Shown here piece after piece: positions 1-59,912 of a stretch of 59,912 nt of DNA. Every line of letters starts with the position of its first letter. Position 1 is the first letter of the stretch. Below the pieces are notes generated by a model that had not been told where the DNA came from, did no database searches, and saw only the letters and a list, made by a program, of their open reading frames with translations. The position numbers were made by a program, and so were the translations under genes. This stretch comes from a virus (lineage: Duplodnaviria; Caudoviricetes): positions 1-59,912 of the IMG/VR virus record IMGVR_UViG_3300025770_001265; one strand, given 5' to 3'.

Positions 1-300
1 CAGTAGCTCCTCAGAAAGTAGCTCTAGTAGTTCTATTACTGCTGGTAGTAGTGCTAGTAGCTCATCAGAAAGTAGTTCCAGTAGCTCCTCAGAAAGTAGC
101 TCTAGTAGTTCTATTACTGCTGGTAGTAGTGCTAGTAGCTCATCAGAAAGTAGTTCTAGCTCCTCAGAAAGTAGTTCTAGCTCATCAGAAAGTAGTTCCA
201 GTAGCTCCTCAGAAAGTAGCTCTAGTAGTTCTATTACTGCTGGTAGTAGTGCTAGTAGCTCATCAGAAAGTAGTTCCAGTAGCTCCTCAGAAAGTAGTAG
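1..300 (+). repeat. 78-bp tandem repeat (copies at 1, 79, 199) with 21-bp subrepeats
   Basis: Unit cagtagctcctcagaaagtagctctagtagttctattactgctggtagtagtgctagtagctcatcagaaagtagttc recurs; all unit lengths are multiples of 3. Confidence 0.9.
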
Positions 301-322
301 CTCTAGCTCGCTTACTATTTAA
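1..322 (+). CDS. 3' end of a Ser-rich protein (partial, starts before the window)
   Basis: Frame 2 reads SSSSESSSSSSITAGSSASSSSESSS...SSSSLTI then TAA at 320-322; same low-complexity style as the two downstream giant proteins. Confidence 0.75.
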   Translation, partial: SSSSESSSSSSITAGSSASSSSESSSSSSSESSSSSSITAGSSASSSSESSSSSSESSSSSSESSSSSSSESSSSSSITAGSSASSSSESSSSSSSESSSSSSLTI

Positions 323-368
323 TTAGATTCTTGCCAAGCGACATAAGCTACTTTAATATTTTGCATTT

Positions 369-3300
369 ATGGCCGAAGTCTATATAGATAGCGACAAAGA
401 AGTTCTTAAAATTAACGGCAGGTGCTACTATAAAGTACCTGGCGATAAAGCATACAGAACTCATCTAGGAAATGTTATCGAAGACGATTTCAGCGATTGT
501 AGAGATTGCTATGAAATTACATCAATAGTAGCTAGCTCTACAACTACTATTAATGGAGATCGTACTAAACTTAGATTCAAAGGCTTAGTTGGAGAAACGG
601 CTCTTTTAATATTTGATACTGGTACGGCGATTTACAACATACATATTGCCAATATCGGAGGATCATTTGTCTGGGATTATGGTAATAATAATAATGTCCT
701 ACACACATTTGGCGCCCCGCCGGAAAACTATACATTTGTACTAGGTTCGCATACCCACACTATCGAATTTATAGAACTTGGAAGTTTTATATTTAATGTA
801 AAATTCAATATTACAGATGTAGTAACGCCTGAAGCTGGCATGGTAGGCTCCATAGATAATGATGATGCAGGCCTCAATGAATGGCTTCAATATGGTAAGA
901 GAGTTAAGTTGTGCGTGGATACTGGAACTTCAAGCACAAATTGCTTTACAATAGACTACGGAGATAATGATGGTGCAGGAGTTCCAATTTTAACAAATGA
1001 TCAGCTATTTCAAGAATTTGTCCGACAAGTAAACCAAGCGAATCTTGGAATTACCGGACTCGTAGACAGTAACGGTGATTTAATCATTTATGACAACACT
1101 ACTAAACTTAGCCCAGACCTTAGTTTAACTGTTATAGACATAGGAGGTAATGTACCTGACATCACTGTTACTGTATCAGAAGAACCCGCATTCGACGCAG
1201 ATAGGGACGGAACTCCTAATTATCTAGATTCAGACCCATTTGGTGAAGTAGGTGCAAGAGTAGCCGGTCTAAACGTAGGCAGCCTTCCCATTGAGTTTGG
1301 AACTAACGTAAGCGATTACATCTCAATTTGTATATCCGGTATTTGCTTTGAGTCAGCAACGCCTGCAACCACTACGATTAACGCACTAAATAGCATAGTA
1401 AGTCAGGTAAACTCCGGAACGGCACAATCCGGAATGAGGGCTTCATTTACAGGTGGAATTTTCAAAACATGGTTCCCTGCTAATAATAGAGTTAAACCTT
1501 GGATGCAGGTTAAATATTCAATAGGAACTATAAATAATGGGATGCTGACCTACCTAGATGGTAGTACTATTTTGGATCTCACTGATTCAGACAATGATGG
1601 TATTCCGGATTCGTCAGATAGTGATCCTTTGGGACTGACCAATACTGGAGTAACTCCAGCAGTATTTGATGACGCAAATATTCCGAATACATTTCCGACG
1701 CATGAGAATGATAAAATTAAAATTTGTGTTGCAGGGCGGTGTTATGAATCTGATCTTCCACCTACGACAAAAGCAGCAGCTTTAGAGCAGATAGCTAATA
1801 AAATTGCAGCAGATTATGCCGCTGGTTTAATTCCATATACAGCGACATATGATGCCGTTAATCAAGATCTTATAATCATAGACGCATTAACTGGATTAGC
1901 TCCAACTCCTATAACGGCTACCGTCGTAACGGGTGGAGTTGAATCTAGCTTACAAGAAGGTCAACTAGCTACGCCAATACCCGTAACTGGTGAGTATGGA
2001 ATTACTGGGTTTAATGGGGATCTAGCGGGAGCTAATGGAACTTACGTTATAGAAGATAATACTGTAGGTGGAAAACCAACGTATTCTAACGGAGAAGGTT
2101 GGTACATGTTCTGGGACGGAAGTCAGTGGGTAATTACAAATAGCCCGTATGATAAAACTGGATCTTGGATAGGAAATGGTTCTGCTGAGATTGGTGCGGG
2201 GAATTTTGACACAACTAATGGGCATAATGGATTTGATGTTCAAGTTGCAACAGCCACAGAAGAGTCCATAGAAATATCAGGATTAGCTGGATTGTACGCT
2301 GGTGCTAACTCTAGTTTTTCAGTTGACGGCGGGGATTTGAATGGAAAACCAACGTACTCTAATGGGGCAGGTTGGTACATGTTCTTTGATGGTAGTACTT
2401 GGGTAATTACAAACAGCGCTTATGATAAAACAAGCCTTTGGCTGACAAATGGGAATGACAATCCCGCTGCTGGTTCATATGATACGGGTATTCCTATTAC
2501 AGGATTTACTCCTCCTAAGGACGAGGCTAATGGGAACTATAGGAAAACAGGTCAATTAGATGTATACGGGATTCCTATATACGAAAATGAAAATGGCTGG
2601 AAACTCTCTTACAATCCGGACAAAGGTGGTTGGATACTGTTTAAGGGACTATGGCCAAGTGCAAGTTGGATAGGAAGCGGAAATCAAACTGGAGATCCTA
2701 GTAATTCTGTTTTTGACTATACACTACATGGTGGGTCTGCTGACTTTGCAAGTCAGGGTGGTACATCAGGAGTTGTACAAGTATCTGCAGAGTCGGAGTT
2801 GGATGTTCCTTTTACTGAGTTTGTATTAAATCTTGCTACTCCCACTCCCACGGTACCTCCAGTAGACACTACTGCCATTTCTAGTAGTTCCTCTAAATCT
2901 AGTAGCTCATCTAAATCCAGCTCCAAGTCTAGTAGTTCTAAATCCAGTAGCTTCAGTAGCTTCAGTAGCTCCTCCTCAGATTCTGATGGATCCAGTAAAT
3001 CCTCTAAATCTAGTTCCAACTCTAGTAGCTCCTCAGTTTCTAGTACATCCAGTAGCTTCAGTAGCTCCTCCTCAGATTCTGATGGATCCAGTAAATCCTC
3101 TAAATCTAGTTCCAACTCTAGTAGCTCCTCAGTTTCTAGTACATCCAGTAGCTTCAGTAGCTCCAAGTCTAGTAGCTCATCCAAGTCCAGTAGTTCCTCT
3201 AAGTCCAGTAGCTCCAAGTCCAGTAGCTCTTCCAAATCTAGCAGCTCTTCCAAGTCCACTAGCTCCAAATCCAGTAGCTCCAAATCCAGTAGCTCCAAGT

Positions 3301-4709
3301 CCAGCAGCTCCTCCAAGTCCAGCAGTTCCTCTAAGTCCAGTAGCTCCAAGTCCAGTAGCTCTTCCAAATCTAGCAGCTCTTCCAAGTCCAGTAGCTCCAG
3401 TAGCTCTTCCAGGTCCAATAGCTCCAAGTCTAGTAGCTCTTCCAAGTCCAGTAGCTCTTCCAGGTCCAATAGCTCCAAGTCTAGTAGCTCTTCCAAGTCC
3501 AGTAGCTCTTCCAAATCCAGTAGCTCCTCTAAGTCCAGTAGCAGCTCTGAGCAGGAACCTGCTCTGCCAACCTGTGTGTCTATACTCAATTATGCTAATC
3601 CATATGGGGACTTTAATAATCCTCCGATGGAATTGACGTATCAAGGAGGATACGGGCAAGCAGCAACTTGGACCTTCAACACAGGAAACGGCACAACCAG
3701 TGGGGACGCTGAGTATAAAATTTTATATGGCGTGCACCCAACCATTAACTGGATTTTCGGCTGGAAATTAGAACGCCGTTATCTCTGGGCTGATCATGTT
3801 ACTTGGGACCCTTGGACGACGTTAGAGAATCCACATCAAGGCGCGTTTTGGGCGGTCACGCCACAAGACGTGTGGAGTGCCTCCAACAATTACGGCGGCT
3901 ACCGTCCATCAGACTGCACACCCCTTTCATCCACCTCTAGCTCCTCAATCAGCTCTGAGAGTAGCTCCAGTAGCTCCAAAAGCTCGAGTAGTAGTAACAG
4001 TAGTTCCAGTTCCAGTATGTCTAGCAGCTCTTCATATACGGTACCTACTTCTTATCAAACGATAACAGCAGCTGCTAATATTAAAGCATACCCAAGTGCA
4101 GCCACGGGGTGTAACGGAAACGGAGTTAATGTAGTACACCAAACAATTACCGGAGCAACTTCTGGGGAATTTTATTTTATCGAATTTTGGGTAAAAAGAG
4201 ATTTGGCAATGACGACAACTACATATATCAAAAGTGGCGGCGACGGGAGCTCGTGGAACCAAGGGGTGGATTGTTGGGCTCTAGGAGTACCAAAGACAGT
4301 AAGCCAGAATTGTGTGGCCTCTGGTAATTTCGGAACTGAAGGATCCTCCAATCCAGCTGACGACCCTCTTATTACATGGTATGGCTATGGCGGACTTTAT
4401 GATTGGTGTCGGGTTCAGTATAAAGTGCACCCAGGTGCTGGCGATCCGACGAATTCGGCGTTCCCTGGTGGTACCGTTGATGTATGTTTGGGCTTTTGGG
4501 ACGCGTCAGGGATTTCGAGTCCGGTGTTGACAGGTGACGCTTTTAAAATAGCAACACAATCTGGATACGAACCTTGGATGAATGCAGGTTTAGGTGGTGA
4601 TAGGGATTACCGCAAAGGTACTAACATATTGAGCTCGCCAACGGACCTAACTGCTGGAAATTGGGTTAGAACCAGCGATGGCGGCGGTTACCATCTAACG
4701 ATTAGTTAA
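369..4709 (+). CDS. Giant modular Ser-rich protein, putative virion fibre/adhesin
   Basis: 1446 aa: three Cys-pair modules (KLCVDTG..NCF, SICISGICFES, KICVAGRCYES), two Ca-binding-like DxDxDG motifs (DADRDGTPNYLDSDP, DSDNDGIPDSSDSDP), three GKPTYSNGxGWYMFxDGSxWVI-type modules, long poly-Ser/Lys linkers, Trp/Gly-rich C-terminal domains. Confidence 0.7.
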   Translation: MAEVYIDSDKEVLKINGRCYYKVPGDKAYRTHLGNVIEDDFSDCRDCYEITSIVASSTTTINGDRTKLRFKGLVGETALLIFDTGTAIYNIHIANIGGSFVWDYGNNNNVLHTFGAPPENYTFVLGSHTHTIEFIELGSFIFNVKFNITDVVTPEAGMVGSIDNDDAGLNEWLQYGKRVKLCVDTGTSSTNCFTIDYGDNDGAGVPILTNDQLFQEFVRQVNQANLGITGLVDSNGDLIIYDNTTKLSPDLSLTVIDIGGNVPDITVTVSEEPAFDADRDGTPNYLDSDPFGEVGARVAGLNVGSLPIEFGTNVSDYISICISGICFESATPATTTINALNSIVSQVNSGTAQSGMRASFTGGIFKTWFPANNRVKPWMQVKYSIGTINNGMLTYLDGSTILDLTDSDNDGIPDSSDSDPLGLTNTGVTPAVFDDANIPNTFPTHENDKIKICVAGRCYESDLPPTTKAAALEQIANKIAADYAAGLIPYTATYDAVNQDLIIIDALTGLAPTPITATVVTGGVESSLQEGQLATPIPVTGEYGITGFNGDLAGANGTYVIEDNTVGGKPTYSNGEGWYMFWDGSQWVITNSPYDKTGSWIGNGSAEIGAGNFDTTNGHNGFDVQVATATEESIEISGLAGLYAGANSSFSVDGGDLNGKPTYSNGAGWYMFFDGSTWVITNSAYDKTSLWLTNGNDNPAAGSYDTGIPITGFTPPKDEANGNYRKTGQLDVYGIPIYENENGWKLSYNPDKGGWILFKGLWPSASWIGSGNQTGDPSNSVFDYTLHGGSADFASQGGTSGVVQVSAESELDVPFTEFVLNLATPTPTVPPVDTTAISSSSSKSSSSSKSSSKSSSSKSSSFSSFSSSSSDSDGSSKSSKSSSNSSSSSVSSTSSSFSSSSSDSDGSSKSSKSSSNSSSSSVSSTSSSFSSSKSSSSSKSSSSSKSSSSKSSSSSKSSSSSKSTSSKSSSSKSSSSKSSSSSKSSSSSKSSSSKSSSSSKSSSSSKSSSSSSSSRSNSSKSSSSSKSSSSSRSNSSKSSSSSKSSSSSKSSSSSKSSSSSEQEPALPTCVSILNYANPYGDFNNPPMELTYQGGYGQAATWTFNTGNGTTSGDAEYKILYGVHPTINWIFGWKLERRYLWADHVTWDPWTTLENPHQGAFWAVTPQDVWSASNNYGGYRPSDCTPLSSTSSSSISSESSSSSSKSSSSSNSSSSSSMSSSSSYTVPTSYQTITAAANIKAYPSAATGCNGNGVNVVHQTITGATSGEFYFIEFWVKRDLAMTTTTYIKSGGDGSSWNQGVDCWALGVPKTVSQNCVASGNFGTEGSSNPADDPLITWYGYGGLYDWCRVQYKVHPGAGDPTNSAFPGGTVDVCLGFWDASGISSPVLTGDAFKIATQSGYEPWMNAGLGGDRDYRKGTNILSSPTDLTAGNWVRTSDGGGYHLTIS
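2954..3164 (+). repeat. 96-bp tandem duplication within the Ser-rich linker
   Basis: cagtagcttcagtagctcctcctcagattctgatggatcc...agtacatc starts at 2954 and again at 3050, with a partial third copy at 3146. Confidence 0.85.
3165..3548 (+). repeat. Degenerate 15/18-bp repeats encoding (KSSSS/KSSSSS)n
   Basis: aagtccagtagctcc / aaatctagcagctcttcc variants in tandem. Confidence 0.85.
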
Positions 4710-4733
4710 TTTGTATACGAGATAATTTTAACC

Positions 4734-7700
4734 ATGAAACCAAAGGATCTAATTAATAAACGCGGTGTAATATCCGTAGAGCAGGGCAAGAAAATCAAGG
4801 GCGGCGTAGATACGGGAGAACTTGCTTGGACTGTAAAAGTTATTAAAAAAGAAGAAGTTTCAGAGGAAGATCGTATACCAGCTTCTGTAGATGACGAAAT
4901 AGGTATAACTGACGTTGTCGAAGGTTACGTAATAAGACCTCTTGCAGTAGACCCACAAAATAGCGGTACTGCTGCAGCAGGGCATGGAGAAAAACATACG
5001 CCAATCAGAGGTGGTATATCTATAGGGTCGCATAAAAACGGAGCATGGGGAGGAACTGGGACAATGGCTGGCTTTGCAAAGGGAGCTTTAGATGGTGAGC
5101 TTTGTGGGGTAACTAATAACCATGTAGTGGGTTTAGTTTATGACCCAAGTTTGTCTGTGATAGACACGACATTACTTACCCAACATTGTCCGGATTTCAT
5201 ACCTAGTACTAATCCAGATTTGGTGGGTAGGGGTATAATGACAGGCCAACCTGGGATTGCAGATCAACAAGGGAATGGATTTAATACTTTAGGTTCTGTA
5301 AAATACGTACATCCATTTAATATTAAGAAACTTTATGATTCCGTTAGTATTCCCGATAATTATGTCGATGCTGCTTTATTTGATTTAGCGGGTACGCATC
5401 AGTCAGATTACTTTCCTACATCACAACTTTATGATTCAGCTCCTTTGGGGCTTAATCCTAATACACTACCTATATTTGATTTCAATAACTTCCCCTTAAC
5501 GGATAATCAAGATTACGAGATAATCAAGATAGGAAGAACAACAGGGAGAACGCCAACGTTAAGTGACTCTGTAGCGCTTGCAAACGCGGGTATTGGTTAC
5601 ATACCCACCAAAGCAATATCTGGCATAAGTAGTGCAAATATCATAATGTGCGACTCCGGAGGGGTATATGACGTTACTGCTATATTTTCAGACATAATTA
5701 AAGTTTGGATACCTAATTCTGGCACGAGAGGCGTTCGACAAGATTTTAGTAATTCTGGAGATTCTGGCGCTTTAGCATGTATTAAATGGGATGGTGAGTG
5801 GTATATTCTTGGGTTAGTGTTCGCAGGAACTGATCCAGAAAATGGTCAATCTGAGACTTTCATATGTCGTATAGATTATGTAATGAAGGTCTTGCAAATT
5901 GGATCTCATTGGACTCCCGATACTGCACTGCGTAGTAATTTTACTGATCTTTCTGACGTATCACCTGCTTGGGGTGTGGGTAAGTTATGGGATGGTTCTA
6001 TAATAGTGCCTAAAGCTATAACTAGTGATTTTATAAAACTCAACGACGGAGGAACCGGATTTTCAGGGGGAGTATATAATACAAAATCCAGGTATAGAAA
6101 ACTTAAGAGGGTGCGGAAAGATGGTACACATTATCTACAGCCAGCTAATTATGGAGCTGCAAGCTCAGTAGATGAGGTTGAAGCGCTGGTAGTTACAGTT
6201 GGGTCGCACTCAAATCCTGGGCCTACAAATGCGTATTATGTAGATGGGGTTGAGCGTCCTGAATTTGCATGGGATAGAGGAAAAACCTATAAACTCAATT
6301 TAACAAATGTACCCTATACACACCCATTTGCTATAGTTGATGATGATACAAGCCAAGTATTACTTCAAAATCAAAATGGGAGTATAGTAGACTTTACAGT
6401 ACCGTACGGAGTTGGACCTAAAAATATTATTAGATATGAATGCCAAGCTCATGTAGGTATGGGCTCTAATATTAGAATAGGTGCAGGAGCTGCTTTTGTA
6501 AGCTCATCTTCCAAGTCCTCCAGATCCAGTAGCTCTAGCTCCAAGTCCAGTAGCTCCTCCAAGTCCAGCTCCAAGTCCAGTAGTAGTTCCTCTAAGTCCA
6601 GCTCCAGTAGCTCTAAGTCTAGTAGCTCCAAGTCCAGTAGTTCTAAGTCCAGTAGCTCCTCTAAGAGTTCATCAAGTTCGTCAATTACATCTTCTAGGTC
6701 CAGTAGTTCCTCCAGATCTAGTAGCTCTAGCTCCAAGTCCAGTATTAGTTCCTCTAAGTCCAGCTCTAGCTCTTCACAAAGCTCATCTAATTCCTCAGTA
6801 AGTAGCGTTTCTAGTAGCTCGAGTGATGGCCCACTTGCGCTTAATGACTCTAACTTCAATAGCGCGATTACCCTATACTGTAAGCCAGCCAATTATGGTG
6901 GGGATCAAGCCCTGGCTATTCAAACTTATGGTTTGATTGAGTACTGGGATGTTTCTGCCGTGACTAATATGAGCATGGCATTCGGTACCTCCCAGACGGG
7001 TTATAGCCAATTGAATAGCGGACTTTACGGATATAAGGACTTTAACGAGGACATAAGTAGATGGGACACGAGTAGCGTAACAAATATGGGAGGTATGTTC
7101 TGGGCCTGCCAAGCCTTTGACCAGGATATCAGTACTAAACAAGTTACCGTAAATGGTAATACCTATACTGCGTGGGACACTAGTAATGTTGAATATATGG
7201 GCTCCATGTTTCGTCATGATGCCTGGCCTGGGTACGGTAACTTCAATCAGGACATAGGAAACTGGAATACCAGCAAAGTAAAAACGATGGACTCCATGTT
7301 CCGTAAATGGGGGACCTCATCCTACGACGCCTACGGCTTCAGTCATGATATCAGTACTAAACAAGTTACTGTAGGTGGCTCAACCTATACAGCCTGGGAT
7401 GTAAGTAGCGTGGAGGATATGAACTACATGTTCTTCCATAATAAAGTGTTCAATCAAAATATAGGAAATTGGGATACCAGTTCGGTTGCTAACTTCAAGA
7501 GTATGTTCAGTAGCGCAGAAATCTTTAACCAGGACATAAGTACAAAACAAGTTACTGTAGGTGGCGCCACCTACACAGCCTGGGATACATCTGCAGCGAC
7601 GAACATGAACATGATGTTCCACACCACAAGTGCTTTCAATCGAAATATATATAACTGGGATGTTACTGGTGTAACTGATTGTAATACTTTTTCATACCAA

Positions 7701-9341
7701 ACACCCGCAGCATGGAGGACAGTACATAAGCCCTTCTTTACAAACTGTAATCCTGCTACGTATACGCCAGCAAGTAGTTCCAGTAGCTCTAAGTCCAGTA
7801 GCTCCTCAGGAAGTAGCCGTTCTAGTAGTTCCAGTAGCGATAGTTCCCAATCCAGTAGGAGCTCCTCTAGCCATGCAGGTCCGCAAGTTCAGGTATATAA
7901 TGTGGGAGGGCCGTGCAACAATGTAGGAACTCATCCTAACTACACTGGGTGCACCGGCAGCGCGCCAATAATAGTGTGGCATGCAGGTGGAATTCCTTTA
8001 CCTAACCCTACCTCTAATTCATTCGTTGAATTTAAGCATTCCGGACCGGGTACACTCTTGCACGGTGGTAATTGGGTAACAATAGCCAGTGCGCAAAACA
8101 GCACAGGAGTTTACCAACCCAATGACCAACCAGATACTGCTGGATCGGGAACGGTTCTCACCATTGATGGAGTGGGATTCCATACTTTTGAGTTTCGTGG
8201 CACTCTCAATGGAGTTGTAGGCCCCATCGACACTGTCTACTACAACACAGGATATTCCAGCAGCTCCAGTAAGAGCTCCTCTAGTTCCTCCGAATCCAGC
8301 GCTAGCTCACAAAGTAGTAGCAATTCAAGTGCAAGCTCAATGACTGTATCGACGATTACAGGCTACATGACTTTACAGCTTAATGCAGATTATATGGTTT
8401 CAAGTTACGATTCAGGCGATATTCACTCGACTGTAATGGGTCCGCAGGCCAACCCGTGGGGGACTCATCTTGGCTACTGGTCCGGAACTGCTATTGGTAA
8501 AGGCTTCTCTGGGACGCCACCTACATATCAGCTCGTCTACGATGAGTTAGGGCAGTACGGAAAGCACCAATGGGACGTCTATGATATAGCATATGGCGAG
8601 CCAAATTCGACTCGATATGACAATAGATGGAGTGAATTTATGACATGCAGTATAAGGTGGCGTGAACCGATCAATGCTTGGGAAATGACGAATTTTGTTT
8701 TCGACAGCAGTAACAGTTACGTAGCCACTAACGTACTACACACCAACCATCCTGATAATGCGGAAGATAACAATTTTGAAATGCCTGTAAGGCGAGATGG
8801 AACTTCGCTTCGCTGGATCCCGCTTACCGGTGGCCTTGGATCCCCGCCGATTGATAGCACGGCATGGGGAGGAACTGGGACTTACTACAACTACCCAAAT
8901 ACATGGGGCCGTGAAGTAGACCAACAAGGACGTGGCATTAGTTTAGTTGTCGCCAACCCCACATGGGTGTCACCAACAATTGCGGTTACTGGAGTGGGCG
9001 GGGGACCCGCGTCGGGTGGCTCACTGTCGCTGGGCCTAGCCCCAGTAATAACGTATACCACCTCCGTTGCGCCAGCGTCCGTTGAATTTCGAGTAGAACA
9101 AGGACCTAGTGGCACTTGGCCGCAGAACTGGTTATTCGGCGGTAATTGGCAATCAATAAATCTAAGTAACTTTAGCGCAGGAACTTACCAACCATCGGAT
9201 CCCGCAACTGGAGTGGTTATAGATATGACTGGTAGCGCCTCAGGATGGCCTTTTAAAGGATTGCATGAATGTGAAATGCGTTGCACTGACGCACAAGGAA
9301 ATATAAGTACCGTCGAATACTTCGATTTTACCTTAGTATAA
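4734..9341 (+). CDS. Giant modular protein: Nal1-like trypsin-fold serine protease, cupredoxin-like motif, Ser-rich linkers and DUF285/BspA-like repeats
   Basis: Prodomain-like GKKIKGGVDTGELAWTVKVIKK...IP...TDVVE; catalytic triad TNNHV / VDAALF / GDSGA; HPF...YECQAHVGMG; repeats WDTSSVTNMGGMF, FNQDIGNWNTSKVKTMDSMF and 3x DISTKQVTVxGxTYTAWD. Confidence 0.8.
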   Translation: MKPKDLINKRGVISVEQGKKIKGGVDTGELAWTVKVIKKEEVSEEDRIPASVDDEIGITDVVEGYVIRPLAVDPQNSGTAAAGHGEKHTPIRGGISIGSHKNGAWGGTGTMAGFAKGALDGELCGVTNNHVVGLVYDPSLSVIDTTLLTQHCPDFIPSTNPDLVGRGIMTGQPGIADQQGNGFNTLGSVKYVHPFNIKKLYDSVSIPDNYVDAALFDLAGTHQSDYFPTSQLYDSAPLGLNPNTLPIFDFNNFPLTDNQDYEIIKIGRTTGRTPTLSDSVALANAGIGYIPTKAISGISSANIIMCDSGGVYDVTAIFSDIIKVWIPNSGTRGVRQDFSNSGDSGALACIKWDGEWYILGLVFAGTDPENGQSETFICRIDYVMKVLQIGSHWTPDTALRSNFTDLSDVSPAWGVGKLWDGSIIVPKAITSDFIKLNDGGTGFSGGVYNTKSRYRKLKRVRKDGTHYLQPANYGAASSVDEVEALVVTVGSHSNPGPTNAYYVDGVERPEFAWDRGKTYKLNLTNVPYTHPFAIVDDDTSQVLLQNQNGSIVDFTVPYGVGPKNIIRYECQAHVGMGSNIRIGAGAAFVSSSSKSSRSSSSSSKSSSSSKSSSKSSSSSSKSSSSSSKSSSSKSSSSKSSSSSKSSSSSSITSSRSSSSSRSSSSSSKSSISSSKSSSSSSQSSSNSSVSSVSSSSSDGPLALNDSNFNSAITLYCKPANYGGDQALAIQTYGLIEYWDVSAVTNMSMAFGTSQTGYSQLNSGLYGYKDFNEDISRWDTSSVTNMGGMFWACQAFDQDISTKQVTVNGNTYTAWDTSNVEYMGSMFRHDAWPGYGNFNQDIGNWNTSKVKTMDSMFRKWGTSSYDAYGFSHDISTKQVTVGGSTYTAWDVSSVEDMNYMFFHNKVFNQNIGNWDTSSVANFKSMFSSAEIFNQDISTKQVTVGGATYTAWDTSAATNMNMMFHTTSAFNRNIYNWDVTGVTDCNTFSYQTPAAWRTVHKPFFTNCNPATYTPASSSSSSKSSSSSGSSRSSSSSSDSSQSSRSSSSHAGPQVQVYNVGGPCNNVGTHPNYTGCTGSAPIIVWHAGGIPLPNPTSNSFVEFKHSGPGTLLHGGNWVTIASAQNSTGVYQPNDQPDTAGSGTVLTIDGVGFHTFEFRGTLNGVVGPIDTVYYNTGYSSSSSKSSSSSSESSASSQSSSNSSASSMTVSTITGYMTLQLNADYMVSSYDSGDIHSTVMGPQANPWGTHLGYWSGTAIGKGFSGTPPTYQLVYDELGQYGKHQWDVYDIAYGEPNSTRYDNRWSEFMTCSIRWREPINAWEMTNFVFDSSNSYVATNVLHTNHPDNAEDNNFEMPVRRDGTSLRWIPLTGGLGSPPIDSTAWGGTGTYYNYPNTWGREVDQQGRGISLVVANPTWVSPTIAVTGVGGGPASGGSLSLGLAPVITYTTSVAPASVEFRVEQGPSGTWPQNWLFGGNWQSINLSNFSAGTYQPSDPATGVVIDMTGSASGWPFKGLHECEMRCTDAQGNISTVEYFDFTLV

Positions 9342-9342
9342 T

Positions 9343-10074
9343 ATGAATATAGTAAAAGTACATAAAACAGATATCAAAGTAGACATTACCGGTCTAGATA
9401 AAACGACTATTGCTCGAATAGAGAATGGTCGTTATGAAGGAGCGTCACGTAAGCTTTGCGCAAAAGTATTAGACCCAAGTTTGCCATTTCTGGAACTTGG
9501 CGGGTGTATGGGAGTGCAGGCTAATGAGACAGATCCAAATCTAGACAACCCAGAGTTGCATGTAGTAGTTGAGGCTAGCCCTTGGGTATGTGAGCTTAAT
9601 GAAAGAAATAAGAAATTAAATAACTCAAAGTATACCATTATTAATAAAGCAATTCATGGGAGTCTAGAGTCTGTATCGTTTCGCGTTCCTGAAAAGGGGC
9701 AAGAGTTCATCATGACCGGATCAGTTGTCTTACCTGGTTCGAAGCGGATACGATATCCTAATGGTGTCGTTGGAGAAATGGGGACTAATGTAGTGGAGGT
9801 CCCTGCAACTAATGTAACAAAGTTGCTTAATGACATTGGATGGGACGAGGCTGCTATACTGTGTGATATAGAGGGAAGTGAGTTTAATCTATTAATGGAG
9901 GATATGGAGGCTTTTGTTGATCGATGTCCATGGTTAGTCATAGAATGGCACCCAAAATCACGAAAAAAAGGTTTTGGATACCGGAAGAATTTACACAAGC
10001 AGCTATGTGAGAATAAAGAATTTGTACCAGAAGCCTCAAATAATGCAAATATGACTTTTTATAGAAATAAGTAA
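9343..10074 (+). CDS. FkbM-family SAM-dependent methyltransferase
   Basis: FLELGGCMG (motif I), VVVEASP, INKAI, LCDIEGSEF and VIEWH are typical FkbM/Methyltransf_21 motifs. Confidence 0.8.
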   Translation: MNIVKVHKTDIKVDITGLDKTTIARIENGRYEGASRKLCAKVLDPSLPFLELGGCMGVQANETDPNLDNPELHVVVEASPWVCELNERNKKLNNSKYTIINKAIHGSLESVSFRVPEKGQEFIMTGSVVLPGSKRIRYPNGVVGEMGTNVVEVPATNVTKLLNDIGWDEAAILCDIEGSEFNLLMEDMEAFVDRCPWLVIEWHPKSRKKGFGYRKNLHKQLCENKEFVPEASNNANMTFYRNK

Positions 10075-10080
10075 CATAAT

Positions 10081-10680
10081 ATGAATATAGATTCCTCAAT
10101 AGAAGTTACGTTACCAAATGGACGTGTACTGAATTTAAAGAATTCCCTTACTTATGGTGGTGTCGATATATTGGCATCAGCTATAGCTGGGAGAAGCACT
10201 ATAAATTTTACACATTTCTATATAAGACACGCCACAGTAAAATCTGATGCAGATGATCCTGAAACAAACTTCCATGTCAATAAAGACCTACACGCCGTAA
10301 CCCACGCAGATTTTACTGCGGAGAATGGTAGCGCAGGATACTCAATATTAGACTTAAATACGGGCATAGAATTACGAACTTCTGATACGCAAAAATACAC
10401 ACAAAATGTAGTAAAGTTTCCTGTGACGTTTAATGCCATAGATATGGGTCTTAAGTTTAAGGATACGAATCAATCTAATTATAGCATAATTTACTATATG
10501 GGACTTGCCTCCAGACCTATGACAATACCAGCTGAGTATGTAGATGGCACTCAAACAGAACTAGATGAAGGTAAATATGATGTTATAACTTCTGTTATAA
10601 AGTTGGGTGAAAATGATTATTTTGGAATCCCAAATACCGGTACAGTATCAGTTGGATACGATCTTAAACTAGCTGTTTAA
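10081..10680 (+). CDS. Hypothetical protein, possibly tail/baseplate
   Basis: 199-aa ORF; N-terminal KNSLTYGGVDILASAIAG resembles the start of tail-collar/baseplate proteins; co-oriented with neighbours. Confidence 0.55.
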   Translation: MNIDSSIEVTLPNGRVLNLKNSLTYGGVDILASAIAGRSTINFTHFYIRHATVKSDADDPETNFHVNKDLHAVTHADFTAENGSAGYSILDLNTGIELRTSDTQKYTQNVVKFPVTFNAIDMGLKFKDTNQSNYSIIYYMGLASRPMTIPAEYVDGTQTELDEGKYDVITSVIKLGENDYFGIPNTGTVSVGYDLKLAV

Positions 10681-11558
10681 TGAGAGGACCTAGTATAGAG
10701 TTAATTAGGTACGAACCTGAGTCTAGACCTCAAGCACCTGACGTACTTGGAAGCTACACTTTGGTAGTACGCGCATCGGGCTATAACATGCCGTCCGAAG
10801 TATTTATATACCATGCTATTAATGAGGAAAATCCTTACTCAGGAGATGTTTTTGAAGCCGTGGCAACTCCAAGTCAAATAGAAGAGTTACCTTTAAATAA
10901 ACCCTCTTTTTCTGCTGAAACTAATGAAGGAGTTCCTTTTTATAGGAGAAACCAATTAGAAATTTATTTTAGATCATTAGATGAGTTAAATGATTTTTGG
11001 GTGGAGCTAAAACGACAGGTTAATACTTTAGTAAAGAATTATAAGGTTATGGAGGAGTTAGTTAATACTAGCTTAGTTACGTTGAGTGGAGGCAGTCGCA
11101 TAGACACTACGACGATAGACCAACCATCGTCCCTTATAACTTTATATACCGAACCTGCTACTAGTGTTGATTTAGATGTAAATAAAAATATTAAAACAGC
11201 TGATGCTGGTATGTTTGGATGGCTGCCTGTAAGCGAAGACCAAGAAAAACCTAGTAATGCTAAACTTTTTTATAACCTAGGAAAGCATGCTGAGTTAAGT
11301 GAAATTTGGGAGTCAGGGTTAAAGGAACCTTACGGCGTCCATGCCTTGATTATTAATGGCTATCATTACTCTACTGGAGAACATGGAATTTATGAGATAA
11401 ACCAAAATGGAATATTTTGGTTAGATTTTGATCCAGATAACTTTTCAGGAGATAGATTAAATCTACCTAAACCCACAAAAAACCCATGGCCGGATGACTA
11501 CTTTGTGGGGTATGGCTCATCCAGTCCTAACATCATTAGATTGCTTTTGTACGTCTAA
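10680..11558 (+). CDS. Hypothetical protein
   Basis: 292-aa ORF, TAATG stop/start coupling with the upstream gene. Confidence 0.7.
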   Translation: MRGPSIELIRYEPESRPQAPDVLGSYTLVVRASGYNMPSEVFIYHAINEENPYSGDVFEAVATPSQIEELPLNKPSFSAETNEGVPFYRRNQLEIYFRSLDELNDFWVELKRQVNTLVKNYKVMEELVNTSLVTLSGGSRIDTTTIDQPSSLITLYTEPATSVDLDVNKNIKTADAGMFGWLPVSEDQEKPSNAKLFYNLGKHAELSEIWESGLKEPYGVHALIINGYHYSTGEHGIYEINQNGIFWLDFDPDNFSGDRLNLPKPTKNPWPDDYFVGYGSSSPNIIRLLLYV

Positions 11559-14081
11559 TTCAGTTGGCTGTGTGGTATAGGTGCCTAATTTAGGCGGCTC
11601 TATAAAAATATCAGCAAGCATTCTGTTAGCATCCTCCGCTCTCATAATGAAGTAGTGATTCTTTCTACGCACATTCAAGTTTTTTTGCGACATATAGTTG
11701 CCCACTTTTACTATATCTATATTTAACTTTTCGATCCCGGCTGTATGTATGCGAACTTCCTGTGCTTTAAAGTCCATTGAAACAATTTTATGAAAATCCT
11801 CTATAGGTATTCTAGACATCCATTGTCCAAAAATACCATGATTTTGTAAAGTCACCTGCCAATTCACACTAGGCATACTTTGTCTTAATATAGCTAATCC
11901 CTCTGTTAGTAAATGTATAAACTCAGAGCTACTATAGTTGGGGTCTAAGTTAGCGCCTTTGGATCTAAGCATTTCATTAATAAGGTGGGGAAAGTAAAAA
12001 TTACAAAAATCAGAAAAAGATTTATAGTCTATGGATTCGTCAGCAAAGGAGTAACCCTCCTCAGCTAAAACAAAGGTAGGAAATCTTAATTTAGGTAAAA
12101 TACTGTCATTAGGACATGCACATACCATGGGATAGCCATCAAGTCCTGCCAGGTGAACTTCATTACGTATGTTTGGGTTTATCTCTTCGGTTTGCTTTTG
12201 CCCAAAGATATGCAAGGCCGTGGCTAGTATTAAACGATTTTCTTTTGTATTTTTGACGAGTACGGGAGGAGATGCTAAATTCAAAAAGGAGCGACCTAGC
12301 ATCCCAGACACAAGCGCTACTGCTGCATTAGTGCCAGGACTATTATATATAATCTCTTTTGTTCCTATTTTTTTGAAAGACCAGTCAAAGTTAAGGAATG
12401 ATTTAACCCGTGGATGGCAGAATGAAATTTTAGATTCGACATCACCGCCGGTGCAAGCCCATGAGGTGCTTTGAAATCTACTACGGTCTGAAGACCAACC
12501 TAGTTTGTTTACTCCCAGCTTAACTATAGAGTTATTAATTTCTTTATTAATAATGTTACGTAAGGTAATACCAAATGTAGTATCTAGAAGAGCGGGTGTC
12601 TGTATATTACTGCAATCATCGATAACAACTGTTGAGGAAGTTAGAGACTGTATTGCGGCCGACACGATACTGGTTGCTTTAGTGGAATCCTTTTTAGACA
12701 TAATAAAGGATAATTGCTGGCTATCCATGGTCATAATGCCACTATGGTAAACATCAGAACTATCTCTAAAAATATGGGTTGTCTGCAGTTTTATTGTGAA
12801 ATTAGTAAAGTGTACATTTCTGCTGACATTTTGAGCTACGTATCCATCCTTCGTAGTAATGATTGTGTTACCATTGATAGTGTTTATCTCGCTACGAGCT
12901 GCACTAGACTCCAAGAGCGCTAGTATATCTGCACGTTGTGTATGCTCTAAATGTAGTCGCACTCTGTCTAAGGTTATAGGATCTTCTTTTAGTACTTCTA
13001 TAAATTCTTCAAATTTTACATCCTCCAAGGAACCTTGAGATACTAAAGTTAGAAATTGGTTAAGCACATATGTCCTAGCATCTCTACTTTGATCAAAAGT
13101 TGCTTTAAAAAGTTGATTTTTATTTACAAGTCCAAGTTCCTGAAATGAGTTATGTATGCCTAAGATAACATCAGCACTTGTAGATTCGTCTATAACCATT
13201 AAACCTTGCGAAAGTAACGGCGGTAAGTAGTTACCTTCTTTTTTCATTTTTATACTTACGCAATTTTGACTAACTGGGGATCCATGATTGAAATGATTTT
13301 TTGCTGATCCTAAAGCAGAAAATTCATCCCGCACAACGTACACACAAGTCTCGCTAGGATCTACAGCGTGAAGTCCAAATACGCCTCTATTATATGGCGT
13401 GACGTCCAATGATCTGGGCCTATCAAATTCAGGATTAATCACTTGAATGTCAGATATTGTAGAATAATTAGCAAAAGTTGGAAGCAGTAATAGTTTATTA
13501 TTTTTATCAGAATCCGACTTCCGACTATAATGTCGTTCTGTGTTTATTTTTAATTTATGTAAACTTTTGAGCTGCTGAAGCGTGTCATATAATTCCTGCT
13601 CATCTACAACAGAGACCATAGTACTTATATAGTTTAGATCATCACAATATTTCCTTAAATAAGTCCTACATGTAGAAAATTCAGGATTATTAACTAACTT
13701 AGATTTATTGCGATGTACTAGGTTTAAAAGTAAATCAAGGTCTTCGAGATATTCGCTTATTAAACGTTTAGACCACTGCAGGGAGTCAAATATAGGGCTC
13801 TCAAGTCTATTGAAGTAGAATTTAAATATGTATTCCATAGACTCTTCAAAAGACTTCCCTGATACGTAGCTCATAAATGAGATAATGTTTCCTGCTTTAA
13901 AGTCCCCGAACTTATCCGGATTTACGAATTCATAATCTTTTATATAGAGATGTTTTTGATTTGCCTTTGGATTGTCTATGAAATAAGATCCCTTTTTATG
14001 CTTATGAACAGTAAACCCAAGATCTTGTGCAAGACGTATTGGACGTATAGCCTCAAAAAGCTTGTTGACTTTAGCTAACAT
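11517..14081 (-). CDS. Large hypothetical protein with remnant primase-like N-terminus
   Basis: 854 aa; AGNIISFMSYVSGKSFEESMEYI resembles the helix following the DnaG CHC2 zinc finger, but the Cys/His ligands are absent; later HFTNFTIKL and LGWS segments recall DUF927-type regions. Confidence 0.6.
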   Translation of the reverse strand: MLAKVNKLFEAIRPIRLAQDLGFTVHKHKKGSYFIDNPKANQKHLYIKDYEFVNPDKFGDFKAGNIISFMSYVSGKSFEESMEYIFKFYFNRLESPIFDSLQWSKRLISEYLEDLDLLLNLVHRNKSKLVNNPEFSTCRTYLRKYCDDLNYISTMVSVVDEQELYDTLQQLKSLHKLKINTERHYSRKSDSDKNNKLLLLPTFANYSTISDIQVINPEFDRPRSLDVTPYNRGVFGLHAVDPSETCVYVVRDEFSALGSAKNHFNHGSPVSQNCVSIKMKKEGNYLPPLLSQGLMVIDESTSADVILGIHNSFQELGLVNKNQLFKATFDQSRDARTYVLNQFLTLVSQGSLEDVKFEEFIEVLKEDPITLDRVRLHLEHTQRADILALLESSAARSEINTINGNTIITTKDGYVAQNVSRNVHFTNFTIKLQTTHIFRDSSDVYHSGIMTMDSQQLSFIMSKKDSTKATSIVSAAIQSLTSSTVVIDDCSNIQTPALLDTTFGITLRNIINKEINNSIVKLGVNKLGWSSDRSRFQSTSWACTGGDVESKISFCHPRVKSFLNFDWSFKKIGTKEIIYNSPGTNAAVALVSGMLGRSFLNLASPPVLVKNTKENRLILATALHIFGQKQTEEINPNIRNEVHLAGLDGYPMVCACPNDSILPKLRFPTFVLAEEGYSFADESIDYKSFSDFCNFYFPHLINEMLRSKGANLDPNYSSSEFIHLLTEGLAILRQSMPSVNWQVTLQNHGIFGQWMSRIPIEDFHKIVSMDFKAQEVRIHTAGIEKLNIDIVKVGNYMSQKNLNVRRKNHYFIMRAEDANRMLADIFIEPPKLGTYTTQPTELDVQKQSNDVRTG

Positions 14082-14098
14082 AATGAAAAAATGCTCAT

Positions 14099-15151
14099 AT
14101 GGATTTTATAACAGACAATAATCCCAAGAATATCAATTACGTCAAGTCTTTGTTAGGAAAGTTTCCTTCATACGTAAAGGAGGCTAACTACACAAAAAAG
14201 CCTCGTATAGCAAGAGGATCATTCGCAAACACTGTAGACAGAGAATTTCCGATGGACACACCTGAAAACACTTTTCTGAGTTATGCTTACATAAAAGCAG
14301 CAACAAAGGACGGTGGGTTAAGTCCAAACAAAACCATCCATTTAAATAAGATAAAAGCTGCAGCCCAGTTACACGGAAATACAGAAGATATAGAAAATAT
14401 TGACGCTGCGGTAAATAAAGATGTTCTTGAGTCTAAAACAAAAGAAGCAAAAAATAACTTTGCTCTTATAATAGATTTTGAAAAGAAAGGCGGGCTGAAG
14501 TATTACTATCCTATTACCTCTCGCGAGTTACTTGAAAAATCAGCGCGTGACCTAGTAGAGGATGAAAGAAAAATGCCTTTAGAAGCATTTCGCACAGCCG
14601 CCAGTTGTATAGTAAAAAAAGCTAATGATTTTGGAATTTCAAAATCATTACCAACAAAAATTCTAAGAACTGGAGCTGATCGAGAGTTTAATATAAAGAT
14701 CGCTAATTTTGCAGCAAAACAAAGGGCCAAGAAATTCGGAGAAGATGCGGGTATTATTTACTACGACATTGTGAAGACAGCGTCTTCAGACAAGCAAAAC
14801 CTAGATAACTATCTTAATCTCTTTTTGGATATGGATAGGATCAATAAAGTGGCCTACAGCAGAGACATGCTGAATCCATATGAAGCCTTTTATTCCGGGG
14901 TAGATAACTCTGAGATAGAAAAAGCTGCAGAAGCCCATGTATTAATTAATGAAGCTCCAGTGCCGCTAGAAGAATTTAAGAAGTCAGCTAAAGAAGTAGT
15001 TGAAGCTAATTTTAATGAAAAGGAGGCTGCTTTAATCATGCCTGCCGTTGAGGCAGCTGAGAAAAGCGGTGGAGTAAGTGCAACTCTTAAAGTAATGGCC
15101 TTAGGGAAAGACCTTCAGTCTAGATTCCTACAAGCATTAGTAGAAAAATAA
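14099..15151 (+). CDS. Hypothetical head-associated protein (K-x-A rich)
   Basis: 350 aa; internal duplication REFPMDTPE / YYPITSRE; many KxA motifs (VKEA, TKEA, EKSA, VKKA, VKTA, EKAA, KKSA). Confidence 0.65.
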   Translation: MDFITDNNPKNINYVKSLLGKFPSYVKEANYTKKPRIARGSFANTVDREFPMDTPENTFLSYAYIKAATKDGGLSPNKTIHLNKIKAAAQLHGNTEDIENIDAAVNKDVLESKTKEAKNNFALIIDFEKKGGLKYYYPITSRELLEKSARDLVEDERKMPLEAFRTAASCIVKKANDFGISKSLPTKILRTGADREFNIKIANFAAKQRAKKFGEDAGIIYYDIVKTASSDKQNLDNYLNLFLDMDRINKVAYSRDMLNPYEAFYSGVDNSEIEKAAEAHVLINEAPVPLEEFKKSAKEVVEANFNEKEAALIMPAVEAAEKSGGVSATLKVMALGKDLQSRFLQALVEK

Positions 15152-15435
15152 TGAATCATATACAAAAATATCAATTAATTAAACTGGCAGCACAGGTACA
15201 CGCCCCGGGTTCGGTAGGCGCATTCTTCCAAACAGATCCAATTCGACAATCTCCGTTTCCTAAGTCCTCAAAGCCACCTGTCCAAGCAGAGCCTGATCCA
15301 GCTCCGCCACGACCCGCGTATCCACCATTAAAGGCAGGTGAGCAACCTGCATCCGTAGAGCCTTCTCCTCCTGCCCTCAAGGGCGGCACCCCCGGTAAGG
15401 GTTTGCAGGAAAAACTTCGTAAATTAGGTTGGTAG
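15151..15435 (+). CDS. Pro-rich small protein with MNHxxK leader
   Basis: MNHIQKYQLIKLAAQ; coupled to the upstream stop. Confidence 0.65.
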   Translation: MNHIQKYQLIKLAAQVHAPGSVGAFFQTDPIRQSPFPKSSKPPVQAEPDPAPPRPAYPPLKAGEQPASVEPSPPALKGGTPGKGLQEKLRKLGW

Positions 15436-15450
15436 CAGACTACACGTAAA

Positions 15451-15966
15451 ATGAATCACTTAGAAAAAATAGCAGTTGCCGGAAATTTAACAAAACTCAT
15501 GCAGAGTTTAAAAGGAGTGGGAGACGCAGGCGCAGGTACCTCACGACTTACTGACGCTTTGAAATCTGTAGCCACCAACCCATATGCTCAAGTTACGACT
15601 GCAGGCGGTGCGCTAGGCTCATTATCAGATGATCCAGTGGGAGGAGCCCTGACAGGAGCAATAGGCGGAGCAGGAGCACTTTTAGGCGGTAAATTAGGTA
15701 TAAAGGGCATGAGAAATCTGGCTCAATCAGGACGCTTAGGCGAGGGTATGCAATCAACTTCTTGGATGGAGAAAAATCCTCTTGCTACTGGATCGTTAGC
15801 AACACTAGGAATTGGAGGAGGAGCCGCAGCTGGTGCAGCAGCGGGTGGTGGTTATTCAGAAGGCATGCAACGGCTTTTACCTATACTGCAAGACTTATTT
15901 AAAGAAACCCAGGATAAGTATCGGCTAGACAAAGGTACAGCGTACTACGGTGATAGTGAGGCTTAA
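15451..15966 (+). CDS. Gly/Ala-rich protein with MNHLEKIA leader (putative internal virion protein)
   Basis: Glycine-zipper-like hydrophobic segments GGALTGAIGGAGALLGG. Confidence 0.7.
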   Translation: MNHLEKIAVAGNLTKLMQSLKGVGDAGAGTSRLTDALKSVATNPYAQVTTAGGALGSLSDDPVGGALTGAIGGAGALLGGKLGIKGMRNLAQSGRLGEGMQSTSWMEKNPLATGSLATLGIGGGAAAGAAAGGGYSEGMQRLLPILQDLFKETQDKYRLDKGTAYYGDSEA

Positions 15967-16590
15967 ATGAACCATTTAGAAAAAGTAGCAGCAGCTCAGT
16001 ACATAATACAGCCTGGGCTCACTAAAGAAGCTTGGGATCGCAATGCATGGTATTCTTATGTTCCTATAGTAGGAGATATAGGTAATGCAGTTTCCAACGC
16101 CTCAGATGGTAATTGGTTGAACGCAGCTGGTAATCTAGGGATGGCTGCTTTGAACTTTATACCTGGAGCTGGTTTAGCCGCAAAAGGTTTACAACTAGGC
16201 GCTAAAGGTCTTGGAAGTATGGCTGCTAAGGGAATAGCAGCAAAAGGAATGACTGCAGGAGGTCAGCGGCTGGCGACACAAGCGGCTGGCGGAATTACTA
16301 GCGGCATAAACAAAGCAGTAGCACGCACAGGGACAGGCAGGCTTAACTCCGTAGTGGGTAGTATGGCAAAAAGCCCAAAGACATGGCTTGCAGGGTCTGC
16401 CGTCGGCAGCATACTAGGCGATACTCTGGGAGGAGACGACCAACAACAACAACCACAGCAACAATCAGGTGGTCTTGGTCTTGGTTGGAATCAGAATAGT
16501 GGAAACCAAGGAACCGGTCAGCAATTCTTCAATCCAGGCCAAACATACGGCGGGTTAAATAACTCCGCCGGATCTAATACTATATATTAA
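15967..16590 (+). CDS. Gly/Ala-rich protein with MNHLEKVA leader (putative internal virion protein)
   Basis: YVPIVGDIGNA...NFIPGAG resembles the DxIP.VG helical hairpins of pre-toxin-like segments; Gln-rich tail. Confidence 0.7.
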   Translation: MNHLEKVAAAQYIIQPGLTKEAWDRNAWYSYVPIVGDIGNAVSNASDGNWLNAAGNLGMAALNFIPGAGLAAKGLQLGAKGLGSMAAKGIAAKGMTAGGQRLATQAAGGITSGINKAVARTGTGRLNSVVGSMAKSPKTWLAGSAVGSILGDTLGGDDQQQQPQQQSGGLGLGWNQNSGNQGTGQQFFNPGQTYGGLNNSAGSNTIY

Positions 16591-16603
16591 AAGGCCAGGG
16601 CAA

Positions 16604-17158
16604 ATGCAGGTGCCTCAAATAAATAGGAAAGTAGCGGGAAATTTACTTTCTGAGGATTCTACTTTTGGAACTACAGCGCATATCATAGCCTATGGTGCGT
16701 ACGGAGATGAGATGTACGAGATGGATATTCTTGAACTCTTTTCCAAGCTAGAGGATGATTTTGGGGTAGAGATGTCAGATGATGTCAGACAGAAGTTACA
16801 GGCTATTATGTTGTGTACTCAATCAGATGCCTTCTTCCATGACCCAGAGGCCTTTAGAGCAGTTTGCAATACGTTGGTGGATGGTGATCCAGGATTCCTA
16901 ATATTTGATGACTTAACCATACCAGAGATACTTTGGTCGACTTATGAGGTTAGCCTAAATCATCCAGGTGTGGAGTTTACGCAAGCAGTAAATAATTTAA
17001 TTGATCGTGAGTTAAAGGAGGAAGGTGAGGATTTAGATTCTTTGGATGAAGCTGGCGACTTGCCATATTTCGACAGGGCTGTAACCCACCTTAGGGGAGA
17101 GCTTAAAGAGCAGTTAAATACGCTTGGAGTAGATACAGCCAAGCTGCCTCAAGTCTGA
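16604..17158 (+). CDS. Hypothetical acidic protein
   Basis: 184-aa ORF in the same operon. Confidence 0.7.
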   Translation: MQVPQINRKVAGNLLSEDSTFGTTAHIIAYGAYGDEMYEMDILELFSKLEDDFGVEMSDDVRQKLQAIMLCTQSDAFFHDPEAFRAVCNTLVDGDPGFLIFDDLTIPEILWSTYEVSLNHPGVEFTQAVNNLIDRELKEEGEDLDSLDEAGDLPYFDRAVTHLRGELKEQLNTLGVDTAKLPQV

Positions 17159-17186
17159 AATACACCAGCTCTTGGTGTTATATATA
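17156..17186 (+). promoter_or_regulatory. Putative phage promoter, copy 1
   Basis: TGAAAT-17nt-TATATA with GTGT immediately before the -10-like box; same spacing as five other copies. Confidence 0.65.
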
Positions 17187-17231
17187 GTTGTACACATATG
17201 TGTATTTGAACTTTTCTTATATAACAACTAA

Positions 17232-17513
17232 ATGAAAAAAACTACAGAAGACGAATTAGAATATACCATAAATAATATTAATGAATTAGATATCGAATTA
17301 GATGAGTTAGAAAATCGGTGTCAAGCTTTAGCTATAGAAATAAAAATAATTGAAGAAGTACTACAGCTTGACAAGTATAGCTCTCGTCTTGGCGAGAGTG
17401 ACCAAGCTTTATATACGCACCATTTACATGAGGCGGGAAAGTCCGCGAATACTGTCTTTCATTTAAGTGCGGCACGGCGACTACTGGAGAGTGCACGCGA
17501 ATGGGCTTTGTAG
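17232..17513 (+). CDS. Hypothetical coiled-coil protein
   Basis: 93-aa ORF downstream of the promoter motif. Confidence 0.6.
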   Translation: MKKTTEDELEYTINNINELDIELDELENRCQALAIEIKIIEEVLQLDKYSSRLGESDQALYTHHLHEAGKSANTVFHLSAARRLLESAREWAL

Positions 17514-17782
17514 TATAATCTGAAATCACGAGAAACAATACGGATTACGTTGGAACACGCAAATCCAGAAAATGCCTGCAAGTAAACAGTACCGGAATCA
17601 CTGACTAACTAACTTGTCTATCATGAGTGATGATGTACTTTTTCAAATCCTTGTCGACAGGATGAGCAATTGTATTAGCGCAATGAGGACGTAAGAGCTC
17701 TGTTACATTTACGCCTGAAGAACGCAGGTATAGCCGCGATTCGCGTGGTCCGTAACTCAGAAAGTAAGAGAGATACTACTCT

Positions 17783-19612
17783 TTATACAGAGAAGGCGGC
17801 TGGGGCTTCCCAGCCGCTTTCCTGTATTCTATCCGGCCGTAGAGATCCTGACAATCTAGACATAAGGGCTCTGTCTTCGATTATAGGCTCCTGAAGTCTA
17901 ATCCTCCCTAGAACATATGCGAAATTTAATCCATGTAATGTATCGTCAGCCTTAGCGGCATGACGTCTATACGTGAATAGATTAGCACCACCCGAATCTG
18001 TGGGAACTCTATATAGGTTTAAAAGATCCGTGAGCATCGGCTTTGCCATAGACCAGTCATAGCAACGTATGCGTCTATTTTTAATTGCTACATACAGTGT
18101 TGTTATTGACTCAGTTTTATTAAGTGAAAATTGATTAAATACATTTTGATTTTCTTTTAGAGGTATAGCATTTGGACCTGAGTACTGAAATATTAGATGG
18201 TGTGCTGGGTTCATAGATTCACGAAGTAGCATATTATAAGCCATGCCTACACCGTAGTCACTGCCCAGAGCATCTCCTTTATATGTGGTATGCCAGTGCA
18301 TAATATCGTCTGCGATATTTCGATACGACATACCTTCATATCGCTTCATATGAATAATATCATACGAGTTATCAAGATTTTGACCAATCATAGCGTGCAC
18401 GGTATAAGACACTTTGGTCTTAAGAGATACGTCATAGTCACTTCCGCCCCAATCACAACCTGATATAACAAATCTATACTCACCTTTTTTTGCTTTTTCT
18501 CTAGGTATATCTGGAGAACCTAAAGTACATATATTTATAAGATCACTTTCTGTAAGTTCTCTTTCACCCTCTTCTGTAGGTATTCCAAGATTCTCTTGAA
18601 AAAATTTACGTGGATCTTGTTCCAACTTTTTTCTATATATCTCCGCATAGCGCATTTTATTGTTAACAACAAATGGAACAATAATTTGAGGTATATGAAA
18701 CCCAATTTGATTTTTGTTAAAATTACCCTCATCTAAATGCATAAACCTACCTTTAGTTACATCTAAAAGTTTATCACACTTAGAACAAGATACTCCTCGT
18801 GGTTGTATCATGTCCATAACACCGTATTCTGGAAGCGGTATGTTGTCATGGTTACAGCCTACACATGTCATCACCCAGACACCTTGAGAGGAGTTTTCAT
18901 ACTTATACTCCAAGGCTGTGTCTGTTGTTAAGGATGTCCCGGCATAAAGGGTGATTGGCATTTCTGTAGCAGATTGAATTTCTGATACTTCAGGTTCGAA
19001 CTCTGGATCAAAATTTTGATACTCATCGAATACAAGCTCGTCTGAAGACTTACCACGTATATTAGTGACCTGAGTATCAACATTGAATAACTCTATTGAA
19101 GATCCATTACTATACTCTTTTAAATACAGATTCTGCCTAAATCTATGGTGCTGTCTGGCATATAGAAAGGCAAGTTCCAGATCTCTTAATCTATTTGCAT
19201 AGGTTGTTAATTGATCTTTTTTAGGTGTAATATAAATACTTTTAAATCTTGGGAATATATGGCATATCAACCGCTGCCGGGCTGCTATAGTAGTAGACTT
19301 AGCAATTTGCCTACTACCGCGTATAACAGTGAACCCACCTATATTTAGAGCGAGTAGATGGTACGCAAATGGGAAATTATGTAAAGACATAGGTTCGCTT
19401 TTAGGGTATTGCGGATAGTAGTAGGGCAGGAGGTACGTTATATTATAGCGACAATGCCTCAATATCTCCATAAGAGCATCATTGGCTTGATTCTGATGTC
19501 GGACACTGCCCTTTGCCCTTTCGGTATGGTAATTTAATTTATTACTTAACTTTATAAGTTTATCTCTAAAAACGCCATCAGTTCGGGCGGTGTATTCAAG
19601 ATCAAAATACAT
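17783..19612 (-). CDS. terL: Terminase large subunit, lambda GpA-like
   Basis: Walker A-like GSRQIAKST, Walker B LVFDEYQ, coupling motif AGT, CVGCNH...CSKC zinc motif, GFHIPQI, QENLG, nuclease GCDWG and C-terminal ADDTLH. Confidence 0.85.
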   Translation of the reverse strand: MYFDLEYTARTDGVFRDKLIKLSNKLNYHTERAKGSVRHQNQANDALMEILRHCRYNITYLLPYYYPQYPKSEPMSLHNFPFAYHLLALNIGGFTVIRGSRQIAKSTTIAARQRLICHIFPRFKSIYITPKKDQLTTYANRLRDLELAFLYARQHHRFRQNLYLKEYSNGSSIELFNVDTQVTNIRGKSSDELVFDEYQNFDPEFEPEVSEIQSATEMPITLYAGTSLTTDTALEYKYENSSQGVWVMTCVGCNHDNIPLPEYGVMDMIQPRGVSCSKCDKLLDVTKGRFMHLDEGNFNKNQIGFHIPQIIVPFVVNNKMRYAEIYRKKLEQDPRKFFQENLGIPTEEGERELTESDLINICTLGSPDIPREKAKKGEYRFVISGCDWGGSDYDVSLKTKVSYTVHAMIGQNLDNSYDIIHMKRYEGMSYRNIADDIMHWHTTYKGDALGSDYGVGMAYNMLLRESMNPAHHLIFQYSGPNAIPLKENQNVFNQFSLNKTESITTLYVAIKNRRIRCYDWSMAKPMLTDLLNLYRVPTDSGGANLFTYRRHAAKADDTLHGLNFAYVLGRIRLQEPIIEDRALMSRLSGSLRPDRIQESGWEAPAAFSV

Positions 19613-19846
19613 TGACTGAAAAGGGTTTATATATAGGATTGTAGGAATGCATTGTAAATCTCCAAGAGAATTTTTAAAACGATTATATTATAGATCTAAT
19701 AAGAAAAGCGGTATTATAAAATATCCTCCCAATGTATTTCCTAAAAGAAGGTTTGGTCAAACAAAATGGGTCGCGGATCAAGATTATAAAAAGATTCATG
19801 ATTCTTTGCTTGCCAAAGAGCACCTGATTATATCATAACATATCCT

Positions 19847-20314
19847 ATGCCAAGGAAAAAAGAAAACCAGGAAGATCACCTGGACGACGGCGTGGTGCTG
19901 ACCTACTCTATAGAAGTTGTAAATAACAAGAAGGAGCTTGTTAAACTAAATGGCAGCGTACCCATTCCTTTACTACTAAGCAAAGCTTGCATACATCAGT
20001 CAGAAATAAGTTTTAAACAAATTTTTGACACATTGGTAGGAGATCCAATTAAAGTCCAAATGCAGTCTAAAATCCGTAAAAGGCAGGAAGACTTTACACG
20101 CAAAGATCAGGAGTCAAAAACTACCACATCAACTTCAAATAGAGACGATGTATTTATACTAGCTGACGACAAAGAAGAAGAAAAAAAGGAACAGCAGGAT
20201 GATAAACAAAAAAAAGACGATAGTAGTGATACCAGCCCGAAAGGGGAGCAAGGGGATACCAAAGAAAAATCTGAAGATGGTGAATGGGAAATCCCTGATA
20301 CGACATCCGGTTGA
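19847..20314 (+). CDS. Hypothetical protein with acidic tail
   Basis: 155-aa ORF; the last 116 nt overlap the next gene in another frame. Confidence 0.6.
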   Translation: MPRKKENQEDHLDDGVVLTYSIEVVNNKKELVKLNGSVPIPLLLSKACIHQSEISFKQIFDTLVGDPIKVQMQSKIRKRQEDFTRKDQESKTTTSTSNRDDVFILADDKEEEKKEQQDDKQKKDDSSDTSPKGEQGDTKEKSEDGEWEIPDTTSG

Positions 20315-20951
20315 AGCAGCTTTAAAGTCGAAGTATGTAGACGAGATCTGGGTAGCCACAGATTGTAGAGAAATTTCCAATACAGTCCTTGATATTGCGC
20401 CTAGCTCTAGTAAAATTAAAGTCTTTAGAAGGTCAGATGAATCAGCGTCGGATACGTCCAATAGTGAGGATGTGCTACTAGAGTTTGCGCATAAGTATAA
20501 AACTCATGGATATTCAAAAGAAGATTTTGATGTAATGATCTTCATGCAGTGCACGTCTCCTTTAACTTTAGCTCAAGATATAGATGGCGCTTTAGAACTA
20601 TTAGAATCTAGCGATCAGATCAATAGCGTAATATCTGGATGTCATGAAGAAGGTGGTTATTTTTGTGGGGGTTTTCAGTGGGTGGAGGAGGATATCAATA
20701 CTAATGTCGCGTCAGCTCAGAGTGCAGGTGTGAAAGTAGCTAGGCGGGTTACGCCATATGAGCATCAAAGGCAAAATGCTCCTAAATATTTTAGAGAAAA
20801 TGGCGCAATGTACCTGACTAGTAAAAAAGATTTAATTCAATCTAAAAAACGATTATCTGGTAATATTCGATTTTATGAAATGCCTAAGTGTAGGAGTTTC
20901 GAAATAGATACGCCAAAAGATTTAATAGAAATTGAAAGTATTCTAGATTAA
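20199..20951 (+). CDS. neuA: Acylneuraminate (CMP-nonulosonate) cytidylyltransferase
   Basis: VIPARKGSKGIPKKN, VATD, QCTSPL, ENGAMY and SFEIDTPKD are diagnostic CTP_transf_3/NeuA motifs. Confidence 0.9.
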   Translation: MINKKKTIVVIPARKGSKGIPKKNLKMVNGKSLIRHPVEAALKSKYVDEIWVATDCREISNTVLDIAPSSSKIKVFRRSDESASDTSNSEDVLLEFAHKYKTHGYSKEDFDVMIFMQCTSPLTLAQDIDGALELLESSDQINSVISGCHEEGGYFCGGFQWVEEDINTNVASAQSAGVKVARRVTPYEHQRQNAPKYFRENGAMYLTSKKDLIQSKKRLSGNIRFYEMPKCRSFEIDTPKDLIEIESILD

Positions 20952-20991
20952 AAAACTGGAGTAATATTTTAAAATCTGACACACTACTACT

Positions 20992-21516
20992 ATGGGCATG
21001 TTTGACATGGTTATATGTAAGTTGAGTCTACCTTATCCTAAGGATCTTCAAGGATTAATACCGTCTGAAGAATTTCAGACTAAAGATTTAAATAATGCTT
21101 TAGATTCCTTTTTTATAGGAGTAAAAGGACAATTATGGAAATTTGATCAGAAGGCCGGCGGTAGTGATGAAAAGCACAAAATGCACATTACCAAAAGTAT
21201 CAATATACACACATACTCTCGTCAGGAAAATGCTGACTACTGGTACTCATTTGAATTAAAGGTTGTTGTAGGTCGAATAAGAAATAAAAAATTAAAAGAA
21301 TTTAAAGTTTACGATAATTCCGAAAGGAAGGCGCGCGAACTAAATTTAAAAAAAGATCTAGAGTTTAGACAGCAAATCCGTATGAGGTGGTGGTATGCGA
21401 CCTATGTAAATATATGGCAAAGACCTTTGAAGTTTCTTTTTTCAAAATTTAGACAATTTAATAAATATTTATATAAAAAGTTATGGGTACTAGAGAAATT
21501 CTTATTACGGTTTTAG
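20992..21516 (+). CDS. Hypothetical phage protein
   Basis: 174 aa; MGMFDxV...FQTKDL N-terminus of a type common in phages. Confidence 0.65.
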   Translation: MGMFDMVICKLSLPYPKDLQGLIPSEEFQTKDLNNALDSFFIGVKGQLWKFDQKAGGSDEKHKMHITKSINIHTYSRQENADYWYSFELKVVVGRIRNKKLKEFKVYDNSERKARELNLKKDLEFRQQIRMRWWYATYVNIWQRPLKFLFSKFRQFNKYLYKKLWVLEKFLLRF

Positions 21517-21606
21517 GGTTAAGCATCATCCATCTGATGACAGCATGCGTGACGCATGAAATTCATTTACACATTAATGACAATGTTAAAATTGTAGAAA
21601 GCATAA

Positions 21607-22287
21607 ATGAATAATCTATATTTTACATATCTTACAGTAGAGTACCATTTAGGCTCACAAGAAGACTATACTACATACACTAGGGGAAAATGTTTCTCAG
21701 ATATAAAAGAGTCTATAGAAAAATATTTCAAAGAAGAATTAAATCCGCTCAATACTGTAAAGTATATTAGAATTTATAAATTAAAGTGTGGAAAAAAATT
21801 TAAAAGTATAGAAATAGATAATAAGATATGGGGATTTTTACTTCAGGTTGCATATCCAAATGCGAGTAATAAACTTGTTCTAACAAAGGTAGGTAAAAAA
21901 AGAACTACTAAGCACAGATGGAACCATAGCCTACCAAAAAATGGTATCAGTAATGGGTTTAAGAAAGGCAAAAAGAATTGGGCTTACATCCATAAAAAAG
22001 GAATTTCCAAGCCTTGGCATAAAAGGAGGAATATTAGATATCGAGGTAAATGGGTGGAGGTAAGTGAAGAGGAGATTTTAAGAGAAGAAAACGAATTAAA
22101 GGAAGCACTTTTGGAGGCTAATGGAAATAGGTCAAAAGCAGCGAAAATCCTAAAAATTAATCGTAATACCTTGTACAGTAGGATGCGTCGACATCCTGAT
22201 ATAGACTGGAATAAACTAATTCCTAAACGTGAAAAAAATTTAAATAAGAATGATAATAGCAACAGCAGACAACCACATAGGTTATAG
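21607..22287 (+). CDS. Basic protein with C-terminal Fis-type HTH
   Basis: EALLEANGNRSKAAKILKINRNTLYSRM matches the HTH_8 consensus. Confidence 0.75.
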   Translation: MNNLYFTYLTVEYHLGSQEDYTTYTRGKCFSDIKESIEKYFKEELNPLNTVKYIRIYKLKCGKKFKSIEIDNKIWGFLLQVAYPNASNKLVLTKVGKKRTTKHRWNHSLPKNGISNGFKKGKKNWAYIHKKGISKPWHKRRNIRYRGKWVEVSEEEILREENELKEALLEANGNRSKAAKILKINRNTLYSRMRRHPDIDWNKLIPKREKNLNKNDNSNSRQPHRL

Positions 22288-23371
22288 ACAATATGGATTA
22301 AAAAGTAGAGAGGAAGACATACAAAATAGTTTTAAAGCTATTATAGATGCTGCTATAAATAGCTCATCTGACCTCACAATAAGTGGTGATTTAATACATA
22401 CCACTAGACCCACGCCAGCATCAATCGCATTTTTAAAAGAATGCCACCTACGTATGATGAGCCATGGCATGGCAGCATATGTTATATCGGGAAATCATGA
22501 TAAGAGTAGTCCTCATTGGATTGAGAATTTTTGTGATTCTGATAGTGGAGATACAGGATTTCAGTTGATAGACAATCTCCGGGTCAAAGCGAAAAATAGT
22601 GACATATATATTCGAGGAGTACCTTTTACTAATCTAACAGATTGGAAGGATACAATAACAGATATAAACTCAGACGAGCCTGTAGACCTTGTGCTAATGC
22701 ACCAGTCGTTTAATGAATTTACTAATTTTGAAAATCCAGAAGGATTTAGTGGTGCCGTGTTAAATGACCTTGATCCGCATAAATGTAAGGCGATAGTAGT
22801 TGGGGATACTCATGTTAGCGCTAGCTTTATGACACACCATGGCATTAACGTCATGTCGCCTGGAAGCACAGAGACAATTTCAATGTCGGAAGATAGCGAG
22901 AAAACAGTAATTTTAATCAGACGATCTTCCTCTCAACACGAGGATGACGATGGACTCGTATTTAACGATATTCCAGTACCCACAAGGCCATGTTATTCAT
23001 TCGATATCAGCGACGAGAAAGAACTAGATTTTGTTATAGAATGTCTAACTCCAGACATGGATAAAGGACCTATAGTTAATATTAAATGCAATTATGCTGT
23101 GGACAGTGGTCTGTCTAGACTTAATCAACTATTTGTAGGAGAAGCTATCCTAAGGTTTAGACACTATAATCCTAAGGTAGAAGAAGCTATAGATACGGAA
23201 AATGAATTAAATATACAAGAAGTTCTAAGTAAGTTTATAAACGCCGAAGATGCTGAATACGAGTTAGCTACAATTCTTACAAATCCGGAATGTGATGCTC
23301 GTTACGAGATAGATTCATATATAGATAAAAGATTAGATGAATTGCAAGATTCTGAGTTACATACTGGATGA
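22250..23371 (+). CDS. sbcD: SbcD/Mre11-like metallophosphoesterase nuclease
   Basis: ADNHIG, GDLIH, GNHD, MHQ, GDTH and PGSTE motifs. Confidence 0.9.
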   Translation: MIIATADNHIGYRQYGLKSREEDIQNSFKAIIDAAINSSSDLTISGDLIHTTRPTPASIAFLKECHLRMMSHGMAAYVISGNHDKSSPHWIENFCDSDSGDTGFQLIDNLRVKAKNSDIYIRGVPFTNLTDWKDTITDINSDEPVDLVLMHQSFNEFTNFENPEGFSGAVLNDLDPHKCKAIVVGDTHVSASFMTHHGINVMSPGSTETISMSEDSEKTVILIRRSSSQHEDDDGLVFNDIPVPTRPCYSFDISDEKELDFVIECLTPDMDKGPIVNIKCNYAVDSGLSRLNQLFVGEAILRFRHYNPKVEEAIDTENELNIQEVLSKFINAEDAEYELATILTNPECDARYEIDSYIDKRLDELQDSELHTG

Positions 23372-23615
23372 TAGCGTTGTCGTAGTTAATCCTAAATTCG
23401 TAATTAGTGTTTACTCGCAAAGTGAGCTAGTCGCTCAATACGGAGCATTTATGATATTTCGTAACGACCTACTTAATGCTACATTATACGCACTACATAT
23501 AAATAAAAAAGCAAAAGATGAGTGTGAAGTACATATTCATAAGGATGGCGAAAAAATCTTAAACCTCAGATTAATCAACCCAAAGGAGGGCATGGAAGCC
23601 CTAAAAGCAATATGA
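23337..23615 (+). CDS. Hypothetical protein
   Basis: 92-aa ORF overlapping both neighbours in the operon. Confidence 0.55.
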   Translation: MNCKILSYILDDSVVVVNPKFVISVYSQSELVAQYGAFMIFRNDLLNATLYALHINKKAKDECEVHIHKDGEKILNLRLINPKEGMEALKAI

Positions 23616-24061
23616 GTTTACTATGCGATAATATAGATGGCTTTCCTGTTAATTTTAAGGAAAAAAGTCCCTTAAAGGGATTCCGCTATCCGGTTTTTCA
23701 TAATAAAGAATTTAATATTAATTATTATGTAATAGAGAAACCTACTTATGTAATGAAATCAAAAGTAGAGTATGAGTTTAGGAAGGATAAGGAGGAGCCT
23801 GAAGATGGGTCTGAATATTTCTCATTGGATCAAACTATGTCGAAAGATCTTTTAGATCACTATTACGACGATGGTTATAGAAAATTATTTATCCTCCTAA
23901 AGGGACCAACATTAAACTATATTAAAGGTACCGTTTTAGAAAAAACCTCATATAAAAAAAATAAAATGTATATGGGGCTATATGTATCCAACAGAGATTG
24001 GAATTTTAAAAGTTTAATGTTTAGTACAAAAGAAATGACTTTTATAAAAAAAGAAACTTAA
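23612..24061 (+). CDS. Hypothetical protein
   Basis: 149-aa ORF with ATGA overlap. Confidence 0.6.
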   Translation: MSLLCDNIDGFPVNFKEKSPLKGFRYPVFHNKEFNINYYVIEKPTYVMKSKVEYEFRKDKEEPEDGSEYFSLDQTMSKDLLDHYYDDGYRKLFILLKGPTLNYIKGTVLEKTSYKKNKMYMGLYVSNRDWNFKSLMFSTKEMTFIKKET

Positions 24062-24063
24062 GC

Positions 24064-26232
24064 ATGATTATAAATAAAATAAAATTAAAAAATTTTGGTG
24101 CGCATAAAAATATTAATTTTGAGACTAATGGACAGCGTGTTATAGGATTACTTGGTAAAAATGGATCAGGAAAAAGCACAATATTAAATGCCATTAAATT
24201 TGCGTTTACAGGCGACATAGAGGGTACTATAGAATCTAACCTCCGCCATGGCAGCACTACAGGTTCGGTTGAGATAGAGTTTGTAAAAAATAATGAAACT
24301 GGACGTATTAATAGATCGGTAGGTAAAACGTCTAAGGCAAATTTAACCTGGCGTGGTAAATCTTACAGTGTTAAAAAAGAAATTGAGTTTGTGCTATTAG
24401 AGCTGTTAGGTGTAGATAAAAAGTCACTATCTAATGCTGTATTCCTCAATCAAGGAAGTTTAAACAGAATCTTATTTGGTTCAGACGCAGATAGAGAAGA
24501 GCTATTTATTAAAGTTATGAATGTCTCGTACTGCCAGAAGTTTGCAGATATTCTAGATCAAAAAAGTAAAACATTAAAAGATGCAAATGATTCAGCACTA
24601 GTAGTAGACGAGCTTAATAGACAACGAATAATACTATCGGAAAAAATAGATTCACATAGAGAAGATTTAGCTAATTACCCCAATTGTGATAGTGAAATCG
24701 AAACTTTAGAAACTCGTGAAAAATTAATAAACTTACTTGTCGGTTCAATAAATAAAATTAATGAAGATAAAAATTTATTAGCACAGTATACACAAGAGTT
24801 AAAAACTATAATAGATTCTGATTTTGAAGAAGTGTCTGAACATCAAAAGAAAATTGAAGATGCAAATAAAGAGTTATTTCAAGTCAAAGAACGTATTAAA
24901 CTCCAGACGAGTATAAACCGCATAAAAGTCCCACTCGAAGATCTTACTGCCTCGATTTCATCGTTACGAGAGGATCATACTAGGACCAAGATAGAATTAG
25001 ATCATTTAGAAAGTCAAAAAGATGTGCATGATAAGTTAAAAGAAGAAGCTAATAAATTGGAATTTGAGCACGAACAAATGTCAAAATGGCTAGCAATACA
25101 AAAAGAAGCTTTTGATTCGTATGAGAATGCTGACGACACTAAAAGCCAGTGTTTTAAATGCGGACTACTAGTATCGCGTGTCACAGAATCTGAGTTAAAT
25201 AAATTAATACATCTCTGTAGATCTTTGGGGGACGAAGCTTGCTATAAGAAAAATAAGTTTAGGGAATTCAAAAATCTCTACGATAGTGCGTGTAAAAAAG
25301 AATTAGAGGCATATGAATTTTTAAATGACACTATTAAAGAATGTGCTAACTTGGAACAACAGCTTTCGGATCTTGATTCAACTCCAGTAATCGGAAAATT
25401 GGATAATTCTTCTGTAGATTTCTTACATAATTTAAAGTTGAGTAAAGAAAAATCTATATCGAAGTTATCTGAAAGACTCGAATACATACTAGAATTGACT
25501 AATAAGAAAACGAAATTTGAAACACTTGTACAAGAGAAAAATACAGCTATTGAATCTGGAACTTCTGCTGTTGAAGAGATCCAGAAACAGCTAGACTCCC
25601 TACCTACGTACGGAAAGGAGATTAGTCACTATAAAGGTGTAAACAGTCTGAGAAATGAAACTCGAGGAAAGATTGAAGAATTACAAAGCCAGCTAACCGA
25701 CACAAGTAAAAGGCATGGTGAGTTACTCGAAGAGAATGATGAGTCGGAGCGTAAGAAAATAATATATAGTGAGTTAAAAAAGTTAAAGGATATATTTTCA
25801 AGAAAAGGATTACCTAAGTCTTATGTTGACTCTAGATTTAGCATATTGACTGAATTGACTCAAAAGAATCTTGAAACCTTAGAAACAGATTTTTTTATAA
25901 ACCAGTCTCAAGAAAAATCTTTAGCCTTTGACTATACTATAGTGTACGACGGCGACAATATAGAACTACCCATGAATAAACTATCCGGAGGTCAAAGAGT
26001 TCGGTTGAGTTTGGCCTTTATATTAGCTGTCCAGCAGTTAATCGTGGCTGAGCTGGGTTTTATTACTCTTGACGAGCCTTCTACTCATTTAGATGAAGAA
26101 GGTGTTGACAGTCTGTGTAATTTGTTAAAAAAAGTACGTGATGTATTTGCAGACTCAGAGCACCAACTTTGGGTGTGTGATCATAATCCAAAACTTGAAG
26201 CTGCTTTTGATAAAATTTTAAAACTTACGTGA
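24064..26232 (+). CDS. sbcC: SbcC/Rad50-like SMC ATPase
   Basis: Walker A GKNGSGKST, Q-loop LNQG, coiled coil with zinc hook CFKCG, signature LSGGQ, Walker B TLDEPSTHLD, H-loop CDH. Confidence 0.92.
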   Translation: MIINKIKLKNFGAHKNINFETNGQRVIGLLGKNGSGKSTILNAIKFAFTGDIEGTIESNLRHGSTTGSVEIEFVKNNETGRINRSVGKTSKANLTWRGKSYSVKKEIEFVLLELLGVDKKSLSNAVFLNQGSLNRILFGSDADREELFIKVMNVSYCQKFADILDQKSKTLKDANDSALVVDELNRQRIILSEKIDSHREDLANYPNCDSEIETLETREKLINLLVGSINKINEDKNLLAQYTQELKTIIDSDFEEVSEHQKKIEDANKELFQVKERIKLQTSINRIKVPLEDLTASISSLREDHTRTKIELDHLESQKDVHDKLKEEANKLEFEHEQMSKWLAIQKEAFDSYENADDTKSQCFKCGLLVSRVTESELNKLIHLCRSLGDEACYKKNKFREFKNLYDSACKKELEAYEFLNDTIKECANLEQQLSDLDSTPVIGKLDNSSVDFLHNLKLSKEKSISKLSERLEYILELTNKKTKFETLVQEKNTAIESGTSAVEEIQKQLDSLPTYGKEISHYKGVNSLRNETRGKIEELQSQLTDTSKRHGELLEENDESERKKIIYSELKKLKDIFSRKGLPKSYVDSRFSILTELTQKNLETLETDFFINQSQEKSLAFDYTIVYDGDNIELPMNKLSGGQRVRLSLAFILAVQQLIVAELGFITLDEPSTHLDEEGVDSLCNLLKKVRDVFADSEHQLWVCDHNPKLEAAFDKILKLT

Positions 26233-26705
26233 TATACAAGATTAAGATAACGTTTACCACAAATTTTCTTGGGGGAGGCGATAGAGACAAAAAAACCTCT
26301 GTTCGCTCCCTCAAGAAAACGGATGACGGGTTAGTTGAATTTCACGACCAAGAATTTAAAAAAACTACTGAGTTAGTATTAAAGCAACTAAATATTAATT
26401 TAAATGTCGAGAAGCTAAAAATACCGAATGGATTCAATGCCAGTGGTAGAATATCAGTTTTACGGCGAGTATATAATAAAGTTAATATAGATTTGTTTGA
26501 AGGAATTAAACGAGGTAATTCTGTAACTATGCAGTTGCTATATAATGATACTTCAGACAAAAGTCCGTCTGCAGACGACATCAAAAAAATAATGTCTGTG
26601 TTTGGGAAGTTCCACGGAATTTCTCAGTGGGGGCGTAAGTTTAACTGCGGTAGATTCGTAGTTAATTACGCTAAAATATTAAATTCAGAAAACTATGAGT
26701 GTTAA
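26229..26705 (+). CDS. Small protein with RAMP (Cas7/Cas5-like) hallmarks
   Basis: N-terminal strand YKIKITFTTNFLGG and C-terminal G-rich loop GKFHGISQWGRKFNCGRFVV. Confidence 0.45.
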   Translation: MIYKIKITFTTNFLGGGDRDKKTSVRSLKKTDDGLVEFHDQEFKKTTELVLKQLNINLNVEKLKIPNGFNASGRISVLRRVYNKVNIDLFEGIKRGNSVTMQLLYNDTSDKSPSADDIKKIMSVFGKFHGISQWGRKFNCGRFVVNYAKILNSENYEC

Positions 26706-28140
26706 ATTTCATTGGTATGATACGGTACTTGTGATTGAGAATCCTACAGCCAAAATGGAAAAATTTTTAGTGTGGGATAAGAAAAAATTAGTTCTTGATA
26801 AAAGAACATTTACAAGAAGATCTAAAATTGAAAAAGTAAAACTTTTTAATGTTTGGCATGAAGGTAGTAAAAGAAAAGGTCGTGTAATTGAAACTCCACA
26901 CGGCTTTAAAGATCAATTAATATTAATGTGTAAGAAGGAAGGGGAAAAATGGGAGTTATTCGATAAACGTATTCCCGTAAAGGCGCCAAAATTAGGTTTG
27001 ACTGGAGGATTTAGACTTGAACAGCAACCACTATTCGAAGAATTTATTGGTAAAAATCAATCTGGAATACTACAGGCTCCAACGCGTTATGGTAAGAGTA
27101 TAATGATAATAAACACCATGCGTGCATTTCCTAATATGAAAACAGTTGTTGCCGCTCCGGGTGTAGATTTACTAAATCAAACTGTAGATGATTTTAAAAA
27201 AGCATTGCCTGAACGTGATATTAAAGGAGTGTTTACCGGCAGTAAAAATAGAACGCAGTCTGCAGATATAACAATATGTAGTTTAGATTCCCTACATAAA
27301 ATGGATACTGAGGGTACTCATTTATTATTGATCGATGAGCCGCACGCTGCTGTTAGCGAGACAAGAGCACCTGTAATAGCTAGATTTAAAAATGCTAGAA
27401 TTTATGGTTTTGGCGCAACGTTAACAGGTAGGTATGATAATGCGGACAAGTTACTCACCGGACTAGTAGGTCCAGTACTAGCAAAACGTACATTTAGAGA
27501 GGCTGTAAGTGAAAATGCGATATGTGACATTGAAGTCTATATGGTACGTTTTCCTTTTGAGGCTTTCTCTTGTCGTAAACGAGAATTAGCTTATAAGCGT
27601 TTATTGTACGAAAATCAAATATTCATAGACGCAGTAGGTTCTATAGCAAATAGTGTTTTACCTAAAAACTGGCAGACTATAATATTCGTAGATCAACAGA
27701 AGCAGGCAGACTTATTGGCGGATAATATTGACGAAGCAAAGACCGTAATAGCCGGTAGAATGAAAATCAAAGAGCGTAAAGAAACGTTTCAAAACATGGT
27801 AAATAATCATGTGAAACGTTGCATCTGTACTGATGTATATGCGCAAGGCGTGACATTCCCAGACTTACGGGTAATGATAAATGCTGCAGGAGGAGGTGGG
27901 TCTATATCTAGTACGCAGAAACCAGGCAGGTTGGCTCAGATTAGAGAAAATAAGAATTGTGGTTATTTAGTAGATTTTTTATTTGAATGCTCAAACCCAC
28001 CTAAGCCTGAAGATAATGTACGTGGAGCAGACCTATGGCGTATGGTAGCTAATGATAGTATGCTAAGGTTACGCCAGTATGATAAATTGGGTTACAAAAT
28101 AAATGTAATCAATTCACTAGCTGAGATAACTATGACATGA
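26695..28140 (+). CDS. Superfamily 2 helicase (UvsW/ResIII-like)
   Basis: QAPTRYGKS, LIDEPH, FGATL, QGVTFPDL and QKPGRL motifs. Confidence 0.88.
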   Translation: MSVKFHWYDTVLVIENPTAKMEKFLVWDKKKLVLDKRTFTRRSKIEKVKLFNVWHEGSKRKGRVIETPHGFKDQLILMCKKEGEKWELFDKRIPVKAPKLGLTGGFRLEQQPLFEEFIGKNQSGILQAPTRYGKSIMIINTMRAFPNMKTVVAAPGVDLLNQTVDDFKKALPERDIKGVFTGSKNRTQSADITICSLDSLHKMDTEGTHLLLIDEPHAAVSETRAPVIARFKNARIYGFGATLTGRYDNADKLLTGLVGPVLAKRTFREAVSENAICDIEVYMVRFPFEAFSCRKRELAYKRLLYENQIFIDAVGSIANSVLPKNWQTIIFVDQQKQADLLADNIDEAKTVIAGRMKIKERKETFQNMVNNHVKRCICTDVYAQGVTFPDLRVMINAAGGGGSISSTQKPGRLAQIRENKNCGYLVDFLFECSNPPKPEDNVRGADLWRMVANDSMLRLRQYDKLGYKINVINSLAEITMT

Positions 28141-28712
28141 ACTATGAGTTAAATGAATTACATAACCTAGCACAGGTGATTAAAGATGGTTTCTTTAAGA
28201 GAAAAGAAATCCAAAGAAATAGAAAATATAGACCTCATCCAAAGTACCTAGAAAAGGAACTCTGGTTAAAGGCGGCAAAAATATGTAAAGAATTACAGGC
28301 AGACCCAATTGACTTTGTGGAAGCTGCTTTTGTTTTTGCCATAAAGCCCAAAGAAGCTCCATTTCCTCCAATGCTAACAGGGAAGGCTATATATATGTGG
28401 TATAAGGATTATATGAAAGAATTCGATAGTGAGGTTGGAGGCTCGAAATTAAATCAACTAATAGACCAGGAAATAAGAACGGCCCTTCAAGTTTGTACCA
28501 TACGTGAGAAAAGACTTGGTAAAACTTTTAGAGACACGCTGTTGGATAACATAATAAAATTTTCCCCTTATATAAGATTATTATTATTAAAAGATGAACT
28601 TGAGGCTTGGGCCAGGTTCAAAGAAGAAGTTAAATCCGCAATTAAAATAAAACCCGGATTGAGTGCAATACTAGAAGAAAGAGGTTTGGAGATAAATAAA
28701 CTATATGAGTGA
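28137..28712 (+). CDS. Hypothetical protein
   Basis: 191-aa ORF coupled between the two helicases. Confidence 0.65.
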   Translation: MNYELNELHNLAQVIKDGFFKRKEIQRNRKYRPHPKYLEKELWLKAAKICKELQADPIDFVEAAFVFAIKPKEAPFPPMLTGKAIYMWYKDYMKEFDSEVGGSKLNQLIDQEIRTALQVCTIREKRLGKTFRDTLLDNIIKFSPYIRLLLLKDELEAWARFKEEVKSAIKIKPGLSAILEERGLEINKLYE

Positions 28713-30129
28713 GCTATCAGATGAACTTAAACAAAATATAGATAGAAATCCTGCAGTATTTGAGTCTTATATAATGGCTGCCCTTATTGGCAGTCATTCG
28801 TTTTTCCTGCAACATGGTTATAAAATCTGTCCAATCCGACCACGAATAAATGAGCGTCGTAAGGATTTTTCCCATAATTGGTTAAACGTACTATATGAAG
28901 CTTTATGTGTATATTGGCAGGGTCAGAATACTACGATTAATGAAAACCCCATCCCAAGAGCAGCCTTAGATATTTATCTAAATGAGGCGTCTGATCGTGG
29001 AAGGATACTTGATAAGGAAATAGAGGACCTAGACGTAGGGCTTGTAAATATTTACTCGCTGGTGGAGGTTAACATAGAAGCAACCATGACATTCGTGGAG
29101 AGCGGTGTATTATCACGATGGCTGGGTATTAGATTAGCGCAAGAGTGGTCAAAAGATGCTGTAGCTGATCCTAACATCCTAACCCCAGAAAGGATTGCTG
29201 AGTGGCACGATGAGTTGCAAAGAATCCCAGCAGAAGATGATGATGGATCTATTGTGACAGTGTCGGACACTATAAGAAATACAGAAACACGGGGGGAGCT
29301 GTATACGCTCCCAGAACTTCCCGCATTATCTAAAGCTGTTGGAGGCGGCTTTGCAAAAGGAGAGCACACGCTAATAGCAGCTACCACCGGTGGGGGTAAA
29401 ACCGTACTGGCAATGCAAATGGCAGCAACATGGGCTTCCATTGGCATCAACGTAACCGTAGTAACTACTGAACAAAAACCAGCTCAATTAATGCATAGGG
29501 CCTATTCATGTATGAATAATATTCCTTTTGAATTTTTTACAGAGACGGATGATATATGCCCAGAAACTAAGTTGCCTATGCGTGTGACTACTGATGGGGA
29601 GTGGATGGAAGGCGTACATAACTTCAGAGCTCACGTAGAGAATAGACTAACCTTTTTAGATTGGTCGGGCTCTCGTAAAACTATAGTAGGAGATTTAGCC
29701 AGTAATTTAGATAAGTTAAAACGAGCTATTCCTAATTATGAGACTGATATACTAATATTTGATTGGATAGGAGCCTCCCTACAACGTGGCGCAAAAGTCG
29801 ATGCTATACGCCACCTATATAATGATGTTGCCGCTGAGTTGAAAGTAATAGCTGTTGAGAAAAACTTATGTGTATTTTCTTTCGCGCAGCTAAATAAGCA
29901 ACTTACAAAAAATTCATCAAAACCAGATCATACAATGCTGCATGAATGTAAATCACTACCGGATCAATGCGTTAATGCCTTGTACCTAAGTTCGATAAAA
30001 AATAATCGAGAAGAGGAAGAAGCTTACACGCGTATGCAGTTTATTAATGTGGCTAAGTCCAGGTTTGGACCAGGTGGGCATATTAAGGTGGCTCGTGATT
30101 TTCAATACCAAAGATTCTCTCCTCAATGA
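28705..30129 (+). CDS. dnaB: DnaB-like replicative helicase
   Basis: GGGFAKGEHTLIAATTGGGKT, VTTEQ, IFDWIG, FAQLNK and AKSRFG. Confidence 0.88.
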   Translation: MSELSDELKQNIDRNPAVFESYIMAALIGSHSFFLQHGYKICPIRPRINERRKDFSHNWLNVLYEALCVYWQGQNTTINENPIPRAALDIYLNEASDRGRILDKEIEDLDVGLVNIYSLVEVNIEATMTFVESGVLSRWLGIRLAQEWSKDAVADPNILTPERIAEWHDELQRIPAEDDDGSIVTVSDTIRNTETRGELYTLPELPALSKAVGGGFAKGEHTLIAATTGGGKTVLAMQMAATWASIGINVTVVTTEQKPAQLMHRAYSCMNNIPFEFFTETDDICPETKLPMRVTTDGEWMEGVHNFRAHVENRLTFLDWSGSRKTIVGDLASNLDKLKRAIPNYETDILIFDWIGASLQRGAKVDAIRHLYNDVAAELKVIAVEKNLCVFSFAQLNKQLTKNSSKPDHTMLHECKSLPDQCVNALYLSSIKNNREEEEAYTRMQFINVAKSRFGPGGHIKVARDFQYQRFSPQ

Positions 30130-31088
30130 AAAATAATAAGTTTAAACTCGATACTATACACCTACGAGCCGAAGAAATTGCAATACCCGTAGCCGGTGCT
30201 ATAGGTGCTATATTATATCAAAGAATTAAGTTTTACTGTGATTTGAATAAGGAGGGCAATAAAGTTAAGTACGAGGAAGATGGTCGCTGGTGGACATGGG
30301 CATCGTATGGATCGTTAGCTGATGAGTACGTATATTGGTCTGTAGATCAGATAAGAAGGTCGCTAGGTAAGTTAGTTGATTCTGGATTACTGTTGGTGAA
30401 ACATAGAGCACGTCAGTTTAAAAATTCAAGTAAGTATAGCTCAAGATCGCTAGATGAATGGTTAGTTTCTGATTTATTCCAATCCCTTGACGAGAGTAAA
30501 AGAAAATTAGTTTTAAAAATCTGTGACAAGCGAAACATAGTTACCAGCTATGGTGAAAACCACACAAGGTATGGCAAAAACCACACACCTTGTGGCAAAA
30601 ACCACATAGCCAATACAGATATAGTAACAAATATAAGAAACAATTTATCTGAACTTTCGAATTTCGAAGACTTGAGCGAAAAGGAATTTCTAGAAATAGA
30701 ATATAATTCCTTAATTATAACGAAGGATCAATATGACGCCATGATCTTCCATTTCGGTAGATTGTTTAATTCCACGTTAGTCCGCCAGAAAGATTTAGAT
30801 TCCTCAATATTGATTTTATACTCCGGAAATCTATACAACACGCAATATCCTTATTGGGTTAGGTTGTTGTACGGAGTTGAGCAGAGTATTCTATCTAAAG
30901 ATACAATCAAAGGAATTGCGGAAAATATTAATGAGGAACTGGGTAGTAACCCCTACATAGTAAATATCCTACGTAAAGAGTTACCTGCGGATTTTGACTG
31001 GACTAGCCTTGGTATAGATCCTGACTTCTATGAGGGTTCCTGGAGTAACCTATACCACAAACTATTCACGGATGTTAAAAAATGTTAA
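30126..31088 (+). CDS. Phage replication initiator-like winged-HTH protein
   Basis: AILYQRIKFY...DGRWWTWASYGSLADEYVYWSVDQIRRSLGKLVDSGLL, followed by a repeat linker (YGENHTR/YGKNHTP/CGKNHIA). Confidence 0.7.
   Translation: MKNNKFKLDTIHLRAEEIAIPVAGAIGAILYQRIKFYCDLNKEGNKVKYEEDGRWWTWASYGSLADEYVYWSVDQIRRSLGKLVDSGLLLVKHRARQFKNSSKYSSRSLDEWLVSDLFQSLDESKRKLVLKICDKRNIVTSYGENHTRYGKNHTPCGKNHIANTDIVTNIRNNLSELSNFEDLSEKEFLEIEYNSLIITKDQYDAMIFHFGRLFNSTLVRQKDLDSSILILYSGNLYNTQYPYWVRLLYGVEQSILSKDTIKGIAENINEELGSNPYIVNILRKELPADFDWTSLGIDPDFYEGSWSNLYHKLFTDVKKC
30549..30611. repeat. Three 21-bp iteron-like direct repeats
   Basis: tatggtgaaaaccacacaagg / tatggcaaaaaccacacacct / tgtggcaaaaaccacatagcc; each has internal dyad symmetry TRTGG-N6-CCACA. 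Confidence 0.8.
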
Positions 31089-32305
31089 AATTAAAAGAAC
31101 AATCCAATATTATATTAGGTTCCTCATGTCCTGACGACATTGATGACGAGGTATTAGTTCTGGCTCAAAGATTGTCTAAAATACACGGTTTGGTGAAGTT
31201 AGCCTCAGAGTCTGGCGGTGTGCATATGTATATAGCATCTCCCATTTGTTTAGCGGAGTTTGGTCCTGATGAGCTTCTCCCCTCTAAGATGCACCTAGCA
31301 GTCAATGCTGACAAATATCTAGGCCGACCCCCTTATAGCGAGCCAAATGACTACTCAGCCCTCTGTATGAAGACAGGAGAGATATATAGTATATCCGACC
31401 TTCTATCGTACAGTAGTCTGGAACTTAGAGGTTATACCGGCGTAAGGCATCAAGTCGCAATTGTTGAGAAGAATGATTATCTAATGGAAGACGCCCAAGG
31501 AAATAAAATTCCTAAAGCACCAGGGGATGTAATTTCACTAGCCGATCTGCAGGATGATCATCCCGTAATTGTATATTTAAAAAGCCGTGATTTTGACCCT
31601 CAAAAGCTAGTAACTCAATTTGACGCTAGTTTTTGTACAGAGCATAGTGATGGTTATTGGAAGGATCTAGGTTCGGGGTTTAGAGCGTCCCCCAAGCACA
31701 GGCTAGTATTTAATATTGATATTAAAGGCGTACGACGAGGCTGGCAGGCTAGGATACTAGAATTAAAAATTAAAGGCTCAGACGGTGAGAAGTATCATTT
31801 TTTCTATAACTCAGATAAGCCTATTTGGACCCCTGTTAAAGTTTTAGATGAAAGCACTGATGAGTGGATCCTAATGCCGGGATTTTCAGAGTGGAATCCA
31901 CCTAAATATATGCTTGGATACGGCACCAGACGTAACTTATGTTTAATGGGTTTTGATGCTGCTTTGGCTATTAATAAAGATAAAGAAAAATCGTGGATAG
32001 GGCTAACTGAGGGTCCATTAGACGCAGCTAGGTTGGGGTCACCATTTTGCGCGGCTATGGGTAAAAGTTTATCACCCAAGCAAGCAGACTTATGTAGGTT
32101 ATTTGAATTTGTAGTTGTTGCTATACAGAATGATGAGGCTGGGGGTCAATTCAGGGAGTCAGCCGTAAAGCAATTACGTAATGTAGGATTACCAGTAGCT
32201 GTAATTGAACCGCCTAGTGACTCTATTAAAGACTACGGCGATATGAGTCAATTAGATGCTGATAGCTTTATGGTAGAGATAAGAGATAAATATAAACTAG
32301 AATGA
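31082..32305 (+). CDS. dnaG: DNA primase (TOPRIM)
   Basis: YLKSR, GWQAR, PKY, LTEGPLDA, QNDEAG and KDYGD; positioned between helicase and polymerase. Confidence 0.8.
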   Translation: MLKLKEQSNIILGSSCPDDIDDEVLVLAQRLSKIHGLVKLASESGGVHMYIASPICLAEFGPDELLPSKMHLAVNADKYLGRPPYSEPNDYSALCMKTGEIYSISDLLSYSSLELRGYTGVRHQVAIVEKNDYLMEDAQGNKIPKAPGDVISLADLQDDHPVIVYLKSRDFDPQKLVTQFDASFCTEHSDGYWKDLGSGFRASPKHRLVFNIDIKGVRRGWQARILELKIKGSDGEKYHFFYNSDKPIWTPVKVLDESTDEWILMPGFSEWNPPKYMLGYGTRRNLCLMGFDAALAINKDKEKSWIGLTEGPLDAARLGSPFCAAMGKSLSPKQADLCRLFEFVVVAIQNDEAGGQFRESAVKQLRNVGLPVAVIEPPSDSIKDYGDMSQLDADSFMVEIRDKYKLE

Positions 32306-35300
32306 AAAATATAACTTTTAACAAATACCCTTTTTTCTTTATAGATCAGAAGCCACCTAAAAAAGTAAAAAAAAATGTTTACATCGAAGGGAAAATTCAT
32401 TTCGCAGGAGTAGGTAATTTAGATAGTGATATTGTATTTGTTGCCCCTACCCCTTTAAGAGAAGATGAGCTCAATGACGACTCCCCTCCGGGATTATTAA
32501 AAGGAGACGTCGGCGCCATCTTTAGGCGTCTTTGCTCTAGGGCGGGTCTTGGTAACGTGGAGAAGACATGCTACTTTACGACTATTTCTAAATACTCAGT
32601 TCCTGATGGTGAAAAACGTGCATTAAAAAAAGAAGAATTAAATTGGAGTGAACCTTGGCTTGATTCTGAATTAAAGGAAATTAAACCCAAAGTAATAGTT
32701 TGCCTTGGTAGGCACGTATTTAATTACTTTCATGATTTAATAGTTGAATCCAAATCCGATAATAAAAAGGGAGTTAAAATATCTGTAGGTTTTGACGATG
32801 CTCTAGGTGCATTTTTTCGCTGTAATAAATATAACTGTGTTATTTACTGCATGGATAAAATAACTAATCCTAGGTATCAGCCTCATCAAATTGCTAGATT
32901 TGTTTTAGACCTCAAACAGGTTAAAAAATTTCAAGAATCAATTGATGGCGGCGATCCTGAAATTATTAAACAGGATTATTTAGTAGTAGATGATATTGAT
33001 AAATTATCTTCTCTTTTCGCTATGTTCCGTGCATTGAATATTGATATGCTGTCTGTGGACTGCGAATGGGGAGGTAGAACTTATTTAGATGGTAAATTAA
33101 GATCTATACAGTTTTGTTGGGCGCCAGGTAAGGCAGCTTATATTAAGTTCTACGACCAGAGGGGCGATTGGTGCTTCGGAACTACTACATGGTCTGATCT
33201 ACGAGATTTATTTCAGGAGCTGAAAGATATGCGCTGGATAGGCCATAATGTCTGCGCAGATTTTGTTTGGATGGAACATGTTCTAGGTTTAAATACATAT
33301 CAAAAATGTATATTTGATACTATGTATGCTGAGAGCGTAATAGATGAATATGCAGATCAGAAATTAGAGAGGTTGGCTCTTAAATATACAGATCTGGGTC
33401 GTTACGATGTGGAACTTAGTATATGGAAAAAAATAAATAAATCCGCAAGAGCTAAGAAACTATTAGCTGATGATGATGAGGATGAAGCTCAAATATTCGA
33501 AACTAATGAAGATGAAGGTTACGCCTCAGTTCCAGACGATATTCTAATACCGTACGCTTGTAAGGATGTGGATACCGTCTTTCGTGCCTATCCGATTTTA
33601 AAAGAAAAACTTAGGAAATGTGAAATAGAGTCTTACTATTATGGTATATTACTTCCTTTTGTTTCAGATGCATTCACAAGCATGATAATGACCGGGCTGC
33701 CAATAGACAAAGATTACTTAGTTAAATTGGGCTCAGATTTTGAACAAGTATTTCACCAACTACAAATCGATATACGAGAAAGAATGGTTGTTCAGGCTAA
33801 GCGCATACTATTTGAATGTTTATGGCAGAACGTTACTGGCGAGGAAGAAGTGACGGAATTATATAATAATGTTATTAGACTCTTTGAGACAGACGAAGTT
33901 AATAATTTTAAAGAGGCCTGGACTTGCGTAAAACAGAGTGTTGGGCCAAACGCAGCACCTGAGGCTAAGGAAGTTTTAGAGCATCTTTGGATTAGCCCCT
34001 CATTCAATATACGAAGTAATATTCATATGGTGCGCTGGTTGTATTGTGCTTTAAAGTTAAATCCTATTAAAACAACAAAAGGTGCTAATGGTATGTCTAT
34101 CTCGTGGGATAAAGTTTTAGACTTACCCAAGGAGCAGCAATCTAATTATAAACCAGCAGCAGATAAACAAACACTGCAGATCTTAGAGTATGAGGATCCT
34201 TTGGTGTCACGTGTTTTGCAGTTAAATTCGGTTGGTAATTTAATTAAAGGATTTCTAGCTAAAAAAGGAAGTTCATCTAAAAATGCTTTGATAAACTGGA
34301 TACAATCAGACGGTAAGCTACATTGTAATTATTCATGTACTGAAACAGGGAGACCTAGAAGTTGGAAACCCAATGTATTAAACTATCCGAAACGAGTTAC
34401 AAAATGGATACAAGATGCTTTTGAAGAGATGGACTTAGGATCTCCAGGTAGCGTTAGGTCCTGTACCTATGCTGGTGCTGATTGGTGTTTTGTTGATGCG
34501 GATTTAGATACTGCAGAGGTTGTAAGCTTAGCTTTCATATCAGGCGACGAGGGTATGATTGAAATGTGTAGAGCGGAGGACGCTCAATTTTTATTGGTGG
34601 ATGCAGCTAAAGCTAAGAAATTAGATATTCCTGTTTTTTTAAGCAAAGGAATTGCCATGGTACGAGTTCAGTGGATTAACGATTACACATCTATAACATC
34701 TGAATCCATGGCTAGTATGCCACTATGTGATGATTATAGTAAAATTTTATTAAATGGTGAAAAAATGAGTCCTGTGCGAGATATGCACTGGGAGATGGCT
34801 GAGGCTATGCAGAACAAACCTAGGGAGTTACTTGATGAAGATTTAGATCGAGGTGCTGGTAAGGTTGGAATGTTCTCTATACCGTATGGAGCTCAAAGTC
34901 ATTTATTAGAGCGTGAGATTGAAACCCTTACTGGAGTAAAGCCAGAGGAGGGAATTGGTCTAAAGTTAATAGAGGCTTATAAACAAAAGTTCCCTAAAGC
35001 TAATGCTTTTCTTGAAAAGCAGGAATTGATTGTTGAAAATCCAGGATACTATAGAACTATTTCTGGTAGAGTCAGACACTTTCATGTTAATTTAATTTCT
35101 GAAGACATAACATCTGGGTGGGGTAAGAAAAGTCTTATCTCGCCTCTAACACGTGAGTCTCGAAATTATCCTATGCAGGAAATGGTGGCTGCGACAATGA
35201 TGAGAGCCCAGGTTTCATTATTAAACGCATTTATTGATGCGGGTATGAAAGCTAGGCCGATGATAATGTTATATGATGCATTAGTTGTTCACTGTCCGGA

Positions 35301-35466
35301 AGATGAGCGATGGCAAGTTGATGATATGATGAAGGAACATTTAAGCGTAAAAACGTTTTGGATGGTTCATAATCGAAAATTAAACTTTACAATCGACTCA
35401 AATTTCTCAAAAAGATGGGGAGCAAAACTTACCAAAGAAGAACATAAAAGGCTTTATGCCAAATAA
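32302..35466 (+). CDS. polA: Family A DNA polymerase with N-terminal family-4 UDG-like domain
   Basis: UDG-like GVGNLDSDIVFV...LDSELKEIKPKVIVCLGR; exonuclease motifs VDCE, GHNVCADF, YACKDV; polymerase motifs TETGRPRSWKPN, DADLDTAEV, RGAGKVGMFSIPYG, NYPMQ, MLYDAL. Confidence 0.9.
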   Translation: MKNITFNKYPFFFIDQKPPKKVKKNVYIEGKIHFAGVGNLDSDIVFVAPTPLREDELNDDSPPGLLKGDVGAIFRRLCSRAGLGNVEKTCYFTTISKYSVPDGEKRALKKEELNWSEPWLDSELKEIKPKVIVCLGRHVFNYFHDLIVESKSDNKKGVKISVGFDDALGAFFRCNKYNCVIYCMDKITNPRYQPHQIARFVLDLKQVKKFQESIDGGDPEIIKQDYLVVDDIDKLSSLFAMFRALNIDMLSVDCEWGGRTYLDGKLRSIQFCWAPGKAAYIKFYDQRGDWCFGTTTWSDLRDLFQELKDMRWIGHNVCADFVWMEHVLGLNTYQKCIFDTMYAESVIDEYADQKLERLALKYTDLGRYDVELSIWKKINKSARAKKLLADDDEDEAQIFETNEDEGYASVPDDILIPYACKDVDTVFRAYPILKEKLRKCEIESYYYGILLPFVSDAFTSMIMTGLPIDKDYLVKLGSDFEQVFHQLQIDIRERMVVQAKRILFECLWQNVTGEEEVTELYNNVIRLFETDEVNNFKEAWTCVKQSVGPNAAPEAKEVLEHLWISPSFNIRSNIHMVRWLYCALKLNPIKTTKGANGMSISWDKVLDLPKEQQSNYKPAADKQTLQILEYEDPLVSRVLQLNSVGNLIKGFLAKKGSSSKNALINWIQSDGKLHCNYSCTETGRPRSWKPNVLNYPKRVTKWIQDAFEEMDLGSPGSVRSCTYAGADWCFVDADLDTAEVVSLAFISGDEGMIEMCRAEDAQFLLVDAAKAKKLDIPVFLSKGIAMVRVQWINDYTSITSESMASMPLCDDYSKILLNGEKMSPVRDMHWEMAEAMQNKPRELLDEDLDRGAGKVGMFSIPYGAQSHLLEREIETLTGVKPEEGIGLKLIEAYKQKFPKANAFLEKQELIVENPGYYRTISGRVRHFHVNLISEDITSGWGKKSLISPLTRESRNYPMQEMVAATMMRAQVSLLNAFIDAGMKARPMIMLYDALVVHCPEDERWQVDDMMKEHLSVKTFWMVHNRKLNFTIDSNFSKRWGAKLTKEEHKRLYAK

Positions 35467-35501
35467 ACTAAAAATAAACTAAAAAAAAGGAATATAAGAA
35501 A

Positions 35502-36743
35502 ATGTTAAAAGGCGGATCAGAAAGTGAAGTAAAAGATAGTTATACTCATGGGTTTTTTCATGAGGGAGTAGATAGTTATGTAATCAGGGCGTCACAGCCT
35601 ATCGAACTGCGCATATTACCAGCATTCGACACGAACCTAAAATCTGGATCGGATGAATTCCTAGAAAGTACTGTACCGTACAGGGATAGAAGTTTACCTG
35701 AGGATTATTATACAAAATCTCCAGGATTTTCATCATTCTATTATCCTGTAGCTGGTTATACGTTTTATGGTAATAATAAACTTTCGTGGCTTTGCCCATT
35801 AACGGGCGGCTCGACAAATAGACAAGGGATTTGCCCAGCAGCAGATGTATATAAATATTGCTTTAAAAATGAAGATGCTGCTTTGCATGCTTTGACAGTA
35901 AGCAAAAGTAAAACGGATCGTGCCATGGTAGTTCGCACTCGTGTATTTGGGTTGTTGAATTGTTACATGAAAGACCCGCGCACAAACGAAGCCGGAAATA
36001 AGATTCTTATCATAACACAAGCATCTTTAAACCAATTAAAGAAACGTTTATCGACAAGAGCAGGACGAGAAGATCCTATAATTACTGAAGACTTCAAAGA
36101 GTTTCTTTTTGGAGATATCACAGATATGAAAACTGGCTCTATAGCTATGATTAGAGAGACTCATATAGAAGATAATCCATCTTTAAAATTCGCTGGCGTT
36201 TTCTTTAGCGAGAAAGATGGATATTTGGACGGCAGAAAAGCTGATGTTCTTGATCCTAAGAAAAAGGAAGTAAAGGAAATACTTAGGGGTAGGTACAACA
36301 TAGCAGATGATGAGTCTATTACTAATATTCGTAGTTATGACGAGATTCTTGAGATGATAGTATCAGATGGTGCAATCCCATATAATATAATTGAACGTGC
36401 GTGCAGTCGCTATGCGGAAAACGGTATACCTTCAGCGCCTAAGGGTGTTGTCGCAGTAACGCCAGTAATTCAGGAGGTGTCTCCTCCAGAAGAAGTACAG
36501 CAAACGCCTGTAGTAGAGGAAGATGCTATTGTGGAAACTCCCACAGAGTCTAATGAGGATGAGGCAGAAAATGCTCCTCAGGTAGCAGTAGAGGCTCCTC
36601 AAGCTAGTACTAAGTTAGACCCCAAAGATGAAAAGCGTTTTTGGGATCTACATAAGCGTTACGAGGAAAATCACGCTGAGATGACCGGCGAAGATTTGTC
36701 TGACTACTTCACTCTTCGTATAAAGAGCGGAGTTCAGGTTTAG
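35502..36743 (+). CDS. Putative ssDNA-binding/recombination protein
   Basis: IELRILPAF start motif, acidic/Pro-rich tail and position between polymerase and recombinase, as for gp32-like SSBs. Confidence 0.5.
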   Translation: MLKGGSESEVKDSYTHGFFHEGVDSYVIRASQPIELRILPAFDTNLKSGSDEFLESTVPYRDRSLPEDYYTKSPGFSSFYYPVAGYTFYGNNKLSWLCPLTGGSTNRQGICPAADVYKYCFKNEDAALHALTVSKSKTDRAMVVRTRVFGLLNCYMKDPRTNEAGNKILIITQASLNQLKKRLSTRAGREDPIITEDFKEFLFGDITDMKTGSIAMIRETHIEDNPSLKFAGVFFSEKDGYLDGRKADVLDPKKKEVKEILRGRYNIADDESITNIRSYDEILEMIVSDGAIPYNIIERACSRYAENGIPSAPKGVVAVTPVIQEVSPPEEVQQTPVVEEDAIVETPTESNEDEAENAPQVAVEAPQASTKLDPKDEKRFWDLHKRYEENHAEMTGEDLSDYFTLRIKSGVQV

Positions 36744-36767
36744 ATTAAAACAAACAACTAGGCTAGT

Positions 36768-36799
36768 ATTACCACCCCCCATCCAAGGGGGGTGGTAAT
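36768..36799. other. Perfect 13-bp GC-rich hairpin
   Basis: ATTACCACCCCCC-ATCCAA-GGGGGGTGGTAAT; no clear U-tract. Confidence 0.7.
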
Positions 36800-36828
36800 T
36801 AGTCTTGTTACAACTGAGGATTTAATTA

Positions 36829-38109
36829 ATGCCAAAAAAGAATACTAAGGCTACGGTTAAAACATTTGATCTCTTATCTGACGACAATCATGCTGATCAA
36901 GTTAGAGAGACAATGCTTACCATAGCATCTAAGAATAAAAAAGTTACAGGAGTTGAATTATATAGTAATGCTACAAAACCCTATGTGGAGTTGAAAAATA
37001 ACATACTTTTCCAGCAAGCTATTGGAATGCGTGGAATACCACACGGGACTTTGATTGAAATAATCGGACAAGATGGTATAGGTAAAACTTCATTAATATG
37101 GACCATAGCAGGTTATGCTATGTTACAAAATTCACCATTTTTTCTGGTTGAGTCTGAGGCTAAACCTATGGATAAAAATCGCGTGATGAGGTGCTTGTCA
37201 GATAATAGAGAATTGTCACAAAAAATGGTAGATCGCGTACTTGTGTCTAAATGCATTTCTATACTAGATGCTGTAGATGAGATAGAAAATTGGGTAGTAG
37301 CGCAGCGTGATACAATAGGCGTTCCATTAGAAACTCCTTTATTCTGCGCTATCGATACTTTTTCTAAACTAATGGCACCTAAGGAAGCAGAAGGTCGCGG
37401 ATTTTATGAGGGAGTCAAGGGAGCTAAAAAAGCTAAAACTCTTGAAGAACTAGGTACAGGTTCGAATTTTGAACATGCTAAATATGCTCAAAAATGGTGT
37501 AGAACATTACCTGCCTGGTTAAGTAAATATAATGTAATATTGTTCATAGTAAGCCATCAAAATCAAAAAATAGATATGGGGTTCGGTGGAGGTTCGTTCT
37601 CTAGCGATGCATTTAATCGCACAAAAATTGGAGGTAACGCTTTTAATCAAAATGCTGCTCTTCAGCTTATTCTTACACGAGAAGGGTTTCTTCTTCAAAA
37701 TGGCGAGAAAGTAGGTACAAAGGTTAAAGCTACAATCTCTAAAAATAGTTATGGACCTGAGGGTGGTATTATCCGGTATGAATTAGTATCTAGACCTTGG
37801 TTGGATGACGGCGATAATTACCAGCAACCGTCTTTGTATTTCGATAATACTACAGCAGATTGGTTTGCTCAAAATAATATCCTAAACGCACGTGTAGAAA
37901 GAAAACGTTATACATGTGAGGCATTGGAAGCTACCGCAGTTAAGGCAGATGAATTTTGTAAAAAATTATACGCAAACCCTGATTTAGTTTCAAGCCTGGG
38001 TACAGAGCGTCAAATATTGGGTTATCCTGTATTTGATTCAAGTGCGGACTATGAGGTAATAGGAGACGATGAATTATTAATTGAAGAGGATATTGATAAA
38101 GATGAGTAA
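36829..38109 (+). CDS. recA: RecA/UvsX-like recombinase
   Basis: GIPHGTLIEIIGQDGIGKT, VESE, AIDT, SHQ, IGGNAF and ISKNSYG. Confidence 0.9.
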   Translation: MPKKNTKATVKTFDLLSDDNHADQVRETMLTIASKNKKVTGVELYSNATKPYVELKNNILFQQAIGMRGIPHGTLIEIIGQDGIGKTSLIWTIAGYAMLQNSPFFLVESEAKPMDKNRVMRCLSDNRELSQKMVDRVLVSKCISILDAVDEIENWVVAQRDTIGVPLETPLFCAIDTFSKLMAPKEAEGRGFYEGVKGAKKAKTLEELGTGSNFEHAKYAQKWCRTLPAWLSKYNVILFIVSHQNQKIDMGFGGGSFSSDAFNRTKIGGNAFNQNAALQLILTREGFLLQNGEKVGTKVKATISKNSYGPEGGIIRYELVSRPWLDDGDNYQQPSLYFDNTTADWFAQNNILNARVERKRYTCEALEATAVKADEFCKKLYANPDLVSSLGTERQILGYPVFDSSADYEVIGDDELLIEEDIDKDE

Positions 38110-38536
38110 ACTTACAGTAAATCAATTGAGTCGTATGTTTACCAAGGCTTTTGGACTTAAAAAATTCTTAGCTTGTAATAATCATAATGATATCTTGGAG
38201 ATATTATTCCAAGAAGTTGATAGGTTTAACGCGCCTTGTGACGTTTATGATATATTTGTATTTAACGAGCGTATACCTATTTACACAGATTTAAATAATC
38301 CTTCTTCTAGCATTCGACAGTCTTTATATGATCGCCCCGGAGAGGTTGTTCTTGTAGCAGACTCTTTTATGATGGGTTTCGACGGTCTTCATTTAATTAC
38401 GTTAACTCCTTCCTTTTTGACAATTAATGATTGGCTTCAAAAATCCCAACAAGGAAAACATGAAATGTACATTCGTAGTATCGGATCAGAAGATATAAGT
38501 TTAGTTAGCAAATTAAGATCATTTATAGCATCGTAA
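38081..38536 (+). CDS. Hypothetical protein (true start probably ATG at 38102)
   Basis: ORF in the operon. Confidence 0.55.
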   Translation: MKRILIKMSKLTVNQLSRMFTKAFGLKKFLACNNHNDILEILFQEVDRFNAPCDVYDIFVFNERIPIYTDLNNPSSSIRQSLYDRPGEVVLVADSFMMGFDGLHLITLTPSFLTINDWLQKSQQGKHEMYIRSIGSEDISLVSKLRSFIAS

Positions 38537-38970
38537 TGATTAAACAATGGAATCCTAGATTTGGATTCTATATGCCCATAAAAAGTAATAGGCATGTAAA
38601 GCCTATAAATAAAGTTACTCGTAATGACTATAGTAGGCATATAGGTCCTGTACCTTTAATAGAATTGTGGTCCGACGATGATAATTTAATTCAGTCAGAC
38701 AAAGTAGATTTAATTTTAGAATTTGGAATACGCGCAACTGACGTACGAAATCCCAGGTTCGGAGATATGGTAGCAATGGTTGATTATCAAAATTTTAGTT
38801 TATATAAGCATTATATTTACCATAAAGGATTTACCTCAAATACAGATAAATACATATATTCAATAGAAAGCAGTAGAAGGTATCCCAAAAAATATATATG
38901 CCCAGGTAATGCTACGCATTTATTTGTGCGCGATATAATCCTAGAGGGGAAAGAGAAAAATGAGAAATAA
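38536..38970 (+). CDS. Hypothetical protein
   Basis: 144-aa ORF, TAATG coupling. Confidence 0.6.
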   Translation: MIKQWNPRFGFYMPIKSNRHVKPINKVTRNDYSRHIGPVPLIELWSDDDNLIQSDKVDLILEFGIRATDVRNPRFGDMVAMVDYQNFSLYKHYIYHKGFTSNTDKYIYSIESSRRYPKKYICPGNATHLFVRDIILEGKEKNEK

Positions 38971-40606
38971 TATACTATGTAAGGCTACATATGAAAGAGG
39001 TGCATCTAATCTACCTAGAATTTTGAAAGAAATGGGTTTTGAAAGTTTAAGGCCGGGGCAATCTGATGCTGTACATAACATACTAGGTAAGAGAGACACA
39101 CTATGTTTTATGCCAACTGCATTTGGTAAGTCTGCTATATACCAAATACCCACTCTATGTCTTGGGTGGAAAACTTTGGTTTTTAGTCCATTGTTATCTT
39201 TAATGCAGGACCAAGTTGAGTCCCTACAGAATAAAGGATTTCAAGCCGGCCAGGTATCTAGTAATCAAGGCGCAGCAGAGAATAGTTTAACTATGTCAGA
39301 CTGGGAGATGGGAGAACTTAGTTTCCTTTTTGTAGCTCCGGAAAAATTATCTAATGACAGGTTTGTGCGTTCCATGACGAAGGTACGTCCTGATTTTATA
39401 GTAGTTGATGAGGCTCATTGTATTTCATCTTGGGGTGATACTTTTAGACCTAGTTATCAAAATATAGGTTTATTCGTAGAGCTTATGAATCCTTCTGTCG
39501 TACTCGCGATGACTGCTACTAAAACTCATGAAGTAGAGTCTGATGTGAAGCAAAAACTGTCGATTGCTGGTTGTTCAAAAGTTGATTATTTTCCCAGGCG
39601 TGAAAATTTAATTTATAGTTCTGAAGCATTTCAGCTAACTAAGTTTTTAAGGTCTGTAAATAATGCCATTGGCTCTGTAATTGTATACTGTGCAAGTATA
39701 CGCGAAGTAGAGGAGATATATAATTTAACAAAAACAAATATTATTGGTGGTGCTCTATTGTATCATGGTGAAATGCAATCTGGTAAACGCGTGTCAAATC
39801 AATCTATGTTTATGTCTAATAGAGTTCGAGTAATGTTTGCTACGAAAGCTTTTGGTATGGGTATAGACAAGTCAGATATAAGGACAATAATTCATAAGGG
39901 ATATACATCTTCGCTCGAAGATTATGCCCAAGAAACTGGTAGGGCAGGTCGTGATGGTAAAGAATCTAAATGCATACTTATGTATGATTCAAAGTCAATG
40001 GATGTGCAGCACTGGTTTATAGATAGTAAATTTCCAAATAAAGCAATGTTCAGTCGCGTGTATAGGCATTTAAACTTAAAGAAAGATAGAAATGATTATG
40101 CATATATAAGTAATAAATCTATAGGTGATGCTTTAGGCGTACATGGCGCTGTAATAGGTTCCTGCATTAATGTTATGAACCAGGCTGGAGTTATAGAAAA
40201 AAAAGTTTTATCTAGAAAATTATTTAAAGCCAAGATACTCAAAGAACATATTAATGAGAAATATCAAAACATAATTTCAGCAATAGAGGATCTAGGCGTG
40301 CCCTCAGAGTCTGATTCTGGGTTTTATGAAGTCGATATTGACTACGTAGCTTCTACCCAAAATATCAAGACACCAACATTACGTAATAAATTAAAAGAAT
40401 TAAATAAAGAAGGTTATATTATATTTATACCACCCTTCAGAGGAAGTCCTGTTAAAATAGTGGGAACTTTAAGCTTGATTAGTTTCGAAACTTTAGAGAG
40501 AAAGGCTGAATCTGAACGTCAAAAATTAGGTACTGTACAAAATTATATTAATTGCCCGGACACTAATAAACAGGAATTTTTACATAATTATTTTGATGAA
40601 TCCTGA
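38960..40606 (+). CDS. recQ: RecQ-family helicase
   Basis: GFESLRPGQ, MPTAFGKS, SPLLSLMQDQV, VDEAHCISSWGDTFRPSY, MTAT, ATKAFGMGIDK and QETGRAGRDG. Confidence 0.95.
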   Translation: MRNNILCKATYERGASNLPRILKEMGFESLRPGQSDAVHNILGKRDTLCFMPTAFGKSAIYQIPTLCLGWKTLVFSPLLSLMQDQVESLQNKGFQAGQVSSNQGAAENSLTMSDWEMGELSFLFVAPEKLSNDRFVRSMTKVRPDFIVVDEAHCISSWGDTFRPSYQNIGLFVELMNPSVVLAMTATKTHEVESDVKQKLSIAGCSKVDYFPRRENLIYSSEAFQLTKFLRSVNNAIGSVIVYCASIREVEEIYNLTKTNIIGGALLYHGEMQSGKRVSNQSMFMSNRVRVMFATKAFGMGIDKSDIRTIIHKGYTSSLEDYAQETGRAGRDGKESKCILMYDSKSMDVQHWFIDSKFPNKAMFSRVYRHLNLKKDRNDYAYISNKSIGDALGVHGAVIGSCINVMNQAGVIEKKVLSRKLFKAKILKEHINEKYQNIISAIEDLGVPSESDSGFYEVDIDYVASTQNIKTPTLRNKLKELNKEGYIIFIPPFRGSPVKIVGTLSLISFETLERKAESERQKLGTVQNYINCPDTNKQEFLHNYFDES

Positions 40607-41036
40607 CACAAAGAAAGAACTAATTGAGCTTTTAGGTGAAATGTCAAAAAACCCTAAAATTTTAAATTTACCACCGCCTCCACCAATTATGGATGCGGAT
40701 AGTTCTCTTTGGTATCATAAAAAACAAGTTAAATGTGCCTGCGGTCAAAAAACACTATCCATGGATGAGTGTCGCATCGTTAAAACCGGGTATATATCGG
40801 CCCTAGATACTGTGTGTAGCGAGTGCTTTAAAGATGTTAAGGATACTTGTCCTATTGTATGTATACCGTGTAAGAAAGTAACTGCTAGATTGGAGCCAAA
40901 TAAGGATAAAGATGGATTTGAATATGAACGAGGTAAAGCCTACCACATAGATGCATGTCCTACTTGTGATCCAAATATTAACTCCTCAATGGTAGTTGAA
41001 AAGATAATCTACAACAAAGAAAGAAAAAAATTATGA
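40593..41036 (+). CDS. Cys-rich putative zinc-binding protein
   Basis: CACG, CSEC, CIPC and CPTC motifs. Confidence 0.7.
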   Translation: MMNPDTKKELIELLGEMSKNPKILNLPPPPPIMDADSSLWYHKKQVKCACGQKTLSMDECRIVKTGYISALDTVCSECFKDVKDTCPIVCIPCKKVTARLEPNKDKDGFEYERGKAYHIDACPTCDPNINSSMVVEKIIYNKERKKL

Positions 41037-41221
41037 CTATAAGTACAATACTGTGTGTGCTTTTTGGGTTCTTCTTAGGACTTTTACTATGCAAGCATAA
41101 TATTACTGATTTCGATAAAGCCAAAACTCCTTTTAAAAATTTATTTAAATGGATTACTGGTTTATTTACCAACAAGGAAAAATCAAATGCCGAAACAAAA
41201 GAAAACAACGAAAAAAGATAA
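41033..41221 (+). CDS. Small membrane protein
   Basis: N-terminal hydrophobic helix ILCVLFGFFLGLLLC; ATGA overlap. Confidence 0.55.
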   Translation: MTISTILCVLFGFFLGLLLCKHNITDFDKAKTPFKNLFKWITGLFTNKEKSNAETKENNEKR

Positions 41222-41771
41222 AAATTTAGCTGTAATTGACAGACCGCAGTTATCAAAGGCAGAAGCTCAGTCTATAAGACTGCCAAATGCTGAGGAGGTT
41301 TCAAAGGATAAGTATGTGTTTAGTATGGGTTACGTAGCACCTAGTGGCGAGCTAAAGATCAAAAAATGCACTCAAAAAGTTTGGAAAGAAATAAATTCTG
41401 AGGAGTTGTTCAAAAAATTTAGATATAATTTTGATATCTTCACCGATGAAAATGATGTAGTACAGCATATTAATGCCAGGGCTAAAGCAGAATTTCTACC
41501 ACCTGGTTTCGACATAACAGATATAAAATCTGAATTGGAGGATAAAGAAGTTAAGCATCTTGAGATTGTAAAAGACGCTACTGATACACTACGCGTGATG
41601 AGATCTCCATCCTCATGCTCTAGGCCGACTGAAGACGAGATATTAACTGGCGTACAGGATTTAGAGAGTATCTCAAGTGGGGATTATATTAATGGTAAAT
41701 ATAGGGTAGAGGAAATCCGGGAAAAGAGTGGTGCAACAACCTATTATATAGATTCTACCTTTCAGGAATAG
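41187..41771 (+). CDS. Hypothetical protein
   Basis: 194-aa ORF. Confidence 0.65.
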   Translation: MPKQKKTTKKDKNLAVIDRPQLSKAEAQSIRLPNAEEVSKDKYVFSMGYVAPSGELKIKKCTQKVWKEINSEELFKKFRYNFDIFTDENDVVQHINARAKAEFLPPGFDITDIKSELEDKEVKHLEIVKDATDTLRVMRSPSSCSRPTEDEILTGVQDLESISSGDYINGKYRVEEIREKSGATTYYIDSTFQE

Positions 41772-41794
41772 TTAGTGTCTTTGTGTTATATATA
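41764..41794 (+). promoter_or_regulatory. Putative phage promoter, copy 2
   Basis: AGGAAT-17nt-TATATA, preceded by GTGT. Confidence 0.55.
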
Positions 41795-41838
41795 TTTAGA
41801 CACCGTAATTTATACGTAAAAAAAATACATGAATATAA

Positions 41839-42639
41839 ATGACTATAAAACAAAAAAATATAAAATTAATTAAAAGAGCAGCAAGCGTAGTAGATGGAAA
41901 AGGTAATCACATAACAGAGCCGTATATTATAACGGAAAAATCATGTGCACAATTAGTAACTATTAATATTGAATTAGATTATATTTCGGGTGAGGAGCAG
42001 GGAGTTCCACCAAAGTTTCAGCTATATTTAGAGGGATTAGAAAACAGCCCATTAAATTTAGAGCAACCCGTAACCACGATGGCGTATAAAGAATTGGAGA
42101 GTACCATTGCCAATCATTCTGGACATTATTTAGATCCAAGACGGTCTTATATTAGTACATCTTTGATACGGCCATATGGGGTGGGCATACATCCTGGAGA
42201 CGTAATAAAGCGTTCAATAAGACTGGCTGAGGTAAAAAATTTATTTCTCATGCAATTCCCTGAAATGCTTAGAGAACCTAAATTTCATAATAAAATAACG
42301 GAAAACTCAAATCAGCCAGTGACGTTTACCAGAAAGAAAAGGTTTGAAAGGGCATTTTCTGAGGAGTTTGAGTTGCCTATATTTGTAGAGTCAAGTCTCT
42401 GTGATATAGTGGCACGCAAGAATGGCGCAGAGTTACCTCCAATAGTGGAGTATTCTAGTTTCTTAAAATCAGCTTTTCCTCATAGAAAAATTAAGGTAAA
42501 AAATGAAGGTCGTAGACTTAACAAAAACGACGAGCTGGAGTATGTAATAAATGATATCCCAGCTCAAGGTACCGATCATTTTCATGTGATAGAGCGTGAG
42601 TATGCTACTGCCTTAGGTCGTGATGTTAGTCTAGTATAA
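41839..42639 (+). CDS. Hypothetical protein
   Basis: 266-aa ORF flanked by the promoter motif and a terminator. Confidence 0.7.
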   Translation: MTIKQKNIKLIKRAASVVDGKGNHITEPYIITEKSCAQLVTINIELDYISGEEQGVPPKFQLYLEGLENSPLNLEQPVTTMAYKELESTIANHSGHYLDPRRSYISTSLIRPYGVGIHPGDVIKRSIRLAEVKNLFLMQFPEMLREPKFHNKITENSNQPVTFTRKKRFERAFSEEFELPIFVESSLCDIVARKNGAELPPIVEYSSFLKSAFPHRKIKVKNEGRRLNKNDELEYVINDIPAQGTDHFHVIEREYATALGRDVSLV

Positions 42640-42650
42640 GTTAAGTATAT

Positions 42651-42679
42651 AAAAAATGGGTCATATGATCCATTTTTTT
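42651..42679 (+). terminator. Intrinsic terminator
   Basis: AAAAAATGGGTC-ATAT-GATCCATTTTTTT. Confidence 0.7.
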
Positions 42680-42695
42680 AACTATCTGTAAAATT

Positions 42696-43040
42696 ATGAA
42701 ATTAAAAACAAATGATGCCGATGTAGAATATCAGAAATGTGATCTAACTCCAATGGTCACAATGGTAGCAGTTGACGAGTTTGGAGGTATTAAGCTTCTC
42801 GAGCATGTGGGGGAGGACAACTTAGCGCGTTTTTTGAGTCTTGCCTCTCAGCTAGAAGATAATCCAATAGTCTCTGATTGCTTCCTGTTGGATTGTATAG
42901 GACAGGAGATATATACGTTGGATTCTTATGATTATCTTAAGAGTATTTCTGGATTCTTTCTAAGTAGTGGTCACGTTTCAGATCTAATTAATGCCTGCGC
43001 TAAGGACGGATTGAAATTTACATTCATAGTTTCCTATTGA
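42696..43040 (+). CDS. Hypothetical protein
   Basis: 114-aa ORF. Confidence 0.6.
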   Translation: MKLKTNDADVEYQKCDLTPMVTMVAVDEFGGIKLLEHVGEDNLARFLSLASQLEDNPIVSDCFLLDCIGQEIYTLDSYDYLKSISGFFLSSGHVSDLINACAKDGLKFTFIVSY

Positions 43041-43093
43041 CAGGAGCTCTACTACATGAATAATCGAAGACAACAATTAACCTTAATATAGTT

Positions 43094-43324
43094 ATGTCCG
43101 ATCAAATTACCAAAGAACAAGAAGTAGAGATTCAACAGCGTTATAAGAAAGCTCACTACAAGGGCTGGCTTAACCAACAAATAGTTGGCGGAGGTAAAAC
43201 TTTTGAAGAAGCTCAAGAAAGTTTTAACAAAAACGATGTTATTGCTGGTAAGTATCTAGAAAAGCTCTCTAGTATTCACAATACTATTTTGGAGCAAGCT
43301 AAAGAATTATCTAAATCTAAGTAA
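43094..43324 (+). CDS. Hypothetical protein
   Basis: 76-aa ORF; TTGACA upstream at 43037 and hairpins downstream. Confidence 0.6.
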   Translation: MSDQITKEQEVEIQQRYKKAHYKGWLNQQIVGGGKTFEEAQESFNKNDVIAGKYLEKLSSIHNTILEQAKELSKSK

Positions 43325-43378
43325 GAGATTACTTAGATTGCTCGACAAACGCGGGGAACGCTACCTCCCTGCGTTTGT
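43314..43378 (+). terminator. Two tandem hairpins at the gene end
   Basis: AATCTAAGTAA-GAGA-TTACTTAGATT, then ACAAACGCGGGGA-N8-TCCCTGCGTTTGT. Confidence 0.55.
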
Positions 43379-43456
43379 TATGCCCAAATTTCGGTCATGA
43401 TATTTTTTGATATATAAGCTTGACCAAGCCCTCAAAATAAGTCTTTCTGGTGACTT

Positions 43457-44101
43457 ATGGAGGCTGAAAATTTAGAGGCCGAAAAATTTAGAGAAAAGGT
43501 TATTAGCCTTTTAAGTGCATGCTATGCTTCCAGCAAGTTTGTAACTAAACAAGAATTTGCACAAGATTTGGGGACAAACTATCTACAATTATATCGCTGG
43601 ATGGAGGGTAAGACAATACCTCGTAAAGAATCTTTAAAGAAAATTTGTGATGTATGTCATGTTGATTTTTTAACATTTATGTCTCTCGAATCCGGAGGAG
43701 AATTTCCCCATAAAATTTTAAATTTAGCTAATTTAACGAAAGCTTATATTAAAGCTGATGTGAGTGGGGATTGCGCAGACGGTGAGTTAATAATAGCTCT
43801 AGCTTCAACAATTGTATATACACAACTTTTATATTTAGGTGCTAATCTAACTATAGAGACTGAGTGCATGTCTACCCCACAGCGAGCTGTGACGGCATTA
43901 CCTACCACACGTGGCAGTATAAGTTTTCTTGATCCTCAATTATTTGACTTACATATAGTTATATACGGCAGTACTAGCGGGTTAAACATTAAATGTTATT
44001 CCGACGTAAGTTCTTCTGATATATATGTAGCTTCTTTGACAACAGAGGATGTAAGTAGATTAGGTTTATTGATTAAAGATAATTACTTAAAAAATAAATG
44101 A
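43457..44101 (+). CDS. XRE-family HTH protein
   Basis: TKQEFAQDLGTNYLQLYRWMEGKTIPRKESLKKICD. Confidence 0.75.
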   Translation: MEAENLEAEKFREKVISLLSACYASSKFVTKQEFAQDLGTNYLQLYRWMEGKTIPRKESLKKICDVCHVDFLTFMSLESGGEFPHKILNLANLTKAYIKADVSGDCADGELIIALASTIVYTQLLYLGANLTIETECMSTPQRAVTALPTTRGSISFLDPQLFDLHIVIYGSTSGLNIKCYSDVSSSDIYVASLTTEDVSRLGLLIKDNYLKNK

Positions 44102-44544
44102 CTATAGATAAAAAAACACCCACCAAAGTTTTAGATCACTTTAGAAAAATGCAGAATTTAATGGAACAAGATGTAGATGACGCTGAAGTAGATTTATCTC
44201 CAGTGCAGGAGGACGACATCGACATTAATGCGTTAAAGCCATCTTATGTTAATCCCGAACCTCCTGAGTCTAAGCGTCTGTACAGATTGACTATGGAGCA
44301 TAATTTGTATAAGGTTTCTTTCATGGTGCATGACATTTCAGTAGCTGATTATCAATTAGCAGTTAGAGTACCTAAAGGAGATTTTAGATTTGAACCACAG
44401 CCTAATTCTAGATTCTCAATCGATTGTATGGGAAAAAATTATTCTGTAGTATATCTGGGCGGATTATTTGATTTCCCAAGCGATGATTCTTGGAGCCTAA
44501 CATTCATGATGGACAATGACGATACCTGGACACAATCCTCCTGA
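44098..44544 (+). CDS. Hypothetical protein
   Basis: 148-aa ORF with ATGA overlap. Confidence 0.65.
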   Translation: MTIDKKTPTKVLDHFRKMQNLMEQDVDDAEVDLSPVQEDDIDINALKPSYVNPEPPESKRLYRLTMEHNLYKVSFMVHDISVADYQLAVRVPKGDFRFEPQPNSRFSIDCMGKNYSVVYLGGLFDFPSDDSWSLTFMMDNDDTWTQSS

Positions 44545-45013
44545 GACTGTTTATTCTTCTAAGGGGAAAAGAGTCCTCTTCATTTGCACCGGTAATTTTT
44601 TTAGGAGTAGATATGCTGAGGCTCATTTCAATTGCATGTGCGATTGGAATAAATGCTCACACTATGCTGTAAGTGCGGGTGTTACCATAGATCCTCAAAT
44701 AGGCCCTATTTCCACCTACTCATTATATCGTATGGTAGAGCGAGGTATAGACGCCAAATTCGCCTCTCCTTACGCTAAGCGTCTTTACAAAGGAGACATA
44801 GAGGAAGCGGATATTGCACTTTGCATGTACGAGAAAGAACATAAACCTATGATGAAATTGTTCTTCGAGGATATAGAGAATAAGATTGTTTATTTCAACA
44901 TACCTGATATAAATGAGAATTCACCAAACAAATCTTTAGATATGGTTGAAACTGAAGTAAATAATCTATTTAATACAATACATGATAAAAAATGGTCAGG
45001 TCGAGATAGGTAA
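44516..45013 (+). CDS. Low-molecular-weight protein tyrosine phosphatase / ArsC-fold protein
   Basis: P-loop VLFICTGNFFRSRYAE, SAG, ADIALCM and IPD. Confidence 0.85.
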   Translation: MTIPGHNPPETVYSSKGKRVLFICTGNFFRSRYAEAHFNCMCDWNKCSHYAVSAGVTIDPQIGPISTYSLYRMVERGIDAKFASPYAKRLYKGDIEEADIALCMYEKEHKPMMKLFFEDIENKIVYFNIPDINENSPNKSLDMVETEVNNLFNTIHDKKWSGRDR

Positions 45014-45179
45014 AACTCCTTCGGAAGTTTCTGGTAAGCAAAGTTTTAAGATTGAGAAAGGTGTAGCTCTCTCCTACAATGAGAAGCATGAAGATCTTAT
45101 TGAGAAGATAGCTTGCTCCATGAAGTGTAAGTGTCTAGATCGTGCAATAGCAAAAAGGGAGAAGAAGGAAGATGCATAG
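44982..45179 (+). CDS. Small hypothetical protein
   Basis: 65-aa ORF bridging the phosphatase and portal genes. Confidence 0.5.
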   Translation: MIKNGQVEIGKTPSEVSGKQSFKIEKGVALSYNEKHEDLIEKIACSMKCKCLDRAIAKREKKEDA

Positions 45180-46959
45180 CGCAGATCTAGACCATATGTT
45201 TGGATCATCATCCGCCAAATTCGATGATCCATTTATGCTACCCTCGAGTCAGCATATGCCGGAGGACTTGGCTTCATCTTTAGATTTTTGTTTATTTTTA
45301 TACTATTTAAACCCACAATATAGAAGAGCTTCTTCTCGTGTAATACGGCACTTCATTACAGATTTTGAATATCCAGGAGATGGCGCAGGTAATGAGAAAG
45401 ATAAATTAGATGACTATCTTACTTACCAATTACGGTTACCTCAAGCTATGGCGGAGATGGGTGACGAGTGGGCTTGCTATGGTAATGCCTTCTATAGAAT
45501 ACATTTTCCTTTTGATAGATATTTAATAGATAAACGTCATAATGCAGAGTATTCATTGACCATGTTTGGGTCTGATCTTAAATTTGATTTAAAGAAGCTT
45601 CACTATGATGTTCCGGATCCTAAGAATCCTAAAAAAAGAGTAAAACTACCATTCAGAGATAGGATGTCTTTGGATAGAGATAAAATTAAACTTCGTAAGA
45701 TAAATCCAAGATCTATTGTAATTCGACACAATATGATATCAGGTACCAACGAATATATTTACAGATTTGAGAAGGAATTACTATCCGATGTCAAATCTAG
45801 TAAACTTCACATAGTTAATGAAATTCCCATGGATATGCTCGACGCTATGCGTGACGAGAAAGATTTTCTTTTTTATGAGGATGAGATTTTTCATTTCAAA
45901 TCACCAACCATATCAGGAATAAGTAATCAAGGTTGGGGCCTACCTGAGACTATAGCTAATTATAGATCTCTACATCAACTTCAGGTCTATCGAAAAATAG
46001 ATGAATGTGTGGGTTTAGATTATATGGTACCATTTAGGCTTTTCCATCCTGAGGTTAAAGACACTGAAAGTTCTGTTGTTAAGAATCTTATTTTATCTCA
46101 GTGGCGTACCCAGATAGAGACAATTATTAAGAATAGAAGGAAAGATAAGTTTGCTATTCATGCTTTACCCTTTCCAGTTAAATATGAGGAATTTGGAGCA
46201 CAAGGTAAGGAATTAGCGCCAAAGGATCTGGTAGAGTATCAGACAAATGCCATGTTGGACGGTATGGGTTATCCGGCTGAGTTATTCAAAGGTTCTCTTA
46301 CCATACAACAAGTACCTACATCTGTTCGTTTATTTGAGAATAGCTTTATGTTTATTCACCTTGGCTTTACTCAATTTGCTCAGTGGATTTCCTCTAAAAT
46401 ATCGCGTTACTTGGGCGAGGAGTTTATTTCCGTTAGTTTGTCTAAACCTAGTCTTGCTGACAACATTGACCGCCAGAATATCATCATGCAGCTTTCCTCT
46501 GCTGGTGAAATTTCCCGCAAAAAGGCTTACAGCTTCTTGGGTATCGATGATCCTGTTGAGGAGAAGAGAGACCGCCTCGAAGAAGATATGGAGATTCAAA
46601 AAATCCAGCAACTCAAGGGAGAGGAATTACAAAGAGAAATGGAAGCTGGCTCTATTGACCAACAATTGGATGCTCAGGCTCAGGCACAGCAAGAAGGGCA
46701 AGCAGGTGGATCTCCTCCAGGTGGTATGCCACAAGGCGGCGGCGGTGGAACTTCCCCACTAGACGTACAGGATCAAGCAAGGCAGACTGCGGAACAATTA
46801 CTAGCTATGCCTGAAGGACCTAGGCGCAAAGAACTTATGGCACTCAAAGCATCCAATCCAAATATGCATGCAGCCGTTAAACAATTTATGGAAGAAATGA
46901 GATCTCAGGCTGGCTCTGAGGGCGTACAAAATATGTATCAATCTATGCAAGGTGGATGA
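45172..46959 (+). CDS. Putative portal protein
   Basis: 595 aa; DEWACYGNAF, INPRSI, EIFHFK...GWGLP, GMGYPAELF and a Gln/Gly-rich tail follow the pattern of phage portals. Confidence 0.7.
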   Translation: MHSADLDHMFGSSSAKFDDPFMLPSSQHMPEDLASSLDFCLFLYYLNPQYRRASSRVIRHFITDFEYPGDGAGNEKDKLDDYLTYQLRLPQAMAEMGDEWACYGNAFYRIHFPFDRYLIDKRHNAEYSLTMFGSDLKFDLKKLHYDVPDPKNPKKRVKLPFRDRMSLDRDKIKLRKINPRSIVIRHNMISGTNEYIYRFEKELLSDVKSSKLHIVNEIPMDMLDAMRDEKDFLFYEDEIFHFKSPTISGISNQGWGLPETIANYRSLHQLQVYRKIDECVGLDYMVPFRLFHPEVKDTESSVVKNLILSQWRTQIETIIKNRRKDKFAIHALPFPVKYEEFGAQGKELAPKDLVEYQTNAMLDGMGYPAELFKGSLTIQQVPTSVRLFENSFMFIHLGFTQFAQWISSKISRYLGEEFISVSLSKPSLADNIDRQNIIMQLSSAGEISRKKAYSFLGIDDPVEEKRDRLEEDMEIQKIQQLKGEELQREMEAGSIDQQLDAQAQAQQEGQAGGSPPGGMPQGGGGGTSPLDVQDQARQTAEQLLAMPEGPRRKELMALKASNPNMHAAVKQFMEEMRSQAGSEGVQNMYQSMQGG

Positions 46960-47453
46960 CAATGAATAACATAGAAAAAAATAATATAGTAGAGAGTATA
47001 ATGGAAAAGCAGGCTATGGGTTTGGTTGGGGGTGTTGCACGAGGGCTTAATATGGCCGCACGCAAGCTGCCCGGAAGAATAATGCGCAACCCTAAAAAGA
47101 GTCTTGCTGCTGGGGCTACTGCTGCGGGCGGCGGGTTGCTTGCGGCGTTGCCGCCAGGGAGCTTGGTCGAAAGTCCGGATTTGGGGAGGAGGCAACAAGG
47201 AACAAGCCTGGAAGGACAATTAAGGAGGTGGAGAGAAGACCTACAGCCGGACTATGATCCGGACACTATGGGTCTTTTCGAGTCTGTAGGAGGAGAAGGT
47301 ACCTATCAACATAGCCCCACAACATTTGGTCGAGGTAATGACTCTCCCATTAGAAACCCCTATACTGATCCCACAGACGAAACCGGGTCCTACAAAAATT
47401 GGGATCGATCTAGGCTGATTGAGCGATCAGATGGATACTCACCGTCAAATTAA
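46956..47453 (+). CDS. K-x-A leader protein (putative internal virion protein)
   Basis: IMEKQA followed by a Gly/Ala-rich hydrophobic segment. Confidence 0.65.
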   Translation: MTMNNIEKNNIVESIMEKQAMGLVGGVARGLNMAARKLPGRIMRNPKKSLAAGATAAGGGLLAALPPGSLVESPDLGRRQQGTSLEGQLRRWREDLQPDYDPDTMGLFESVGGEGTYQHSPTTFGRGNDSPIRNPYTDPTDETGSYKNWDRSRLIERSDGYSPSN

Positions 47454-47470
47454 GTGGAGGGCAATAAATT

Positions 47471-47788
47471 ATGAAAATAAACAAATTTAAAGAAATCGTT
47501 AAAAAAGCTAGTGTGCAATGTGATGTTGTGCAAGATAAGGAAGAAAAATCTTCTCCGGCTTCTAATTATGATCATAAAGATCTTTTTAGGAATCCAGTCA
47601 AAAAAGCCAACAATGACTCCGGTAAAGAGGTGAAGTCCAAAGAGGATCCAGACAATAGTCCTAAAGGACTTCCTGAACGTCCTACTAATACCGACGCAGA
47701 AGGGGATACCTCAGACACAGGCAAGATAGAAGTACCGGACCAATCAGAGGATGCTGTAACTGGTAATGGTGACGGCGCAGAGTACTAA
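47471..47788 (+). CDS. Hypothetical acidic protein
   Basis: 105 aa; VKKA occurs twice. Confidence 0.6.
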   Translation: MKINKFKEIVKKASVQCDVVQDKEEKSSPASNYDHKDLFRNPVKKANNDSGKEVKSKEDPDNSPKGLPERPTNTDAEGDTSDTGKIEVPDQSEDAVTGNGDGAEY

Positions 47789-47790
47789 TA

Positions 47791-48801
47791 ATGTCTGAGA
47801 AGTCTGCAAATTTACCAGCTTTATCCCTCTTGCTTGCAGGAGGAGGAATGGCTTATGGCGGCGCTAAATATTTAGACCACAAACAAAGAACAACGGAAGG
47901 TGGGTCTAAATATGTAGCACCTAGGAAGACTGAAAGTTTAATTCCAGATCCAAATGATCCAAATGATTCTTCCTTTATTGCTAATGCCCAGGCAATGATA
48001 GATAAGTCTCCTGCTGGAACACAGGAAGCGAGTGCTAGTCATCATCTTGGACGGGGTGTAAGAAAATATCTCCTAAACCCGGCAGTAAGACCCGGTATGG
48101 ATACATTACGTCAAGGCGGGCCTTTAAGTGGTGCTGCCCTTGGAGGTTTAGCAGGACTACCCATAGGGGCTTTATTAGGCCTATGGAGAGGAGGCTTATC
48201 AGGAATCCTACCTGGCGCCTTAAAGGGAGGTCTTGCCGGAAGTTTAGGCTTAGGCTTGCTAACCGCCTTAGGACATAGAGGCAGTGGTAAAACTTGGGGT
48301 TTTGATAAAAAGTTTAAAAATCCTTTAACTAATTATAGTGATTATTTTAAAGATCCAGAATCCTATTTAATGGGACCTGACCCCTCTAAAATTATACGTA
48401 GACGTTATACTAAGAACAATGAAAAGGATCTTCATCCTCTGCTCCAGACTCCTATGTATACGCCAGGCCAGCATGAGAAACCTTGGTGGGATTTTCTTTC
48501 ATCTGAAAAAAATGCTTCTTTTATTAAAAATGCTAGCCCATGGGGGTCCGGAGCTGGATCTACGGCCATGCCTTTAACTAGTATTTATTCCTCTCCGATA
48601 AGTTTTACGCAAAAAGCAGGTTTAGCTGCTGAAATGGATAATCTCTCACCTCCGCAAAGATCAACTTTAATGCGACTACTACAAGGTGCTACAGGCGCTG
48701 CAGCTACTTATATTATAGCAAAATACTTGCTTGGCCTTGGGAAAAAGACTACACTTATGTCTGTGATTTTAGGAGGCTTAGGATCATATAACTATAGATA
48801 A
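47791..48801 (+). CDS. Glycine-zipper-rich K-x-A protein
   Basis: MSEKSA leader, GAALGGLAGLPIGALLG segments, EKNASFIKNA junction. Confidence 0.7.
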   Translation: MSEKSANLPALSLLLAGGGMAYGGAKYLDHKQRTTEGGSKYVAPRKTESLIPDPNDPNDSSFIANAQAMIDKSPAGTQEASASHHLGRGVRKYLLNPAVRPGMDTLRQGGPLSGAALGGLAGLPIGALLGLWRGGLSGILPGALKGGLAGSLGLGLLTALGHRGSGKTWGFDKKFKNPLTNYSDYFKDPESYLMGPDPSKIIRRRYTKNNEKDLHPLLQTPMYTPGQHEKPWWDFLSSEKNASFIKNASPWGSGAGSTAMPLTSIYSSPISFTQKAGLAAEMDNLSPPQRSTLMRLLQGATGAAATYIIAKYLLGLGKKTTLMSVILGGLGSYNYR

Positions 48802-48804
48802 AAT

Positions 48805-49359
48805 ATGAATGCAAAAGAATTAGGAATATTTAGTGGGTGCTTAGATCTTGGAGTAGATTATTCGGAGTTCAATAAATATGCGGGGTTTGTATCTGCTATT
48901 GAATCAAGTTCCGAATCTAAAAAACATGCTGCTATAGTAACAAACTCATATTTAAAAATATTGAATAATTTAGGACTTCAAAATGAATCTGTATATCCAA
49001 TTATCAAAGCTGCAGTTTATAAAGCTAAACACGATGCTTGGGATAGTAGATGCGACGCTGTAGCAGATGGTATTTATGATACTATAGGTAGATTTTCAAA
49101 TTTCTCAAAAATCGCAGGTCTTGCCGATGCAGCAGGTTTGGGAATCAAAGGCGTCATGGCAACAAGCGCATTAGCTGGCATGGGTGCTGGTGCACTCTAC
49201 TGGACGTTAAAAAGAGATTCTCAAGAGGAGTCTGTGCCCAATGAAAAATTACGAGCACAAATTGATTATTATAGAAATTTATCTAAAGATGTAGAAGGCT
49301 CCATTGAACGTAGAATGAAATCTACTGCAGCCCAAAATAAAGATGTAGATGTCGGATAG
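48805..49359 (+). CDS. K-x-A protein with hydrophobic segment
   Basis: FSKIAG followed by ALAGMGAGALYW. Confidence 0.7.
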   Translation: MNAKELGIFSGCLDLGVDYSEFNKYAGFVSAIESSSESKKHAAIVTNSYLKILNNLGLQNESVYPIIKAAVYKAKHDAWDSRCDAVADGIYDTIGRFSNFSKIAGLADAAGLGIKGVMATSALAGMGAGALYWTLKRDSQEESVPNEKLRAQIDYYRNLSKDVEGSIERRMKSTAAQNKDVDVG

Positions 49360-49777
49360 CGTACTAAGAGATGGTTATAATTTAGGTAGAGGAGTGTCTA
49401 GATCTGCCGAACATGAAACTGGAATGCCTAGTTTTATAGGACTGCAAACATCAAGTGATGCTGTCTCAGGCGTGAAAGAACTTGATGAGATTTTTGACAA
49501 CACACAGGAATCTAAGTATACATGGGTTGAGGAATGCCCAGTATCCGGCTCATTTCAGATACAGGAAATGTGGAAACGTGGCGAAACAGAAACTTTTATT
49601 CTTAGTTTTGATCGAGAAAATGATTTAACTACTTATTCTGAAATTCTTAATAAATCTGCGCAGGAGGATCCTTCCCTTCTTATACTTGACGAGCAAAAGC
49701 AGTTCTGCCAGGATATGGAGAATTGGAAAGTACTTATAATTACGACCAAAATTTTGTACAAAAAAATAATAAAGTGA
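49349..49777 (+). CDS. Hypothetical protein
   Basis: 142-aa ORF. Confidence 0.65.
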   Translation: MSDSVLRDGYNLGRGVSRSAEHETGMPSFIGLQTSSDAVSGVKELDEIFDNTQESKYTWVEECPVSGSFQIQEMWKRGETETFILSFDRENDLTTYSEILNKSAQEDPSLLILDEQKQFCQDMENWKVLIITTKILYKKIIK

Positions 49778-51105
49778 ATAAAGAAGCTATAAATTTAGAT
49801 AAAATAGGTCCTTTAATGGGAGGTAGTTTGCTTCTAGGTGGGGGCGTTGCATCAGCAGTAGCTCTATATAAGTTAATGAATCGTCTCAATGAGAATAGAC
49901 GGAAAGAAGAATCTACATCTTATGATGATGACACCTTGTATCTAACATTACCTCAACCTGAAGAGGAGGAGCAAAAATCTGCTTCTTCTGTCGACGAATC
50001 ATCTACCACTGGTCCATCTGATGTTTTGGTGGGTGGCCTTGGTGCTATATTATCTGCTTATTTAGGTTATAAGGGAGTAGACTCAATTTATAACTCCATA
50101 CGGCAAAATCGACTTCAATCTGAATTAGATGAAGCTCAAAATATTTATTTAAAGAGACTTCAACAAACAAAGACAGCGGGAGTTAAAACTGCTTTTGGCA
50201 GTAACCTAGATAGGATGGGAGCTGCGACATTGGCAGTTCCATTGTTGATAGCACTAGGTACTGGTTTAGTTACTAATAGAATTTTGGATAAGGGATCGCC
50301 TAGTATTAAAAATAAGAAAACAAAAACTAATTTACGGAAAATAGTAATTAAAACTAAAAAACCTAAAAAATCTAAAAAGAAAAAAATTGAGAAAAAGGAT
50401 GTTAAAGAGGAGTTGCCTGTAGAGCCTGTGGCATTGCCTGGGAAAACACCACAACTTCCTACTGAGGATGTATCGCCTTCTGATGTTGAAAATTTAATAC
50501 ATCTTTCCTTAGCCAAACAAAGTAAAGATTCCGGACTTAATGATTTAATCAACAAAGTGGCATCTGACGGTGTGGAGTCTATTAAAAATAATTTTATTGA
50601 TTTTGGTCTTTTTACTACCTTTGATATGGTAAAAAATTCTTCCTCAATGGATAAAGAATCTAGAGCACGGGCTATTAAAGTACTGTCTAATGATTCAATC
50701 TTACAAGACTCAGTTGCGCTGTATGTAGCATCTGAATACTATGATATGACGCCCACTTTATGTAAGAATGCTCGAACAATATCAAACCTTGATGCCGATG
50801 CTTTGGTTGATTTTAGTAGAGAATCATTACTTGATGTTGGTCGAACTAAGAAAGCGGTAGCAGGTACTTTACTAACACATTATCTAAATAAGGAATTATC
50901 ATCATCCAAAGAGGACGAGGAAGAGGATCAATCACACGATAGAGGTTTGCAACTTGGGGCCAGTGAAGATTCGGAATCTCTTAAGAGCCCAGATGAACCG
51001 CCAACACAAATAGATGGCGTACACGTAGATGCTGCTGATGGTAATGCTGAGGACTTTTTAAATAAATATCAGGACATAATAGACGCTGCTCTTGACGTGA
51101 AATAA
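49723..51105 (+). CDS. K-x-A multi-segment protein (true start possibly GTG at 49774)
   Basis: Three hydrophobic segments, preceded respectively by KEA, KSA and KTA..KTA. Confidence 0.7.
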   Translation: MESTYNYDQNFVQKNNKVNKEAINLDKIGPLMGGSLLLGGGVASAVALYKLMNRLNENRRKEESTSYDDDTLYLTLPQPEEEEQKSASSVDESSTTGPSDVLVGGLGAILSAYLGYKGVDSIYNSIRQNRLQSELDEAQNIYLKRLQQTKTAGVKTAFGSNLDRMGAATLAVPLLIALGTGLVTNRILDKGSPSIKNKKTKTNLRKIVIKTKKPKKSKKKKIEKKDVKEELPVEPVALPGKTPQLPTEDVSPSDVENLIHLSLAKQSKDSGLNDLINKVASDGVESIKNNFIDFGLFTTFDMVKNSSSMDKESRARAIKVLSNDSILQDSVALYVASEYYDMTPTLCKNARTISNLDADALVDFSRESLLDVGRTKKAVAGTLLTHYLNKELSSSKEDEEEDQSHDRGLQLGASEDSESLKSPDEPPTQIDGVHVDAADGNAEDFLNKYQDIIDAALDVK

Positions 51106-51128
51106 AGCACTCTTACGTGCTATATATA
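51098..51128 (+). promoter_or_regulatory. Putative phage promoter, copy 3
   Basis: TGAAAT-17nt-TATATA, preceded by GTGC. Confidence 0.65.
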
Positions 51129-51158
51129 CATGTCTAGTGTACTATTTATTATTTTTTA

Positions 51159-51572
51159 ATTATCAAAAGACACTGGCATAAATATAAAGTTTCCGACTCA
51201 ACTAAAAGAACAGTTGACGGAATTGTATTTGCATCGCGATTAGAATCGCGAGTGTATTTATATTTAAAAAAAGTAATTGGAAAAGAAAATTTTACTCTTC
51301 AGCCCGAATTTGTACTTCAAGACAAATTTAGGCTAGATGGAAAAGCTATACGAGCTATAAAATATGTAGCCGATTTTTTAGTTAAGGATGGCGATAATGA
51401 TATTGTTGTAGACGCTAAAGGTATGACTACTCCTGTATTTAAATTAAAGGAAAAATTATTTAAATATAAATTCAGGAAATCTATAGTCTTATTAAAAACT
51501 AAAAAAGATATGCGTGCATTTGCATTAAGTTTAAAACACATAAAATTAAAAATACCATTGGAGGAATTATAG
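51159..51572 (+). CDS. DUF1064-like PD-(D/E)xK nuclease
   Basis: In-frame HKYKV...RTVDGIVFASRLESRVY lies upstream of the listed GTG, then LQPEFVLQ, YVADF, VVDAKG and FKLKEKLF; start codon uncertain. Confidence 0.75.
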   Translation: MIKRHWHKYKVSDSTKRTVDGIVFASRLESRVYLYLKKVIGKENFTLQPEFVLQDKFRLDGKAIRAIKYVADFLVKDGDNDIVVDAKGMTTPVFKLKEKLFKYKFRKSIVLLKTKKDMRAFALSLKHIKLKIPLEEL

Positions 51573-51922
51573 TGGCGACAAAGCTGTCTCGAGAAATAAT
51601 AAGAGAAACAACTATAGAAGCAAACGGAAGAAAATTACTAGTATATCTAAATCCAAAACAAGAAATTGGATTTAAATTTAAAGGACTCAAACATGAGCCC
51701 TTTTTTTTTAATCTAATTTCTGTGTATAATCAATTAATGGATATAGAATTAGTTGATGAGTCCAATATTTCTAATGACGTAGAAGAGAAAGAAGAGAATG
51801 TAAGCACCGATGTTAAAAGTTGCGTGCAGGCTATATTAAAAGATATTCAAGATAACGAAGTATTACCATATCCATATCAACGAGATTTGGTTAAATATTA
51901 TCGTAAAAAAAATATATTATAA
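51572..51922 (+). CDS. Hypothetical protein
   Basis: 116-aa ORF with GTG start, coupled to the upstream stop. Confidence 0.6.
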   Translation: MATKLSREIIRETTIEANGRKLLVYLNPKQEIGFKFKGLKHEPFFFNLISVYNQLMDIELVDESNISNDVEEKEENVSTDVKSCVQAILKDIQDNEVLPYPYQRDLVKYYRKKNIL

Positions 51923-51923
51923 A

Positions 51924-52604
51924 ATGAACGAAAATGAAAAAAGTTTTATAAAGTTAGCTGGTAGTATAAATTCAAATTGCTCAAAAGAGAGAGCACAGTT
52001 GTTACTAGAATTTATAACACAGGAGCGTATAAAAGAAGGTTTACTCGTATGTCCGGCCAGTTCAAGTAAATCGTATCATCATTGCTTTGAGGGTGGATTA
52101 CTACACCACATTAATCAAATGATTAAGATAGCATTGTGTATGCGTGAGTGTGGTCAGCCCATAATTGATAGGATAACTACCGAAAACTTAGTTACGGTTA
52201 TTGTATTACATGATCTTCACAAAATATGTGATCCTTACGGTAAATCGTATTATGTAACTAATTTACTTAAAAGCGGGAAAGCATCAGAATCAAAGCCCTT
52301 TAAAATTGCTGACAATTTTAATGATTTAAGTACTGCTATGAGCAAGTATGGCGATGCTATACTAGATTATTTTATGGAGCATTCTGACATTAAACCATCC
52401 GGCCATTTGTCTTTACTAACATTGATAAATTTTGGTATCAAATTATATAATGATCTTAGTGACGACGAGAAGCATGCAATAATTTATCATGGCGGCACTT
52501 ACGAAGTGAGTAAGTTTGAACTACGCGGAAAAGAAAGTATGCTACAATTAGTATTACATTCTGCCGACATGCTCAGCAGTAGATTTCACGAAGATGAGTG
52601 GTAA
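51924..52604 (+). CDS. HD-domain hydrolase (YhaM-like)
   Basis: CPASSSKSYHHCFEGGLLHH, LHDLHKI, AIIYHGG and LHSADM. Confidence 0.85.
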   Translation: MNENEKSFIKLAGSINSNCSKERAQLLLEFITQERIKEGLLVCPASSSKSYHHCFEGGLLHHINQMIKIALCMRECGQPIIDRITTENLVTVIVLHDLHKICDPYGKSYYVTNLLKSGKASESKPFKIADNFNDLSTAMSKYGDAILDYFMEHSDIKPSGHLSLLTLINFGIKLYNDLSDDEKHAIIYHGGTYEVSKFELRGKESMLQLVLHSADMLSSRFHEDEW

Positions 52605-53016
52605 TCACTATCCATCACATAAATTAAGTGAATATTTTTTATTAAAAAAAGGGAAAGGTTCTTCCGCTGCTGCTAAAAAGAAATCTGAGCTTGTAGTATT
52701 ATTTCAAATTTGGACTAAAAATAATCTCTATATTCTTTTAGAAGGTTCGGGTTATAGTATGTCTCCAAGCCTCAGCTATACTTTCCGTATGTATAAATGC
52801 CAAGGTATCGCTACAGGTAAAATGCGTAAAAAAGTACGTAAATATTTTAAACGTGGTTTTAAACGCACGCATCAAGACTGCACCTATATAACGGCCTTAG
52901 AGACTCTTAACGTACAAGCTGATACTAACGATAAGATAGCTAGTGGCGTAATACTAACTCAAATTGCTGAAAGTGAGCCACAACCTTATAAGGAGAAGAT
53001 TATTAGTATACTATGA
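52594..53016 (+). CDS. Hypothetical protein
   Basis: 140-aa basic ORF. Confidence 0.55.
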   Translation: MSGNHYPSHKLSEYFLLKKGKGSSAAAKKKSELVVLFQIWTKNNLYILLEGSGYSMSPSLSYTFRMYKCQGIATGKMRKKVRKYFKRGFKRTHQDCTYITALETLNVQADTNDKIASGVILTQIAESEPQPYKEKIISIL

Positions 53017-53468
53017 AGGTGAACCAAATATTAGACCAAACTGAATCTGATCTTCAGGATCCGATCAAAGTCTCAGGTTATGGCCTTGCTGATGCGCACG
53101 GAATAGAAACCTTAGTTTGGGATCCTGAAGAAGCGCATGCAGCTATATTAGGATTAAAGCAAAGAGGTTTATTAGGATTACGTGCTTCGCTTAATAGACA
53201 TAGGCACGCTACATATTTTGAGCTACATAATGTTAATTATAATGATAAAGTTGTTATAGACAGGTTATTAAAGCTAGGCAAATATATGTCTGCTTTATTA
53301 TATTTAAAAGGAACGTCTGAGGTGCATATACCTAAGGAATATATTGGCAGCTGGGATTTAATCCCCAATCCGGCAGTTGATCCATACCACCACGTAGGTG
53401 ATGATGATAATGAGGATCAGATCGATGAAATTAATGAACTAGGACCTATAGGTCTCGAACATAATTAA
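53013..53468 (+). CDS. Hypothetical protein
   Basis: 151-aa ORF with ATGA overlap. Confidence 0.65.
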   Translation: MKVNQILDQTESDLQDPIKVSGYGLADAHGIETLVWDPEEAHAAILGLKQRGLLGLRASLNRHRHATYFELHNVNYNDKVVIDRLLKLGKYMSALLYLKGTSEVHIPKEYIGSWDLIPNPAVDPYHHVGDDDNEDQIDEINELGPIGLEHN

Positions 53469-53471
53469 ACA

Positions 53472-54593
53472 ATGGATGAAACTAATTTAAATGAGGCTAA
53501 TATCAGTCTCGAATTACCTCCTCCTCCTAATGAGATTGAAATCTCTGAGGAGGATGTTACAGATGATGTAGTAGTAAATATAGAGGATGCAGTAAAATCC
53601 CCAATTGAAAAAGCTGGAAAATACCGTGGTTTTCAAGGTAGAGCTAAGCGAAAAGGATCTGCTTACTCCGCTGAGCATCGTTGGTCAGAATCTCAATATT
53701 CTATATATAAGCAATTATTTCTTATTGATTTTATTGCGGCACAGTCAGAAGCCTGGCATAACAGCGCACCTCCTGATGATGCACGCACGACTACGGATGT
53801 AGAGGAGGATTTTAATCCTTTTATAGATACTCCTACACCTCCTAGCTATCCTCCTGGTATGCTAGATAGGATATATACATTTGTAGACATGTTTGGAGGT
53901 TTAGGCATGTGGGCAGATAAGCACACAGGTCAGACATGTGCCGGATCTCCAATTTGCATATACAATACACTAGAGGAGTACAGGGTAGAGTATTATGGTA
54001 TGGTATTTGAGCAAAATCGAAAACGTGCAGATGATTTGAAAAATATTCTATATAATCGTAGGCAGAGAGTTGATGTGTTCAATGAGGATAATCGACATTT
54101 TTGTAAAGAATACAATGATCGATTACAACCTAATCAAATAAGTTGGGCATCCCCAAGTTTACTTTATCTTGATTATACAAGACAGGCTAACTCAACTCAT
54201 ATACGAGAATTAACTACAAGTATGCCTCAGTCAGACGTATTAATTCATTACAATGCTGGTGCTTTTAAAAGAGCAATAAATAGTCCTCTTTGTGATAAAC
54301 AAAAAGCTCATGAGGGTAATGCTCAATATTTAACTTATCTATTTAATCGTAAATACTGGTTTATAAATAATTGGGATATATTACCTCACAATAAGTGTAA
54401 TTTTGTGGCTATCTATGGTACTAACAAATCTCCTGATTCTATATTAACACCAGAAAATTATGCGAGACTAACTAATAATGCTGCCCCTAGGTCTGAGCCA
54501 AATATATTATATCCATATGACTCAATTCGAGGTCGTTCCTTGAGGCTAAAAGCACATTTAAGTAAAGAACAAATGAAAACCACTCAATATTAA
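53472..54593 (+). CDS. Hypothetical protein
   Basis: 373-aa ORF. Confidence 0.7.
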   Translation: MDETNLNEANISLELPPPPNEIEISEEDVTDDVVVNIEDAVKSPIEKAGKYRGFQGRAKRKGSAYSAEHRWSESQYSIYKQLFLIDFIAAQSEAWHNSAPPDDARTTTDVEEDFNPFIDTPTPPSYPPGMLDRIYTFVDMFGGLGMWADKHTGQTCAGSPICIYNTLEEYRVEYYGMVFEQNRKRADDLKNILYNRRQRVDVFNEDNRHFCKEYNDRLQPNQISWASPSLLYLDYTRQANSTHIRELTTSMPQSDVLIHYNAGAFKRAINSPLCDKQKAHEGNAQYLTYLFNRKYWFINNWDILPHNKCNFVAIYGTNKSPDSILTPENYARLTNNAAPRSEPNILYPYDSIRGRSLRLKAHLSKEQMKTTQY

Positions 54594-54607
54594 TTTAATA
54601 ATTACTT

Positions 54608-55324
54608 ATGAATTTCAAAACAATAATAAACAAAATTGACAATGCTATGGACCAAGAAATACAACGTATCATGAATAACAACCAAGAAAATAATAGTAAC
54701 GAAAATGATGAAATCGTAGTCGATAATGCACAAGACATATGCCTAGAAGGCTCAGAAGAAGAATGTACTCAGTCGCCAAATTATGTTGTAGATGAACTGT
54801 TATTTAGTTCGGACGAGCAAAATACTGAAGAAACTTTAGTTGAATTTAGGAATCAAGACCCTGTTATAAAACGTCTTGATGAAATTCAAAATTATCTAAT
54901 AGAGCTCACTAAGTCTCATGATAGTCTTATCACTAATCTGCAATCTACGATTGTTGAATCTATGGCTACAATTAGAGCAGCTAAAGCACCTACTAAACGT
55001 AGGCTAAAGACGACTAAATATACTGAAGATCATGAGAATTATTACAAAGCTATACTAGAGGCGTTTACACAAAAGACAGGGAAAAATCAAAGAGATTTAA
55101 CAAATGGTGTAAATCAATTAGTAGCCAGTAATCATGGCTATTCTATCGGTAAGCCATCTGAGTGTGCAGCTAGTGAGCACATCTTAACTAAAGTAGCTAA
55201 AGATAATGAAGTTAATGCAGACTATTTAACAGTAGATAAATATTTAGATACAGTTAAAGAGTATGTAAAATTTATAACTGGAATTTCTGTAGAACCACCA
55301 GAAGATATATCTGACTCTGTTTAG
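54608..55324 (+). CDS. Hypothetical protein
   Basis: 238-aa ORF ending before a terminator. Confidence 0.7.
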   Translation: MNFKTIINKIDNAMDQEIQRIMNNNQENNSNENDEIVVDNAQDICLEGSEEECTQSPNYVVDELLFSSDEQNTEETLVEFRNQDPVIKRLDEIQNYLIELTKSHDSLITNLQSTIVESMATIRAAKAPTKRRLKTTKYTEDHENYYKAILEAFTQKTGKNQRDLTNGVNQLVASNHGYSIGKPSECAASEHILTKVAKDNEVNADYLTVDKYLDTVKEYVKFITGISVEPPEDISDSV

Positions 55325-55342
55325 TTAGTTACTAACTTACAT

Positions 55343-55375
55343 AAAAAAAAGAGCTCTTTGTTGAGCTCTTTTTTT
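55343..55375. terminator. Bidirectional intrinsic terminator
   Basis: A8-GAGCTC-TTTGTT-GAGCTC-T7 between convergent genes. Confidence 0.85.
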
Positions 55376-55679
55376 ACGTATTCCTAGATAGAGCTCCGAT
55401 TACCATCGGAAGCGTCCATTCATCTAATCTAGGTATGGATATGTTTCCTCTGTTCTCCCCAATAATATATCCCGGTTCTTCTTTGTATCTTACAAAGTCT
55501 TCTATGAAATCCATAGCACCATGAGCTTTTAACCAGTACCAGTATATATCAACCAGATCTTTTTCGCAGAAAACAAGTATGTCCTTATTCTTAAAGATTG
55601 AAGCATAAAGAGTCACATCGCGAAAACACATAACAGAACTAGGAGGCTCTGATAGACTGGCTTCCACAAGGATCGGCAT
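55374..55679 (-). CDS. Hypothetical protein
   Basis: 101-aa ORF converging on the bidirectional terminator. Confidence 0.65.
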   Translation of the reverse strand: MPILVEASLSEPPSSVMCFRDVTLYASIFKNKDILVFCEKDLVDIYWYWLKAHGAMDFIEDFVRYKEEPGYIIGENRGNISIPRLDEWTLPMVIGALSRNT

Positions 55680-55716
55680 AATGTTAAAATACTAGATTTC
55701 TCATTATTTAACAACA

Positions 55717-55745
55717 TGCAATTTTCTAGTTATACGTGGTATATA
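55717..55745 (+). promoter_or_regulatory. Putative phage promoter, copy 4
   Basis: TGCAAT-17nt-TATATA, preceded by ATACGTGG. Confidence 0.7.
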
Positions 55746-55825
55746 CAAATGGTCACGGATATTAATTCTACGACTACGGAGCTTAAAGGACTTCGTTCTT
55801 CGTGTGGAAGAGAAACTTTACAGTT

Positions 55826-56095
55826 ATGATTAATTTAAATTTAATTAAAGCTCGTTTAGAACGCCTTACCGGATCAGTTATTACGCTTAACAGCAGTGAT
55901 GACGGATTAGCCGTTACCATTGATGCAGGCCCAAGAGACTCTGCAGTTGGTGGGTGGTGCGGAGGCATAACTTCCTTGTTCCTGCAAAAAGGCGCAATTG
56001 TCCCACGTGAGATATCGGGCCGTTCAACTATTGTTGGCGGACTATCTGCGTGGTATGATTTGCTGGACGGCACGGGCTGGGAGTTTAATTATTAA
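55826..56095 (+). CDS. Hypothetical protein
   Basis: MINLNLIKARLERLTG...; lies between the promoter and a UUCG terminator. Confidence 0.55.
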   Translation: MINLNLIKARLERLTGSVITLNSSDDGLAVTIDAGPRDSAVGGWCGGITSLFLQKGAIVPREISGRSTIVGGLSAWYDLLDGTGWEFNY

Positions 56096-56103
56096 CCTTT
56101 AAC

Positions 56104-56127
56104 AAAGAACACTTCGGTGTTTCTTTT
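56104..56127 (+). terminator. Intrinsic terminator with cUUCGg loop
   Basis: AAAGAACAC-TTCG-GTGTTTCTTTT. Confidence 0.7.
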
Positions 56128-56163
56128 ACCTATTATCTACTATTTTTTTAGCTATTAGAGACA

Positions 56164-56194
56164 TGCAATTTTAACCTCATACGTGGTATATATA
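56164..56194 (+). promoter_or_regulatory. Putative phage promoter, copy 5
   Basis: TGCAAT-17nt-TATATA, preceded by ATACGTGG; shares ACATGCAATTTT with copy 4. Confidence 0.7.
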
Positions 56195-56209
56195 GAAGAT
56201 AAGGATTAG

Positions 56210-56566
56210 TTGTTACCAAAAATTAAATTAAGTTATGACATTATGAAAAAAATAAAAAAACAAGAAACATTTGAAATGCCTGGGCATGGCTTTGAACATC
56301 TATTTCAAGCAGAGATGAAAAAGAATTCATTTTCAGCAATTCTTCTAAATGATCCGTGGTTGGGTGAATTTTTACACTCTTTAACTTTAGTTGAAAATCA
56401 ATTAATATTGATGTGTAATACAAAAGGAAGTTTAGTTGCGCTTAACAATGCTAAGCGTGATGTAATAAACAAAGCTGCTTTCCTTGTGGAGCAATTAAGG
56501 AAATCAGAGACTCAGCAATTACTAACTGAGCTTGCGACAAAACCATCCGTAAAATCTTTAAACTAG
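56210..56566 (+). CDS. Hypothetical protein (start may be ATG at 56243)
   Basis: ORF downstream of the promoter motif. Confidence 0.6.
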   Translation: MLPKIKLSYDIMKKIKKQETFEMPGHGFEHLFQAEMKKNSFSAILLNDPWLGEFLHSLTLVENQLILMCNTKGSLVALNNAKRDVINKAAFLVEQLRKSETQQLLTELATKPSVKSLN

Positions 56567-56579
56567 TTTAAAAAAAATT

Positions 56580-56810
56580 ATGGATATGGATGAAGTCGGG
56601 TTGGATTTACGTAAAATTCAAACTACCATAGATCAAGTGAATAATAATGTGATTCTTACAAACTTAAGCATTTCTTTAGAAACTAGAAATGCTTCAGTAA
56701 AGATTTTGAATTCATTGGTAGACTTGGTAGTTAAACAAGATTTATTAATAGCTAAACTTTTGGAGGATGCATCTAAACAGATATCTCCTCCTCAACACGA
56801 ACAAAACTAA
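56580..56810 (+). CDS. Hypothetical coiled-coil protein
   Basis: 76-aa ORF. Confidence 0.55.
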   Translation: MDMDEVGLDLRKIQTTIDQVNNNVILTNLSISLETRNASVKILNSLVDLVVKQDLLIAKLLEDASKQISPPQHEQN

Positions 56811-56822
56811 TAGAAATCAATA

Positions 56823-57413
56823 ATGACAGAAGAATATAATATAAAGGATGTAGTAGAAGTTCTCTCAACCCTTGCGGTTGGAATAGGTGAGATGGGTAGT
56901 AATATGCGGGATATCTCAAATGCTGTTGGCTTAATCGCTACTAATAGCCAAGAGTTAACTGCGATTAAACATCGCCTCAGTCATCTGACTGAGACTAGCG
57001 AGCAAATTGCGTCAGCATTTGTGTTTGATCAAAAGTCTAATAAAGCGGGTGCGGTGTATCATATGGCGGGTAGTTTAAACTCTATCAAATTTGCTATGCC
57101 AGGCTACAGTCCTAATCCCCAAGGGAAACAACACAATCAACAGCCTATGTCTACCATGGACAATGACCGCAAGCGAGGCGTACGCTACACTGAAGCTCAA
57201 CACGAGCAATTTCGAGTAGCACGACAGCAACAGTATCGTCCTGACGAAAGGGCTATTGATCAACCTGTTGTTCATACTAATCTGGAGGATGCAACTAGGT
57301 TATCTGAACCTACAGCACAGAATCTAGCTAATCAAAATGATACTACAGCTCCGGCAACGCAGGAGGACATGTACTCTCTAAAAGAAAGCTTGAATATTAA
57401 GAAGACACAGTAG
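56823..57413 (+). CDS. Hypothetical protein
   Basis: 196-aa ORF. Confidence 0.65.
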   Translation: MTEEYNIKDVVEVLSTLAVGIGEMGSNMRDISNAVGLIATNSQELTAIKHRLSHLTETSEQIASAFVFDQKSNKAGAVYHMAGSLNSIKFAMPGYSPNPQGKQHNQQPMSTMDNDRKRGVRYTEAQHEQFRVARQQQYRPDERAIDQPVVHTNLEDATRLSEPTAQNLANQNDTTAPATQEDMYSLKESLNIKKTQ

Positions 57414-57444
57414 TGCAATTTAACCACGTACTGTGTTAAATATA
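57414..57444 (+). promoter_or_regulatory. Putative phage promoter, copy 6 (upstream of the ncRNA array)
   Basis: TGCAAT-17nt-TAAATA, preceded by GTGT. Confidence 0.65.
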
Positions 57445-57508
57445 ACTAGTAAGTGCGTAACTTTTGAATTGTCCTCAGTCGATAATATAAAACAATAAGC
57501 GCTTATAC

Positions 57509-57626
57509 ACGGACCTGGCACCTGCAATCAAAAAATAAGAAACCACTAATCAGGCAGCAATGCCTGTGCATCCTCCTTACGAATTGAGAGGATATAAAAT
57601 AAAACCAAATTCAAAACCAGGTCTGT
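57509..57626 (+). ncRNA. Structured RNA unit 1 (closing stem, CCUGCA motif, two inner hairpins)
   Basis: ACGGACCTGG/CCAGGTCTGT 10-bp stem; CAGGCA-GCAA-TGCCTG GNRA hairpin; ATCCTC/GAGGAT hairpin; A-rich linkers. Confidence 0.6.
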
Positions 57627-57840
57627 AATTTACAGGGTAAAGGATGGTGATAACCGACAGAAAGCTACAAGGCAGAGCAGTGCCTAGTATGCTGCCAAGG
57701 CACCATTCCGGTATGCGAGATTATAATGCGCCACAAGCAAAGTGGGTCCTATACCTACGCGCACTCTATACCACCCTACACTTTATAACTCAGGATGCCC
57801 CCTGTCATCCATAAGGTAGCGAGTGCTACTAACAGGGACC

Positions 57841-57956
57841 ATTTGTCGAATAAGTGAGTTCAAATCTCACCGTCCCAACCTTAAACGCCTTAGCGAAGAG
57901 CCTGCCGAAAGGTGGTTGGGTAAGCCGTAGCAGTTATCTGGAATGCACCGACAATT
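57841..57956 (+). ncRNA. YrlA-like Y RNA (circularly permuted tRNA mimic)
   Basis: Closing stem TTGTCG/CGACAA with GTCGAA; T-arm GTGAG-TTCAAAT-CTCAC; closed acceptor-like stem CCCAACC/GGTTGGG; then TA plus D-arm GCA-GTTATCTGGAA-TGC. Confidence 0.65.
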
Positions 57957-57958
57957 TT

Positions 57959-58015
57959 TCTGACCCATACTGCATAAACAACCAAACAAATAAAACTGGT
58001 TCCAAAAGGGTCGGA
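57959..58015 (+). ncRNA. Structured RNA unit 2 (stem plus ACUGCA motif)
   Basis: TCTGACCC/GGGTCGGA stem, ATACTGCATAAA, inner AACCA/TGGTT, AAAA before the 3' strand. Confidence 0.6.
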
Positions 58016-58021
58016 CTCTAC

Positions 58022-58077
58022 GCAGACGCTAACAGCATAAAAATTCATACCAAACCAATGAAAAAAAATGCGTCTGC
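58022..58077 (+). ncRNA. Structured RNA unit 3 (stem plus ACAGCA motif)
   Basis: GCAGACGC/GCGTCTGC stem, TAACAGCATAAAA, inner TTCAT/ATGAA, A-run before the 3' strand. Confidence 0.65.
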
Positions 58078-58090
58078 ACTAAAAGACAAT

Positions 58091-58168
58091 TTGGAAGGGG
58101 AAGGGACGGAGTCAAACTGTAGTTGAGTTCCCGCTCAGCTCGACGGCTCTGCCCTTCCATCCTTCCAA
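58091..58168 (+). ncRNA. Structured RNA unit 4 (22-bp interrupted stem plus ACUGUA)
   Basis: TTGGAAGG/CCTTCCAA, GGAAGGG/CCCTTCC and CGGAGTC/GGCTCTG, then AAACTGT and inner AGTTGAG/CTCAGCT. Confidence 0.6.
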
Positions 58169-58181
58169 TTACAATTTCACA

Positions 58182-58275
58182 CGAAGGCCTGTTAGCCCTC
58201 GCTTATAAACACCTTGGGGAAGGGATATGGAGACATTGTTTATAAGTTGAGGGCTTAGGTTTCGCCCTTTTTTTT
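58182..58275 (+). ncRNA. Long interrupted hairpin followed by a U-tract (RNA unit and/or terminator)
   Basis: CGAAGGCCT/AGGTTTCG, AGCCCTC/GAGGGCT and GCTTATAAACA/TGTTTATAAGT, then CCC and T8. Confidence 0.55.
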
Positions 58276-58307
58276 AACCACTAATAATATCAACAAAAGG
58301 ATTAGCT

Positions 58308-59912
58308 ATGATGGAACCAGCGCAAAGCCCACTTCTTAAGGGGCTAGAAGAAAACTTAAGTAATATGACAACCACCGAAAACGGAGCTCTAGCATATAAG
58401 AGATCCGGAAATGAATTGGTTGATGCCTTCGAAAGAATCGGAGGAAGTAGACAAGACCCAGAAGCATTCTGGTCAATATTCTTAGCCGCCTATTATACAG
58501 ACGCTTTAAAAGCTCTGAAAATTCTCTTCTACGGGAGAAACCCTCGAGGGGGTATGGGCGAGCGTCAGTTGTTTAGACACACGATCAGCAACATGGCAAG
58601 TAATGCGGATCCTCAATTAGTTGAGCATCTTATAATGAATCTTGGTAATATTTCCTTACTTGGGAGATGGGATGATTTATTGTGCTTGATTGATGAGAAA
58701 CGCCAGATCGACGATCATGGACCTACTGTCGGAAAGATGGTTATGGACTATTTAGGTTATTCACTTTCTAGAGATCTAGGAATTGACCCCGAACATCGAA
58801 ATAGTCCTATATCGCTTTTAGCTAAATGGCTACCAAGCGATAATACCTCTAGTAGGAAAACGAGAGCCTTGGCTTCCAAGTTGAAGAAACAATGGGGAAT
58901 GTCCTCTACTGAGTATAGAGGGATATTAAAGAAACTACGCCAACAACTTGGTGATGCTGTCGTAGAGACTAAAATGTCCAGAAAGAAGTTTGAGACCATT
59001 GATTTCTCCAAGGTATGTTCCAAGGCCATGCTGACTTATAGCAAAAGTTTCCTTAAGCACGACTTAGAGCGTTATGAGGCTTGGCAGTTAGATGTTGCTG
59101 AAGGAAAGTCCAAAGTGAATGCTAGCGTACTATACCCCTATGAGATTGTACGTAGTGCACATCAAGTAGACCTGATTCGGGAAGAAAGTGCATTAGCTGA
59201 ATCAGAGATACTCTCTCTGGATAATCAATGGAACGCATTGCCTGACTATCTAACGGCTGAAGATGGCTCCAAGACAAATGCCTTGGCAGTTATTGACGTA
59301 TCTAGCAGCATGCATCAGATAGTATCCGGCAAGACATCGGCTATGGACGTTGCTATAAGTTTGGGGATTTATATCGCACAAAGATGTAGCAATGCCTTTC
59401 AAGGTAGTTTCATGACTTTTGCGAGTAATCCTAGCCTAGTCCAATTAGAGGGTGATAACATTGTCGATATAATTCACAATGTAGCTGGAGCTGACTGGGG
59501 TGGTTCAACTAATCTGATAGCCTCATTCGAACTCATTCTAAAGGTTGCAAAGGAAAAGCAATTAGATCAAAAGGATCTGCCGGAATGGATATTCATCCCA
59601 TCGGACTGTGAGTTTGATTACCAGGTTCGTATATCAGATGAAGATCATGAAATGACACCTCATCAAACTATCGCAAGAAAGTTTACAGAGGCAGGGTATG
59701 TCATACCTAAGCTTGTCTATTGGAATCTTTGCTCTCGTCAGCAACAAGTTCCAATGAGTCATAATGACTACGGTATGATGGTATCAGGTTTCTCACCAGC
59801 CATTCTCAAAGCAGTTTTCGCTGCTAAGGAGATTACTCCGACTGATGTAATGGAAGCAGCCATTAACGATCCTGTTTATGACTGCATAAAGATAGATACG
59901 AACGTCGTCCAA
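58308..59912 (+). CDS. DUF2828-like Ro60/TROVE-related vWA protein (runs off the window end, nearly complete; absent from the ORF track)
   Basis: Manual translation from ATG 58308: TTTENGALAY, RNPRGGMGERQLF, GRWDDL, LLAKWLPS, VNASVLYPYEIV, QWNALPDY, MIDAS-like VIDVSSSM, AISLG, WGGSTN, SDCEFD, VYWNL, SGFSP. Confidence 0.85.
   Translation, partial: MMEPAQSPLLKGLEENLSNMTTTENGALAYKRSGNELVDAFERIGGSRQDPEAFWSIFLAAYYTDALKALKILFYGRNPRGGMGERQLFRHTISNMASNADPQLVEHLIMNLGNISLLGRWDDLLCLIDEKRQIDDHGPTVGKMVMDYLGYSLSRDLGIDPEHRNSPISLLAKWLPSDNTSSRKTRALASKLKKQWGMSSTEYRGILKKLRQQLGDAVVETKMSRKKFETIDFSKVCSKAMLTYSKSFLKHDLERYEAWQLDVAEGKSKVNASVLYPYEIVRSAHQVDLIREESALAESEILSLDNQWNALPDYLTAEDGSKTNALAVIDVSSSMHQIVSGKTSAMDVAISLGIYIAQRCSNAFQGSFMTFASNPSLVQLEGDNIVDIIHNVAGADWGGSTNLIASFELILKVAKEKQLDQKDLPEWIFIPSDCEFDYQVRISDEDHEMTPHQTIARKFTEAGYVIPKLVYWNLCSRQQQVPMSHNDYGMMVSGFSPAILKAVFAAKEITPTDVMEAAINDPVYDCIKIDTNVVQ

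What the first reader, a model, noticed from the sequence alone, without database searches (positions are those of the whole stretch)
57509..58151. Structure-level repeat: unrelated stems all followed by C(A/T)G(C/T)A
Seen: four units with different stem sequences but the same architecture - closing stem, a short spacer, then CCTGCA (57521), ACTGCA (57969), ACAGCA (58032) or ACTGTA (58116), inner hairpin(s), a short usually A-rich strand and the 3' stem. Stem sequences change while pairing is kept, so a sequence-repeat finder would miss this. Inference: a recurring protein-recognition site, most simply for the adjacent DUF2828 protein. Each unit could be a small RNA with a common handle and variable cargo, or the set could be an autoregulatory leader or sponge. 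The fourth copy is the weakest.
Basis: partly seen in the sequence, partly recalled or inferred. Interest (0 to 1): 0.8.

Follow-up and report, generated by a model that had tools for sequence, protein, structure and literature searches.

The report
Phage Ro-like protein's partner small RNAs
Three small folded RNAs encoded just upstream of a phage gene for a Ro60-like ring protein belong to, or closely resemble, an apparently undescribed RNA family found beside that gene in phages of many unrelated bacteria, which points to a new kind of virus-made RNA-protein particle.

Summary
U1 (57509-57626), U2 (57959-58015) and U3 (58022-58077) are stem-closed RNAs with C(A/T)GCA three bases after the 5' strand: 3 such units against 0.07 in shuffles of the region. 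The 5-mer alone is not significant, the stems share a GAC/GUC core, and the fourth 'unit' is an unrelated long hairpin.

The same architecture recurs beside DUF2828 genes in other phages: a closing stem with conserved A-U and G-C pairs at its base, then CAGCAA, a variable interior and an A-rich tail. A covariance model built only from other phages hits U3 (E 4e-5) and nothing else in the window. All 108 training-set hits and all 76 hits in an independent set lie on the gene's strand, none inside the gene. All 9 stem pairs covary. Three tRNA-rich phages without DUF2828 have none.

The DUF2828 protein models as a Ro60-like ring plus vWA domain. The best reading is Y-RNA-like partner RNAs with a common handle and variable cargo. 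The association is shown; binding is inferred. Rfam and the searchable literature hold no such family.

The parts
57509..57626 (+). U1: 118-nt stem-closed unit. It has a 10-bp closing stem (57509-57518 with 57617-57626), CCTGCAAT at 57521-57528, two inner hairpins (57551-57566 with a GCAA loop, and about 57570-57593), and an A-rich run before the 3' strand. It is a possible divergent family member.
   Evidence: The fold gives z -4.2, and the stem-plus-motif scan finds it. Neither model R1 nor R2 hits it, and it is not significantly similar to U2 or U3. In a 95-99% identical natural variant (run X7), all changes inside U1 fall outside the closing stem and the motif. Two insertions, after 57551 and after 57565, together add a U-G pair to the inner hairpin (mapped by reading the sequence).
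57634..57776 (+). Branched structured domain of unknown kind, between U1 and the tRNA-like piece.
   Evidence: The MFE gives z -2.6. There is no Rfam match and no similarity to any fetched locus. A contig of an RNA library covers it (X6, 57635-57776).
57795..57880 (+). Two hairpins followed by a tRNA-like 'top half'. It has a T-arm (5-bp stem, TTCAAAT loop) at 57854-57870, flanked by GGGAC (57835-57839) and GTCCC (57872-57876). The hairpin at 57816-57829 is followed by TA-ACAGGGAC, which resembles the 'hairpin + TA-ACAGCAA' insert seen in tRNA-like elements of other loci.
   Evidence: The features were read from the sequence and the fold (z only -1.2). ARAGORN finds no tRNA and Rfam has no match at gathering score. 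The only similarity of the gap to other loci is this T-arm. The X7 variant carries different sequence after 57837. The assignment is tentative.
57959..58015 (+). U2: 57-nt unit with an 8-bp closing stem, ATA, then CTGCATAAA, a 5-bp inner hairpin with a 12-nt loop, and CCAAAA before the 3' strand. It is a paralogue of U3 and a probable divergent family member.
   Evidence: (z -2.2). The global alignment to U3 gives z 3.2, with 5 of 1000 shuffles as high. R2 gives 7.9 bits and E 0.45 in 1.1 kb, in the expected register but not significant; R1 gives no hit. The X7 variant has only a 4-nt deletion in the inner loop.
58022..58077 (+). U3: 56-nt unit and a secure member of the DUF2828-associated family. 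It has an 8-bp closing stem, TAA, then CAGCATAAAAA, a 5-bp inner hairpin with a 9-nt loop, and an A8 tail.
   Evidence: R1, built only from other phages, gives 32.6 bits and E 4.4e-5 over the whole window on both strands, and it is the only hit at E up to 10. R2 gives 37.2 bits and E 8.7e-8. The fold gives z -4.8. RNA-library contigs cover it (X3 57840-58102 and X6 57894-58085).
58091..58168 (+).
   Evidence: The fold gives z -6.0. Neither model hits it, and it is not similar to U2 or U3.
58182..58275 (+). Long terminal hairpin (58182-58264) followed by GCCC and a run of 8 T (58268-58275). It is a likely end of the noncoding transcription unit, 33 nt before the gene's start codon.
   Evidence: The fold gives z -3.4 and the T-run is visible in the sequence. 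The consensus terminator scan did not call it, so this is inferred.
58308..59912 (+). Gene for a DUF2828 + DUF7788 (vWA-like) protein with a Ro60-like fold. It runs off the contig end and lacks its last 5 codons.
   Evidence: Pfam gives DUF7788 at 2.5e-44, DUF2828 at 2e-33 and VWA_2 at 8.9e-4. It matches phrog_850 'RNA-binding protein' at 1.6e-105. The full-length form P0001 has 540 aa. The AlphaFold2 model has pLDDT 90.9. The 12 matches listed at ranks 1-13 of the PDB search are all Ro60, Rsr or phage phiLo Ro60, with E from 4.8e-8 to 1e-4, TM normalised by the query 0.33-0.59, and 528-590 aligned columns.

Best explanation
The 894-nt gap upstream of the DUF2828 gene is a cluster of small structured RNAs read on the + strand. 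Three of them (U3 certainly, U2 probably, U1 possibly) belong to a widespread phage RNA family that travels with DUF2828 genes.

Each member has a 'handle' and a 'cargo'. The handle is a 7-9-bp closing stem whose second and third pairs are almost always A-U and G-C, followed 0-3 nt later by single-stranded CAGCAA (CUGCA or CAGCA in the window). The cargo is a variable interior, often a small hairpin, and an A-rich tail closes the stem.

The DUF2828 protein has the ring-plus-vWA fold of Ro60. The most likely mechanism is therefore the Ro60/Y-RNA one. The protein recognises the conserved stem base and the adjacent single strand. The variable interior then tethers or mimics something else. In about a third of family members elsewhere the interior is an anticodon-stem-loop look-alike, which points to tRNA metabolism, repair or tRNA-directed host defences.

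What is shown: the structures, the family, its covariation, and its strand- and position-specific linkage to the gene. What is inferred: transcription and processing into separate small RNAs, binding by the protein, and the downstream function.
For: **Structure in the window**
- The + strand folds with z -5.2 and the - strand with z -2.0.
- There are 3 stem-plus-motif units against 0.072 in shuffles, with 0 of 1000 shuffles reaching 3.

**The family**
- An unbiased scan of both strands of 87 loci (557 kb) found 162 units on the gene's strand and 36 on the other.
- The structure-free handle pattern NAGRY-N4-6-CWGCAA occurs 304 times on the + strand and 13 times on the - strand in 160 DUF2828 loci (913 kb).
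- Model R1 was built from 44 units of other phages. It gives 108 of 108 hits on the + strand: 73 upstream, 35 downstream and 0 inside the gene, in 51 of 86 sources.
- In an independent set of metagenome loci, 76 of 76 hits are on the + strand. After dropping 4 duplicate loci, 71 hits remain in 45 of 76 loci: 60 upstream, 11 downstream and 0 inside the gene. Of the 60 upstream hits, 41 lie within 200 nt of the gene.

**Covariation**
- All 9 pairs show changes on both sides.
- 227 cells have such changes, against 83 +/- 9 in shuffles.
- 89.7% of cells are paired, against 33-46% when the partners are slid.
- Pair 2 is A-U in 91 of 94 rows and pair 3 is G-C in 92 of 94.

**Reverse test**
- An RNA-only pattern search returned 80 viral loci. 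32 of them carry DUF2828, all on the same strand as the unit, and mostly 24-600 nt away.

**Whole records**
- 20 of 20 hits in 840 kb lie within 4.3 kb of the gene, and 19 of them within 0.9 kb.
- T5, T4 and Bxz1 have no DUF2828 and many tRNAs, and give 0 hits in 447 kb.

**Breadth**
- 10 of 16 cultured-phage loci have hits. Their hosts are Synechococcus, Mycobacterium, Listeria, Staphylococcus, Enterococcus, Bacillus, Escherichia, Klebsiella and Aeromonas.

**Window membership**
- U3 is the only R1 hit in the window (E 4.4e-5).
- U2 aligns to U3 with z 3.2.

**The protein**
- It has a Ro60-like fold.
- Its Listeria phage homologue CKA15_055 was matched to D. radiodurans Rsr by HHpred and was detected in purified virions (PMC12282133, passages read).

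**Expression (weak)**
- Contigs of two metatranscriptome runs from two studies cover 57408-57620, 57635-57776 and 57840-58102 without a difference.

**Natural variant**
- All X7 changes inside U1-U3 fall outside the closing stems and motifs.
Against: - No experiment or computation here shows that the protein binds these RNAs.
- Only U3 passes the family model. U2 scores 7.9 bits (E 0.45), and U1 is not detected.
- Many DUF2828 loci have no hit within 2.5 kb at E up to 0.01: 35 of 86 training sources and 31 of 76 test loci.
- 6 of 16 cultured-phage loci have no hit, including KVP40, where the gene sits in a gene-dense stretch.
- The units also live among tRNA genes, so part of the linkage could be to tRNA clusters rather than to the protein.
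- The seeds were chosen for a perfect stem, and the covariation alignment was fitted to the model. The percentage of paired cells is therefore partly by construction.
- The RNA-library contigs cannot show strand, ends or true transcription, and DNA carry-over is possible.
- The window's units lack the anticodon-loop-like cargo seen elsewhere.
Confidence: 0.6

Rival explanations
1. The units are autonomous miniature tRNA mimics or decoys of phage tRNA clusters. Examples would be sponges for host anticodon nucleases or substrates of tRNA enzymes. On this reading they sit near DUF2828 only because that gene also lives in the tRNA or RNA-repair neighbourhood, and the protein does not bind them.
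For: - The units are interleaved with tRNA genes (106 Rfam tRNA hits in 18 loci).
- 32 of 94 distinct family members carry a hairpin with a 7-nt YU-NNN-RN loop, against 3.25 +/- 1.6 in shuffled interiors. The strict form CU-NNN-AA occurs in 17 of 94, against 0.35.
- Longer members contain T-arm-like hairpins (listing).
- tRNA-like elements of 110-130 nt carry the same handle in place of the anticodon arm.
- An RtcB ligase gene lies nearby in Listeria phage LP-083-2.
Against: - T5, T4 and Bxz1 have large tRNA sets but no DUF2828, and show no hit.
- Inside whole genomes the units hug the gene rather than spreading through the tRNA array: 19 of 20 lie within 0.9 kb.
- The window has units but no detectable tRNA gene in 60 kb.
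- A conserved sequence handle is more easily explained by a dedicated binding protein.
Confidence: 0.17
2. The units are cis-acting operators in the leader of the DUF2828 mRNA. The protein, or another factor, binds them to control its own synthesis or transcript stability, and they do not act as free small RNAs.
For: - Many units lie directly before the start codon. 22 of 73 upstream hits are within 100 nt of the gene, and 41 of 60 are within 200 nt in the test set.
- The units always lie on the gene's strand.
Against: - A third of training-set hits (35 of 108) and 11 of 71 test-set hits lie downstream of the gene.
- Arrays of 2-6 units occur, some up to 4.3 kb away.
- In the window a long hairpin plus a T8 run separates U3 from the gene.
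- In Listeria phage cka14 the three units have their own TTGACA-17-TATCAT promoter-like site (read by eye).
Confidence: 0.13
3. It is a DNA-level element, such as a recombination or homing site or a promoter or terminator set, or a chance pattern.
For: The conserved handle is a sequence motif that could in principle be read as DNA. The 5-mer alone is at chance frequency.
Against: - Long-range pairing (35-130 nt apart) is kept through double changes at all 9 pairs.
- The strand asymmetry is 304 to 13.
- No hit falls in coding sequence.
- 0 of 1000 shuffles reach the observed count.
Confidence: 0.03

Closest known systems
Y RNAs and Y-RNA-like RNAs bound by Ro60/Rsr, including phage cases (Yrl1 and Yrl2 of Thermus phage phiLo; Y RNAs near Ro60 in mycobacteriophages)
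   Same: - They are encoded next to, and on the strand of, the gene for a Ro60-fold ring-plus-vWA protein, often as several copies upstream.
- The 5' and 3' ends pair into a stem that closes a large internal loop, with a short conserved motif at the stem that serves protein binding.
- The sources are PMC4201824 and PMC12135203 (passages read).
   Different: - The protein is a different Pfam family: DUF2828 plus DUF7788, with no TROVE hit at E up to 0.01.
- The conserved RNA features differ. Here they are A-U and G-C pairs at the stem base plus CAGCAA; in Yrl RNAs they are a bulged helix with a CGAA motif (PMC12135203).
- Most members are shorter: 45-65 nt against the 80-130 nt stated for Y RNAs in PMC4201824.
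- No Rfam family matches, at gathering score or at E up to 10.
YrlA, the tRNA-mimicking bacterial Y RNA
   Same: - Both share the theme of tRNA mimicry beside a Ro-type protein and RNA-repair genes.
- Family members elsewhere carry anticodon-loop-like or T-arm-like hairpins.
- Some tRNA-like elements carry the handle.
- The window has a T-arm-like hairpin at 57854-57870.
   Different: - YrlA keeps T- and D-arm look-alikes, and its ends form the Ro-binding stem (PMC4201824).
- Here the short units lack both arms and keep an acceptor-like stem. In the longer elements the handle replaces the anticodon arm.
- The window's U1-U3 have no tRNA-like cargo.
Abundant noncoding RNAs of Listeria phage CKA15, proposed to be Y RNAs (PMC12282133)
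   Same: - The protein family is the same: CKA15_055 is a DUF2828 homologue.
- The authors speculate that highly transcribed noncoding regions within 2 kb upstream are its Y RNAs.
- Three family units lie in the unannotated gap directly upstream of CKA15_055, at record positions 25290-25552.
   Different: - The one region whose coordinates the text gives (26236-26727) is a different noncoding stretch, about 0.7-1.2 kb further upstream, with no model hit.
- The paper defines no motif or structure.
- I could not tell whether the unit gap is one of its two other 'unannotated' hot regions. The text gives no coordinates, and supplements are closed.
Small stable RNAs in phage tRNA clusters (for example T4 rnaC, 'species 1 RNA')
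   Same: They are small stable RNAs of unknown role encoded among phage tRNA genes (annotation seen).
   Different: T4 has neither DUF2828 nor any model hit.

Membership tests
DUF2828-associated 'CAGCAA-handle' RNA (family defined here; models R1 and R2) | Significant score against a covariance model built from other phages' units | tested here: met
   U3 scores 32.6 bits, E 4.4e-5 (R1, whole window), and 37.2 bits (R2). This is not met by U2 (7.9 bits, E 0.45), U1 or the fourth hairpin.
DUF2828-associated 'CAGCAA-handle' RNA (family defined here; models R1 and R2) | Closing stem of 7-9 bp with A-U and G-C as second and third pairs | tested here: inconclusive
   U3 has C-G, A-U and G-C, so it meets this. 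U2 has U-G and U1 has G-U at the second pair, where the family has A-U in 91 of 94 rows.
DUF2828-associated 'CAGCAA-handle' RNA (family defined here; models R1 and R2) | Single-stranded C(A/U)GCAA starting 9-11 nt from the first stem base, and an A-rich tail before the 3' strand | tested here: met
   U3 has CAGCAU at position 11, U2 has CUGCAU at position 11, and U1 has CUGCAA at position 13. All three have A-rich tails.
DUF2828-associated 'CAGCAA-handle' RNA (family defined here; models R1 and R2) | On the strand of a DUF2828 gene and within about 2.5 kb of it | tested here: met
   U1-U3 lie 231-799 nt upstream of the gene on the + strand.
Y RNA (Rfam Y_RNA; Ro60-bound RNAs) | Match to the curated RNA model | tested here: not met
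   No Rfam match to any Y RNA family at E up to 10 in 57300-58400, nor at gathering score in the window.
Y RNA (Rfam Y_RNA; Ro60-bound RNAs) | Terminal stem carrying the conserved Ro60-binding helix or CGAA-type motif | tested here: not met
   A terminal stem is present, but the conserved nucleotides are different: a GAC/GUC core and CWGCA. The CGAA motif is as described in PMC12135203.
Y RNA (Rfam Y_RNA; Ro60-bound RNAs) | Bound by a Ro60 (TROVE) protein | not testable with these tools
   The neighbouring protein has a Ro60-like fold but no TROVE Pfam hit. Binding needs an experiment.
tRNA | Cloverleaf recognised by ARAGORN or the Rfam tRNA model | tested here: not met
   ARAGORN finds 0 genes in the window, and there is no Rfam tRNA hit. 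Only a T-arm-like hairpin is present, at 57854-57870.
Ro60/TROVE protein family (for the adjacent gene) | HEAT-repeat ring plus C-terminal vWA domain | tested here: met
   The AlphaFold2 model has pLDDT 90.9. The matches listed at ranks 1-13 of the Foldseek PDB search are all Ro60, Rsr or phiLo Ro60, over 528-590 aligned columns, with E down to 4.8e-8.
Ro60/TROVE protein family (for the adjacent gene) | Sequence match to the TROVE domain model or to solved Ro60 chains | tested here: not met
   Pfam lists only DUF7788, DUF2828 and VWA_2. A phmmer search against PDB sequences finds no Ro60.

The most novel reading that the evidence does not exclude
These units are the window's representatives of an undescribed class of phage 'handle-plus-cargo' small RNAs that spans host phyla. 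On this reading they are miniaturised tRNA mimics: an acceptor-like stem, a CAGCAA handle where the D-arm would be, and often an anticodon-stem-loop as cargo. They would load onto a DUF2828 Ro-like ring, which at least in one Listeria phage is carried in the virion. The particle would then decoy, or organise the repair of damage from, host defences that cut or modify tRNAs.
Probability: 0.2. Interest if true: 0.9.

Novelty: new variant of a known kind. Interest (0 to 1): 0.8.

Why it matters
DUF2828 proteins have no known function, yet they occur in at least 705 deposited phage genomes. These include relatives of phages used for biocontrol and therapy: Listeria P100/A511-like, Felix O1-like, and Staphylococcus and Enterococcus myoviruses.

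Finding a conserved, covarying RNA family welded to the gene turns 'unknown function' into a concrete, testable RNA-protein particle hypothesis. It also extends the Ro60/Y-RNA principle to a second protein family with a different RNA recognition code.

The finding supplies a searchable model (handle plus closing stem) for annotating dozens of small RNA genes that are now unannotated or mis-called as tiny ORFs. The anticodon-loop-like cargos suggest a link to the current question of how phages cope with tRNA-targeting immunity.

Tried and rejected
**Known RNA families**
- Rfam gave nothing for the window gap at E up to 10, and nothing for the window at gathering score.
- In 18 DUF2828 loci it gave only tRNA.
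- At E up to 1 on canonical units it gave only tRNA and chance-level rows.
- ARAGORN found no tRNA or tmRNA.

**Close relatives of the window's gap**
- blastn of the gap against phage records found nothing.
- The single-protein scan of viral contigs gave one spurious locus, L001.
- The single-protein scan of metagenome contigs gave none.
- blastn of the gap against all 208 fetched loci found only the T-arm.
- So U1, U2, domain B and the fourth hairpin have no comparative support beyond one 95-99% variant.

**Protein by sequence**
- phmmer against PDB sequences found no Ro60. Only the fold search did.

**The 5-mer as a signal by itself**
- Rejected.

**ACWGCATAAA**
- There are 3 exact copies in the window, at 57969, 58032 and 59881. 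With one mismatch it is at chance level: 10 copies against 13.5 expected.

**Model hits for U1, U2 and the fourth hairpin**
- U1 and the fourth hairpin gave none; U2 was not significant.

**'Local hairpin followed by CWGCA' as a general class**
- It is not strand-biased overall: 71 on the + strand and 59 on the - strand.
- Only the subset with a T-arm downstream (33 of 71 on the + strand) looks real. The - strand was not scored for T-arms.

**Equating the units with the most abundant CKA15 RNA**
- Rejected. That region (26236-26727) lies about 0.7-1.2 kb further upstream and has no model hit.

**A promoter for the window's cluster**
- TTGAAT-16-TATAAA at 57464-57491 was seen by eye.
- The scan does not list it, and the X7 variant changes its third -10 base.
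- This is left open.

**RNA-library contigs**
- Parts of the stretch had no cover in X3, X6 and X5. Nothing is concluded from these.

**Earlier notes of this scan**
- Nothing relevant turned up.
Full report
**Setting.** The window is a whole 59,912-base phage contig. It carries a large terminase, a DNA polymerase and a helicase by PHROGs. Near-identical DNA is found in marine metagenome runs.

Between ORF 56823-57413 and the gene at 58308 lies an 894-nt gap. ARAGORN finds no tRNA in the window. No listed ORF in the gap exceeds 90 aa, and none of them was searched against Pfam.

The gene encodes a DUF2828 + DUF7788 (vWA-like) protein. It matches phrog_850, annotated 'RNA-binding protein'. It lacks only its last 5 codons, since the full form P0001 has 540 aa and is recorded on contigs of up to 174,825 bases.

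**The observation.**
- The + strand of the gap folds far better than shuffles (z -5.2, 0 of 20 shuffles as good). The - strand does not (z -2.0).
- Folding the pieces separately confirms U1 (57509-57626, z -4.2), U2 (57959-58015, z -2.2) and U3 (58022-58077, z -4.8). Each is a closing stem around a large A-rich loop with inner hairpin(s). The fourth piece is a long, almost perfect hairpin (z -6.0).
- A scan for 'stem of at least 8 bp, at most 3 nt, then C[AT]GCA, span 35-130' finds U1-U3, each with a spacer of exactly 3 nt. Elsewhere in the window it finds 1 on the + strand and 4 on the - strand.
- In 1000 dinucleotide shuffles of the gap the mean is 0.072, and none reaches 3.
- The 5-mer alone is unremarkable: 7 copies against 3.9 +/- 1.9 in shuffles, and 604 copies in the window.
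- U2 and U3 are paralogues (alignment z 3.2, 5 of 1000 shuffles as high). U1 and the fourth hairpin are not similar to them.
- The stems share a GAC/GUC core, so they are not 'unrelated'.

**Where it led.** The closest cultured relative of the protein (36% identity) is in Synechococcus phage B3.
- Its 230-nt gap before the gene holds two units of the same build, one with ACAGCATAAAAA right after its stem.
- I fetched 80 DUF2828 loci from viral contigs with a protein alignment, plus six phage records. The scan above, run on both strands of all 87 loci then held, gave 162 units on the gene's strand and 36 on the other.
- The + strand units share features the scan did not ask for. They start with W-A-G-R. 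They carry CAGCAA(U) at a fixed 9-11 nt from the first base. They have an A-rich tail. They lie directly before or after the gene, often 2-6 in tandem and among tRNA genes.

**Model and statistics.**
- From 44 trimmed units of other phages I built model R1, with a 9-bp closing stem.
- Over 86 sources (599 kb) it gives 108 hits at E up to 0.01. All 108 are on the gene's strand: 73 upstream, 35 downstream and none inside the gene. They fall in 51 of 86 sources.
- On the resulting alignment all 9 pairs show double-sided changes. There are 227 such cells against 83 +/- 9 in shuffles. 89.7% of cells are paired against 33-46% with slid partners. Pair 2 (A-U in 91 of 94 rows) and pair 3 (G-C in 92 of 94) are conserved.
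- Caveat: the seeds were chosen for perfect stems and the alignment is fitted to the model. The strand, position and unselected sequence features are therefore the cleaner evidence.
- The structure-free pattern NAGRY-N4-6-CWGCAA occurs 304 times on the + strand and 13 times on the - strand in 160 loci (913 kb).

**Independent tests.**
- *Metagenome loci.* 80 further DUF2828 loci from metagenome contigs give 76 R1 hits, all 76 on the gene's strand.
  - Without 4 loci that duplicate training contigs, 71 hits remain in 45 of 76 loci (60 upstream, 11 downstream, 0 inside).
  - Nine loci in all share an identical 60-mer with training loci. By the table, the five not already excluded hold 2 of these hits.
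- *Reverse direction.* An RNA-only pattern (one stem variant plus CAGCAAT) found 116 stretches in viral contigs, of which 80 were listed as loci.
  - 32 of the 80 carry a DUF2828 homologue, always on the unit's strand.
  - Of the 48 pattern matches in the loci without a homologue, 14 look genuine: longer stem, A-rich tail and same-strand tRNAs nearby. The other 34 look like chance 6-bp matches in coding sequence.
- *Whole records.* In five records (840 kb) all 20 hits lie within 4.3 kb of the gene, and 19 within 0.9 kb. For two of these records only 150 of the first-look candidates were scored.
- *Controls.* T5, T4 and Bxz1 have many tRNAs and no DUF2828, and give 0 hits at E up to 0.05. KVP40 has the gene but no hit, and there the gene sits in a gene-dense stretch.
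- *Cultured phages.* Across 16 cultured-phage loci, 10 have R2 hits, and all 26 hits are on the + strand. Their hosts are cyanobacteria, actinobacteria, four Firmicutes genera and three proteobacterial genera. The three T4-like (Straboviridae) loci tested (PX29, KVP40, EniLVp02), a Campylobacter phage, a Sinorhizobium phage and an Erwinia jumbo phage have none.

**The window against the family.**
- R1 hits U3 (58023-58076, 32.6 bits, E 4.4e-5) and nothing else in 120 kb of both strands at E up to 10.
- With filters off on 57300-58400, U3 is the only convincing R1 hit. The remaining rows, at E 1.1-4.4, are the reverse strand of U3 and an inner hairpin of U1.
- R2, rebuilt from the 108 hits, gives U3 37.2 bits. 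It gives U2 7.9 bits (E 0.45) in the right register, and nothing for U1 or the fourth hairpin.
- My grading is therefore: U3 is a member, U2 is its diverged paralogue, U1 shares architecture and motif only, and the fourth is not a member.

**A natural variant.** A 95-99% identical variant (run X7) changes U1-U3 only in interiors and tails. Two insertions in U1's inner hairpin together add one U-G pair. The same variant carries a roughly 160-nt insertion at 57786 and different sequence after 57837, so the cluster is modular.

**The protein.**
- An AlphaFold2 model from 43 homologues is confident (pLDDT 90.9, pTM 0.91).
- The 12 matches listed at ranks 1-13 of its PDB search are Xenopus and human Ro60, D. 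radiodurans Rsr and Thermus phage phiLo Ro60. They are aligned over 528-590 columns, with E from 4.8e-8 to 1e-4 and TM normalised by the query 0.33-0.59. After them come isolated vWA domains.
- Sequence methods do not see this.
- Some mycobacteriophage records already call the homologue 'Ro-like RNA binding protein'.

**Cargo.**
- 32 of 94 distinct hits carry a hairpin of at least 4 bp with a 7-nt YU-NNN-RN loop, against 3.25 +/- 1.6 in shuffled interiors. The strict form CU-NNN-AA occurs in 17 of 94, against 0.35.
- Longer members include T-arm-like hairpins.
- 'tRNA' hits of 110-133 nt next to the units were examined. In most of them the anticodon arm is replaced by a hairpin plus UA-ACAGCAA.
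- The window's own units do not show such cargo. Nearby there is only a T-arm-like hairpin at 57854-57870, preceded by a hairpin and TA-ACAGGGAC.

**Expression.**
- Contigs from two metatranscriptome runs of two studies cover 57408-57620, 57635-57776 and 57840-58102 without a difference. Contigs cannot show strand or ends, and DNA may be present, so this is weak support.
- In Listeria phage CKA15 (PMC12282133, passages read) the homologue CKA15_055 matched Rsr by HHpred and was found in purified virions. The authors suggest that three highly transcribed noncoding regions within 2 kb upstream may be Y RNAs.
- I located three family units in CKA15 at record positions 25290-25552, in the unannotated gap directly upstream of the gene.
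- In the sister phage cka14 a TTGACA-17-TATCAT site precedes them (read by eye).
- The one region whose coordinates the paper gives (26236-26727) is a different noncoding stretch, about 0.7-1.2 kb further upstream.

**Comparison with what is known.**
- The nearest system is Ro60 with its Y RNAs, including the phage example phiLo. There, two Yrl RNAs upstream of the gene have a 5'-3' stem around a large bulge with a CGAA motif, and bind the protein (PMC12135203, passages read). Y RNAs also lie next to Ro60 in more than 250 bacteria and phages (PMC4201824, passages read).
- A jumbo-phage survey mentions ROT/TROVE proteins as RNA-repair platforms with a tRNA-like partner (PMC7824862, passage read).
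- The present RNAs work like Y RNAs in layout and neighbourhood. They fail the membership tests: no Rfam match, different conserved nucleotides and a different protein family.

**Is it in print?**
- A full-text search for 'DUF2828' returned 5 papers, none on RNA.
- Searches for Y RNA/Rsr/YrlA/bacteriophage, for Ro-like/phage/tRNA/noncoding RNA, and for Ro60/bacteriophage/RtcB/tRNA found nothing describing this motif.
- Subscription papers and supplements were not searchable.

**Verdict.** What is there is a cluster of small structured RNAs. At least one is a secure member of a widespread, covarying and apparently undescribed family tied to a Ro60-like phage protein. Binding and function remain to be shown.

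Noticed in passing
L079:4080-4199 and 4374-4485; L076:4181-4300; L087:4002-4117 and 4836-4955; L066:4078-4196; L028:1840-1952; L035:367-493; L002:5863-5972: Elements of 110-127 nt pass the Rfam tRNA model, with acceptor, D and T arms intact. In place of the anticodon arm they carry a local hairpin followed by UA-ACAGCAA, the same handle as the units. B3's copy is annotated 'tRNA-Pseudo-GCA'. They alternate with units downstream of DUF2828 genes.
   Followed up: partly
distinct hits of alignment A4 (for example L074:3931-3987, L025:2073-2136, L064:5112-5172, L033:2344-2403): About a third of family members (32 of 94) carry an anticodon-stem-loop look-alike. The 7-nt loops are of the form CU-NNN-AA, and the most frequent 'anticodons' are UUU, UUG and GUU. 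Shuffled interiors give 3.25 +/- 1.6.
   Followed up: partly
L290:887-1378 (Listeria phage cka15, record 26236-26727): This is the most highly transcribed region of phage CKA15 according to PMC12282133. It is a noncoding stretch of about 490 nt behind a TTGACA-17-TATAGT site, next to a tRNA-Pro gene. Model R2 does not hit it. The Rfam search at gathering score of the related phage LP-083-2 locus (L007), where the corresponding stretch was placed by estimate, found only tRNAs. Its nature is open.
   Followed up: partly
window 57786 and 57838-57956: A 95-99% identical variant in an estuary DNA run (X7) has about 160 extra bases at 57786 and unrelated sequence after 57837, and picks up again at 57957. 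The tRNA-like module of the cluster is therefore swapped between close relatives.
   Followed up: no
window 1-309, 2880-3542, 3951-4008 and 6516-6659: Tandem repeats with periods of 9-132 nt, rich in AGT/AGC/TCC (serine codons in the ORF frame), lie inside the very large ORFs 369-4709 and 4734-9341 and in the 5'-open ORF at the contig start. These are low-complexity repeat proteins, and most of the excess CAGTA 5-mers come from here.
   Followed up: no
L209 (Vibrio phage KVP40, record 168283-169719), L006, L295: In the three T4-like (Straboviridae) phages checked, the DUF2828 gene sits in gene-dense context with no model hit nearby. Either the RNA partners are elsewhere or too diverged, or this lineage does without them.
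   Followed up: partly
L007:5854-7065 (Listeria phage LP-083-2): An RtcB-like RNA ligase gene lies about 1.3 kb downstream of the DUF2828 gene on the same strand. This echoes the rsr-Y RNA-rtcB arrangement of bacterial RNA-repair operons.
   Followed up: no

What the first reader, a model, noticed from the sequence alone, without database searches (positions are those of the whole stretch)
57841..57956. Circularly permuted tRNA mimic with the YrlA Y-RNA layout
Seen: tRNA parts in permuted order - closing stem 5' strand TTGTCG, short linker AATAA, perfect T-arm GTGAG-TTCAAAT-CTCAC, acceptor-like stem closed by an insert (CCCAACC...GGTTGGG, with a GAAA hairpin nearby), then U8-A9-like TA, D-arm GCA-GTTATCTGGAA-TGC with the conserved GG, and 3' strand CGACAA. 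There is no anticodon loop or CCA end. Known: bacterial YrlA RNAs have this T-acceptor-D permutation and, as I recall, a GNCGAA motif on the 5' strand; GTCGAA is at 57845-57850. Inference: a Y RNA paired with a DUF2828 gene rather than a canonical Rsr would extend the Ro/Y world. The base of the acceptor-like stem is irregular.
Basis: partly seen in the sequence, partly recalled or inferred. Interest (0 to 1): 0.85.

Follow-up and report, generated by a model that had tools for sequence, protein, structure and literature searches.

The report
Ro-like phage protein with tRNA-mimic RNAs
A marine phage carries a probable tRNA look-alike RNA and a small stem RNA just upstream of a gene whose protein folds like the RNA-quality-control protein Ro60, and the stem RNA belongs to a widespread, apparently undescribed RNA family found beside such genes in many phages and bacteria.

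Summary
A strict T-arm motif is expected about 1.3 times per window by chance, the fold z-score is -1.0, the D-arm is poor, and the Rfam YrlA model gives no match. Context rescues the idea. The downstream DUF2828/DUF7788 protein folds like Ro60: the top 12 PDB matches are all Ro60/TROVE. In 164 loci with homologues, a new covariance model finds 285 matches in 135 loci, all on the gene strand. Each is a 7-bp covarying stem followed by single-stranded NN-ACAGCAA. These units come bare, enclosing tRNA-like domains, or inside the anticodon loop of tRNA-shaped RNAs. At least 11 enclose a clean T-arm / closed acceptor stem / D-arm permutation; six units in four loci score 24-44 bits with Rfam YrlA, below its 69-bit cut-off. 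Verdict: a real Ro-like/Y-RNA-like locus of a new variant class. The exact YrlA fold of this element is plausible but unproven.

The parts
57815..57830 (+).
   Evidence: Pair probabilities 0.88-0.96 in RNAfold. It resembles the 'hairpin-type' motif seen in tRNA-shaped relatives, but model R3 gives no match here at E<=10.
57830..57838 (+). UAACAGGGA, a possible degenerate version of the family's NN-ACAGCAA single-stranded motif.
   Evidence: Read from the sequence. Not statistically supported: R1 and R3 do not match.
57843..57954 (+). tRNA-like module. It consists of: closing stem 57843-48/57949-54; 5-nt linker 57849-53; T-arm 57854-70; acceptor-like stem 57874-80/57914-20 (plus 57871-72/57926-27) with a 33-nt insert; UA 57928-29; weak D-arm 57930-46.
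   Evidence: Minimum-energy structure and pair probabilities. It is the top match in the whole window, both strands, of the permuted-core model R2 (57848-57947, 13.2 bits, E 0.036). No tRNA call and no YrlA match.
57955..57959 (+). Run of five U directly after the closing stem.
   Evidence: Sequence. The terminator scan did not call it.
58018..58081 (+). Clear member of the DUF2828-associated RNA family. Stem GCAGACGC/GCGUCUGC, then UA-ACAGCAU at the start of a 32-nt loop.
   Evidence: Best match of model R1 in the whole window, both strands: 26.2 bits, E 2.3e-4. 7 of 7 Watson-Crick pairs.
58091..58275 (+). Two long hairpins (58091-58168 and 58182-58264). The second is followed by CCC and a run of eight U (58268-58275), about 30 nt before the start codon.
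   Evidence: MFE -80 kcal/mol, z-score -6.07, 0 of 200 shuffles fold as well. The simple terminator scan did not call it because its loop and stem limits are exceeded.
57440..57815 (+). Structured upstream part of the same 894-nt gene-free gap.
   Evidence: z-score -3.48. Contigs from RNA libraries cover 57408-57776.
58308..59912 (+). Gene for a DUF2828 + DUF7788 (vWA-type) protein with a Ro60-like fold. It runs off the window end.
   Evidence: Pfam PF11443 (2e-33) and PF25043 (2.5e-44). PHROG 850 'RNA-binding protein', 1.6e-105. AlphaFold model with pLDDT 89.9. Foldseek top 12 matches are all Ro60/TROVE.

Best explanation
The 894-nt gene-free gap upstream of the DUF2828 gene encodes small structured RNAs that are the RNA partners of that protein, much as Y RNAs partner Ro60.

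Shown:
- The protein has the Ro60 ring-plus-vWA fold.
- Homologous genes are almost always flanked, on the same strand, by units made of a covarying 7-bp stem plus single-stranded NN-ACAGCAA.
- The window holds one clear unit at 58018-58081.

Inferred:
- The protein binds that stem and motif.
- The variable part of each RNA presents a piece of tRNA to a second factor such as a tRNA-modifying, tRNA-cleaving or tRNA-repair enzyme. In relatives the variable part is a plain hairpin, an anticodon-arm look-alike, a whole permuted tRNA-like domain, or a tRNA body.
It most likely folds as closing stem / T-arm / closed acceptor-like stem / degenerate D-arm.
- It is most likely made on one transcript with the adjacent stem unit. 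It would therefore play the YrlA-like role, and 58018-58081 the protein-binding (YrlB-like) role.

The purpose is probably to protect or manage tRNA during infection, or to blunt a host defence.
For: Protein:
- Foldseek top 12 PDB matches are all Ro60/TROVE (2i91 E 2.7e-8, about 570 aligned columns, TM 0.57). They include Deinococcus Rsr and Thermus phage phiLo Ro60.
- Columns compatible with a vWA metal site are invariant or nearly so: D330, S332, S334, T401, D433.

RNA family:
- ACAGCAA occurs 542 times on the gene strand and 56 times on the other strand, in 143 of 160 loci. It peaks in the 1 kb before the gene.
- 290 of 535 copies have a perfect 7-bp partner downstream, against 45 of 640 random positions.
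- Model R1: 164 of 164 and 121 of 121 matches lie on the gene strand. By my hand count of those tables, 71 of 83 and 64 of 81 sources have a match.
- All 7 pairs covary. 173 cells changed on both sides against 40.9 in shuffles, and 99.6% are paired.
- Strict T-arm motifs: 459 on the gene strand and 9 on the other. 238 lie outside called tRNAs.
- 11 clean permuted T / closed-acceptor / D units are bracketed by the stem-ACAGCAA motif. Rfam YrlA scores six units in four loci at 24-44 bits.

Window:
- R1 match at 58018-58081, E 2.3e-4.
- The minimum-energy fold agrees.
- Contigs from three RNA libraries of two studies cover 57840-58252 at 99% identity or more. One spans 57840-58102, that is both modules.

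Function hint:
- Bas63 gene 130 is a homologue (E 1e-66).
- A preprint (PMC11482910, passages read) reports that it counters the ppl defence, looks like Ro60 and sits next to tRNA genes.
Against:
- R1 does not match it, and R3 (hairpin + ACAGCAA) does not match it at E<=10.
- Its R2 score of 13.2 bits is below every R2 match listed in the relatives, all of which score 18.6 bits or more. R2 also responds to junctions of neighbouring tRNAs.
- The fold z-score is only -1.0.
- The D stem has pair probability 0.06-0.07 and lacks an A directly after the stem.
- The acceptor-like stem is irregular.
- No orthologue was found, so there is no covariation for this particular fold.
- A strict T-arm is expected by chance about once per window.
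- RNA-library contigs cannot prove transcription, ends or strand.
- Protein-RNA binding has not been shown for any DUF2828 protein.
- Per the preprint, Bas63 gp130 alone, expressed from a plasmid, restored T7 plaquing on the ppl strain. At least that activity therefore needs no phage RNA.
Confidence: 0.6

Rival explanations
1. The element is a tRNA-like module but not permuted. GGGAC (57835-39) pairs with GUCCC (57872-76) to give an acceptor/T-arm minihelix followed by AACC. There is no D-arm, and an outer stem UGCUAC (57824-29)/GUAGCA (57927-32) may mimic the family's long-range stem.
For: - Constrained folds lie within 2-3 kcal/mol of the minimum: -36.7 to -37.1 against -39.3.
- The best downstream partner of the strand before ACAG is GTAGCAG at 57927, with 6 of 7 pairs.
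- Relatives L158 and L161 have non-permuted tRNA-like domains with a short acceptor stem followed by AACC/AGCC inside a long-range unit.
Against: - Pair probabilities are only 0.05 for the minihelix and 0.04 for the outer stem.
- Model R1, which encodes the long-range stem, does not match.
- Model R2 aligns the region in the permuted order.
Confidence: 0.15
2. The element is a decayed tRNA remnant or a chance assembly of stems with no function of its own. Only the unit at 58018-58081 and the long hairpins matter.
For: - A T-arm is expected by chance about 1.3 times per window.
- z-score is -1.0.
- The D-arm is poor.
- There is no YrlA, tRNA or R3 match.
- No orthologues were found.
- The closest protein relatives, L003-L005, show only bare stem units and no T-arm upstream.
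Against: - T-arm-bearing non-tRNA elements are about 50-fold enriched on the gene strand of DUF2828 loci.
- The only T-arm in 60 kb falls 450 nt upstream of the gene, on its strand, and 60 nt from a bona fide unit.
- It is the top R2 match in the window.
- RNA-library contigs cover it.
Confidence: 0.2
3. The T-arm plus CGTCCCAACC is the 3' part of a host tRNA gene kept as a phage attachment site.
For: The order T-arm, 7 nt, A, CC resembles a tRNA 3' end.
Against: - No integrase or any recognisable recombination gene was found among the 10 upstream reading frames scanned.
- The record looks like part of a large lytic-type phage, with CheckV completeness 33% of the genome.
- The family-wide association with DUF2828 explains the T-arm better.
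Confidence: 0.03

Closest known systems
YrlA / YrlB Y RNAs with bacterial Ro60 (Rsr); Chen et al. 2014, PMC4201824 (passages read); Rfam RF02553
   Same: - Small RNAs are encoded next to, and on the strand of, a ring-shaped Ro-fold protein with a vWA domain.
- One class carries a T-arm / closed acceptor stem / D-arm domain in permuted order. A second class is a plain stem RNA.
- A short conserved purine-rich motif sits beside the terminal stem.
- Six units in four DUF2828 loci are picked up by the YrlA model at 24-44 bits.
   Different: - The protein is DUF2828/DUF7788, not Pfam TROVE. Its sequence profile matches TROVE chains only at E 1.2.
- The conserved RNA signature is a covarying 7-bp stem plus NN-ACAGCAA, not GNCGAAN0-1G.
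- All matches stay below the YrlA cut-off of 69 bits, and the window's element has no match at all.
- Additional architectures exist: the motif inside the anticodon loop of tRNA-shaped RNAs, and a non-permuted tRNA-like domain inside the loop.
Thermus phage phiLo Ro60 with Yrl1/Yrl2 (PMC12135203; passages read; PDB 9kop, 9l5y)
   Same: - A phage-encoded Ro-fold protein with two small RNAs encoded just upstream of its gene.
- That paper proposes it acts on host factors during infection.
- Both PDB entries are among the Foldseek matches.
   Different: - phiLo Ro60 is a recognised TROVE protein.
- Its RNAs were picked by a CGAA motif.
- No tRNA-like domain is mentioned in the passages I read.
Bas63 gp130 (bas63_0130), anti-ppl factor (preprint PMC11482910; passages read)
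   Same: - It is a homologue of the window's protein (E 1e-66, 37% identity).
- The authors note Ro60-like structure and suggest that some neighbouring 'tRNA' genes may be Y RNAs.
- An R1 unit lies in the adjacent tRNA array (L169 2235-2302, E 1.5e-7).
   Different: - In the passages I read, the preprint defines no RNA motif or structure.
- It reports that the protein alone suffices against ppl when expressed with T7.
Canonical tRNA and phage tRNA arrays
   Same: T-loop sequence, 5-bp T stem, GG in the D-like loop, and frequent placement inside or beside tRNA arrays.
   Different: - No anticodon arm and no open acceptor end in the window's element.
- ARAGORN and Rfam tRNA give no call.

Membership tests
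YrlA (Rfam RF02553; Chen et al. 2014) | Match to the YrlA covariance model at or above 69 bits | tested here: not met
   No match at gathering score. None at E<=10 in 57300-58400. None at E<=10 with RF02553 on the whole record.
YrlA (Rfam RF02553; Chen et al. 2014) | T stem-loop with a tRNA-type T-loop | tested here: met
   GUGAG-UUCAAAU-CUCAC at 57854-70, pair probability 0.98-0.99.
YrlA (Rfam RF02553; Chen et al. 2014) | Nearly invariant D stem-loop | tested here: inconclusive
   3-bp GCA/UGC stem with an 11-nt loop containing GG. Pair probability is 0.06-0.07 and there is no A right after the stem. R2 aligns it only with a 2-nt insertion.
YrlA (Rfam RF02553; Chen et al. 2014) | [quoted passage not shown] | tested here: met
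   7 bp 57874-80/57914-20, probability 0.91-0.94. However, there is a 3-nt gap after the T stem and a 33-nt insert. Clean relatives have no gap.
YrlA (Rfam RF02553; Chen et al. 2014) | GNCGAAN0-1G near the 5' end | tested here: not met
   GUCGAA at 57845-50 is followed by U and A. The full motif occurs at 57904, inside the acceptor insert. It occurs 14 times on the + strand of the window.
YrlA (Rfam RF02553; Chen et al. 2014) | Encoded within 4 kb of a Ro60 orthologue, on the same strand | tested here: inconclusive
   Same strand, 354 nt upstream of the gene. The protein is Ro60-like by fold but is not a Pfam TROVE protein.
YrlA (Rfam RF02553; Chen et al. 2014) | Bound by the Ro protein; carries tRNA-type modifications | not testable with these tools
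   Needs immunoprecipitation and modification mapping.
DUF2828-associated stem-ACAGCAA RNA (defined here, model R1) | Covarying 7-bp stem, NN-ACAGCAA after its 5' strand, G after its 3' strand | tested here: met
Met for 58018-58081: 26.2 bits, E 2.3e-4, best match in the window.
DUF2828-associated stem-ACAGCAA RNA (defined here, model R1) | Same strand as, and within about 1 kb of, a DUF2828 gene | tested here: met
   Both window elements lie 230-470 nt upstream on the + strand. In relatives, 285 of 285 matches are on the gene strand.
Permuted T / closed-acceptor / D core of DUF2828 loci (model R2) | Match to the core model built from 11 clean units | tested here: inconclusive
   Top match in the window but only 13.2 bits, rough E 0.036. 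Training-type units score 45-70 bits.
Canonical tRNA | Cloverleaf with an anticodon arm and an open acceptor stem | tested here: not met
   ARAGORN finds 0 genes. No Rfam tRNA match.
Ro60/TROVE (for the protein) | HEAT-repeat ring plus vWA domain | tested here: met
   Model pLDDT 89.9, pTM 0.90. The 12 best PDB matches are all Ro60/TROVE over 529-582 columns.
Ro60/TROVE (for the protein) | Sequence match to the TROVE family | tested here: not met
   Pfam gives DUF2828, DUF7788 and weak VWA_2 only. The profile against PDB matches TROVE chains at E 1.2.

The most novel reading that the evidence does not exclude
DUF2828 proteins and stem-ACAGCAA RNAs form a second, mostly phage-borne Ro/Y-RNA world. 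One protein-binding handle (a 7-bp stem plus ACAGCAA) is fused in several connectivities to exchangeable mimics of tRNA parts: anticodon arms, T/acceptor/D cores and whole tRNA bodies. These RNAs would work as decoys or adaptors that let phages sense, repair or shield tRNAs from host anticodon nucleases and other defences. The marine phage in this window expresses a two-module version.
Probability: 0.4. Interest if true: 0.85.

Novelty: new variant of a known kind. Interest (0 to 1): 0.75.

Why it matters
Ro60 and Y RNAs are a classic but narrowly distributed RNA-surveillance system. Chen et al. 2014 state that about 5% of bacterial genomes carry a recognisable Ro60.

Here a protein family of unknown function turns out to have the Ro60 fold. 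It is present in 705 of 50,697 deposited phage genomes. These include Felix O1-like coliphages, Listeria, Staphylococcus, Campylobacter and mycobacterial phages, and many gut and rumen bacterial genomes also carry it.

The family comes with its own conserved small RNAs, which no Rfam 15 model picked up in the window or in the 23 loci scanned. This gives a concrete, testable RNA partner for a protein already reported to defeat a bacterial defence system in a model phage. It also suggests that many 'odd tRNAs' and small 'hypothetical proteins' annotated in phage tRNA arrays are in fact Y-like RNAs.

Tried and rejected
Searches for relatives of the window's non-coding DNA.
- blastn against 50,697 phage records.
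- nhmmer against 160 loci.
- Single-protein scans of viral and metagenome contigs.
- Two exact or gapped DNA patterns in viral contigs.

Rfam: no family other than tRNA, plus one NiCo riboswitch, reached threshold in 23 loci. Low-scoring window matches (Plastid-ycf2, miRNA and similar) were dismissed as chance.

Model R1 matches at 27007 and 26732 lie inside a 481-aa reading frame and were dismissed.

Model R2 cannot be used to count permuted units in relatives. It also scores junctions of neighbouring tRNAs, the same problem Chen et al. mention for dimeric tRNAs.

Model R3 (hairpin + ACAGCAA) gave no match at 57815-57838. The resemblance of that hairpin-UAACAG to the family motif may therefore be coincidence.

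ARAGORN intron mode gives arbitrary anticodons and intron positions 31-40 for the tRNA-shaped RNAs. I therefore rejected the reading that these are intron-containing tRNAs.

RNA-library contigs:
- No contig covers 57300-57393 or 58287-58474 in the RNA runs. The tool says this proves nothing.
- Contig ends are 57840, 57859 and 57894 on the left, and 58085, 58102 and 58252 on the right. They do not coincide well enough to call RNA ends.

The promoter/terminator scan found nothing on the + strand.

An accession recalled from memory for Bas63 was wrong. The right one came from the preprint.

The earlier-findings look-up held no note on DUF2828.
Full report
WHAT IS AT THE COORDINATES

The window is a 59,912-base viral record, estimated 33% complete. 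Runs that hold it are marine metagenomes. The finding lies in an 894-nt gap without reading frames (57414-58307). The gap sits between a 196-aa frame and a frame of at least 535 aa that runs off the window.

ARAGORN finds no tRNA or tmRNA anywhere in the window. Rfam release 15 gives no match at gathering scores. A permissive scan of 57300-58400 gives no tRNA, Y_RNA or YrlA match up to E = 10. RF02553 (YrlA, 114 positions, cut-off 69 bits) gives no match at E <= 10 on the whole record.

IS IT MORE THAN CHANCE ON ITS OWN? NO

- The strict T-arm descriptor (5-bp stem, at most one G-U, loop TTCRANN) hits once in both strands of the window. However, 300 shuffles give a mean of 1.33, and 75% have at least one hit.
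- The fold energy is unremarkable, with z = -0.95 and -1.04.
- GNCGAA occurs 52 times in the window. The copy at 57845 lacks the trailing N0-1G of the motif as published (motif from PMC4201824, passages read).

| Helix | Pair probability |
|---|---|
| Closing stem | 0.74-0.92 |
| T-arm | 0.98-0.99 |
| 7-bp acceptor-like stem | 0.91-0.94 |
| Proposed D stem | 0.06-0.07 |

These are the GGGAC/GUCCC minihelix and an outer stem 57824-29/57927-32. They lie within 2-3 kcal/mol of the minimum.

THE NEIGHBOURING PROTEIN HAS THE Ro60 FOLD

- The frame 58308-59912 carries Pfam DUF2828 (2e-33) and DUF7788 (2.5e-44), with a weak VWA_2 match. It belongs to PHROG 850, 'RNA-binding protein'.
- A profile of 29 homologues matches TROVE chains of the PDB only at E = 1.2.
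- The AlphaFold model has mean pLDDT 89.9 and pTM 0.90. Its 12 best Foldseek PDB matches are all Ro60/TROVE entries. These are Xenopus and human Ro60, Deinococcus Rsr and Thermus phage phiLo Ro60. E-values run from 2.7e-8 to 1.1e-5, over 529-582 aligned columns. TM (query-normalised) is 0.44-0.58, except 0.36 for 2nvo. Next come isolated vWA domains.
- Invariant or nearly invariant columns D330, S332, S334, T401 and D433 fit a vWA metal site (inference).

The family is large:
- 1,899 clusters with E <= 1e-5 among 8,000 scored candidates.
- Homologues in 705 of 50,697 phage records. These include Felixounavirus, Listeria, Staphylococcus, Campylobacter, Vibrio and Bacillus phages, and mycobacteriophages whose gene is already annotated 'Ro-like RNA binding protein'.
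- Pfam confirms DUF2828 + DUF7788 for the Finnry, REP7 and LP-125 proteins.

A CONSERVED RNA FAMILY FLANKS DUF2828 GENES

I fetched 80 viral and 80 genomic loci with homologues of 33-39% identity, each oriented with the gene on the + strand. Sequence search with the window's gap found nothing, but simple descriptors were striking.

- T-arms: 459 strict motifs on the gene strand and 9 on the other, in 952 kb. ARAGORN tRNAs hold 221 of them, and 238 do not lie in a called tRNA.
- ACAGCAA heptamer: 542 occurrences on the gene strand and 56 on the other, in 143 of 160 loci. It is concentrated in the 1 kb before the gene.
- Upstream consensus: AAAGRCRC-NN.
- Pairing: in 290 of 535 copies the seven bases before NN-ACAGCAA have a perfect partner 28-136 nt downstream (median 54). 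That compares with 45 of 640 random positions. In 53 of 535 the partner lies just upstream as a small hairpin, against 16 of 640.

The unit is therefore a 7-bp stem, then NN-ACAGCAA single-stranded at the top of its 5' strand, and a G after its 3' strand.

A covariance model of 73 non-redundant units (alignment A2, model R1) gave these results:

| Search set | Matches at E <= 0.01 | On gene strand | Sources with a match (my hand count) |
|---|---|---|---|
| 83 sources | 164 | 164 | 71 |
| 81 sources | 121 | 121 | 64 |

The model also matched loci that lack an exact ACAGCAA. On the 121 model-aligned matches, all 7 pairs show changes on both sides. 173 cells changed on both sides, against 40.9 +/- 5.0 in shuffles. 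99.6% of cells are paired, against 31-55% when the partner is slid by 1-3 columns.

Two caveats apply. The A2 set was selected for perfect pairing. The A5 alignment is fitted to the model.

No Rfam family other than tRNA, plus one NiCo riboswitch, matched 23 of these loci.

The units occur in cultured phages:
- Three in tandem downstream of the gene in mycobacteriophage Finnry. They overlap an annotated 'hypothetical protein'.
- Four among the tRNAs of Felixounavirus REP7.
- Three upstream of the gene in Listeria phage LP-125, which also has an RtcB-like ligase about 1.3 kb downstream.
- One in the Bas63 tRNA array.

ARCHITECTURES OF THE RNA UNITS

(i) Bare units whose loop holds a small hairpin. 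These hairpins often carry 7-nt anticodon-like loops. Among 280 unique units the commonest are CUGUUAA (14), CUUUUAA (10) and CUGUCAA (5).

(ii) Units whose loop encloses a tRNA-like domain in normal order with a short acceptor stem: L158, L161, L139, L154.

(iii) Units whose loop encloses T-arm / closed acceptor stem / two bases / canonical D-arm, that is, the YrlA permutation. I found 11 clean non-redundant cases bracketed by the stem-ACAGCAA motif:
- L014 2084
- L018 3960
- L065 4155
- L084 139
- L084 400
- L101 2262
- L120 48
- L124 2401
- L152 2130
- L163 4086 (Finnry)
- L164 5427 (REP7, annotated there as a 131-nt 'tRNA-Thr')

An alignment of 11 such cores shows 97% paired cells, and 13 of 16 pairs change on both sides. 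The Rfam YrlA model scores the L018 unit at 43.8 bits, the Finnry unit at 39.5, the two L014 units at 33.6 and 24.2, and the two L084 units at 35.4 and 30.9. All are below the 69-bit cut-off.

(iv) tRNA-shaped RNAs of 113-144 nt with open acceptor ends. Their anticodon loop is replaced by hairpin-NN-ACAGCAA.
- The Rfam tRNA model matches them end to end with a long insertion (folds).
- ARAGORN in intron mode such RNAs of 100-150 nt on the gene strand and none on the other.
- 68 carry an exact ACAGCAA at position 52-68.
- Their 'anticodons' and 'intron' positions are arbitrary, so they are not intron-bearing tRNAs.

(v) Arrays in which hairpin-ACAGCAA precedes an anticodon-like arm, a T-arm, an acceptor stem with a long insert, and a D-arm (L061 4105-4260).

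WHAT THIS MEANS FOR THE WINDOW

Model R1's best match in the entire window, both strands, is 58018-58081: 26.2 bits, E 2.3e-4. It reads stem GCAGACGC/GCGUCUGC, then UA-ACAGCAU, then a 32-nt loop. This is the family signature.

Model R2 was built from the 11 permuted cores. Its top match in the window, both strands, is 57848-57947. It aligns the T-arm, a 2-bp base of the acceptor stem with the rest as an insert, UA, and the D-arm with a 2-nt insertion. The score is only 13.2 bits (rough E 0.036). That is lower than every R2 match in the relatives, and R2 is confounded there by tRNA-tRNA junctions.

A hairpin at 57815-57830 followed by UAACAGGGA looks like architecture (v). However, model R3 was built from 15 hairpin-type motifs and does not match it at E <= 10. 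That link therefore stays a resemblance only.

The rest of the gap is strongly structured:
- 58085-58285 folds into two long hairpins with z = -6.07. The second is followed by eight U about 30 nt before the start codon.
- 57440-57815 has z = -3.48.

HINTS OF EXPRESSION

Contigs from three metatranscriptome libraries of two studies lie on the gap at 99% identity or more:
- X3: 57461-57612 and 57840-58102.
- X4: 57471-57702 and 57859-58252.
- X6: 57408-57620, 57635-57776 and 57894-58085.

The X3 contig 57840-58102 spans both the tRNA-like element and the R1 unit. Contigs cannot show strand, ends or level, and DNA can contaminate RNA libraries. This shows presence in RNA libraries and nothing more.

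MOST LIKELY MECHANISM

Shown: the Ro60 fold of the protein; a strand-specific, covarying, widely conserved RNA unit beside the gene; tRNA-like domains joined to that unit in several connectivities.

Inferred:
- By analogy with Ro60 and Y RNA, the protein binds the stem-ACAGCAA handle. Per the text of PMC4201824, Ro60 contacts a conserved motif on the 5' strand of the terminal stem.
- The variable module presents a tRNA part to another factor.
- The frequent placement inside phage tRNA arrays points to tRNA surveillance, repair or protection during infection. So does the RtcB-like ligase near the gene in LP-125. So do the anticodon-like loops.
- Bas63 gene 130 is a homologue. The preprint PMC11482910 (passages only) reports three things. 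Its deletion reduces plaque size on a ppl-carrying host. The protein looks like Ro60. The protein alone restores T7 plaquing on that host. The last point means at least one activity does not need the phage RNAs.

For the window I favour a two-module arrangement: the tRNA-like module 57843-57954 plus the protein-binding unit 58018-58081. They may lie on one precursor.

| Reading | My odds |
|---|---|
| The locus is a Ro-like/Y-like RNP system | 0.8 |
| It adopts the permuted fold as drawn | about 0.45 |

COMPARISON WITH WHAT IS KNOWN, AND NOVELTY

The system works like Rsr with YrlA/YrlB, and like phiLo Ro60 with Yrl1/2 (PMC12135203; passages read). It is not a member of YrlA as defined. The model cut-off is not reached anywhere, the sequence motif differs, and the protein is not TROVE by sequence.

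The Ro-like nature of these proteins is already noted in mycobacteriophage annotations and in the Bas63 preprint. That preprint also guessed that some neighbouring tRNAs might be Y RNAs.

I found no description of the stem-ACAGCAA RNA.
- A full-text search for 'DUF2828' gave 5 unrelated papers.
- A search for 'DUF7788', 'Ro-like RNA binding protein', 'Ro-like protein' or 'Ro60-like' gave 10 papers, none of which, judging from titles and abstract starts, describes such an RNA.
- A search for Ro60 / Y RNA / phage / TROVE gave 6 papers. I read passages of three.

The supplementary tables of Chen et al. 2014, which list phage YrlA RNAs, were not available. They may include some units of type (iii).

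I rate this a new variant of a known kind.

Noticed in passing
window 58091-58275: Two very stable long hairpins (z = -6.07). The second is followed by CCC and eight U only about 30 nt before the DUF2828 start codon. This looks like a strong terminator or attenuator between the RNA cluster and the gene.
   Followed up: partly
window 57440-57815: The upstream half of the gap is also structured (z = -3.48). RNA-library contigs cover 57408-57776, and X3 gives 57461-57612 the highest depth figure (20). It holds a CAGGC-AGCAA-UGCCUG hairpin at about 57550-57565. It may be a further small RNA.
   Followed up: partly
loci L028, L031, L055, L081, L109, L116, L104, L128 and others (loops of R1 units): Many bare units carry an anticodon-arm look-alike. 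Among 280 unique units the counts are CUGUUAA 14, CUUUUAA 10 and CUGUCAA 5. From my own knowledge, GUN and UUU anticodons belong to tRNAs targeted by known anticodon nucleases and by the queuosine enzyme. This hints at decoy or adaptor roles.
   Followed up: partly
L163 3975-4242 (mycobacteriophage Finnry): Three tandem units lie downstream of the 'Ro-like RNA binding protein' gene. One is a YrlA-like permuted tRNA mimic. They overlap the annotated 'hypothetical protein' gene 55, which is probably not a protein gene. A hairpin with a U run follows at about 4250-4285.
   Followed up: partly
L164 5321-5451 (Escherichia phage REP7) and L169 (Bas63 tRNA array): The 131-nt 'tRNA-Thr' annotated in REP7 contains a stem-ACAGCAA unit around a permuted T/acceptor/D core. 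In Bas63, two small antisense 'hypothetical proteins' (bas63_0137 and bas63_0138) sit in the equivalent gap of the tRNA array.
   Followed up: partly
L165 5352-6506 (Listeria phage LP-125): An RtcB-like RNA ligase gene lies about 1.3 kb downstream of the DUF2828 gene. This recalls the rsr-yrlBA-rtcBA arrangement of enterobacteria.
   Followed up: no
window 57904-57911: The full published YrlA motif GNCGAAN0-1G (here GCCGAAAG) occurs inside the insert of the acceptor-like stem, as the GAAA-loop hairpin. It occurs 14 times on the + strand of the window, so this may be chance.
   Followed up: partly
window 51924-52604: A reading frame with a weak match to a metal-dependent phosphohydrolase PHROG (E 1.9e-4) and to PHROG 5889 (6.4e-14). 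The other neighbours of the DUF2828 gene have no recognisable family.
   Followed up: no
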